A stretch of 35,929 bases of DNA from a bacterium (GCA_017615095.1 JAGAAT010000022.1:1-35929), one strand, 5' to 3'; positions 1 through 35,929 are shown, numbered from the stretch's first letter. Notes: generated by a model from the sequence alone, not told the origin. Made by a program: numbers and translations.

Positions 1-98
1 GATAAATTCACAGCCGTGCCGCCGCAAGCGGACAAAAGGCAGAAAGCAGCAAAAAAAACAACCGCACGAACTAAATTTTTCAAAGCACCTCTCCCGAA

Positions 99-2003
99 CT
101 AAAATTCAAAAACTATGCCGAATTCGAACCTGTGAACGCTCATATCGGAGAGATCGAAGCTCTTCGATTTGCCGAAATCATCTATCTTTTCAAAGCGGTA
201 ATCGACAAAAAGTGCCGTGTCGGTTATGCCTCCGTCAGCCATTTTCTTTGCCGAACTCGGGTCGATCCAGTTCAGCGAGACCTTGAGACCGACAGTACCG
301 TGGAAGCCGAAAGTACCGCCGCTCTGAGTGGTTTTCCCCTTGTCGCGGACCCACCATGTGAAGTAGTCCAGACCTACAGAAATGACCGGATAGAGCGGGA
401 AGGAGTAGACCGGGCGGAGCTTCGTCTCAGCCATCAGCGGTATAAAGTGCATCGTCGATCTGTCCTTGCTTTTCGTGCCGTCCGACTGGAGCGCCGTGCC
501 TTTGAAACGGGTGTAGCCGATACCGCCGACGAATGACCAGCGGATATAATTTTCGGCAACCGGAACTGCAAAACCGTAGGTCAGCGAAGGCAGATAGCGC
601 ATCTGCGAGCCGGCGACATCCCTGAAGGGCTGACCTTCACCGAACTCGGAGTCGATCTCCTTCGGATAGTAGAATGAGTTCGTGAATGAAAATTCGCCGT
701 GGACGCTGTGCTTCTTCGGCTTTGCCTGAAGGTCGTTCGCACCCAGTACGAGAGCTAAGAATATGAACATCACCGCAACCCCCCTCCTTTTCGGCTTGAG
801 AAGGATGAAGAGCATGAGTGCAAGCCAGAAAATACCGAAAATCCTGCCGGCCGGATCAGTGAGGAACCAGGCGACTGCGATGAGCGGCATCAGCACGGTC
901 CTGGAGAGAGACCTCAACAGCGGAGAGCCCTTGATTATCTCTGCCGGATAGGATCCGTATCTGTAGTAAGCGCCGATAAACGAACGCCCCAGAGCGAAGC
1001 TTGAAAGAAAGAAATCTCTGAAATTCCTGAGTAATTCTACCGCAGGATGGAAGTAGCTGCCGAAACACGCCGTTGCGACGAAACAGAAACCGCCGTCATC
1101 CTTTCCGCCCTTCGAGACGTAGTTGCTCCAAAAACCGAGAGTCGTTACAGCAGAGGCATCGACGCCGATAGTCGCGCTTTCATCAAAGTTGCCGGCAAGA
1201 TCTTCGGCGTAAACTTCGACTCTGTAAGCCTTGTCCGGATCGTTTTCATCGTTGTTGATGAAGGCGTAGCCGTCCTTGCTCTCGACCGTGAACTCCCAGA
1301 TCTTTGCATAAGAATCGGGATCCACCTCGGATTCGAACTTCAAAGTAGCCTCCTTTTCAGAGCCGTTGTGCTTAAAAGTTCCGGTGATCACAGCGTGGTA
1401 CCTGCCGACCGGATCTTTCGAGCTGCCGTCTGCCGTGCTCGGCGGAGCGACGCGGATCAGCATGGAGCCGTCACCGCCCTCGATCTCGATCGTTGACGGA
1501 GCCTTCGGCGGCATGTTGTCGAATGTTACAGAGAGGCTCTTCGAGACAGATGCCGGTTTGCTTGATGAGGAACCGGAGTCGTCGTCATCGTTATCCTCGT
1601 CATCGTCGTCCCCACCGGTACCGTCGAGCTTTACGACCAGATCGACCGAGTACTTGCCGTCGAGAGCCGACTTTTCATCGCTCTGGATATTTTTGTTCTT
1701 CTTCAGAGTGTTGTAAAAATCGAGCCCTGAAAGCTTTATCAGGTTGTTGACCGACGCAAAATCGGAATCGACTCCCGATGCCTCGACCGTATAGTCGCCG
1801 GCGTCCGTAGAAATGACCAGATAAGCCTTGTTGACGCTGTCAACGTCGGGCAGATCGTAGTAGATCTCAAGCTCGCCGTCGTAGTTGAGGTTCCCGTGTT
1901 TAGGCGAAACCGACACGTTTTTCAGCCAGTCCGATGTCGCCGCTTCAAGCTGCAAAACGGCGGCAAACACAGCAAAAATGAACAGAAAAAGCTTTTTATT
2001 CAT
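99..2003 (-). CDS. Secreted multidomain protein of unknown function: signal peptide, two beta-rich (Ig/FN3-like) regions, a CFI-box-like Cys motif with a hydrophobic anchor region, and a C-terminal outer-membrane beta-barrel-like domain
   Basis: 634-aa ORF. GGGAG lies 6 nt upstream of the ATG, which overlaps the asd stop (ATGCATGAATAA). N-terminal signal peptide MNKKLFLFIFAVFAAVLQLEAA. Acidic linker DDDDEDNDDDDSGSSSS. Motif GGFCFVATACFGSYFHPAVELLRNFRDFF is followed by hydrophobic segments and KPKRRG. The last ~205 aa have amphipathic beta-strand patterning and end in FEFGIVFEF; a terminal Phe is typical of OM barrels. Confidence 0.75.
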   Translation of the reverse strand: MNKKLFLFIFAVFAAVLQLEAATSDWLKNVSVSPKHGNLNYDGELEIYYDLPDVDSVNKAYLVISTDAGDYTVEASGVDSDFASVNNLIKLSGLDFYNTLKKNKNIQSDEKSALDGKYSVDLVVKLDGTGGDDDDEDNDDDDSGSSSSKPASVSKSLSVTFDNMPPKAPSTIEIEGGDGSMLIRVAPPSTADGSSKDPVGRYHAVITGTFKHNGSEKEATLKFESEVDPDSYAKIWEFTVESKDGYAFINNDENDPDKAYRVEVYAEDLAGNFDESATIGVDASAVTTLGFWSNYVSKGGKDDGGFCFVATACFGSYFHPAVELLRNFRDFFLSSFALGRSFIGAYYRYGSYPAEIIKGSPLLRSLSRTVLMPLIAVAWFLTDPAGRIFGIFWLALMLFILLKPKRRGVAVMFIFLALVLGANDLQAKPKKHSVHGEFSFTNSFYYPKEIDSEFGEGQPFRDVAGSQMRYLPSLTYGFAVPVAENYIRWSFVGGIGYTRFKGTALQSDGTKSKDRSTMHFIPLMAETKLRPVYSFPLYPVISVGLDYFTWWVRDKGKTTQSGGTFGFHGTVGLKVSLNWIDPSSAKKMADGGITDTALFVDYRFEKIDDFGKSKSFDLSDMSVHRFEFGIVFEF

Positions 2004-3018
2004 GCATATCTCCCATAATTGTCTCGGCGATCCTCACCGCATTGTAGGCGGCCCCCTTTCTGACGTTGTCGGCTACGACCCACGCCGAAAGGCGGTTCTT
2101 TCCTTCGCGGTTCACACGGAGCCTTCCGATAAACACCTCGTCTTTGCCCGATGAATCGACAAGCGTCGGATAGAGCATCTCCTCGATGTCATCCATGAGT
2201 ATCATCTCTTCGCTGTCATCGATTTTTTCACGCAGAGCAGCAAGGTCGCAACTCTTTTTGAGCTCGATCCAGACGGATTCGGCGTGAGAATAAAATGTCG
2301 GGACACGGACCGTCGTAACGTCGATATCCAGTTCAGGTTTTCCAAGTATCTTGCGGGATTCATTGATCATTTTGACCTCTTCCTCGCAGTATCCGTCCTC
2401 AAAGAACGGTCCGATCTGCGGGATCAGGTTGAAGGCGATCCGCTGCAGAAAGACCTCCGGCTTGACGTTCCTGCCGTTGAAAAGCGATGTCACCTGGTTG
2501 TGGAGCTCTTCGATACCCTTTTTGCCGGCGCCGCTGACGCTCTGATAGGTGCTGACGACGACCTTTTCGATGCCGAAAAGCTCATCGACTATCTTCAGGA
2601 ACGGAACCAGCTGGATCGTCGAACAGTTCGGGTTGGCGATGATCTTCGACTTGCAGTTTTTCAAAACGGAGCCGTTGACCTCCGGCACGACGAGCGGGAT
2701 CTCAGGATCCATCCTGAAGGCGGAACTGTTGTCAACGACGACCGCGCCGCACTCAGCGAAGAGTTTTGCCCACTCGAGCGCCAGCCCTGCGCCGATACTG
2801 AAGAGCGCAAGATCGATCTTCCTCTTGCGGACCTCCTCCTCTTTAAGAACTATGACATCGATCTCTTTATGATTGTAAGTTATTGATTCTCCCAACGAAT
2901 TTTCGCTGGCAAAAGGATAAAGCTCGTTGATCGGGAAGTTCCTCTCCTCAAGGATCGAGATGAATTCTTCGCCCACGAGCCCTGTTGCTCCGACTATCGC
3001 GACATTCAAAGGTTTCAT
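1996..3018 (-). CDS. asd: Aspartate-semialdehyde dehydrogenase
   Basis: Rossmann N-terminus MKPLNVAIVGATGLVGEEF, active-site region IIANPNCSTIQLV, and overall length all fit Asd. I chose the second ATG (3018) because GGAGGG sits just upstream of it. The ORF-track start at 3030 has no SD. Confidence 0.94.
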   Translation of the reverse strand: MKPLNVAIVGATGLVGEEFISILEERNFPINELYPFASENSLGESITYNHKEIDVIVLKEEEVRKRKIDLALFSIGAGLALEWAKLFAECGAVVVDNSSAFRMDPEIPLVVPEVNGSVLKNCKSKIIANPNCSTIQLVPFLKIVDELFGIEKVVVSTYQSVSGAGKKGIEELHNQVTSLFNGRNVKPEVFLQRIAFNLIPQIGPFFEDGYCEEEVKMINESRKILGKPELDIDVTTVRVPTFYSHAESVWIELKKSCDLAALREKIDDSEEMILMDDIEEMLYPTLVDSSGKDEVFIGRLRVNREGKNRLSAWVVADNVRKGAAYNAVRIAETIMGDMHE

Positions 3019-3155
3019 TTTTCCCTCCATAAAATTGCGTTACACTATAGAAAAATATTAAAAAAACAATTAGGTATAGACTAAAAATGGACAATTTTTT
3101 TACATTGTTGTAAAAGAGGGCGTTTTTTGGCTGTAAAAATATTTCGGAGGATAAA

Positions 3156-3551
3156 ATGAGCGAAAAAATCAGAGTTCTTATTGCAAAACCGGGACTTGAC
3201 GGTCACGACAGAGGTGCAAAATTCGTAGCGAGAGCGTTGAGAGACGCCGGAATGGAGGTCATTTATACAGGTCTGAGACAGACTCCCGAAGCTATCGCCA
3301 ATGCAGCGATCCAGGAAGACGTCGATGCAGTCGGTCTTTCGATCCTGAGCGGAGCGCACAACACCCTTCTCCCCAAAGTCGTTGAGATCCTCAAAGAAAA
3401 ACATGCAGAAGATATAGTCGTTTTCGGCGGCGGCGTTATCCCCGAGAGCGATATCCCCTTCCTCAAGGAACACGGGATCCAGGCTGTCTTCACACCCGGC
3501 ACAAAATCCGAGGACATCATTTCATTCGTTCAGAGCGTAGTCCACAAATAA
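3156..3551 (+). CDS. Cobalamin (B12)-binding domain protein, resembling the small subunit / C-terminal domain of methylmalonyl-CoA mutase
   Basis: 131 aa. Contains [40 protein letters not shown] with the DxHxxG B12-binding signature (DGHDRG), and later GLSILSGAH and [15 protein letters not shown] lies upstream of the ATG. Confidence 0.9.
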
Positions 3552-3604
3552 ACCGATAGTAAAAACAAATAGTTAAAACAAAACCAGATTAAACCGGACG
3601 GCTG

Positions 3605-5269
3605 TTAATACTTCTTGCCGGAGAGGACCTCTGCGATGTTCCTGTTTTCGGAGCTCATCACGTTGAGGTTGTTGAGGACATCTGAGAATGGGATCGCCGT
3701 CGAACCGTCGCAGATCCTGTCGTTGATCCGCTGGAAATGGCCGTCCTTCGCCTCATTGATTTCGTCCTTGATCCTGATTCTGATGTGGAGGGCCTCGTCA
3801 GCATACGCGGTGTAGCGTTCGTCGCTCTTGAAGATCTCGATCGACTTCTCGAAGTGGGCTATGTTCTCCTCAAGGATGCGGTTGATGTCGCCGCGGGCGA
3901 TATCCGAGAAGGACATGTTGTTCTTTTTCAGTTTGCCGATGATGGAGCCGATGTGGTCAACGCAGTCGCCGACCTTTTCGAAGTTGTGGGCAAGACCGAT
4001 GTAGCTTGCGACCTTCCTCGCGTCGCTCGGAGAGAGCGATTTGGATGAGATCTTCAACAGCAGCTGGGTGATATTGTACTGATATTTGTCGATGATATCC
4101 TCGTTCCTGACGATTTTTCCGCAGATTTCGTCGACCTGTTCAGGATCCTTCAGAGACATGTCGCGGAGCATGTGGAGGCTCTCGATGACGTAACCGCTCA
4201 TCTTCAGAAGGAGGTCTTCCGACTCAAGGATCCCGAGTGCCGGAGTATCGAAAAGACCAGCCTTGTTGGCGATGAATGTATCGGGGACTTCTACCTTTTC
4301 CACAACTTTGCCTTCCGGAATGACCTTCGTCACGAACTTGGCGAGAAGCGGCAGGAGCGGCATGAAGATCAACGCGTTGATGACGTTGTAGACGGTGTGT
4401 CCAGTCGCAACGTGAGCCATAATGTTGCTTTCGGGGGTCCCTGGAGCTATGAAATTGACAAGATCCCTGAAGGGACGGAAGAAGATCAGCATTATCATAA
4501 CGCCGCAGGTCTGAAAGGTTATCTGACCCAGCGCGTCGCGTTTTGAATCGACGACTCCGCCGACAGACGCCAGCGCACCCGTAGAGGTCGCTCCGATGTT
4601 GCTGCCCAGGACGACCGCAAGAGCACCGTCGAAGTTGATGAGCCCCTGGCTGGCGAGTGCGATGAGTATACCGACGATGGCACTGCTCGACTGAGCGATG
4701 ACCGTCGCGACTATGCCGACAAAGACACCAAGAAAGATCGAAGAGTATGTCGTTCCGTCGATGCTTTCAAAAAGAGCAAGGAATGTCGGGTTTGTCTTTA
4801 GCGGTCCGAAGCCCAGCTTCATCGTGCTCATACCTAGAAAAAGTATACCGAAACCATAAATGATTTCGCCGACATACTGCCATGTTCTGTTGCGGGAAAA
4901 GAGTCTCATAAGGACTCCGATTCCGATGATCGGAAGCGAGAGCATCGCTATATCGAGCGTCACGATCCAGCCTGTGACAGTGGTCCCGATACAGGCTCCG
5001 AGCGCAACCGGCAGAGACTGCTGGAGCGTCATCAGACCCGCGTTGATAAAACCTTTGGTCATAACCGCCGTAGCGCCGCTAGACTGGATGATCCCTGTCA
5101 CGACTATACCTACAAAGAGGGCCACGAAACGATTTTTAGTGAGGATCCTTAGAATTTTTCTGAGTCTTTCACCGGCCGCCTTCTGCATACTTTCGCTCAT
5201 TACTTTCATGCCCATGAGGAAAAGACCGAGACCGCCGATAGTGTGGAATATTACCGTTTTCCAGTCCAT
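3605..5269 (-). CDS. Na+/phosphate cotransporter family protein with a C-terminal PhoU-like region
   Basis: Duplicated QSS(G/S)A motifs (IIQSSGATAVM and IAQSSSAIVGI) and GSNIGATSTG/GACIGTTVTG are typical of the Na/Pi cotransporter II-related family. The C-terminal third is helical and soluble. The ATG at 5269 is preferred over the TTG at 5272. Confidence 0.88.
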   Translation of the reverse strand: MDWKTVIFHTIGGLGLFLMGMKVMSESMQKAAGERLRKILRILTKNRFVALFVGIVVTGIIQSSGATAVMTKGFINAGLMTLQQSLPVALGACIGTTVTGWIVTLDIAMLSLPIIGIGVLMRLFSRNRTWQYVGEIIYGFGILFLGMSTMKLGFGPLKTNPTFLALFESIDGTTYSSIFLGVFVGIVATVIAQSSSAIVGILIALASQGLINFDGALAVVLGSNIGATSTGALASVGGVVDSKRDALGQITFQTCGVMIMLIFFRPFRDLVNFIAPGTPESNIMAHVATGHTVYNVINALIFMPLLPLLAKFVTKVIPEGKVVEKVEVPDTFIANKAGLFDTPALGILESEDLLLKMSGYVIESLHMLRDMSLKDPEQVDEICGKIVRNEDIIDKYQYNITQLLLKISSKSLSPSDARKVASYIGLAHNFEKVGDCVDHIGSIIGKLKKNNMSFSDIARGDINRILEENIAHFEKSIEIFKSDERYTAYADEALHIRIRIKDEINEAKDGHFQRINDRICDGSTAIPFSDVLNNLNVMSSENRNIAEVLSGKKY

Positions 5270-5353
5270 CAAAAACCTTTTAACCTGTTATCAATTTATC
5301 AATACAACCTGGAACAAACAAACGATTGAAATTACTTCAAAAAAAACTTTCTA

Positions 5354-5785
5354 TTACTTTTTAACGCAACTGGATTTTATTGTGTACACGAATAAAATCA
5401 AGAGCAAAATATTTAAATTGTAAAAGGCTGCCGTCATCCTGAAAATCGTGAAGCGATAGGTAAAAAAGAGATGAAAAACCAATAAAATGTAGAGTGATGT
5501 CGCGACACCGAGCATAGCGCCGCCGATCACCAAAAGCTTACGGAGATTCGGTGATCTCTCCGCCTGAAGCCCCATGATTATCAAAAAAAAGGAGTTTATG
5601 GAGAAAAACAGATCGGGAAACGATCCGATAGTCGGCAGAAGGACCGGCATATCCCGAAGATAGAGCCAGAGAACGGTATCGAAAACAAAGCCCGCAACAG
5701 CGGTCACAAGCATCACGCGATTTAAACCTATAAGTGAATCTATCCGCTCAGCCAGGCTATCAAGGAATTTCACAGCCAACTCCAC
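5354..5785 (-). CDS. Small integral membrane protein, about 4 TM segments, function unknown
   Basis: The ORF has four hydrophobic segments and I recognise no family. The start is uncertain. GTG at 5785 is the ORF-track start. GTG at 5773 has GGAG 6 nt upstream and forms a GTGA overlap with the stop of the AEC gene. Confidence 0.5.
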   Translation of the reverse strand: MELAVKFLDSLAERIDSLIGLNRVMLVTAVAGFVFDTVLWLYLRDMPVLLPTIGSFPDLFFSINSFFLIIMGLQAERSPNLRKLLVIGGAMLGVATSLYILLVFHLFFTYRFTIFRMTAAFYNLNILLLILFVYTIKSSCVKK

Positions 5786-6729
5786 TTTTCAATCAGAGTG
5801 TACCAGATTGGCAGCGTAACCAGCGCAAAAAGCGTCGATGCGGTGATGATCCCGCTCACGACCTCCCTGTCCGAGTCTATAAAATCGGCAAAAAGGGGCG
5901 AAGTCGCCGCCGTCGGCATGACTGATTCCATGAGAACGACCTTTTTCGTAGTAGTATCGACACCCGGGAAGAGCGCCGTAACGACAGCAACCGCTATCAC
6001 GCCGACAACGATGCCGAAAACCGTCCGGACAAGCGTCCCGAGGGCTATCGGCTTTACCATTTCTCTGTCGATCATCAGTGAAAACGAGAGCCCGACCGTG
6101 AACAAAATCGACGGGATCGTGATCCCTGCGAATGATTCGATGCTCTTCGTGAGCCAGAGCGGGAGCCTGACTCCGGCATAGTTCAGAAGCATTGCTGAAA
6201 GCGCGGAAACCACGGGCGGGAGTGCGTTCGAGCGGAGTGCCGACAGGATCTTTCCGCGTGAACTCCTGTCCGTAGGTCTTCCCGACAGGAAGTAGATCAT
6301 CGTGAAGCCCGTCATCAGTACGACCGGCCAGAAGAACATCGAGAAAAAGACACCTCTCGTGAAGCCCTGTTCGCCGTAGAAATAGAAGAGCACGCCCCAG
6401 CCCAAGTAGCTGTAATTACCGACGAAACTGCCGATACAAAAGCTGTTTGAAACGAGCGGGTCATCCGACGAAAGCCTCCTGATCAGATAGACGAAAACCG
6501 TAGTCAGGGTCAGGATCAGGACTAGCGAAGTTATCGACGGGAGCATCTGTCCGAACTCGGAGACATCCGCATTGTAGAGGTTGCGGAAAATCAGAAACGG
6601 AACGCTGACCTTGATGACGAACCTGCGCAAAACGGCGACGTCGCGGTCGGGAAAGAGCCTGAGCTGCTTGAAGATCCAGCCCAGGATTATCGGAAAGTTG
6701 ATGACCGCAACGAGCTCGAAGAGATTCAT
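5770..6729 (-). CDS. AEC (auxin efflux carrier) family transporter
   Basis: 319 aa with about 10 TM segments. N-terminus MNLFELVAVINFPIILGWIFKQLRLF...VSVPFLIFRNL fits the Mem_trans/AEC family pattern. Confidence 0.82.
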   Translation of the reverse strand: MNLFELVAVINFPIILGWIFKQLRLFPDRDVAVLRRFVIKVSVPFLIFRNLYNADVSEFGQMLPSITSLVLILTLTTVFVYLIRRLSSDDPLVSNSFCIGSFVGNYSYLGWGVLFYFYGEQGFTRGVFFSMFFWPVVLMTGFTMIYFLSGRPTDRSSRGKILSALRSNALPPVVSALSAMLLNYAGVRLPLWLTKSIESFAGITIPSILFTVGLSFSLMIDREMVKPIALGTLVRTVFGIVVGVIAVAVVTALFPGVDTTTKKVVLMESVMPTAATSPLFADFIDSDREVVSGIITASTLFALVTLPIWYTLIEKWSWL

Positions 6730-6744
6730 CGGGTGCCTCGAAAA

Positions 6745-7434
6745 CTAGATTTCCGAGAGGATATCCAGAAATGCCTGACGGCGGTCCGGAGCGGCCGTGA
6801 CCGGTCTCCCGATGACCAGAAAATCTGCGCCTGCCGCTATCGCATCGTGAGGAGTCGCGATCCTGGTCTGGTCGTTCACCGCCGCGCTCTTCGGACGGAT
6901 GCCGGGAGTGAGAATTTTGAAATCCCTGCCGCAGGTTTCGCGGATGAGGGATATCTCAAGCGGGCTCGCGACAACTCCGTCCATGCCGGAAGCCTTGGCG
7001 AGGAGGGCAAGACGCGCCACCTGATCGCGTGCCGGAGCATCGACCCCGACTTCACGCAGGTCGTCATCCCCCATGCTGGTGAGAACTGTGACTGCAAGCA
7101 CCATCGGCGGGTTTGAAAGCTTGTCCATTTCATTCCTGACAGCTTCCATCATTTTTCTGCCGCCCGATGCGTGGACGTTGAAGATCCTGACGCCGAGAGA
7201 CGCCGCCGCAAGCCCCGCCTTTGCGACTGTATTCGGGATATCGTGGTATTTGAGATCCAAAAATACATCCTCGCCCATGCCGACGATTTTCCTGACAAGA
7301 TCAGGACCGGCAGATGTAAAGAGCTGCTTTCCGACCTTGAAGCAGGCGTTCAGACCGTGAAGATCGCCGACTATTTCAAGAGCCTGGGCCTCTGTATCGA
7401 CGTCGAGCGCAACGAAAATTTTAGACTTCATCAT
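6745..7434 (-). CDS. pyrF: Orotidine 5'-phosphate decarboxylase
   Basis: KIFVALDV, FKVGKQLF, FLDLKYHDIPNTV and the C-terminal DFLVIGRPV are classic PyrF motifs. GAGGAG lies directly upstream. Two adjacent ATGs (7434 and 7431) are possible starts. Confidence 0.93.
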   Translation of the reverse strand: MMKSKIFVALDVDTEAQALEIVGDLHGLNACFKVGKQLFTSAGPDLVRKIVGMGEDVFLDLKYHDIPNTVAKAGLAAASLGVRIFNVHASGGRKMMEAVRNEMDKLSNPPMVLAVTVLTSMGDDDLREVGVDAPARDQVARLALLAKASGMDGVVASPLEISLIRETCGRDFKILTPGIRPKSAAVNDQTRIATPHDAIAAGADFLVIGRPVTAAPDRRQAFLDILSEI

Positions 7435-7438
7435 CTCC

Positions 7439-10400
7439 TCACTTTCCGATCACAAGGCTGCCGTTTGCCGGTATCGTGACCTGACCGTTCTGAACGTTGA
7501 CGGTGCCGCCTTCGAAACTCGTGAAGGTGCCGCTGACGCCGCAGCTGCCGGTGTAGGAGCTTCCGCCCTTGTTGATGCCGGCGATAACGACATCGCCGTT
7601 ATATTCGAACTTGTAGAGCCATACGTTGCTGTCGGAGTGGCAGGTCGTCCTCGTCGAATGACGGAGTGCTGGGTGCAGCTTTCTGAATTTGCCGAGCTTT
7701 TTGACGTGGTCGAGCGCAGCCTGTTCGTCGCCGGAAAGCCCCGTAAACTTCATGACAGTACGTCTGCCGCCGTCGAAGCCGTTTTCAGCCTTGCCGTAGG
7801 TACCGATATCGTCGCCCTGATAGAGCATCGGGATGTTGATCGGCGAAGTGAGAAGCAGGGTCTGAGCATGTTTCAGCTTGTTGTAGTCGCCGTTGCAGTA
7901 GGTAAGCGCACGGTCCTGATCGTGGTTGCCGAAGAAGTTGCCCATTACGGCTCCCGGATAACCGCCGCCGTTGCCGCCGACACTCTGGTAGGTCGTATCG
8001 AGGTTGATCGCCCGCGATGCCAGGTCGGCGTAGTTGCCTCCGTAGAAAATATTGTCACGGACATTGTAGAAATACTGGTCGCTGACCTGTCCCTGGACCA
8101 TGTTCGGTCTCGTGTGGTAGCGGGGCCAGTCGCCGCCGAGAGATTCGCCGACGGTGTAGAAAACTTCTGCCTCATCAGGCATATCGTGGTTTTCGACTGT
8201 CGTCTCGATCCTGTTTTTGATAGCCGTTCTGAGCTCGATTATGAAGATATCGTCCATGTGCTTGAGGGCGTCTGCACGGAAGCCGTCAAGGTTGAAATTC
8301 TGGATGAGCCAGATCGCATGGTCGATAACGGTCTTGCGGGCATCAGGATTCGAACCGTAGTTGAAATCCGGCATGTAGGGCGTGAACCAGCAGTCGATCC
8401 TGTGGTCTTCCCAGTTGTTGCCGTCGGCGCAGGCTACCTGCGGATAGAACCAGCCGTCGTCCTTGTGCAGCTGATAGAGTTTCGCATCGCTGTGGACGTG
8501 GTTAGCCGCGAAATCGGGAACGACCCTGATACCGCGCTCGTGAGCCTTCTCGACAAGCTCGTGGAGCTCAGCTGCCGTACCGAACGCAGTGTCGATGCCC
8601 TCGTTTTCGTAGCCGAGATCGTCATCGAAATTCACGCCTGTCGCAACCGGATGGTATGCGTGGTAGCTCGTGAAGTAGACATCGTTCTGGCTTGAGGAGG
8701 TACCGCCTTTGCTCTCATGGTGCGGGTTGAGTATCGGAGAGCTTATCCAGAGCGCATTCACCCCCATATCGGTGAAGTAGCCTTCTTCGATTTTTTTGAT
8801 TATCCCTCTGAAATCGCCGCCCTTCCACTTTTCGAGATCCTGCGTCACATGCGGGAATTCGCTTGCCGGTACATTGTTGCCGGTATTGCCGTCAAGAAAA
8901 CGGTCAGTCATGATCTGGTAGATGAATGCGTCGCGCCATCCGAAACCGGCGAAATCGACACCGTCGCCTACCCAGACCGGAACGAAGAAGGGCTCGATCT
9001 TGTTGCCGGAAGTATCGACAAGGCGGAAGAGCCAGCTGTACTTGTTAGGTGAAAGCGAAGTCTCATTGATGACGAAACGGCTCGTCTCCTCGTCGTAGAG
9101 GCTTTCCGCGTCCTGGACTTCGTTGTTCATCGTGACCTTCGAAGCTGCAAAATCTATCGGAGCCGCGCCTCTGTAAACAAGTTCGAAATGCAGTGAATCC
9201 GAAGTCTTGGAGTAATTTTCAAGTTCCAGCAGGACCTTCGGGAGAGAGTTGACTGTCGCCTTTCCGGGGTGGTTCGACGCCGAAGTTATGAAGTTCGGAC
9301 CGGGATTGTCGCCTTCGACACCTTTGTCGCAGTACCACCAGGTCGCACCGCCGTCAAGCGAAAATCTGAAAATGTAGATGAAGTTTCCTGCCTTATCGGT
9401 CGGGAAATCTGCCATATATTCGTGGTTGTTGTCACCCGAGTGACCGGAGTTGAAGTCAGCATCGACTTTATTCCAGGTCCCTGCGATAACCGGATATTCC
9501 GCACTGCCGGTCCCCTCTTTGTAGAGCAGTTGAGCCTTCCATTCCGCATGTTGGGGAACTCCTGAACCGGTCTGACCGTCCACCCAGATCTGACCGTATA
9601 CCTTATCGGGATCGTCGCCTTTCATTTTCGTGATCGAGTAGGGCCACTGAACACCGATCCAGCCTGGTTTCTGCGAAGTTATGGCAACACACGAGGTATT
9701 GCTGTCGTAGAATCCGTCCGGGCAGTTGCAGACCGCGCTGCCGCTTTCGACCGTGCAGACGCCGCTGTTTCCGCAGTTCACACCCGCGCAGAGATCTTCA
9801 CGGCAGGCATGTTCAACGATATCGCATGTTTCGCCGCTTCCGCAGTCGGTTTTTACGACGCAGCGCCCCTCAGCAAGCTGACAGTCGCCCTCAGAGCAGG
9901 ATTCCCACTCCTCGCACTCGACATCACGGCAGAGATCAGGAACGCAGTTGAGACCATCCTCGATGTAGCCGTCGTAGCAGTCGCACTTCGCCTCATCGTT
10001 GTCGACTACGCATTTGCCGTAACCGCCGCAGTTCACGCCGTTGCATGGACCCTCTTCACCGGTATCAGTGCCGGTGTCTCCGCCGGGTCCGGTATTTCCG
10101 GTGTCTTCACTGACGCATGTCGGATCGTCATTCTCGAACTTCTCGATGTATCCGGGTTCGCAGTTGCAGTGAAGTCCGCTCTGATAGCCGCTTCCGCTGC
10201 CGTATCCGCTGCCTGCCGCCGCGCCCTCGACACACTCGCCGTGACCGCCGCAGTCGATAAGTTTACACGCTGCCACGCATTTGTGCTCGTCTGTATCGCA
10301 TCTTTGCGTTCCGCTACAGTCTTTATCTTCGTTGCAGTTGCCCGGCAGAGGTCTGCATTCTCCGTTTCTGCACTCCTCCCAGTCGTCACATTCGACTCCG

Positions 10401-10612
10401 TCGCAGGCTTCGCCGCCTTCAACGGTGCAGTCCGGCGGGAATGCGACAGGAACAAAACCCTCTTCACATTCGCAGACCGCATGTCCGGTACTGTCGTTGC
10501 ACTCACCGTGACCGCTGCAGTCAATGCCGTCGCACGGCGAAGCTTCGTTTTTCGATTTGCCGCATGAGAGCATCGCAGCAAAGAGACAAACTAAAATCAA
10601 AAATCTTTTCAT
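7439..10612 (-). CDS. Lipoprotein GH13 alpha-amylase-family glycoside hydrolase with an N-terminal EGF-like/Cys-rich module array
   Basis: Signal peptide plus lipobox MKRFLILVCLFAAMLSC|GK. About 280 aa of Cys-rich modules. GH13 conserved regions: VVPDFAANHVH (I), DGFRADALKHMD (II, nucleophile Asp), TVGESLGG (III) and FFGNHDQDR (IV), preceded by QIMTDRFLDGN. SD GGAGGAG lies upstream. Confidence 0.9.
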   Translation of the reverse strand: MKRFLILVCLFAAMLSCGKSKNEASPCDGIDCSGHGECNDSTGHAVCECEEGFVPVAFPPDCTVEGGEACDGVECDDWEECRNGECRPLPGNCNEDKDCSGTQRCDTDEHKCVAACKLIDCGGHGECVEGAAAGSGYGSGSGYQSGLHCNCEPGYIEKFENDDPTCVSEDTGNTGPGGDTGTDTGEEGPCNGVNCGGYGKCVVDNDEAKCDCYDGYIEDGLNCVPDLCRDVECEEWESCSEGDCQLAEGRCVVKTDCGSGETCDIVEHACREDLCAGVNCGNSGVCTVESGSAVCNCPDGFYDSNTSCVAITSQKPGWIGVQWPYSITKMKGDDPDKVYGQIWVDGQTGSGVPQHAEWKAQLLYKEGTGSAEYPVIAGTWNKVDADFNSGHSGDNNHEYMADFPTDKAGNFIYIFRFSLDGGATWWYCDKGVEGDNPGPNFITSASNHPGKATVNSLPKVLLELENYSKTSDSLHFELVYRGAAPIDFAASKVTMNNEVQDAESLYDEETSRFVINETSLSPNKYSWLFRLVDTSGNKIEPFFVPVWVGDGVDFAGFGWRDAFIYQIMTDRFLDGNTGNNVPASEFPHVTQDLEKWKGGDFRGIIKKIEEGYFTDMGVNALWISSPILNPHHESKGGTSSSQNDVYFTSYHAYHPVATGVNFDDDLGYENEGIDTAFGTAAELHELVEKAHERGIRVVPDFAANHVHSDAKLYQLHKDDGWFYPQVACADGNNWEDHRIDCWFTPYMPDFNYGSNPDARKTVIDHAIWLIQNFNLDGFRADALKHMDDIFIIELRTAIKNRIETTVENHDMPDEAEVFYTVGESLGGDWPRYHTRPNMVQGQVSDQYFYNVRDNIFYGGNYADLASRAINLDTTYQSVGGNGGGYPGAVMGNFFGNHDQDRALTYCNGDYNKLKHAQTLLLTSPINIPMLYQGDDIGTYGKAENGFDGGRRTVMKFTGLSGDEQAALDHVKKLGKFRKLHPALRHSTRTTCHSDSNVWLYKFEYNGDVVIAGINKGGSSYTGSCGVSGTFTSFEGGTVNVQNGQVTIPANGSLVIGK

Positions 10613-10666
10613 ATCTCCTCCAAGTCAAAATTAACTCAAACGGAGGATTATACAGATAAATTCAAT

Positions 10667-13030
10667 TTAGAAAAGAAGAACCGAGCAACCGCCAGACGAA
10701 GATTCCGATTTTTTTTGTGATTTTTTTCTGACGCAGGTGCCGTAATCGCAGTAGCCGTCATCACCTTCGGCTGTTTCGCAGGCACTCCAGTTGAGCGATG
10801 CGTCGCCGACATTGACGATACCCTGGATCTCGTTGCACTCGACACGGCAGCAGGCTCTCGGCTCAGGCATTTCGGGAGCGGTACCGACACAGGAGCCGCC
10901 CGTGCAGACTCCGTCGACAAGGCAGAGCTTGCCGGTCTCGCAGGAACTCCCCTCGTTCAAAGGCTGCTTTTCGCAAAGTCCGTTTTCAGGGTTGCAGACA
11001 CCCTCAGAGCAGAATGAGTCAAGTGAAGAGCAGTCCTTAGCGCCGATCGCTGTGCAGGTCCCGCTCTGGCAGATCTTTGCTTCGAAGCATCTGTTTTCCG
11101 GCATACCGCAGAAGATGCCGTCGGGGATATTTCTCGGCTGGCAGCTCCTGGAAGCCTCGTCACAGCTCAACTCAGTACAGGGATCATCGCTTTTGTCGCA
11201 GACAAGAGCATCGAAATTGCTCTCGCAGAAGCCGTTGACGCAGCTTTCAGTACCGGTGCAGAAGAGCCCGTCGTCGCAGTCGGAATCGCTTCCGCACTCA
11301 CTGACTCCCAGCCTGAGAGTCGGATCGCCGAGGTAGTTCGTCTCGTACTTGACCGTCAGAAGGACATCGTAGTCTGACCAGACCTCCTTTTTCGCAAAAA
11401 GATCGACTGCCGGGATCTCGTTCTTCAGAAGCGCCGTCGTGAATGATGCGCCGTACGAGAAAATATCGTTCGAACTCAGGTCATAGCCCGGGAAGATGGC
11501 TCCGTAGGAGACCTGTGAAGCTCCGACGACACCGACAGCAGTGTTTAAAAGCACCGAGTATGCAAGGCTGCCCGCCCTTTCGATCGTTCCGTTGAGACAG
11601 CTGCCCTGAAAAACGAAGGGCACTTCGCTCTTAATCCGCTTGGTCATCGGCACATCTACAAAGACCTTCGAATAGTTGAGGTCCGTGTAGGTATCGGGAT
11701 AGCCGTTTCCGTTGCGGTCGCGTTCCCAGATCGTCCTGACCGAGTATGTCGGCTCTCCGTGCCCGATCCAGTAGACAAGACCGTTGCCGGCGTTCCAGTT
11801 TTCCAGAACGGAGTCGTAGGTTATCGGATCGTTCAGGGTAAATTCCGACGGCGAAAGCCCCTCGGATTCGACCAGAGTCTTGAATGAAAAGGGCTCTGCC
11901 AGCACCGTATCCTCAAGGTACTCGACTACATAGGCGCCGTCCATCTTCGGCATATTGAAGATGCCGTCCTGCATCTCGTAGTAGGATATCGTAGTCGGGA
12001 AGAGGAAACGACGTCTGTTTTCAGCCTTCGACGGGCTCTCTTTGATGAAGTCGATCGTCCGTTTCAGGATCCTGTCGGTATTTTCCGGGTTCGTGCCGTA
12101 GATCGGGATCCTGCCTACGACCCACTCGAAATTAAGGTGGATGTAGTCTATGTGTTCGCCGTATACGCCGTTTTCCGAGCTGTCGATATCTTCGGTGAGC
12201 TCTGCATAAAAAGCATCGGTCGGAACAAGCTCGTAGCTCTGATCCTCGGCATCTCCGGGACGGACGACAAGCATCGGGACATCCTCTCCGCCCGGATCGG
12301 GATTCGCGATTATCAGAAGGAAATCATAGTTTTTGTAGACGCCTCTCAGGTATTCGCGGATCTTTTTGAAGCGCTCGACCGCCTTGAGATTCCCGCCGCC
12401 GTAGCTGTCTTCGGTCGCGACATCGACGTTGAAACCGAGCGACCTTTTAAGCGCGATATAGTTCTCGAGCTGCGTCGATTTTTCAACGAACGAGCGGTTA
12501 GTAAGGATGAGCATCGACCTGCCCTCCCCAAGCGCCGCAAGCGGTTCAAGAGTAAGGTTTTCGAAGTGGAAGCGGACTCTCTTAAGCTTCGTAACTTTGT
12601 TTTCGCCGGTCGGGAGCACGGGATAAAAATTGAACGAAATCAAATCCTTTCCGCGTTTAGAGCTCTTTGCATAGTCAAAAGTGAAGTTCTTGAGCGTAGG
12701 GATCCTCGTCTCTCTCACGGATGCCGGAACGACCGGTTTCATGTCGTAAAGCCTGTAGAGCGGAGCACCTTTTCTCAGCGGCGCCGGAAGCGTGATATCC
12801 TCCTTCGCGAGGACCTCGATGCGCGTCACCCTGCCCGAAAAGTAGAGCTTCCGGTAGGGCAGGACATAATTTTCACCCGTTCCGTCAAGCTCGTAGCCTT
12901 CGATCGCCGGAGTCACGAAACCGCCGGTTTCCGAAAGCGTCAGACCGGGCACCTCGACATCGAGATATGCCGCGCTCAGAAACGTGAAAGAGAGCAAAAC
13001 AGTTATGAAAGCAAAATGGATCACCTTCAT
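10667..13030 (-). CDS. Secreted gingipain-like (peptidase C25 family) cysteine protease with a C-terminal Cys-rich stalk and a short GCSVLLF tail
   Basis: Signal peptide MKVIHFAFITVLLSFTFLSAA. Candidate His/Cys dyad contexts are VYWIGHGEPT and FVFQGSCLNG, followed by NYLGDPTLRL as at the end of C25 catalytic domains. About 190 aa are Cys-rich (aa 579-766). The protein ends KKSQKKSESSSGGCSVLLF-stop. SD GGGAGG lies upstream. Confidence 0.78.
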   Translation of the reverse strand: MKVIHFAFITVLLSFTFLSAAYLDVEVPGLTLSETGGFVTPAIEGYELDGTGENYVLPYRKLYFSGRVTRIEVLAKEDITLPAPLRKGAPLYRLYDMKPVVPASVRETRIPTLKNFTFDYAKSSKRGKDLISFNFYPVLPTGENKVTKLKRVRFHFENLTLEPLAALGEGRSMLILTNRSFVEKSTQLENYIALKRSLGFNVDVATEDSYGGGNLKAVERFKKIREYLRGVYKNYDFLLIIANPDPGGEDVPMLVVRPGDAEDQSYELVPTDAFYAELTEDIDSSENGVYGEHIDYIHLNFEWVVGRIPIYGTNPENTDRILKRTIDFIKESPSKAENRRRFLFPTTISYYEMQDGIFNMPKMDGAYVVEYLEDTVLAEPFSFKTLVESEGLSPSEFTLNDPITYDSVLENWNAGNGLVYWIGHGEPTYSVRTIWERDRNGNGYPDTYTDLNYSKVFVDVPMTKRIKSEVPFVFQGSCLNGTIERAGSLAYSVLLNTAVGVVGASQVSYGAIFPGYDLSSNDIFSYGASFTTALLKNEIPAVDLFAKKEVWSDYDVLLTVKYETNYLGDPTLRLGVSECGSDSDCDDGLFCTGTESCVNGFCESNFDALVCDKSDDPCTELSCDEASRSCQPRNIPDGIFCGMPENRCFEAKICQSGTCTAIGAKDCSSLDSFCSEGVCNPENGLCEKQPLNEGSSCETGKLCLVDGVCTGGSCVGTAPEMPEPRACCRVECNEIQGIVNVGDASLNWSACETAEGDDGYCDYGTCVRKKSQKKSESSSGGCSVLLF

Positions 13031-13063
13031 GGGAACCTCCCGGATTATTTAGAAAAAAACGGA

Positions 13064-15676
13064 TCAGAATATACCGTCGATCTGCGACGGGTCAAGAATA
13101 TCCTTCTCCTGGACAGATGTCTGCGGCTCGGTGCCGGAATGGAAATACATCCTGACGCCCTGCCCCGGATCGGCGAGCAGACCGGTTTTCGGATCGATGT
13201 TCCTGCCAACGACGTTCGGCGGGATCTCATAATCAGTCGGCGGGAAGTTGACAAGATAACGCTCCATGAAGTCGCGCCATATCGGCAGAGCTGTTTTCGA
13301 GCCCGTCTCGACCCTTCCGATCGGCTTCCCGTGCTGGTCGTTCCCGACCCAGACACCCGCAACGAAATTCGGTGAATAGCCGATGAACCACGCATCAAAG
13401 TAGTCGTTCGTGGTGCCGGTCTTGCCCGCAACGTGACGGTTGCAGATAGATGCATCGGCAGAACCATCCTCGTCGGAAGGCTCCGTCTTGCGCTGGCATT
13501 TGTAGTGGTTGAGCCCCTTCGCGCTCGCCGCCGTACCGCGGTTGACGACATCTTCAAGGACCTTATTGGTTATGTAGGCAGTCTGCGGTGTAAGAACGTG
13601 ATTTTCCTCGCGTTTTGCAAAATGGATAAGACGTTCCAGCTTCTCCGGCGCCGAGATGTACGGGTCGTAGAATACCGAGTTGTCCTCGAGAGTTTTGCCG
13701 TACTTGTCGTAGACCTTGCGGATGTATGTCGTGTGCGGTGATTTACCCATGTTCGGGAAGTGCGCATAGGCGTCGGTCAGCTCGTCGATCGTGAGACAGC
13801 TCGAACCGAGCATACTTCCGAACTCAGGCTTGATCTGGCTTTTGATGCCGAGAGCCTTCGCCCCCTCGATAGCCTCGAAGAGCGTCAGCTTCTGAAGGAC
13901 ACGGATCGCCGGCGTGTTCATCGAGTGGATGAGAGCCTCCCAGATCGTGACCTCGCCCTTGAACGTATTTTCAAAGTTCGCCGGCTTGAAATTGGTGTCG
14001 GTGACAGTTACCGGTGCATCCAGGATCATCGAAGCAGGCGTGAAGAGCGGTTTTTTGTTTTCGCCCTTCTTCTCCATCGCGAGAGAGTAAAAGATCGGCT
14101 TGATGGCACTGCCGGGCTGTCGACATGCCTGTGTAGTGCGGTCGAATTCGCTGATTTCAAAGTCGTAGCCGCCCATCAGAGCCTTGACGTAACCCGAATA
14201 GGGGTCCTTGACGATCATCGCAGCCTGAGAAGCCGGTATCTGCTCGAGAACAAAGTAAAAATCCCTGCCGAGCTCCTTGTTGTAGTTCCTGAAGTCGAAA
14301 ACATCCTTCGTGCCCGCCTTGTCAGTAGCACGGACGAGGACGACGTCACCCGGTTTCAGGACATCCGATGCTGATCTTATCGCGACGTAGTAACCTGTCG
14401 GGTTCCACGGTTTCGCCCACTGCATATCCTCGGTGTAGATCGGTCTTTTGACCTCGCCGACTTGGACAAGAGCCTTTTTTTCGCCCGTTTCGAGAACGAC
14501 TCCCTGATAGAAGACACCGCTTTTTATGTTCTCTTCAGTCACCTTCCCGAACTGCTTTTCATGGCGCTTGAGATAGGTTTCGAGATCCTTTTTGAGATCG
14601 ATGCTGTAAAGAGGGTTCGTCACTTCGCCGGCGAATTTGGTACCCTTCTGGTAGCTCTCCTCCTCGCCGCGGCGGTATCCCTGGCGCTTCGAAAGCTCGC
14701 GCACTCCGTAAAAAACCGCCTCGTGGGCATACATCGTGGCACGCATATCGACCGTCGTATGGACAGTCAGACCCTCTTTGTAGAGCTTGTCGAAGCCGTA
14801 TTTGTCGAGAAGATAACGGCGCACCTTCTCGCTGAAATAGGGTGCCTTGTCGAGGAAAAGCTCCTTCGGCACATTGGTCGTTACCGGCTTTGCGAGAGCC
14901 GTGTCATATTCGCTTTTCGTGATATATCCGTCGTCGAACATCCGCTTCAGGACATAGTTCCTGCGGCGGAGCGACTTGTCGGGATTGAGGAGCGGAGATG
15001 CCTCCGACGGGAATTTGGGGAGTCCCGCCAGGATCGCCATCTCGTCGAGTTCGAGCTCCCAGACATGCTTGCTGAAGTACTTTCTGGATGCCGCCTCAAC
15101 GCCGTATGAACCGCTTCCGAGGTAGACTTCGTTAAGATAAAGATAGAGGATCTCCTCTTTCGAAAGGTGGCGTTCAAGCTCCATCGCGAGCAGGATATCC
15201 TTGATTTTACGGCTGTATGTCCGCTCGGTGCCGACAAAGGACTTCGCAAGCTGCTGCGTGATCGTGCTGCCGCCCTGCTTGATGCCTGTCGTCAGATACT
15301 TGAACCCGGCGCGGACGATACCGAGCGGATCGATACCGGCGTGAGAGTAGAATGACGAATCCTCGCCTGCAACAAACGCCAGCCTCAGCTTCTCGGGGAT
15401 CTTGTCGTACGGAACGATGTTCCTGCGGTTTTCATGGTAAAATTCAGCGATCAGTTCGCCGTCATAGGAGTAGACTTTAGTTCCTGAATCGGGTTTGTAG
15501 TCGCTGACCGTGCTGATGGAGGGAAGCTCCTTTTTGAACTTGGCGCAGACTATGAGCCCGACCGTCAAAACGCACACAAAAAGGCAGAGAGCAGCCAAAA
15601 GCAGCTTTTTAAGCAGACTCATTTTTTTGCCCTTTTTGCCGAAGCTGAAACTTTTGAAACGCCCTTTTACCGCCAT
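13064..15676 (-). CDS. mrcA: Penicillin-binding protein 1A (bifunctional glycosyltransferase/transpeptidase)
   Basis: N-terminal TM anchor. GT51 motifs EDSSFYSHAGID and GGSTITQQLAK. The transpeptidase part has a KTG motif (AGKTGTTNDYFDAWFIGY). The start overlaps the rbfA stop (TAATG). Confidence 0.93.
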   Translation of the reverse strand: MAVKGRFKSFSFGKKGKKMSLLKKLLLAALCLFVCVLTVGLIVCAKFKKELPSISTVSDYKPDSGTKVYSYDGELIAEFYHENRRNIVPYDKIPEKLRLAFVAGEDSSFYSHAGIDPLGIVRAGFKYLTTGIKQGGSTITQQLAKSFVGTERTYSRKIKDILLAMELERHLSKEEILYLYLNEVYLGSGSYGVEAASRKYFSKHVWELELDEMAILAGLPKFPSEASPLLNPDKSLRRRNYVLKRMFDDGYITKSEYDTALAKPVTTNVPKELFLDKAPYFSEKVRRYLLDKYGFDKLYKEGLTVHTTVDMRATMYAHEAVFYGVRELSKRQGYRRGEEESYQKGTKFAGEVTNPLYSIDLKKDLETYLKRHEKQFGKVTEENIKSGVFYQGVVLETGEKKALVQVGEVKRPIYTEDMQWAKPWNPTGYYVAIRSASDVLKPGDVVLVRATDKAGTKDVFDFRNYNKELGRDFYFVLEQIPASQAAMIVKDPYSGYVKALMGGYDFEISEFDRTTQACRQPGSAIKPIFYSLAMEKKGENKKPLFTPASMILDAPVTVTDTNFKPANFENTFKGEVTIWEALIHSMNTPAIRVLQKLTLFEAIEGAKALGIKSQIKPEFGSMLGSSCLTIDELTDAYAHFPNMGKSPHTTYIRKVYDKYGKTLEDNSVFYDPYISAPEKLERLIHFAKREENHVLTPQTAYITNKVLEDVVNRGTAASAKGLNHYKCQRKTEPSDEDGSADASICNRHVAGKTGTTNDYFDAWFIGYSPNFVAGVWVGNDQHGKPIGRVETGSKTALPIWRDFMERYLVNFPPTDYEIPPNVVGRNIDPKTGLLADPGQGVRMYFHSGTEPQTSVQEKDILDPSQIDGIF

Positions 15677-16035
15677 TATTTCTCCTGATCTTCGTGCTTC
15701 AGTTCATCAAAAAGCTTCTCGAGGCGGATCATCTTTTCAACGGAATCGTCGTAAACGAACCTGATTTCCGGCATCATCTTGAGATTCCTGATGTGCGCCG
15801 CCAGCTTGAAGCGGACGTTTTTAGTATTATCCTCGAGGAACTCCTGGATCGGACGGATATCCTTTTCGCCGAATACGGAATAGAAGATCTTCGCCGAACG
15901 CAGATCCTGCGAAACCGATACATGGCTTATCGTGATCGAATCTGCCGGAGTACCGCCGAAGTCGCTCAAAACAAGCGTGCTTACGAAACGGCGGATCGAT
16001 TCAGCGACCCTGTTCTGCCTGATAACCCCAGCCAT
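15676..16035 (-). CDS. rbfA: Ribosome-binding factor A
   Basis: About 119 aa. RQNRVAESIRRFVSTLV...ITISHVSVSQDLRSAKIFYSV fits RbfA, and the position directly after infB is canonical. The ATG at 16035 overlaps the infB TGA (TGATG). The track start at 16038 is a TTG. Confidence 0.9.
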   Translation of the reverse strand: MAGVIRQNRVAESIRRFVSTLVLSDFGGTPADSITISHVSVSQDLRSAKIFYSVFGEKDIRPIQEFLEDNTKNVRFKLAAHIRNLKMMPEIRFVYDDSVEKMIRLEKLFDELKHEDQEK

Positions 16036-18812
16036 CAAAGAACCTCGTCCTTAAACTCTTTATCGATGTAACATTCAATAATATCGCCTACTTCGATATC
16101 GTTGTAACCGTCGATCGTAGTTCCGCATTCGTAGCCGTTCTTGACCTCCTTGACATCGTCCTTGAAACGCTTCAGGGTCTCGAGCTTGCCGCTGTAGACA
16201 ACGACGTTGTCGCGGACGAGCTTGACCTTCGAGCCCTTCAGAACCCTGCCCTCGGTGACCATGCAGCCCGCGATCGTGCCGACCTTCCTTATTTTGAAGA
16301 TCTCGCGTACTTCGAGCTTGCCGATGTACTCCTCTTTGATGATCGGCGAAAGCTGACCTGACATCGCAGCCTTGATAGCGTCGATGAGTTCGTAAATGAT
16401 CGAGAAGATCTGGATACTTACGCCTTCGGACGCCGCAAGCTGCTTCGCCTTGTTGTCGACACGGACGTTGAAGCCGATGATCATTCCGTGGGAAGCGCTC
16501 GCAAGCAGGACGTCGTTCTCGTTGATGCCGCCTACACCGAAGTGGATGACCTTGACCTTGATCTTTTCGTGCTCGATCTTCGCGAGAGATGCGATGATCG
16601 CCTCGACGGAGCCGTCGACATCGCCCTTTACGATAACATTGAGATCCTTGACATCTTCGTGTCCCGGAGAGAAGAACTCGTCGATCGGTATGGGCTTCTT
16701 CTCGACATTCTTTTTCTCGCGCTGCTTGTTGATCCTGAGTTCGACCAGACCCTTAGCCTTCCTCTCATCTTTGAAAACATAGAGCTTTTCGCCTGCCGGC
16801 GGGACCATATCGAGACCGGTGATCTCGACCGCCATCGAAGGAGTAGCCTCTTTGACGCGCTTTCCGGTCCAATCCATCATGCTTCTGACGAAACCGATCG
16901 ATGTCCCTGTTACAACAAGGTCGCCGACCTTGAGCGTACCGTCCTTGACAAGTACCGTCGCAACGGGGCCTTTGCCCGGATCCATCCTCGATTCGATGAC
17001 AATTCCTTCAGCCGGCTTCGTAGGATCTGCCTTGAGATCCATCATCTCGACTTGCAGAAGGACAGCCTCAAGAAGACCGTCGATGTTTATGCGCTGCTTA
17101 GCCGAAATCTCGACAAAGAGGTTTTCGCCGCCGAGCTCCTCGGCAACGATCCCGTACTTCAAAAGCTCGTTTTTGACCTTCGCCGGATTCGCCGTCGGCT
17201 TGTCTATTTTGTTGATAGCAACGATTATCGGAACATTCGCAGCCTTCGCGTGGTTGATCGCCTCGACCGTCTGCGGCATGACGCCGTCGTCAGCAGCGAC
17301 GATAAGGATTACGACGTCCGTAGCCTGGGCACCGCGGCTTCTCATCGCCGTGAACGCCTCGTGACCTGGCGTATCGAGGAAGGTGATCTTGCCGCCGTTT
17401 ATCTCGACCGAGTATGCGCCGATGTGCTGCGTGATGCCGCCCGCCTCCCTGTCGACGATGTTGGTGTGACGGATCGCGTCGAGAAGCTTCGTTTTGCCGT
17501 GGTCGACGTGACCCATGACAGTTACGACCGGAGGACGCGGTACCATGTTTTCAGGATTGCTTTCGGTCACTTCGATATACGTCTCCTCGTTGAGAGCGAC
17601 ATTTTCAGCGGTAAATCCGAACTCCTCTGCAAGAAGCTGCGCCATGTCGTAGGGGATCTTGTCGTTGATACCGACCATTTCGCCCATCATCATAAGCTTG
17701 GAAAGCAGCTGCGCCGCCTTCAGACCCATCCTTCTGGCAAGCTCCGCGACCTGGACGAAATCTTCAAGCTTCAGGACCTTTTTGATCGCCTTAGTCGGGT
17801 TCACCTGAGCGACAGGCTGCTGCTTCTGCTGTTTGCGCTTATCCTTTTTTCTGCGCTTCTGCTCGTAGCCGCCGCCGGAATCTTCGGTGAACTGAGTGTA
17901 GTCTACACCCCTGAATTTACCGGTCAGATTGCTGTAGTTGCTGTATCCGCCCGAAGAGCTGTCTCCGCCGCCGCCCTTCCTCTGCTTCTGCTTGTTGAAG
18001 CGCTGCTGGTTGTTCGGCTGGCTTGCCGGGCTGCTGTCGAAATCTATGACCTTCTTCTTTCCGTTTTTGTTTTTGTCTTTGTGTTTGAAGCGGTCCTCAT
18101 CCTCCTCTTCCTCTTCATCCTCTTCAGGCTCAGGAGACTTTTTGGATTCAGGTTTTTCACGGTCGGACCCGGAATCAGAAGCATACTCATCGGGCTGCCC
18201 GTCATTCTCTTCCGCATCCTGCTGTTCACGGATCTTTCTAAGCTCATCCTCGATGCTTATAGGCGTCTCTCTCTCCTCTTCAGGCTCAGGTGCAGGTTCC
18301 TGCTGTACCGGCATTTCTGGAGTCTCGGCAGGCTGCGGTTCCGCCGCTTCCGCCGGCCTCTCCTCTTCAACAGGCTCAGGGATCTGAGGCTGCGGCTCAA
18401 AAACCGGCTCCTCGTTCTGACTCTGTTCAGCGAGCTTACGGCGCTCATCCTCCGGGATGAAGCTCCTCTGCCTCTCCCCTCTTACGCGTCTGACGACGAC
18501 AGTCTGCGGTTTTGTCTCCTCCAGCTCCGGTTCGGGCTGAGGCGCGGCAGGGCGCTTTCTGACGACAGCAGTCTGAGGTTTGGGCTCGGCTTCCGGCTGC
18601 GGTGCGGCAGGACGCCTTCTGACGACTGTCCCTGCGGCAGCTGCGCCTCCGGTATGGGAGAAATGATCCCGTACAGCCTTGAGATCGTCATCCTGAATAT
18701 TGAGAGACTTCATAGTGTACTTGTTACGGCTCTCCATATTCATGAGGACATCTTTGATCTCCTTTGGTTCGACATTAAGCTCAGTGGCAAGATCCTTAAT
18801 CTTAGTTGACAT
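16035..18812 (-). CDS. infB: Translation initiation factor IF-2
   Basis: G-domain motifs VMGHVDHGKTKLLD, DTPGHEAF and NKID. Long low-complexity Pro/Glu/Lys-rich N-terminal region. Canonical position after nusA/ylxR. Confidence 0.97.
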   Translation of the reverse strand: MSTKIKDLATELNVEPKEIKDVLMNMESRNKYTMKSLNIQDDDLKAVRDHFSHTGGAAAAGTVVRRRPAAPQPEAEPKPQTAVVRKRPAAPQPEPELEETKPQTVVVRRVRGERQRSFIPEDERRKLAEQSQNEEPVFEPQPQIPEPVEEERPAEAAEPQPAETPEMPVQQEPAPEPEEERETPISIEDELRKIREQQDAEENDGQPDEYASDSGSDREKPESKKSPEPEEDEEEEEDEDRFKHKDKNKNGKKKVIDFDSSPASQPNNQQRFNKQKQRKGGGGDSSSGGYSNYSNLTGKFRGVDYTQFTEDSGGGYEQKRRKKDKRKQQKQQPVAQVNPTKAIKKVLKLEDFVQVAELARRMGLKAAQLLSKLMMMGEMVGINDKIPYDMAQLLAEEFGFTAENVALNEETYIEVTESNPENMVPRPPVVTVMGHVDHGKTKLLDAIRHTNIVDREAGGITQHIGAYSVEINGGKITFLDTPGHEAFTAMRSRGAQATDVVILIVAADDGVMPQTVEAINHAKAANVPIIVAINKIDKPTANPAKVKNELLKYGIVAEELGGENLFVEISAKQRINIDGLLEAVLLQVEMMDLKADPTKPAEGIVIESRMDPGKGPVATVLVKDGTLKVGDLVVTGTSIGFVRSMMDWTGKRVKEATPSMAVEITGLDMVPPAGEKLYVFKDERKAKGLVELRINKQREKKNVEKKPIPIDEFFSPGHEDVKDLNVIVKGDVDGSVEAIIASLAKIEHEKIKVKVIHFGVGGINENDVLLASASHGMIIGFNVRVDNKAKQLAASEGVSIQIFSIIYELIDAIKAAMSGQLSPIIKEEYIGKLEVREIFKIRKVGTIAGCMVTEGRVLKGSKVKLVRDNVVVYSGKLETLKRFKDDVKEVKNGYECGTTIDGYNDIEVGDIIECYIDKEFKDEVL
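18486..18629 (-). repeat. Imperfect in-frame tandem repeat in the IF-2 N-terminal region (units TVVRRRPAAPQPEAEPKPQ / TAVVRKRPAAPQPEPELEETKPQ / TVVVRR)
   Basis: Direct reading of the translated sequence, aa 62-109. The matching DNA units are visible at about 18490-18620. Confidence 0.6.
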
Positions 18813-18815
18813 AAA

Positions 18816-19448
18816 TTACTTCTCCTGATGAGTAAAAAATCCTGACAAAAACATATAAAAAACGAGTTTTTTCGATTGTTCGGATGGTTTCAGCGCAAAA
18901 ACCGAAACCTCGCGCCCGTCAAAAAGGCTGCCGAGCTCCTCTTTTTTGAGACTGAGCCCGGTTCCGCGGATCCCGAGAGCGTTTTCGACCGAAGAGACTG
19001 TATTTTCCGCAGCATCTCCGGCAAAAAAGAGCTCTGAAAATTCCGTTCCGGAGCGTGCCGAATCGGCAATGAGGCTCTGTCCCTTCAGCAAAACCCCGCT
19101 GGAAATGCAGATGTTGAAGTAGTACTCCATCGACTTCCGTGCATTTTCCCTGACGAAATCAAATATTTGAGACTTTTCCACACCGAAACCGGCAAAATTG
19201 TCGCAGAAGGCTGGATTGAAGCGCTTCACTGAATAGATACCGCTCAGGCACTTCGGCGAAAAGCAGGTGTATACCGATCTTCCGCCGAATTTCTGTGTCC
19301 AGTCCGGCATGACCGTCCCGTTAACCGCGATCCACCGCAGAAGCTCGCCCTTCGGGGCGGTCTTCCCGCAGACGATGCAGCTGCGTTCTTTAGTGACGTG
19401 CCTGCCTTCTGGCACCTTTGTCGGCTCTGCGTGCTTTTTAGTCGTCAT
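18816..19448 (-). CDS. YlxR (DUF448) RNA-binding protein fused to a YlxQ / L7Ae-like domain
   Basis: The N-terminal half, RSCIVCGKTAPKGELLRWIAV...GGRSVYTCFSPKC, matches the YlxR pattern RTCxxC...ELxR...GRGxYxC....C. The C-terminal half, SGVLLKGQSLIADSARSGTEFSELFFAGDAAENT...ELGSLFDGREVSVFAL, aligns by eye with B. subtilis YlxQ (AGKVITGEETVLKAVRSGKAKLVLLSEDASANT...LGRSIGKEARVVVAV). It lies between nusA and infB. Confidence 0.8.
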   Translation of the reverse strand: MTTKKHAEPTKVPEGRHVTKERSCIVCGKTAPKGELLRWIAVNGTVMPDWTQKFGGRSVYTCFSPKCLSGIYSVKRFNPAFCDNFAGFGVEKSQIFDFVRENARKSMEYYFNICISSGVLLKGQSLIADSARSGTEFSELFFAGDAAENTVSSVENALGIRGTGLSLKKEELGSLFDGREVSVFALKPSEQSKKLVFYMFLSGFFTHQEK

Positions 19449-20997
19449 TCGTCTCTATTCTGCTGAAATCAAAAATCGCATCGGCCTCAGACTTGACGTT
19501 CTTCAGCGTCCTGCGGGTCCCGTTAAGCTCTTCGATATAGGTCAGAAGAGCGAAACGGATCTGTCTTGCACGGCGGACATGGATCTCTGCATTCTTCGCG
19601 AAGGAATCCGTATCGGGTTCGCTCTGGATGTCGGCAAGCGTGATGTAGCCGTGCTCGGCGAGACGCTGTGCAATATCTTCATTGACGCACTTCAGAGTGG
19701 TCGTCGGGACATCGAGCTTCTTCTCGAGAGCCTCGTCGATCTCGACTGTCTCGAGACCCGTCTCAAGCATCTTCTTTGCCTGCTCGATGATCGAATTAGC
19801 CTTTTCGGTCGAAATATCCGGAAGTTCGGCAAGGACCTCGGGTTCAACAACGGCAAGGTCTTCGAGCGTCGTATAGCCGAGCTTGATCAGCGAATCCGCA
19901 ATGCTTTCATCGATACCGTCGATGAAGAGCAGTCTCCTCTTCGCCTCTTCGAGCATCATCTGCATCTGGCTTTCGCTCTGGATATCGATGTTCCAGCCGG
20001 TGAGCTGGCTCGCAAGCCTTACGTTTTCACCGCCGCGGCCGATCGCTACCGAAAGCTGATCGTCGGGAACGATGACATCCATGCTGTGCGCACTCTCGTC
20101 GATGATGATCTGCGAGACCTCGACAGGAGAAAGCGTGTTGCAGATGTACTTTACGGAATCCTCGTCCCACGGGATGATGTCGATCTTTTCGCCGTTGAGC
20201 TCGTGAACGACATTCTGGATCCTCGTACCCTTCATGCCGACACACGCACCGACCGGATCTACATCGTGGTCGATCGATCTGACGCTGATCTTGGAGCGGT
20301 GTCCCGGATCTCTCGCAACGCCTTCGATCTTGACGATCTTCTCAGCGATTTCCGGCACTTCCAGTTCGAAAAGTTTGATTATGAATCTGGGGTCGATCCT
20401 CGTGAGCTTGATACTGCATCCCTGGTTGGATTCGGTGACATCGGAGATGAGCGCCTTGATCCTGTCGTTCGTCCTGAACCTTTCACGCGGGATCTGCTGA
20501 CTGTACGGAAGACACGCCTCAGCCTTGCCGATATCGACGAAAATCATGTTGCGCTCGATCCTTCTGACGGTACCCGTGACGATTTCACCCTTTCTATCCT
20601 TGAATTCGTCGTATGTGTTTTTGCTTTCGAGCGATTTGAGCTTCTGGAGAATGATCTGCTTTGCGACCTGAGCCGCGATCCTGCCGAGCTCCTCGGAGTC
20701 CATCTTGACGCCGATGCTGTCACCGACCATTACGTTGGAATCAAGCTTCCGTGCCTCTTCCAGCGAAATGTCGAGCAGTTCATCCTCGACGACGTCAACG
20801 ACCTCGCGGAAGTAGAGTGCCTGCAGATAGCCCGTCGAATCATCGTACTCGATATCTACATCGGCGCTTTCACCGAGTTTTTTCTTTACCGCACGGTAGA
20901 GAGCCTCCTTGATGATGTCAACGATGAGTTCACGCTTGATACCCTTCATTTTGACCAGTTGATCGATCAATTCCCTCAATTCAAATTTTTCGCTCAT
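19438..20997 (-). CDS. nusA: Transcription termination/antitermination factor NusA, long form with a C-terminal helix-hairpin-helix duplication
   Basis: N-terminus MSEKFELRELIDQLVKMKGI. S1 region GEIVTGTVRRIERNMIFVDIG. KH regions include GACVGMKGTRIQ and AIGRGGENVRLAS. AGGAG lies 7 nt upstream of the ATG at 20997. The track start at 21024 adds an Arg/Lys-rich extension and is unlikely. Confidence 0.95.
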   Translation of the reverse strand: MSEKFELRELIDQLVKMKGIKRELIVDIIKEALYRAVKKKLGESADVDIEYDDSTGYLQALYFREVVDVVEDELLDISLEEARKLDSNVMVGDSIGVKMDSEELGRIAAQVAKQIILQKLKSLESKNTYDEFKDRKGEIVTGTVRRIERNMIFVDIGKAEACLPYSQQIPRERFRTNDRIKALISDVTESNQGCSIKLTRIDPRFIIKLFELEVPEIAEKIVKIEGVARDPGHRSKISVRSIDHDVDPVGACVGMKGTRIQNVVHELNGEKIDIIPWDEDSVKYICNTLSPVEVSQIIIDESAHSMDVIVPDDQLSVAIGRGGENVRLASQLTGWNIDIQSESQMQMMLEEAKRRLLFIDGIDESIADSLIKLGYTTLEDLAVVEPEVLAELPDISTEKANSIIEQAKKMLETGLETVEIDEALEKKLDVPTTTLKCVNEDIAQRLAEHGYITLADIQSEPDTDSFAKNAEIHVRRARQIRFALLTYIEELNGTRRTLKNVKSEADAIFDFSRIETNDD

Positions 20998-21478
20998 TTT
21001 TCTTCTCCTCTTTCCAGACCTCATTTATCTTTTTAACAAAACCTTTTGCTATTACAAAATCGGAACCGTCGTCAAGGCGGACCGTGAATTCGCCCTTTTC
21101 GTCGTCGACCGAGACCAGTTCGGCGATGATCCTCTTGCGCCCCTGAACAAGCTCCGAAAGCTTTATTTTAAGCGTCTTTCCGATCGCGTTATGCAGTTCG
21201 TCCCAGCGTCTGTACGGTCTGTCCAGCCCCGGCGAACTGACCTCGAGATAGTAACGGAACGGGAAAAAGTCGTTCGCATCGAGGAAGTCGCTCACAACCG
21301 GACTGAAAAGACTGCACTCATCGATAGAGACCGGCTTTTCGCCCGAAAGCGTATCCAGATAGACCCTGAAAACGCCGTTCTGCCCTGTCGGCAGATCAAG
21401 CTCGACGACCTTCAGCCCCATTTTGTTTGCCAAAGGCTCAAGCTTTAAAAATATATCTTTCGCTCTCCCGCTCCACAT
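20981..21478 (-). CDS. rimP: Ribosome maturation factor RimP
   Basis: 165 aa. LEPLANKMGLKVVELDL and LEVSSPGLDRP (the conserved SPGxxRPL-type motif). Canonical position upstream of nusA. Confidence 0.9.
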   Translation of the reverse strand: MWSGRAKDIFLKLEPLANKMGLKVVELDLPTGQNGVFRVYLDTLSGEKPVSIDECSLFSPVVSDFLDANDFFPFRYYLEVSSPGLDRPYRRWDELHNAIGKTLKIKLSELVQGRKRIIAELVSVDDEKGEFTVRLDDGSDFVIAKGFVKKINEVWKEEKKNERKI

Positions 21479-21711
21479 TTAAAAACCTCACGCTTTGATG
21501 GTAAAAAAAGAAACACGCAGAGAATAGGGACAAGAACCTAAAACCGGAAGTTACATACTGTCATACGGAAAAAAATCAAGAAAAAATACGACACATTCAA
21601 AAATATGTTTTTTTTGCGCCTACCGGCCGGCCTGTGCATAAAATTATTTGTTTATTAAATCACAATAAGTATCATATTGCGTTTTTCTTCGTAACTGTAC
21701 TTTGCACCGCT

Positions 21712-22932
21712 ATGAATTTTGATGTTCTGAAAGATAAAAACGTACTGATGATCGTTTCGGGAGGCATTGCCGCCTACAAGTCCGTCCTGCTGCTCCGCGA
21801 GCTCACGAACTGCGGTGCCTCGGTACAGGTCGTCGGCACTGAAAACTCGCTGAATTTCGTCGGAAAGGCGACCTGGGAGGCTCTCTCCGGCAGGCAGCCG
21901 CTTTTCGGCACCTTCGAGACTCCGGATTCGTCAAAAATAACGCACATCACACTGGCTCAGGATGTCGATCTCATCATTGCTGCTCCCGCCACGGCGAACA
22001 TCATCGCAAAGGCTGCCTGCGGCATAGCCGACGATCTGGCGACATCGATCTTCGCTGCCGCAACGGCTCCCGTGCTGATCGCACCGGCTATGAACAGCGC
22101 GATGTACCGTAATCCCGCGAACCTGAAGAACATAGAGACACTTCAAGGCAGACCCGGTTTTCATGTGATGGCTCCGGCTTCGGGCGCACTTGCCTGCGGC
22201 TCAGACGGGATCGGCAGGATGGCGGAACCGCACGAGATCACGGTCGAAGCTGCCGGACTTCTCTCTCCGAAGCCTGCCCGCGGGACAAGCTGGCTGGTCA
22301 CCGGCGGTGCGACCCGCGAATATATCGACCCGGTCAGGTTCATCTCGAACGGTTCATCCGGCAGGACTGCCTTTGAAATCGCCGATGCAGCACATGCCGC
22401 AGGCGGAGAGGTAACGCTTCTGGGAGTCAACGCAGAGCCGGCTTTCAATCCCGGATACACCTTCCTGAAAAGTTCTACGGCGGCAGAAACAGCCGGTATC
22501 GTAAAAGAAAACGTCAGGAACGCGGATATTTTCATAATGACCGCCGCGATCGCCGACTACTCGCCGGTCAAGGCTCCAAGCAAGATAAAAAAGGGCGAAG
22601 CCTCTATTTCGCTCACGCTTGACAAAACGACCGACATCCTCGCCGCATCAGCAGACTGGACGAAGCCCGGCGCCGTAAGGATCGGATTCGCCGCAGAGAC
22701 GGACGACCTCGAAAAGAACGCACTTGCCAAGCTGAAAAGGAAAAAACTCGATCTCATCGTTGCCAACAGAGTCTCGGACGACTTTTCGCCATTCGGCTCC
22801 GAAAGCAATTCGGTCCTTTTCATCACGGAAAATTCGACCGAAGAGTTCAAAAACATAACGAAATGCAAACTAGCACAGCTTTTAGTCGAAAGGGCTGTAG
22901 CCATTTATCGGGTAAAACATGGAAACGATTAA
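21712..22932 (+). CDS. coaBC: Bifunctional phosphopantothenoylcysteine decarboxylase / phosphopantothenate-cysteine ligase
   Basis: CoaC part: VLMIVSGGIAAYKSV, IAAPATANIIAKAACGIADDL, PAMNSAMY. CoaB part: VTGGATREYIDPVRFISNGSSGRTA. I chose the ATG at 21712 (MNFDVLKDKNVLMIV). The track start at 21634 is a GTG that adds a non-homologous hydrophobic leader. Confidence 0.93.
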   Translation: MNFDVLKDKNVLMIVSGGIAAYKSVLLLRELTNCGASVQVVGTENSLNFVGKATWEALSGRQPLFGTFETPDSSKITHITLAQDVDLIIAAPATANIIAKAACGIADDLATSIFAAATAPVLIAPAMNSAMYRNPANLKNIETLQGRPGFHVMAPASGALACGSDGIGRMAEPHEITVEAAGLLSPKPARGTSWLVTGGATREYIDPVRFISNGSSGRTAFEIADAAHAAGGEVTLLGVNAEPAFNPGYTFLKSSTAAETAGIVKENVRNADIFIMTAAIADYSPVKAPSKIKKGEASISLTLDKTTDILAASADWTKPGAVRIGFAAETDDLEKNALAKLKRKKLDLIVANRVSDDFSPFGSESNSVLFITENSTEEFKNITKCKLAQLLVERAVAIYRVKHGND

Positions 22933-23383
22933 CACGAAAGAACAAAAGCTGACCGAGACCCAGGAGGATTATCTCGAGGCGATCCTCGAGCTTCTGGAGA
23001 CTAAACGCGAAGTCAGGAACATGGATCTCGCAGACAACTTCGGCGTAAAGCGGGCGACCGTCACCCGCGCTTTGCAGCTTCTGACGCGCAAGGGGCTTAT
23101 TGTTCACAGGATGAACGGCAACATCACCCTGACCGACACCGGTCACGAAATCGCCGCAGATATCCGCGAAAGACATGTGCTGTTCAGCCATTTCTTCAAG
23201 GATATCCTCAGCCTTGACGAGACCGAGGCCAGCGATACGGCATGTAAAATCGAACATTCGATCTCCGGAACGGCTCTTCACAACTTCCGCGAGTTTATAA
23301 AAAAGGTCGATAACTGCGGCTGTTTCATAGCCGGCAGCCCCCGTGAAGACAAAACAGAAACAGATGAAAAAACCGGAGAGTAG
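22919..23383 (+). CDS. DtxR/MntR-family metal-dependent transcriptional repressor
   Basis: LTETQEDYLEAILEL, then the wHTH DLADNFGVKRATVTRALQLLTRKGLI, then TLTDTGHEIAADIRERHVLFSHFF and ACKIEHSIS. The C-x-x-E-H arrangement resembles the DtxR/IdeR primary site (Cys102/Glu105/His106) rather than the E-x-x-E-H of MntR. There is no SH3-like C-terminal domain. The gene overlaps the end of coaBC by 14 nt. Confidence 0.87.
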   Translation: METINTKEQKLTETQEDYLEAILELLETKREVRNMDLADNFGVKRATVTRALQLLTRKGLIVHRMNGNITLTDTGHEIAADIRERHVLFSHFFKDILSLDETEASDTACKIEHSISGTALHNFREFIKKVDNCGCFIAGSPREDKTETDEKTGE

Positions 23384-23389
23384 CCGCCT

Positions 23390-24040
23390 ATGCTGAAAGT
23401 CTTTCATCCAGGAGAGTCGATAGTCCGCGAAGGGATCTTTTCGGATTCGCTTTTTCTCATCAGGAGCGGAGCTGTAAAGATCGAGACGCGCGGCGAGAGC
23501 TATACCCTCTCCGAAGGCGACTGTTTCGGCGAAGAGTGCTGCCTCTTCCGGAGACCCTCCCCCTATTCAGCAGTAGCCGGTCGTGAAACGCAGCTCGAGA
23601 CGATGGATCAGGCAGAGGCATCTGACTTTCTTGCAAAGAACGCCGATGCGGCATTCAGGATGTTCGTCCGCAACTCGGCAAGGCTCTACGACGGGATCGA
23701 ACCTCTCTCCCGCTACAGCCGGCAGCATGTAGAGCTCCTTTCGCTTGCATTCCGCTTCGCCCTTCAGGACAAAGAGACTATCCTCGAAGATCCTGAAGAG
23801 ACATTTGTCGCCGAAATTACAGGCGCGATCGGCATAAACAGAGACAACCTGTTTGATTTATTGAAAATATTCGGCAGTTTTGGTTATATAGGGCTCACTG
23901 ATGACGGAAAGATCCGCATCACGGCCCGGGAAAAGATCTCAGAGTTTTTGAAAGAATGTGCAAAAAGAAGACTCGCGGAGGGAGTCGATCTCAGCACAGG
24001 CTTCGGGAACTCGAGTTTTTTGAAAAGCGTTACAATGTAG
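23390..24040 (+). CDS. Crp/Fnr-like protein: cyclic-nucleotide-binding-type beta-roll plus a C-terminal wHTH
   Basis: FHPGESIVREGIFSDSLFLIRSGAVKIE...GDCFGEE fits the cNMP-binding fold. The C-terminal segment VAEITGAIGINRDNLFDLLKIFGSFGYI looks like a Crp-type HTH. The beta-roll starts almost at residue 1, so the N-terminus is unusually short. Confidence 0.72.
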   Translation: MLKVFHPGESIVREGIFSDSLFLIRSGAVKIETRGESYTLSEGDCFGEECCLFRRPSPYSAVAGRETQLETMDQAEASDFLAKNADAAFRMFVRNSARLYDGIEPLSRYSRQHVELLSLAFRFALQDKETILEDPEETFVAEITGAIGINRDNLFDLLKIFGSFGYIGLTDDGKIRITAREKISEFLKECAKRRLAEGVDLSTGFGNSSFLKSVTM

Positions 24041-24069
24041 ATTACACAACTTGACAAAGGGTTTTAACT

Positions 24070-27000
24070 ATGAAAATCACATGTCCTCACTGCAAAACGG
24101 TTTACAAAATCGATGATTCAAGGGTTCCGGAAAAGGGTCTTTTGGTAAAGTGTTCAGTCTGTCAGACAAAATACCGCGTCAAAAAGGATCCGGCTCACAA
24201 AGACGAGGAGGAACAGCCGGCAGAGCTTGAACAAAAGGTTCAAAACGGATCTCAAGGCACGGCAGAGCCTCAGGAAGCGGCAAAACAGAACGACGGATCC
24301 GATCTCTTCAAAGACACAGAGGCGACTCCGGACACTTCGAACGGCGACGATCTTTTTGCCTCGAATGCGACCTTCACAACCGGGCTTGACGAACCGGAAG
24401 CACCCGCTTCAAACACAGGAGACGGCTTTACGGCAGAGAAGGCAAAGAGCAGTCTGGACTCTATTTTAAACACAAAATCGGACGATGCGGAAGATCCGCT
24501 CTTCGGCAACGATGAAAACCTCAGCCTGGACGACATCATCAACAACGCCGATGGTCTGGGCAAGGCTGACACCCACGAGAAGATAGATATCCAGACCTCG
24601 AGCGACGAGATCTCCAACGCGAACGAGTTCTCCGACAGCAATCTGGAAGGCGGACTCAACGTCAAAAAGGCTCCCGGCGAGTTTTCGCTCGAAGACAACA
24701 AAGCGGGAGGAGCGTCGGACGGCGACGATCTTTTCGACTCTGGAAAAAGTCAAAACGACGACCCGTTCGCAGACCCCTTCGCGCCCGACGGGAACAAGGA
24801 CCTGTTCGAAGGAGAATCCGATGACCTTTTCGGCGGGGCAGGTTCAACTCCGAAACCTCAGAGCGATATAAAGGATGAATTTCTGGAGGATCTCTTCGGC
24901 GAGGACGGGAAAGGTCCCGCCAAGGCAGCCGACGACCTTTCGGTAGACAAGAGCGATCTTATCTCCGACGATCTTTTTGAAGAGGGTACGGCGATCGTTC
25001 AGGACGACTTCGTCATCAGCGAGGAAAAGGACGAACACGAGGTCACCAGCACGACAGTCGAGCACACATTTGTTCCTGAAGATATGCGCGAAGTCTCCGA
25101 AAATCCCGTCCAAAAGAAGATCACGCCTACGACAGGCGGTGCAAACCCGATGGTCGCCAAGATCGTCATCGGCGTTGCCTCAGTTGCAATAATCGCTCTG
25201 CTGGCAGTCGGCGGATACTGGTTCTTCGGAAAGAGCAGAATGCACGAACAGACGGATATCCTCGAAAACATCAACGAATCGTTTGCCCAGAACACGGGAA
25301 CTCTTGCGGATGTCCGCGCCGCTCTGGATCAGGATATGCCGGACAGCTACATGAACAGCATCAACGTTTTGAAGCAGTATCTGCGCCCCGAAGACTCGGC
25401 TCCGAGTGCTGTCGGACTCGACGGACAGATCAAGCTCAACCTGCTCATCTCCTACAACAAGCGTATCGAATCCTCGTCGGATATCGCAGTAAAGACCGAT
25501 ATCGCACTCAAGAAGGATCCTAAAAATATCGACCTCAACAAGGCAAAAGCCCTCTATCTTTACGAACAGAAGGATTACGACAAGGCTGCCGAGATACTTC
25601 AGCCCTTCACCGACAGGAACGATCCCGAGATCTTCTACATCCTCGGGCTGCTGGCTCAGGGCAAGAACGATTTGAAAAACGCCGAATCCTTCTTCAACAA
25701 AGGACTTACCGTACAGGAGAACAAGCAGAGCACGAAGATCATGTACGCTCTGGCGAACATCAAATACGACAACGGCGACGCTCAGGCGGCACTTGCGTTC
25801 CTCAACACGATCATTTCGGCGACTCCGAACTACATCAAGGCATACCTGCTCAAAGCAAAGATCCTTATGAACAGTGATGCAAAAATCGAAGAGGCGAATA
25901 CCTTCCTGAAGAGCGTTGATCCGAACATCATAGCGAGATCAGAAGATTTCCTCAAAATAGACTACTACAAGATGCTGGCCCAGCTCGCCCAGAAGAGAAA
26001 CGAACATGACGAGGCTATCAAAAACTACGAAAAAGCTCTTGAAATCAACCGCAACGATGTCGAGACGATCACGATCGTTGCCGATTTCTACGTTCAGGAG
26101 CACAACGCAAGCAAGGCTCAGGAATACTACGACAAGGCTCTGGCGATCGACCCGAGATACCCGAGGGCGATAGTCGGAAAGACCGAGATCTACGTCCTTC
26201 TCGAACAGAGCGACAAGATCTACCTCGAGCTGGCAAAGCTTGATATCCCGTCGATCAAGAATCCGGAACTTCTCACCAGGATCGCAAGGATCTACTACAA
26301 CGTCGAAGACAAAGTCATGGCAATGAAGCTCAACGACGCGGCGATCAAGGCTGATCCGTCATACATCGAACCATACATCGCAAACAGCGTGATCCTCCTC
26401 GACCTCAACAGGATCGACGAGATCAAACCGATAGCAAAGACCCTGGAAAAGCTGAATCAGAACAACTACTCCTATTTCATGGTAATGGGTATCCTCGAGC
26501 ACGCAGAGGCAAACTACAAGCAGGCTGCGCAGTACTTCAAATCCGCCGTTCAGAAGAATACTGACGGCGACGAAAGGGTCTGGTACTACTACGGCCGTTT
26601 CCTTATCGACAGCCAGAAGTACATCGAGGCTTCAGAGATGTTTGCCCGCGCCCACAGGTCCGACCCGAAACGCTATGAATATCTCCAGGCCTATGCAGAA
26701 TCGCTTGAAAAGGAGAAAAAGTGGAACTCGGTCATCACGCTTCTCGAATCGAGAGACTACAACGAAAAGCGCATGTACAAGAGTCTGGTTTCACTTGCCA
26801 ACGCGACCTTCCATCTGAAAAGGTTCGACGAAGCAATCAAATACGTCAACAAGGCGCTGCTCTACAACAACCAGAACTACACGGTATACTACCTCAAAGC
26901 CCGCATCCTCTATCAGCAGAAGAAGTACGAAGAGGCAGCAGAAGAGGTCAACAGAGCCGTCACTCTGGATATGAACAACTTTGACAACTACATGCTCTAC

Positions 27001-27834
27001 GCAAGGATCCTCTCGAAGCAGGGTGATTTCAAAGGCGCTATGGAAAAGATCGAAGCAGCCGAAAAGATAGAGCCGTCGAACCAGAGCCTTCTTCTCGTAA
27101 AAGGCATCATCCACAAAAATCTGGATGATTACCGTGAAGCGCTCAACTACTTCAAGAAGATCACTTCGAAGAACCTTCTCCGCGAGGCTTACTTCGAGAT
27201 CGGCGAAAGCTTCCTGCAGCTCGACAAGAGGAACGACGCGCTGAAGTACCTCCTTCTCGCCGACAAGAACGGCAACAAAGAGGCTGCGTTCAGGATCGGA
27301 GACATCTACTACGAGAAGGGTCAGCTCGACAAGGCTCTCGCCTTCTTCAAAAAGACAGTCCGCAACGACAAAACAAATTTAGAAGCACTGAAAAAGATAG
27401 GCTACATCTATAAAGAGCGCGAAGAGGCAGCAAAGGCTCTGCCCTACTTCAACGCATACATCAAAAAGGTAGACGACCCCTACGAAAAAAGGATGGTCGA
27501 GGATGAAGTATACCACATCAAACAGAGTATGCCGCAGGGCAGACAGATGAAAAACGTGACTGTCGAAGAGCTGGAGGGGAACGATCCCGACGCACAGGAA
27601 GAAAGAGCGAAGGATCTTTACAACGAAGCAAAAGTTTTGAAGGACGAGGATCCGAAGGCAGCTGTCGACCGTCTCAACGAGATCATGAAGATTCTGCCCA
27701 AAACGAACGAATACTACAAAAAGGCATTCAAGCTCTTCAACGAGGTCAACACAAAAATGAAGAGCAGCGAAGCTCCCAAACAGGCTCCGGCAGAGGCTAA
27801 TCCTGGGACTCCTGCGGAAAAGGCAGACAAATAA
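24070..27834 (+). CDS. Large membrane protein: N-terminal MJ0042-type zinc ribbon, acidic disordered region with D-x-L-F/DPF motifs, one TM helix, and about 860 aa of TPR repeats
   Basis: MKITCPHCKTVYKIDDSRVPEKGLLVKCSVCQTKYRV is a CxxC...CxxC zinc ribbon of the MJ0042 type. TM helix MVAKIVIGVASVAIIALLAVGGYWFFG at aa 361-387. Many 34-aa TPR-like units follow, for example AIKNYEKALEINRND and AQEYYDKALAIDPRYP. Confidence 0.85.
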   Translation: MKITCPHCKTVYKIDDSRVPEKGLLVKCSVCQTKYRVKKDPAHKDEEEQPAELEQKVQNGSQGTAEPQEAAKQNDGSDLFKDTEATPDTSNGDDLFASNATFTTGLDEPEAPASNTGDGFTAEKAKSSLDSILNTKSDDAEDPLFGNDENLSLDDIINNADGLGKADTHEKIDIQTSSDEISNANEFSDSNLEGGLNVKKAPGEFSLEDNKAGGASDGDDLFDSGKSQNDDPFADPFAPDGNKDLFEGESDDLFGGAGSTPKPQSDIKDEFLEDLFGEDGKGPAKAADDLSVDKSDLISDDLFEEGTAIVQDDFVISEEKDEHEVTSTTVEHTFVPEDMREVSENPVQKKITPTTGGANPMVAKIVIGVASVAIIALLAVGGYWFFGKSRMHEQTDILENINESFAQNTGTLADVRAALDQDMPDSYMNSINVLKQYLRPEDSAPSAVGLDGQIKLNLLISYNKRIESSSDIAVKTDIALKKDPKNIDLNKAKALYLYEQKDYDKAAEILQPFTDRNDPEIFYILGLLAQGKNDLKNAESFFNKGLTVQENKQSTKIMYALANIKYDNGDAQAALAFLNTIISATPNYIKAYLLKAKILMNSDAKIEEANTFLKSVDPNIIARSEDFLKIDYYKMLAQLAQKRNEHDEAIKNYEKALEINRNDVETITIVADFYVQEHNASKAQEYYDKALAIDPRYPRAIVGKTEIYVLLEQSDKIYLELAKLDIPSIKNPELLTRIARIYYNVEDKVMAMKLNDAAIKADPSYIEPYIANSVILLDLNRIDEIKPIAKTLEKLNQNNYSYFMVMGILEHAEANYKQAAQYFKSAVQKNTDGDERVWYYYGRFLIDSQKYIEASEMFARAHRSDPKRYEYLQAYAESLEKEKKWNSVITLLESRDYNEKRMYKSLVSLANATFHLKRFDEAIKYVNKALLYNNQNYTVYYLKARILYQQKKYEEAAEEVNRAVTLDMNNFDNYMLYARILSKQGDFKGAMEKIEAAEKIEPSNQSLLLVKGIIHKNLDDYREALNYFKKITSKNLLREAYFEIGESFLQLDKRNDALKYLLLADKNGNKEAAFRIGDIYYEKGQLDKALAFFKKTVRNDKTNLEALKKIGYIYKEREEAAKALPYFNAYIKKVDDPYEKRMVEDEVYHIKQSMPQGRQMKNVTVEELEGNDPDAQEERAKDLYNEAKVLKDEDPKAAVDRLNEIMKILPKTNEYYKKAFKLFNEVNTKMKSSEAPKQAPAEANPGTPAEKADK

Positions 27835-27853
27835 CAGTCCCGGCGCAGTTCAA

Positions 27854-28339
27854 ATGTCAAAATCGGCAATATATCCCGGAAGCTTCGACCCGTTCACCCT
27901 GGGGCACATGGATATAGTTTCGCGGGCTCTCAAAATCTTCGATACGGTGTACATCGCGATCGGCAGGAACAAAACCAAGAGCTCGCTCTTCACCGAAAGG
28001 GAGCGCCAAGAGCAGATCGAGGAGATTTTCAGAGGCGACGACCGCGTGATCGTAACAGTCTTCAACGACCTTCTTGTCGACTACGCCGAGCGGCTTAACA
28101 TCTTCACGGTGATCCGCGGGGTCAGGACAGTCACCGACTTTGAGTTCGAATTCCAGCTGGCGTCTGCCTACCGTGCGACTCAGCCGAAGATCGAATCGGT
28201 CTTCTTTATGACCTCAGACAAGTTTTCGTTCCTATCGTCAAGCCTCGTGAAGGAGATCGCCGGGAAAAACGGCTCCTACCTTTCACAGTTCGTAACGCCG
28301 AACGTCGAAAAGGCGCTTAGGGAAAAGTTCAGCAAATAA
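27854..28339 (+). CDS. coaD: Phosphopantetheine adenylyltransferase
   Basis: AIYPGSFDPFTLGHMDIV carries the nucleotidyltransferase (T/H)xGH motif. It also has VIRGVRTVTDFEFE and SSSLVKEI, and is 161 aa long. Confidence 0.95.
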   Translation: MSKSAIYPGSFDPFTLGHMDIVSRALKIFDTVYIAIGRNKTKSSLFTERERQEQIEEIFRGDDRVIVTVFNDLLVDYAERLNIFTVIRGVRTVTDFEFEFQLASAYRATQPKIESVFFMTSDKFSFLSSSLVKEIAGKNGSYLSQFVTPNVEKALREKFSK

Positions 28340-28350
28340 CAGGAGAAGAG

Positions 28351-29913
28351 ATGGATTCACGCCGTCAAAACAAGCTTTCGTCTATATTTCTGCTTATAGT
28401 CGCGCTGCTCCTTGCAGCAATAATCCTCTTTGCAAAAATCCATTCGGAATCAGCCGGAGACGAGTCAGAAAGTGCTGCTGAGACTGCAAAAGCGGGACCT
28501 TCTGACACAAAAAAACCTGCGGCTGCAGAAGTCGCGCAGCCCGCACAAAAGCCGGAAAAGGCAGCCGTGACCGCACCTGCAAAACCGGAAAAGACCGAAG
28601 AACCTGCGGCTGAAGAGGGTGTTGCCGAGGCCGCTCCGGAGTCGATCAAGGCGTCAAAGAACGAAGACGATATCGAAGAGTCGCAGGATGTTCCAAACAC
28701 CAAGGAGGAGGTTATCGTAAAGGATGATTCGAATGCAGACAGCGAGGGCTATCTGCACGGCAAGATCCTTCCTAAAAAGGGTATCGAAGAGGCTTTGCTC
28801 AAGGTTCCTGGGCTCCAGCTCAAACACGCGATGGAGATAAGCAACGCGATCAGATACGATGTCGATCTGACACAGATCAAGGCTGGCGAGGACTTCAAAG
28901 TGAAGTTCGATAAGGACGGCAACATCGAGGAATTCGTCTACTATCCCGACATTGTAACTTTCCATATCCTGAAGCGCGATCCGGTCGAAAACAAGCTGAA
29001 ATACACATCAAAAACGCTCCCGACAGAGCGCCGGTTCCGCATAATCGAGGGTTCTATCGAATCTTCGCTGAACGAATCGCTCGTCCGCAGAGACGACGTA
29101 ACACGGAACATCCGCGCCGTCACGGTCGGCATTCTTGAGTGCATCGTCAGCTTCAGCACTGATGCAAGACGCGGTGACAGGTACCGCATACTGGTCGAAG
29201 ACAAATATTACCAGAACAGGCAGGTCCCCGGCTCGAAGGTGCTTTACGCCTCCTACGAAGGCAGGCAGGCAGGCTTTCACGAGGCGTTCCGCTACGAAGA
29301 CGAGGAGCCCAAATCGGCATTCAACGCGCACTACACCGTCACCGGTAAGGCTCTGATCCCCAGCGCCATGAGGCTCCCGCTCGATACGATACGCATCACG
29401 AGTCCGTTCGGCATGAGGCGTCACCCGATAACGGGAAAGATGACGCAGCACCACGGTGTCGATTACGGCGCACCGGTCGGAACGCCGGTCTATGCAGTCG
29501 CTCCCGGCAAAGTCATCGAAGTCAAGCAGACTCCGCTCGGCGGCAAGCAGGTGACGATAAACCACGCAGACAACACGAAAACCTACTATCTCCACCTGAA
29601 CGGATACAACGTCAGTGTCGGCACGGCTGTTTCAGCGCGTCAGAGGATCGCTTCGGTCGGGAATACAGGCAGAAGCACGGGACCGCACCTCCATTTCGGG
29701 ATCAAGAACCCGCAGGGGAACTGGCTCAACCCGCTTAAAATCAAGATGATAGCCACCCCTCAGCTCGACAACAAACGTATGCCCCGTTTCAAAAAGCAAA
29801 TGGCTGAAATCACAGCTCTTTTAAAGGATACTGAAAAGTATCAGGAGTGGCTCAGAAAATACGATGAAGGGCCGCAGCCAGGTGATTTTTACGATCTTTA
29901 CGACAAAATCTAA
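28351..29913 (+). CDS. M23-family peptidoglycan metalloendopeptidase (MepM/YebA-like) with an N-terminal TM anchor and an Ala/Pro/Glu-rich linker
   Basis: LytM-domain motifs HHGVDYGAPVGTPVYAVAPGKV and GNTGRSTGPHLHFGIK. N-terminal hydrophobic anchor LSSIFLLIVALLLAAIILFA. SD AGGAG lies upstream. Confidence 0.9.
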   Translation: MDSRRQNKLSSIFLLIVALLLAAIILFAKIHSESAGDESESAAETAKAGPSDTKKPAAAEVAQPAQKPEKAAVTAPAKPEKTEEPAAEEGVAEAAPESIKASKNEDDIEESQDVPNTKEEVIVKDDSNADSEGYLHGKILPKKGIEEALLKVPGLQLKHAMEISNAIRYDVDLTQIKAGEDFKVKFDKDGNIEEFVYYPDIVTFHILKRDPVENKLKYTSKTLPTERRFRIIEGSIESSLNESLVRRDDVTRNIRAVTVGILECIVSFSTDARRGDRYRILVEDKYYQNRQVPGSKVLYASYEGRQAGFHEAFRYEDEEPKSAFNAHYTVTGKALIPSAMRLPLDTIRITSPFGMRRHPITGKMTQHHGVDYGAPVGTPVYAVAPGKVIEVKQTPLGGKQVTINHADNTKTYYLHLNGYNVSVGTAVSARQRIASVGNTGRSTGPHLHFGIKNPQGNWLNPLKIKMIATPQLDNKRMPRFKKQMAEITALLKDTEKYQEWLRKYDEGPQPGDFYDLYDKI

Positions 29914-29916
29914 GAA

Positions 29917-31575
29917 CTAATTCTTCCAGATAACAAGATAGCTCGAAAGGTATATTTCGGCACGGTAACCGTCGGGATTCGTAACGACCGGCGAATAGGT
30001 CTTTCCGTCGAGAAGTGCCGAATAATCAAAGGTGTTCTCGCCGCTGACAAGTGAATCGGTGACATCGAACTCGATCAGCTTGACATCCAGACCAGGGCAC
30101 CAGCCTGCTCTTCCGTAGGGCCAGGAACCGTACTGATTCGGGACTACGCCGTCAGTTACCATTTTGTAGCATCCTTTTGAAGTTCCCGCGTTGGCAAAGT
30201 CGAACTGAAAGTCGTTCCCGTTTACGCTGAAAATCGATTCGAACGGGCAGAATTCAGCGCAGTTAGCCTGCTCCGAGCCGTTTCCGTGACCGGTGATAAA
30301 GGCATAAATTTTGGCACTTTTCACATCCGTAAGTTCAAAGTTCAGAGTCTCGAACTTGTCGTTGTACTCTTCCGTGAACTGCTCTGTCTGGTGGTAAAGC
30401 CTTATTATTTCAGACGGTTGTTCCGTATCGTCAGCAATATAGAGGAAATCCAGGTTGTTGACGTAGTTGTCGCCGTCGACAGTCAGCCTGAGCTTCGCGT
30501 TCTGTCTGCCCGAAAGCATCGGGATCAGCGGAGAGATGTCGGTAAGCCACTTTCCGCTTCTGCCGTAGGTGGTTATCCAGCGGCCGATTTCGATCGAGCA
30601 CTCCTCTTCACCGTCGCCGCAGAGGAAAAGACGTTCGAGTCTGTCCCACTCGCAGTCCGCCGGATTGCCGCAAAGCTGTTCAAAGAGTATGTAAAGCGAA
30701 CCGTTGCCGTCGAAATCATCAAAATCGACGTTGAAGTATATGTTTTTCGTCCACCCCTCGGTCTCGAAAGGAACACCTTCAAGCCCTTTGATTTTTTTGG
30801 TTTTTTGTTCGTTTTCGCTCAAAAAGCCCTCAAGTTCCCATTCGTAGTTGTAGTATTCGGCCTCCTTCATTATGTTTTCGATCATCGGGTCGGTCGAAGA
30901 CTGCCAGCTCGCGAAAGAACCTCCTGCGCGGAGCCTCTGGAAACGGTCGATACCGAGGAAAACGCTGCTATTTTCTTTAGCCCAATCGCTGAGCCAGCAG
31001 TCGATCCCGGCAAGCGGCTTCGAAACGATGTGGATACGTTTGCGGAGTTCAACGTTGCCCGTCACATCGGCAGCCTCTTCGATATTCTCTCTGATTTCGG
31101 CGATTTTCGTCTCGAAGGTATCGCTTTTGTCCGTGTAAACCGCGAAAAAATAGTGAACATTCATCGGTGAAGCGTCAAACAGGTTCATCAGCGGAGTAGA
31201 CCACATCTTGTTGTCGCTGTTCATCGAACCGGCTCTGTAGATGACGAAAATGTAGCTGTCATCGTGAGTGTAGTTCGACGCGAAATTCCAATCGCCATCC
31301 TCTGTCGGAAGCGTGAAATCTCCTGCGATATCACCGAACTCAGTACCGTACGGACCTTCTGAGAACTCTTCACTGGGAGTATTTGCGTCAAGTCCGGGAT
31401 CGTCATCTGCCGGAGTCTCATCATCGCCGTCATAAGCCGGAACCGCATCATTGTCGGACTCAGGAGCATCGCCGTCGGATCCATCATTTTTTGAATCTCC
31501 GCCGCAAGAGACGAGCAAAAGCGCAAAAAGCAGCACAACAGCCAAATAAAGATGTAAGGTGTCGGATTTTTTCAT
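29917..31575 (-). CDS. Lipoprotein with a PNGase F-like (peptide-N-glycosidase F) two-domain C-terminal region and an N-terminal redoxin-like domain that lacks CxxC
   Basis: Lipobox FALLLVSC|GG followed by an acidic linker. CGNPADCEWDR...IEIGRWITTYG compares with PNGase F GGCDPWDR...YEIGRFITPY. ITGHGNGSEQANCAEFC...YGRAGWCPGLDV compares with PNGase F ISGWGH...RGCAEWC...DRAGWCPGMAV. The PNGase F sequence is from memory. SD AGGAG lies upstream. Confidence 0.78.
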   Translation of the reverse strand: MKKSDTLHLYLAVVLLFALLLVSCGGDSKNDGSDGDAPESDNDAVPAYDGDDETPADDDPGLDANTPSEEFSEGPYGTEFGDIAGDFTLPTEDGDWNFASNYTHDDSYIFVIYRAGSMNSDNKMWSTPLMNLFDASPMNVHYFFAVYTDKSDTFETKIAEIRENIEEAADVTGNVELRKRIHIVSKPLAGIDCWLSDWAKENSSVFLGIDRFQRLRAGGSFASWQSSTDPMIENIMKEAEYYNYEWELEGFLSENEQKTKKIKGLEGVPFETEGWTKNIYFNVDFDDFDGNGSLYILFEQLCGNPADCEWDRLERLFLCGDGEEECSIEIGRWITTYGRSGKWLTDISPLIPMLSGRQNAKLRLTVDGDNYVNNLDFLYIADDTEQPSEIIRLYHQTEQFTEEYNDKFETLNFELTDVKSAKIYAFITGHGNGSEQANCAEFCPFESIFSVNGNDFQFDFANAGTSKGCYKMVTDGVVPNQYGSWPYGRAGWCPGLDVKLIEFDVTDSLVSGENTFDYSALLDGKTYSPVVTNPDGYRAEIYLSSYLVIWKN

Positions 31576-31622
31576 GTTTTCTCCTGTTTGAGTTTATTGT
31601 AGATTAAAATCGGGGACTAAAA

Positions 31623-34199
31623 TCAAAGGATCAGAGCAGAGCAGCCGGAGGATTTCTTTTTGGTTGAATTTCCGTTACCGTTTTCGAACATGCAGTACTG
31701 TGAACAGCCGTCGCCGTCCATTCTGTTGCCGTCATCGCACTGCTCTCCCGGATCGACGTAACCGTTTCCGCAGTTCGCATGGTCTCCGCTGCTACCGCTT
31801 CCGCCTTCGTTGCCGCCGCTTCCGCCGCCGTTACCCGGATCGTAGCAGCTTGAACGATCCCAGCTGAGGCAGTCGCTGGCGCACTTCGCGTTTCCGCCCT
31901 CAGGAGCACCCGCAAGCATCTTGCAGGGAATAGTTTCGGAGTCGCAGACCTCGCCCGTATCGACATTCTTGTTGCCGCAAAGTGATCCGCCTCCGCCCGA
32001 GCATGTCGAGGTGTCGTAGCCGCGGCAGTCAGCTCTGCACATTGCATAACCGTCCGTGAAGTTGCTGTCGATGCTGTGGCATGTCTTCGTACCGCCGTCG
32101 CAGACCTCGCCCTCCTCCTTGACGCCGTTTCCGCAGTTCGCGGTCGCAACAGTTCCGGAAGGCAGTATCTTCTGGGCGATGCAGGAATAACCCTCTCTGA
32201 CAGTGTTGTAGGAGCACTTCGCGATGCAGTGACCTTCATAACATTCGACCTTGCTCGTGCCGTTGTAGCAGTCGGTATTCGAGTTGCAGTTGGCAGAGCA
32301 GTAACCGCCGTTCCAGCCCTCTCCGGTGAGGCAGACAGGATTCGCAGCAGTGTTGATGCAGTCGGATGCTTCGCTGCACGCCGATCCGGCACGTCCGTTT
32401 CCGCCGCTTGCGCAGTCGTCATCGACCGTACCGCTGCAGTCGTCATCCTTGCCGTTGTATTCGTCGTAACATCCGTCGATCTTTGCCGTCGAGATGCAGG
32501 CTCCGCACGTCCCGTTTTTGGCACCGACAAGCATTGCGTTCGCATCGACGACACCGAAGCCGAAGCAGGGTGAATGTTCAGCCGAACCGCTCGCAAGCCA
32601 CTCGTCGGACTGAGTCGTCCAGCCGCCTTCGGAGCAGCTCTTTGTCGTTTTGAACGCTGAGGACTTTACGCAGTTCATCGCACCCGAGAAGCTGAGTTCC
32701 GGAGCACCCGCGAGCATAAGAGCTACAGCTCCAGCCGCAACAGGCGTAGCCGCACTCGTTCCGCTGAATCCGCTCGTGTAGTCGCCGTTGCTGTCAAGGC
32801 TTCCGAGGCAGTTGTAGGAGTTGCACGCATAGCCGTACTGGTTGCCCTGGATATCGGTAGTCGCAGCACCGGCGCCGGCGCTGATATCTACCTCGGCACC
32901 GTAGTTCGAGTAGCTTGCCATACTGCCGTTCGACTCGAGAGCGCTGACCGTCAGCATGTTGTTATCCTTTAAAAATGCCTGGTTGGATGTCGGGCAGTGA
33001 GAGTTTCCCGCAGCCCACAAAAAGATGGTGCCCTTGCCGCCGCGGCCGTTCGAAATACCGTAAGTGATACCCTGCGAACTGCTGTTGTCTGCCGGGCATG
33101 TCGTGCAGCCTCCGTAGTTGTTGGAGTCCTGGCAGCCCCAGCTGTTGTTTACGACCCAGGCGCCGTTATCGACTGCGTGTTTGATAGCCTTGTAGGTATC
33201 GCCGGACTGGTATGTCGAAAGGAATCTGATCGGGATGATCGGACAGCCCCAGCATGATCCTGCAACACCGATCCCGTTGTTTGTCTTCGCAGCAGCAAGA
33301 CCTGCGCAGGCAGTTCCGTGCGGAACGGATTCATGGTCGTCCTGGCTTGTCATCGGAGCGCCGCCCGTATTTCCGACAAGGTCGATACCGAGATTCGCGA
33401 GAACGTTCAGATCGGGGTGGGTCAGATCGACGCCGCTGTCGATGATGGCGATCCTGACATTATCATTTCCCTCGCCTGTCTCTGTATCCCATGCAGACGG
33501 TGAATTGATCTGCGTAAGGTGCCACTGGCTCGAAAAATAGGGATCGTTCGGAGTCACCTTTCTCTCGTTGTAGAACCACGGCCAGTTCGGCTGTGCCCAG
33601 TGGACAAGCCTGCGCTCGTAGAGCATGTTCGCGAAGGCAAAGGGATCTACACCGACCGGAAGCTCGACCGAATAGAAGTTGTCGTCAACGACTTCGACCA
33701 CCTTCAGGTTGAACATGTCCATGATCCTGTACTGCTCTTCAACAGGAGTGGACTCGTAGAAGTGGATCCTCATCGTTCCGTCGAGAACGATCAGATGATC
33801 CGGAGCGTAGTATGTCAAAACCGGCCACGCAGCAACGTTTTTCGCCGCGAGAAGGTTCCTGACCTGCATCCAGTTCGCTCTGTCTGACTTGTCGAGCGCG
33901 ATCCGGAAAGCCCTGTAATTATCCTGATCGTATGTGACTTCGCCGAGCATATCGGCAATTTTGATGCCGTTGAACTCGACAGCATCAAGCATTTTAAGGT
34001 TTACACTGTGCGGGATCGCGATCTGATCATAAAGCTGAAGCAGGAACTGCGGTCCCAGATTCATGTGATAGTAAAACGTGTCATAAAGTCTGCCGTCCTC
34101 TCTTTCTACCAACTGTCCGAGGACCGGTTTCGGTTCGGCAGCAGAAAGTGACATAACAAAAAGCGACAAAAAAAGCGCCCAAGCCGCTCGCTTAAGCAT
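31623..34199 (-). CDS. Secreted subtilisin-like serine protease (peptidase S8) with a C-terminal Cys-rich stalk and a short GCSALIL tail
   Basis: Signal peptide MLKRAAWALFLSLFVMSLSAA. Triad contexts IAIIDSGVD (Asp), HGTACAG (His) and GTSAATPVAAGAVALM (Ser). aa 569-840 are Cys-rich and include three CGN(G/K)...GExCD repeats. The protein ends STKKKSSGCSALIL-stop. I chose the ATG at 34199 because GGAGG lies 5 nt upstream. The track start is 34211. Confidence 0.9.
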   Translation of the reverse strand: MLKRAAWALFLSLFVMSLSAAEPKPVLGQLVEREDGRLYDTFYYHMNLGPQFLLQLYDQIAIPHSVNLKMLDAVEFNGIKIADMLGEVTYDQDNYRAFRIALDKSDRANWMQVRNLLAAKNVAAWPVLTYYAPDHLIVLDGTMRIHFYESTPVEEQYRIMDMFNLKVVEVVDDNFYSVELPVGVDPFAFANMLYERRLVHWAQPNWPWFYNERKVTPNDPYFSSQWHLTQINSPSAWDTETGEGNDNVRIAIIDSGVDLTHPDLNVLANLGIDLVGNTGGAPMTSQDDHESVPHGTACAGLAAAKTNNGIGVAGSCWGCPIIPIRFLSTYQSGDTYKAIKHAVDNGAWVVNNSWGCQDSNNYGGCTTCPADNSSSQGITYGISNGRGGKGTIFLWAAGNSHCPTSNQAFLKDNNMLTVSALESNGSMASYSNYGAEVDISAGAGAATTDIQGNQYGYACNSYNCLGSLDSNGDYTSGFSGTSAATPVAAGAVALMLAGAPELSFSGAMNCVKSSAFKTTKSCSEGGWTTQSDEWLASGSAEHSPCFGFGVVDANAMLVGAKNGTCGACISTAKIDGCYDEYNGKDDDCSGTVDDDCASGGNGRAGSACSEASDCINTAANPVCLTGEGWNGGYCSANCNSNTDCYNGTSKVECYEGHCIAKCSYNTVREGYSCIAQKILPSGTVATANCGNGVKEEGEVCDGGTKTCHSIDSNFTDGYAMCRADCRGYDTSTCSGGGGSLCGNKNVDTGEVCDSETIPCKMLAGAPEGGNAKCASDCLSWDRSSCYDPGNGGGSGGNEGGSGSSGDHANCGNGYVDPGEQCDDGNRMDGDGCSQYCMFENGNGNSTKKKSSGCSALIL

Positions 34200-34320
34200 T
34201 TTGACCTCCATCTATACCAATATATAAAATACATCCGAAAAAGAACATACAACCTTCGGGTTTTACTTTTTTTCAGGCGCTTTTCAAGTAAACTGTCTGG
34301 TCATTGGCTGGAGGTGATAT

Positions 34321-35589
34321 ATGAAAACAGCAAAATTTCTTGTTATTCTTTTGATTTCAACTCTTTTCGCGGCCTGCGGAGGCAGCGGAGACGATAACTT
34401 TTACGGTGACAGCGGGAACGACTACGACGGCAATACGCCGGGCAGCACCGACAACGACGTCGAACACGTCGACCGGCCCGACGATGCACAAAAACCAGGC
34501 GGCGGAGGCTCTTCCGGCGGGATAGGCGGAGGTTCGACCGGCAACCAGGACGAGGACGAAGAGCCGGACGGAGATTCTGCGGATTCAGGCGACTCTTCCG
34601 ACAGCGGAGAGCCGACCGACACAGGCGATTCCGGTGACTCTTCCGACAGCGGCGGACCTGCCGACACGGGTGATTCCGGTGACTCGGAGCCGGCCGACAC
34701 CGGAGACTCGGAACCGTCAGACACGGGCGATTCCGGCGGAGACTTCCCTGTCTACGAATCTGATCCGAACATTGCCCAATGCACAGCCGGATACCCGAGC
34801 GAAGGGACGAAAAACATCGTTCTGGAACGCCTCAACTACCTCAGGGCGATCCACAAACTCCCGCCGGTCGTCTATACCGACGAATTCGACGACATCGTTG
34901 CCGAATGTTCGCTCGTCATCGCGGCGAACCAGAAACTCAGCCACTACCCGGACAGCTCGTGGAAATGCTATTCGCAGGACGCCCTGGACGGCTGTAGTTC
35001 CAGCAACATCCACATAATGATGGCGAATTACCAGGCCGAAACCGATGACGCAAAGATAGTTGACGGCTTCATGATCGAAAAAAACGTTGACGAACTCGGT
35101 CACCGCAGATGGTTCCTCGACCCGTGGCTCGCAGACATCTCCTACGGCAGGAGTGAAGGGGTCGGCGCAGGACAGTACGGTGCAGAGACATTCACGCTCG
35201 GAGCCGCAGTACACGTCATCGGCGGCGCACAGCAGGACATCTCGGACAGCGACATCGAATTCGTCGCCTACCCTTTCGAAAACTACCCGAAAGAGCTCTA
35301 CGACGACAGCGTGATGATGTCCTTTACCGTAATTTCCAACAAATTCAGCAAGTGGAGCAACTCAGCCGTAGACTTCTCTTCGGCTTCGATTGCCATAACA
35401 TCTGAAACAGAAAATAAAGTCTATCAAATCAAAGACTTGCAGTTTGACAATGACGGATACGGCGTCCCGAACAACCTTCGCTGGAGGACTACCGGCGTAA
35501 GGACAGGTCTGAAGTATAACGTCGTGATCCACAACGTCATAATCAACAACTATTCGCAGGATTACATCTACTGGTTCCAGCTTGACTGA
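34321..35589 (+). CDS. Lipoprotein with an acidic Asp/Ser/Gly tandem-repeat linker, a CAP/SCP (PR-1-like) domain and a C-terminal beta-rich domain
   Basis: Lipobox STLFAAC|GGS. VLERLNYLRAIHKLPPVVYTDEFDDIVAECSLVIAANQKLSH and ELGHRRWFLDPW fit the bacterial CAP-domain pattern. This is a motif-level call only. SD GGAGGTG lies upstream. Confidence 0.7.
   Translation: MKTAKFLVILLISTLFAACGGSGDDNFYGDSGNDYDGNTPGSTDNDVEHVDRPDDAQKPGGGGSSGGIGGGSTGNQDEDEEPDGDSADSGDSSDSGEPTDTGDSGDSSDSGGPADTGDSGDSEPADTGDSEPSDTGDSGGDFPVYESDPNIAQCTAGYPSEGTKNIVLERLNYLRAIHKLPPVVYTDEFDDIVAECSLVIAANQKLSHYPDSSWKCYSQDALDGCSSSNIHIMMANYQAETDDAKIVDGFMIEKNVDELGHRRWFLDPWLADISYGRSEGVGAGQYGAETFTLGAAVHVIGGAQQDISDSDIEFVAYPFENYPKELYDDSVMMSFTVISNKFSKWSNSAVDFSSASIAITSETENKVYQIKDLQFDNDGYGVPNNLRWRTTGVRTGLKYNVVIHNVIINNYSQDYIYWFQLD
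34567..34740 (+). repeat. Degenerate in-frame tandem repeat (about 45-nt unit and shorter derivatives) encoding DSADSGDSSDSGEPT / DTGDSGDSSDSGGPA / DTGDSGDSEPA / DTGDSEPS / DTGDSGG
   Basis: Direct reading of the DNA (gacacaggcgattccggtgactcttccgacagcgg... recurs) and of the translation, aa 83-140. Confidence 0.75.
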
Positions 35590-35683
35590 TCCGTTCCGGA
35601 TAAAAAATCACACTGTTTTCATTTTTTTTCGTAAAAAAGAGAGGCGGGGATTACTAACCTTTACGACAAACCTACCAAAAATC

Positions 35684-35708
35684 GGCTCCGTTCGGAGCCT
35701 TTTTTTTT
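35684..35708. terminator. Rho-independent terminator between convergent genes, probably bidirectional
   Basis: GGCTCC-gttc-GGAGCC hairpin (35684-35699) followed by a 9-nt T run (35700-35708). An A run (caaaaatc) precedes it, so it also reads as hairpin plus U-tract on the minus strand. Confidence 0.6.
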
Positions 35709-35716
35709 GCCTGAAA

Positions 35717-35929
35717 CTAATCCAGAGAGACCCAGACCGCGGGGCGGACAAGAGCATCGACGAACCCGGCATTGCGCCCGCTGTTCACTTCGCCGCTGGT
35801 GGAGATGTTTTCGACGAAATTCGGATTGTTGCCAGGAGAACGCAGCCACCAGAAGCCGGCACCCGAATCATCCGTCCAGGCACCGTTCTTTTTCGCTTCG
35901 TATGAGGCACGGCAGATCCTCGTTTCGAC
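35717..35929 (-). CDS. Partial CDS (C-terminal 70 aa; continues beyond the window) with a DUF6273-like motif
   Basis: This frame is open from the window edge to TAG (complement of 35717-35719). It is not in the supplied track because no start lies inside the window. My translation is VETRICRASYEAKKNGAWTDDSGAGFWWLRSPGNNPNFVENISTSGEVNSGRNAGFVDALVRPAVWVSLD-stop. The WWLRSPG...V...G.V...VRPA(L/V)W(V/L) pattern is what I recall for DUF6273. Confidence 0.55.
   Translation of the reverse strand, partial: VETRICRASYEAKKNGAWTDDSGAGFWWLRSPGNNPNFVENISTSGEVNSGRNAGFVDALVRPAVWVSLD

What the first reader, a model, noticed from the sequence alone, without database searches (positions are those of the whole stretch)
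10670..10729. Very short C-terminal tail (KK..KK-SESSS-GGCSVLLF-stop) on the secreted C25-like protease: candidate undescribed sorting or lipidation signal (instance 1 of 2)
Seen in sequence:
- The C25-like protease ends ...CVRKKSQKKSESSSGGCSVLLF-stop. The S8 protease 21 kb away ends ...NSTKKKSSGCSALIL-stop.
- The two tails share Lys-rich then Ser-rich segments, an invariant G-C-S, then [VA]-L-[LI]-[FL]. The Cys is exactly 6 residues from the C-terminus in both.
- Both proteins have Sec signal peptides, and in both a Cys-rich repeat stalk immediately precedes the tail.
- The DNA after each stop is a normal intergenic spacer with an SD for the next gene, so the tails are not truncated ORFs.

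Established knowledge:
- Known C-terminal sorting signals (LPXTG, PEP-CTERM, MYXO-CTERM, GlyGly-CTERM, T9SS CTD) need a full TM helix plus a basic cluster, or a folded domain of about 80 aa. Five hydrophobic residues cannot span a membrane.
- As I recall, G-C-[SAG] is the signature tripeptide of MYXO-CTERM. A Cys followed by a few aliphatic residues at the extreme C-terminus resembles the logic of eukaryotic CAAX boxes.

Curiosity: read backwards, the tail (FLLVSCGG) matches the lipobox core of the neighbouring lipoprotein (LLLVSCGG at 31504-31527).

Inference: this may be a compact recognition tag for C-terminal processing or Cys modification.
Basis: partly seen in the sequence, partly recalled or inferred. 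Interest (0 to 1): 0.7.

Follow-up and report, generated by a model that had tools for sequence, protein, structure and literature searches.

The report
Minimal cysteine C-terminal sorting tail
Secreted proteases and adhesins of an uncultured rumen phylum (UBP6) all end in a conserved 6-9 residue tail (Ser-Ser-Gly-Cys-Ser plus four oily residues) where their relatives in myxobacteria carry a full membrane-spanning MYXO-CTERM anchor signal, so it is very probably an undescribed, unusually short surface-sorting signal.

Summary
The gingipain-like C25 protease (10667-13030, minus strand) ends ...SSSGGCSVLLF-stop. The S8 protease (31623-34211, minus strand) ends ...KKKSSGCSALIL-stop.

- **Conservation:** the tail [S/K-rich linker]-S-S-G-C-[S/A]-(3-6 mostly apolar residues)-COOH is kept in 74/75 C25, 78/83 S8 and 87/91 M36-like orthologues, down to 31-37% identity. 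Codons vary synonymously.
- **Cargo:** it occurs on at least 9 unrelated secreted architectures in candidate phylum UBP6 and relatives. It sits only at the C-terminus.
- **Structure:** AlphaFold predicts the linker and tail as disordered.
- **Link to MYXO-CTERM:** remote homologues of the same S8 and M36 families end in canonical MYXO-CTERM (GC/GCGC, transmembrane helix, RRRR), scoring above the model's cut-off. Other homologues carry T9SS tails. The short tails have the MYXO-CTERM signature, including GCGC variants, but no helix and no basic cluster. No NCBIfam model matches them, and no paper in the searched library describes them.

Best reading: a transmembrane-less, CAAX-like relative of MYXO-CTERM that anchors exported hydrolases and adhesins through the invariant Cys. 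The chemistry and the enzyme are inferred, not shown. I could not find or test a partner enzyme.

The parts
10667..13030 (-). Gene for the secreted gingipain-like C25 cysteine protease (787 aa), cargo instance 1. NCBI record MBO4440687.1, annotated 'hypothetical protein'.
   Evidence: Pfam PF01364, E 2e-22. The AF2 model best matches RgpB 1cvr and Kgp 4rbm, plus gingipain prodomains. His-Gly and Gly-Ser-Cys-Leu-Asn-Gly columns are invariant. Cluster look-up gave the NCBI record.
12971..13030 (-). N-terminal Sec-type signal peptide, MKVIHFAFITVLLSFTFLSA | AY. It has no lipobox.
   Evidence: Read from the sequence and a hydrophobicity heuristic. No dedicated predictor was available.
10733..11296 (-). 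Cys-rich stalk (about residues 579-766), disintegrin-like, between the protease domain and the linker.
   Evidence: About 30 invariant Cys columns in the orthologue alignment. Weak profile hit to the Cys-rich domain of 3k7n. Modelled with pLDDT about 50-85.
10694..10732 (-). Lys/Ser-rich low-complexity linker, VRKKSQKKSESSS.
   Evidence: It varies among orthologues in sequence and length. pLDDT is about 32.
10670..10693 (-). The tail proper, G-G-C-S-V-L-L-F-COOH. The invariant Gly-Cys are codons 10688-10690 and 10685-10687.
   Evidence: Gly and Cys are invariant and Ser(+1) is nearly invariant in 25 aligned orthologues and in 122 non-redundant tails.
10667..10669 (-). TAA stop codon directly after Phe787. 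A 54-nt spacer follows, with Shine-Dalgarno GGAGGAG (10615-10621) for the amylase lipoprotein gene.
31623..34211 (-). Gene for the secreted S8 subtilase (862 aa), cargo instance 2.
   Evidence: Pfam PF00082, E 1.3e-39. 83 UBP6-type orthologues found.
34140..34211 (-). N-terminal signal peptide of the S8 protease, (MEVK)MLKRAAWALFLSLFVMSLSA | AE.
   Evidence: Read from the sequence and the heuristic.
31677..31775 (-). Myxococcus-type cysteine-rich acidic repeat (TIGR02232), the last module of the S8 stalk before the linker.
   Evidence: NCBIfam TIGR02232, 44-51 bits against a cut-off of 20.8.
31647..31667 (-). Lys/Ser-rich linker, STKKKSS.
31626..31646 (-). The tail proper of instance 2, G-C-S-A-L-I-L-COOH. 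The Cys codon is 31641-31643. The TGA stop is at 31623-31625.
   Evidence: The tail is conserved in 78 of 83 orthologues.

Best explanation
The tail is a lineage-wide C-terminal protein-sorting and anchoring signal of candidate phylum UBP6 and some related uncultured lineages. It consists of the MYXO-CTERM signature motif ([S]-G-C-[S/A], sometimes G-C-G-C), followed by only 3-6 mostly apolar residues and the free carboxylate. The transmembrane helix and Arg cluster of all described small prokaryotic sorting signals are absent.

**Proposed mechanism (shown or inferred):**
1. The cargo is exported by Sec through an ordinary N-terminal signal peptide. Shown at sequence level only.
2. The catalytic or adhesive domains and the disulfide-rich stalk fold outside the cytoplasm. 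A flexible Ser/Lys/Asp/Glu-rich linker presents the tail. Shown: the linker is low-complexity and predicted disordered.
3. A membrane-associated enzyme recognises G-C-S plus the short apolar C-terminus, much as a CAAX box is read from the C-terminal end. It modifies the invariant Cys thiol, most likely with a lipid. Inferred by analogy with MYXO-CTERM and CAAX.
4. An endopeptidase removes the few residues distal to the Cys. A CPBP/Rce1-type myxosortase relative is the obvious candidate. Inferred; not found and not testable here.
5. The protein stays tethered to the cell surface by its modified C-terminal Cys. This is the mirror image of an N-terminal lipoprotein anchor. Inferred from the cargo types, which are surface hydrolases and collagen-like adhesins, and from these cargo using other anchors elsewhere.
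For: **Conservation**
- The tail is present in 74/75 C25 orthologues (37-99% identity), 78/83 S8 orthologues and 87/91 M36-like orthologues (31-100% identity).
- Residues after the Cys number 5 in 71, 59 and 69 cases respectively.
- The consensus of 122 non-redundant tails is S-S-G-C-S-[VAL]-[TLIV]-[VIL]-[FL], with G and C invariant.
- Codons for S, G and C vary freely, so selection acts on the peptide.

**Cargo independence.** The tail is found on: C25, a second C25 type, S8, a second S8 type, an M36/fungalysin-like peptidase, a DUF7151 plus collagen-repeat protein, a DUF7948/SBBP/choice-of-anchor-D/collagen protein, an Amidase_3 plus CarboxypepD_reg protein, and small proteins with no Pfam hit. 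Up to three tail genes lie within 10 kb.

**Position and chance**
- The motif is specific to the C-terminus: 0.0005 expected, 25 seen, 1 internal occurrence.
- Of 71 metagenome matches to the tail-plus-stop DNA pattern, 17 close ORFs of at least 97 codons, 16 of them at least 170 codons or cut by the contig end. The rest are noise ORFs of 104 codons or fewer.

**Signal peptides.** 29 of 32 tail proteins have signal-peptide-like N-termini. Of the other three, two have truncated or mis-started ORFs (L013, L026) and the third (L022 14064-16463) has a doubtful N-terminal extension. One further protein carries an ambiguous lipobox-like N-terminus.

**Alternative anchors in homologues**
- Remote S8 homologues carry MYXO-CTERM. 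P0184 scores 25.8 bits on TIGR03901 (cut-off 20) and 18.5 bits on TIGR03382 (cut-off 15.85).
- Remote M36-like homologues score 23-35 bits on TIGR03901.
- One S8 homologue has a precomputed PF18962 T9SS tail (P0192). A Fibrobacter C25 homologue has a weak Por_Secre_tail hit.
- GCGC variants of the short tail occur in several lineages.

**Structure and context**
- The AF2 model gives pLDDT about 32 and no secondary structure for the last 17 residues.
- In the same loci, other exported proteins are N-terminal lipoproteins.

**Literature**
- All four described Cys-bearing sorting signals are tripartite, and the shortest is 20 aa (10.1101/2023.06.07.544157).
- MrtX cleavage of MYXO-CTERM needs the Cys residues (PMC11980579).
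Against: - No step after export is shown for these proteins. There is no proteomic, genetic or biochemical evidence.
- Lipidation of the Cys is only predicted even for MYXO-CTERM itself (PMC11980579).
- Without a transmembrane helix, nothing obvious holds the substrate at the membrane, so recognition must differ from that proposed for myxosortases.
- No CPBP/Rce1-like ORF was found in about 606 kb of tail-lineage DNA. Genes next to tail genes are housekeeping. That sample is only a fraction of one genome and is largely syntenic, so this is weak evidence either way.
- Position +1 after the Cys is Ser, not aliphatic. The Cys is usually 6th from the end, not 4th. The cargo is exported. It is therefore not a canonical CAAX box.
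- Signal peptides were judged by a heuristic only.
Confidence: 0.55

Rival explanations
1. The tail is a retention or secretion signal that is recognised but not lipidated. Either the apolar C-terminus ending in Phe/Leu docks into a PDZ-type or outer-membrane receptor or translocon, or the free Cys forms a disulfide with a surface-anchored partner. The protein would be held or routed without cleavage.
For: - The end is nearly always F, L or I with a free carboxylate, the kind of ligand that PDZ domains and outer-membrane assembly factors read. This is general knowledge.
- The cargo already contains many disulfides.
- The lineage appears diderm: MlaD and proteins ending like outer-membrane beta-barrels are present.
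- T2SS/T4P ATPase and platform genes lie near one S8 locus.
Against: - An invariant G-C-[S/A], GCGC variants and replacement by MYXO-CTERM in homologues point to the same chemistry as MYXO-CTERM. There, cleavage is shown (PMC11980579).
- The hydrophobic pattern does not match the alternating beta-signal of outer-membrane proteins.
- Some lineages end in D, N, R or M rather than an aromatic or aliphatic residue.
Confidence: 0.2
2. The tail is the substrate of a sortase- or PorU-like transpeptidase. This enzyme would cleave at G-C-S and join the new C-terminus to a surface glycan, lipid head group or peptidoglycan. The universally conserved gingipain/PorU-family C25 protease of these genomes could itself be that enzyme.
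For: - The C25 family includes the T9SS sortase-like PorU (general knowledge).
- The C25 gene was found in all 27 UBP6-type loci, mostly as a single copy (L016 has two tandem paralogues). It sits in housekeeping neighbourhoods: PBP1A, or mraZ-rsmH-ftsL-PBP.
- It carries the tail itself, as PorU carries a CTD.
- Homologous cargo in Bacteroidota/Fibrobacter-type lineages use the T9SS.
Against: - The model's best structural matches are the cargo proteases RgpB and Kgp, including their prodomains, not a sorting enzyme.
- No co-variation between the C25 gene and the tail could be tested, because every locus was retrieved through the C25 gene.
- An invariant Cys in the substrate is not a feature of known transpeptidase signals.
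- Homologues in other lineages carry MYXO-CTERM, which is processed by a CPBP protease.
Confidence: 0.1
3. The tail is a short C-terminal pro-peptide. A C-terminal processing protease (S41/Prc/CtpA type) would remove it to activate or release the enzymes, with no anchoring role.
For: Apolar C-termini are the classical recognition feature of Prc/Tsp/CtpA proteases (general knowledge). Many cargo are proteases that could need latency control.
Against: - The tail also sits on collagen-like adhesins, an amidase and small non-enzymatic proteins.
- It lies at the end of a long disordered linker, far from the active site.
- The invariant Gly-Cys is not explained.
- Homologues carry anchor signals, not pro-peptides, at the same place.
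Confidence: 0.08
4. The similarity is a chance or structural by-product: the end of the Cys-rich stalk domain, or a nucleotide-level element such as a terminator overlapping the stop codon.
For: In the two window proteins a Cys-rich stalk does precede the tail.
Against: - The tail follows acidic or Ser-rich linkers on proteins with no such stalk.
- It is predicted disordered.
- Synonymous codon variation, with G-C-S kept, excludes a DNA or RNA element.
- The chance expectation is 0.0005.
Confidence: 0.02

Closest known systems
MYXO-CTERM sorting domain (TIGR03901/TIGR03382) processed by myxosortase MrtX/MrtC/MrtP (CPBP family)
   Same: - Extreme C-terminal position on Sec-exported surface hydrolases and adhesins.
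- An invariant Cys in a G-C-[S/A/G] signature, with frequent GCGC variants.
- A low-complexity linker precedes the signature.
- The same cargo families are involved: S8, M36-like and Cys-rich-repeat proteins. Remote homologues of the very same proteins carry true MYXO-CTERM.
   Different: - There is no transmembrane helix and no Arg cluster, only 3-6 residues after the Cys.
- The MYXO-CTERM HMMs do not score it.
- The organisms are UBP6 and other uncultured lineages, not Myxococcota or Bradymonadales.
- A cognate myxosortase was neither found nor testable.
Eukaryotic CAAX box with Rce1/Ste24 processing
   Same: - A Cys close to the free C-terminus, followed by a few aliphatic residues and ending mostly in Phe or Leu.
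- No transmembrane segment.
- Rce1 belongs to the same CPBP superfamily as the myxosortases, and cleaves distal to a lipid-modified Cys (10.1101/2023.06.07.544157).
   Different: - The Cys is typically 6th from the end, not 4th.
- Position +1 is Ser or Ala.
- The proteins carry signal peptides, so the tail is extracytoplasmic. CAAX prenylation is cytosolic.
CGP-CTERM (Thermococcales), the shortest described Cys-bearing sorting signal
   Same: It has an invariant Cys and a very short signal, and is preceded by a low-complexity region.
   Different: CGP-CTERM is still tripartite, about 20 aa with a membrane-spanning stretch and basic end. It is archaeal, and its signature is C-G-P rather than G-C-S.
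Bacterial lipoprotein signal peptide and lipobox (Lgt/LspA pathway)
   Same: The arrangement is mirror-image. The tail reads linker-G-G-C-S-V-L-L-F-COOH. The neighbouring lipoprotein reads NH2-...L-L-L-V-S-C-G-G-linker. Both place a Cys between a flexible linker and apolar residues. In these loci, exported proteins carry either one or the other.
   Different: - The tail is at the C-terminus and its apolar part is only 4-6 residues.
- The -3 position is Ser, not Leu/Val/Ile.
- Lgt recognition needs a membrane-embedded h-region (general knowledge).
T9SS C-terminal domain (Por_Secre_tail) of gingipains and other Bacteroidota/Fibrobacterota cargo
   Same: The cargo classes are the same: gingipain-like C25, S8 and M36 peptidases. 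The role, surface attachment of secreted hydrolases, is presumably the same.
   Different: The CTD is a folded domain of about 75-80 aa with no conserved Cys. The tail here is 6-9 residues and disordered.
NCBIfam NF058595 'lipo-invert putative C-terminal anchoring domain'
   Same: Judging by its name only, it is a putative C-terminal anchor conceived as an inverted lipoprotein signal. This shows the concept is under curation.
   Different: It is a 113-position model. Its only hit here is a sub-threshold match (E 0.087, 13 bits against a cut-off of 37) to the N-terminal signal peptide of the PNGase-like lipoprotein. None of the tail proteins matches it. What it models could not be inspected.

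Membership tests
Small prokaryotic C-terminal sorting signals (Haft's eight attributes, 10.1101/2023.06.07.544157 section 5) | 1. [quoted passage not shown] | tested here: met
   It always abuts the stop codon. There is 1 internal occurrence in 144,721 residues.
Small prokaryotic C-terminal sorting signals (Haft's eight attributes) | 2. [quoted passage not shown] | tested here: met
   There are 2 in this 36-kb window; 3 in L004, 3 in L072/L078/L085 and 2 in L016; 4 in L102 and 3 in L103. Full-genome counts could not be made.
Small prokaryotic C-terminal sorting signals (Haft's eight attributes) | 3. [quoted passage not shown] | tested here: met
   In 122 non-redundant tails: S at -2 in 102, G at -1 in 122, C in 122, S at +1 in 108.
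Small prokaryotic C-terminal sorting signals (Haft's eight attributes) | [quoted passage not shown] | tested here: not met
   Only 3-6 residues follow the Cys in the three main cargo families, and up to 9 in distant lineages. No Cys-bearing tripartite end was found in 380 UBP6 genes.
Small prokaryotic C-terminal sorting signals (Haft's eight attributes) | 5. A cluster of basic residues at the very end. | tested here: not met
   Tails end in F, L or I, and rarely in D, N, M or R. Lys residues lie upstream of the Cys, not downstream.
Small prokaryotic C-terminal sorting signals (Haft's eight attributes) | 6. An N-terminal signal peptide on most members. | tested here: met
   29 of 32 by a hydrophobicity heuristic. 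The exceptions are two truncated or mis-started ORFs and one ORF with a doubtful N-terminal extension. No SignalP was available.
Small prokaryotic C-terminal sorting signals (Haft's eight attributes) | 7. Members otherwise unrelated to each other. | tested here: met
   At least 9 architectures by Pfam and NCBIfam.
Small prokaryotic C-terminal sorting signals (Haft's eight attributes) | 8. Homologues in other lineages lack the signal or carry a different sorting signal. | tested here: met
   S8 and M36-like homologues carry MYXO-CTERM above its cut-off. S8 homologue P0192 has PF18962. A Fibrobacter C25 homologue has a weak Por_Secre_tail hit.
MYXO-CTERM (TIGR03901.2 / TIGR03382) | HMM score above the curated cut-off (20 bits; 15.85 bits). 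| tested here: not met
   There was no hit for the window proteins, for isolated tails at E up to 10, or for other short-tail proteins. Positive controls scored 23-35 bits.
MYXO-CTERM (TIGR03901.2 / TIGR03382) | Signature motif with an invariant Cys (G-C-[S/A/G], often GCGC). | tested here: met
MYXO-CTERM (TIGR03901.2 / TIGR03382) | A cognate myxosortase (CPBP core domain, NF040914) encoded in the same genome. | not testable with these tools
There was no CPBP-like ORF in about 606 kb of loci, which is too small a sample to conclude anything.
Eukaryotic-type CAAX box | Cys exactly 4th from the C-terminus, two aliphatic residues, cytosolic substrate. | tested here: not met
   The Cys is 6th from the end in about 80% of tails; the range across lineages is 3-9 residues after the Cys. 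Position +1 is Ser or Ala. The proteins have signal peptides.
T9SS C-terminal domain | A folded C-terminal domain of about 75-80 aa (PF18962 / TIGR04183). | tested here: not met
   There was no such Pfam or NCBIfam hit on the window proteins. The last 17 residues are disordered in the model.
Peptidase family C25 (the cargo of instance 1) | C25 catalytic domain with the His/Cys dyad. | tested here: met
   PF01364, E 2e-22. The His (G-H-G) and Cys (G-S-C-L-N-G) columns are invariant. Foldseek matches RgpB at E 1.5e-12.

The most novel reading that the evidence does not exclude
This is the first natural prokaryotic, extracytoplasmic CAAX-like box. A 6-9 residue tail would be sufficient, without any membrane-spanning segment or basic cluster, to direct Cys lipidation and trimming of Sec-exported proteins and tether them to the surface of a diderm cell.

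That would imply one of two things. Either CPBP/myxosortase-type processing does not need a transmembrane substrate, or a new enzyme system reads the free C-terminus in the periplasm. It would also show how a tripartite MYXO-CTERM can be reduced to its signature motif, or how it grew from one.
Probability: 0.35. Interest if true: 0.85.

Novelty: new variant of a known kind. Interest (0 to 1): 0.72.

Why it matters
**For protein-sorting biology**
- Every small C-terminal sorting signal described in bacteria and archaea is tripartite: motif, transmembrane helix, basic cluster. This covers LPXTG, PEP-CTERM, PGF-CTERM, GlyGly-CTERM, MYXO-, JDVT-, Synerg- and CGP-CTERM. That architecture is central to current models of how intramembrane sorting enzymes find their substrates.
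- A signal that keeps only the Cys signature and a handful of apolar residues, yet is conserved on hundreds of orthologues and many cargo types, challenges that rule.
- It bridges MYXO-CTERM and the eukaryotic CAAX box. The author of the myxosortase study explicitly flagged that gap as open.

**For annotation and application**
- It gives a simple regular expression for predicting the surface proteome (proteases, collagen-like adhesins, an amidase) of UBP6, an uncultured rumen phylum whose proteins are mostly annotated 'hypothetical'.
- It offers a very short candidate tag for surface display, if the enzymology is worked out.

Tried and rejected
1. **Tail-only profile search of the 5.8-billion-protein database.** Local tests showed that true tails score only 17-23 bits, giving E about 10-1000 at that database size, whatever the profile design. 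Abandoned.
2. **Exact look-up of the window's C25 protein in the contig index.** Not on record. The cluster look-up later showed that the window is an NCBI MAG contig.
3. **Search for a partner enzyme in the neighbourhood.**
   - Window genes are housekeeping.
   - Conserved neighbours of the C25 gene are DapH-like, YgjV-like, an HD-GYP/MshEN protein, mraZ-rsmH-ftsL-PBP, thymidine-phosphorylase-like and radical-SAM-like genes.
   - Multi-pass membrane ORFs in the loci are Rnf, MatE, EamA, SecY, ComEC, PMT, UbiA and similar.
   - A CPBP motif scan (EExxxR...FxxxH...HxxxN/D) was negative in about 606 kb.
   - Neighbourhoods of short-tail S8 genes in other lineages were also negative.
4. **F2, the gene downstream of C25.** Its N-terminus suggested a T2SS ATPase. 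It is an HD-domain/MshEN protein instead.
5. **The M36-like tail protein or the collagen-like tail protein as orthologues of the window's lipoprotein or CAP-domain neighbours.** No similarity.
6. **Profile search of the PDB with the C25 alignment.** Only a weak hit to a snake-venom Cys-rich domain. The fold search was needed to see the gingipain relationship.
7. **Literature searches.** 'lipo-invert', 'inverted/reverse/C-terminal lipobox' and UBP6 biology turned up nothing relevant.
8. **C25 protease as a PorU-like sorting enzyme.** Considered, and kept only as a low-probability rival.

Full report
**1.
- The ORF 10667-13030 (minus strand, 787 aa) is a Peptidase_C25 protein (Pfam E 2e-22). Its last 21 codons (10670-10732) read VRKKSQKKSESSSGGCSVLLF, followed by TAA.
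- The ORF 31623-34211 (minus strand, 862 aa) is a Peptidase_S8 protein with a Myxococcus-type Cys-rich repeat. It ends STKKKSSGCSALIL-TGA.
- Both have signal-peptide-like N-termini and Cys-rich stalks. Each is followed by a short spacer with a Shine-Dalgarno site for the next gene.
- No other ORF in the window ends this way.
- The reversed-lipobox curiosity is real, but LLLVSCGG lies at 31498-31521, six bases from the coordinates given.

**2. The tail is conserved where everything around it varies.**
- A search with the C25 protein found 75 orthologues at 37-99% identity, all from uncultured 'bacterium' MAGs. 74 of them end in G-C-[S/A/L] plus 5-7 residues, and 71 have exactly five residues after the Cys. 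The one exception looks frameshifted.
- The S8 protein has 83 orthologues of the same kind, and 78 have the tail.
- A third family, an M36/fungalysin-like metallopeptidase, was chosen because it lies next to S8 in related genomes. It was queried without reference to its tail. 87 of its 91 orthologues at 31-100% identity have the tail.
- Over 122 non-redundant tails the consensus is [K/S]-S-S-S-G-C-S-[V/A/L]-[T/L/I/V]-[V/I/L]-[F/L]-COOH. Gly and Cys are invariant.
- The upstream linker changes in length and composition: Lys/Ser-rich, or Asp/Glu-rich.
- Codons for the conserved Ser, Gly and Cys vary freely among genomes. Selection is therefore on the peptide, not on a DNA or RNA element.

**3. 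It is independent of cargo and specific to the C-terminus.** Evidence came from three sources: loci fetched around C25 orthologues, a metagenome scan for DNA encoding S-G-C-S-h-T-[V/I]-F-stop, and neighbourhoods of S8 orthologues. The same tail closes:
- a second type of C25 and a second type of S8;
- the M36-like peptidase;
- a protein of about 317 aa with DUF7151 and collagen repeats;
- a 917-aa DUF7948/beta-propeller/choice-of-anchor-D/collagen protein;
- an Amidase_3 plus CarboxypepD_reg protein (with G-C-A-C);
- two small paralogues with no Pfam match.

In rumen genomes, three tail genes sit within 10 kb.

Of the 71 metagenome matches, 17 close ORFs of at least 97 codons. 16 of those are at least 170 codons or cut by the contig end. 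The rest lie in noise ORFs of 104 codons or fewer, about the number expected by chance.

From amino-acid composition, the strict motif is expected 0.0005 times at the ends of 380 genes. It was seen 25 times, and only once internally in 144,721 residues.

29 of 32 tail proteins have signal-peptide-like N-termini. The other three have truncated, mis-started or doubtfully extended ORFs. One further protein has an ambiguous lipobox-like N-terminus.

**4. It is not part of a fold.** An AlphaFold2 model of the C25 protein has mean pLDDT 81.8. It resembles gingipains RgpB and Kgp with their prodomains (Foldseek E 1.5e-12). Its last 17 residues, linker plus tail, have pLDDT about 32 and no secondary structure.

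**5. The link to MYXO-CTERM is the key result.**
- More distant members of the same S8 family, several labelled Myxococcota, end in G-C-[S/A]...hydrophobic helix...RRRR. The curated MYXO-CTERM models score them: P0184 gets 25.8 bits on TIGR03901 (cut-off 20) and 18.5 bits on TIGR03382 (cut-off 15.85).
- Distant members of the M36-like family end in GCGC...helix...RRRR and score 23-35 bits on TIGR03901.
- Short tails with the double-Cys GCGC signature exist, for example GCGCSVVF, GCGCSLVF and GCGCSII. They look like a MYXO-CTERM cut off a few residues after its signature.
- Other homologues carry T9SS tails (P0192; a weak hit in a Fibrobacter C25). One tail protein carries a 'choice-of-anchor' domain.
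- The tail therefore occupies the slot that recognised anchor signals occupy in homologous cargo. It meets six of the eight attributes used to recognise small C-terminal sorting signals. It fails exactly the two that demand a transmembrane helix and a basic cluster.
- The MYXO-CTERM HMMs and every other NCBIfam model fail to match it, even on isolated tails at E up to 10.

**6. Organism and context.**
- The closest genomes are 'bacterium UBP6_UBA1209/UBA1196/UBA1177' and many rumen MAGs from yak, buffalo, goat, deer and reindeer. More distant relatives come from sediments and digesters.
- The window is an NCBI MAG contig in which the C25 protein is annotated 'hypothetical protein'.
- The window is an ordinary chromosomal stretch: asd, pyrF, PBP1A, rbfA-infB-nusA-rimP, coaBC, coaD, M23.
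- Other exported proteins in these loci are N-terminal lipoproteins. MlaD and proteins ending like outer-membrane beta-barrels suggest a diderm envelope.
- In more distant lineages the tail is slightly longer or ends in polar residues, for example GCSMTTIGR, GCAMILAY, GCSLLTVD and GCSLFIIN. 'Cys sixth from the end' is therefore the mode, not a rule.

**7. Mechanism.**
- For MYXO-CTERM, published work shows that the C-terminus is cleaved by the CPBP protease MrtX in a Cys-dependent way. It is needed for surface anchoring after type II secretion. Lipidation of the Cys is predicted, not shown.
- Rce1, in the same superfamily, trims the three residues after a lipid-modified Cys of a CAAX box that has no membrane helix.
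- By analogy, I propose that the UBP6 tail is read from its free apolar C-terminus, the Cys is modified (probably lipidated), the distal 3-6 residues are removed, and the protein is left tethered by its C-terminal Cys. This would mirror an N-terminal lipoprotein.
- Shown here: the existence, conservation, position, cargo range and homologue replacement pattern of the signal.
- Inferred: every chemical step.
- Rivals: non-covalent or disulfide docking; PorU- or sortase-like transpeptidation, possibly by the conserved C25 protease; and simple C-terminal pro-peptide removal. These are listed with their tests.

**8. The partner enzyme is unresolved.**
- No CPBP-like ORF or other candidate lies near tail genes or anywhere in about 606 kb of related DNA.
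- Whole genomes could not be scanned with the tools at hand.
- For a one-to-many housekeeping system this is expected. The MrtX gene is likewise unlinked to its substrates. It is not evidence against the model, but it leaves the model unproven.

**9. Novelty.**
- Nothing in the searchable literature describes such a tail or the biology of UBP6.
- The shortest described Cys-bearing sorting signal, CGP-CTERM, is 20 aa and still tripartite.
- NCBIfam contains a recent model named 'lipo-invert putative C-terminal anchoring domain' (NF058595). It does not match any tail protein.
- I classify the finding as a new variant of a known kind, the Cys-containing C-terminal sorting signals. Its unusual feature is the loss of the membrane-spanning part. 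If confirmed, that would change how recognition by the sorting machinery is thought to work.

Noticed in passing
window 7439-10612 (-): An alpha-amylase (GH13) lipoprotein with lipobox MLSCGK. It has a long N-terminal stalk of EGF-like Cys-rich modules, and lies 54 nt downstream of the C25 gene with its own Shine-Dalgarno site. It carries the same kind of Cys-rich stalk as the tail proteins, but is anchored from the N-terminus.
   Followed up: partly
window 29917-31575 (-); L104 12609-14237 (+): A PNGase F-like lipoprotein (N-glycanase_C, E 1.5e-23) sits directly downstream of the S8 gene. The S8-PNGase pairing is kept in a UBP6 genome whose S8 is only 54% identical. A peptide-N-glycanase is unexpected in a rumen bacterium.
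   Followed up: partly
window 31498-31575 (-), residues 8-31 of the PNGase-like lipoprotein: Sub-threshold hit (E 0.087, 13 bits against a cut-off of 37) to NCBIfam NF058595 'lipo-invert putative C-terminal anchoring domain'. I could not find out what this recent model describes. No tail protein hits it.
   Followed up: partly
window 10709-10716 and 10721-10727 (-): A8 and A7 homopolymer runs (Lys codons) lie immediately upstream of the tail codons. A slip here would frameshift and remove the tail, switching between an anchored and a released protease. Among orthologues, P0013 has a frameshifted-looking end, and M36-like P0242 has Arg in place of the Cys.
   Followed up: no
L029 6117-8183 (+) (Myxococcota MAG): A C25 homologue ends ...DTGCGCTLVGRSNKGLFRILNL. 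It has the MYXO-CTERM GCGC signature followed by only 16 residues that are not a transmembrane helix. This may be another reduced form within Myxococcota.
   Followed up: no
L102 8183-15432 (+); L103 2190-11764 (+): MAGs of unidentified lineages (GC 45% and 59%) carry clusters of S8 paralogues: three in tandem plus a fourth protein in L102, three spread over about 10 kb in L103. All end in short GCGC or GCS tails (GCGCSII, GCGCVLVGI, GCGCAVIY, GCSLTGVN; GCGCSLLF, GCSLTIL, GCGCSLVF). The short-tail class is therefore wider than rumen UBP6.
   Followed up: partly
L014 8238-9245 (-), L017 7932-8744 (-), L020 2315-3178 (-), L025: A UbiA-family membrane prenyltransferase lies two genes upstream of the C25 gene in four loci. 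It is probably a housekeeping quinone or lipid enzyme. I note it because a prenyl donor enzyme would be relevant to a CAAX-like model.
   Followed up: no
L105/L106 12616-20000 (+): Next to one S8 orthologue lies a 1051-aa CLIPPER-like protein. It ends in a plain C-terminal transmembrane helix plus KK, a different anchor with no Cys. It is followed by T2SSE (PilB/PilT-like), T2SSF and PilS/PilR-like genes.
   Followed up: no
window 34321-35589 (+): A CAP/SCP-domain protein (weak Pfam hit, E 1e-4) with a long Asp/Ser/Gly-rich low-complexity region is divergently placed next to the S8 gene.
   Followed up: no
window 99-2003 (-), 3081-3473 (-), 5354-5785 (-): Three ORFs (634, 130 and 143 aa) have no Pfam match. 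The 143-aa one is conserved in L001 and ends in a hydrophobic stretch plus a basic end.
   Followed up: no
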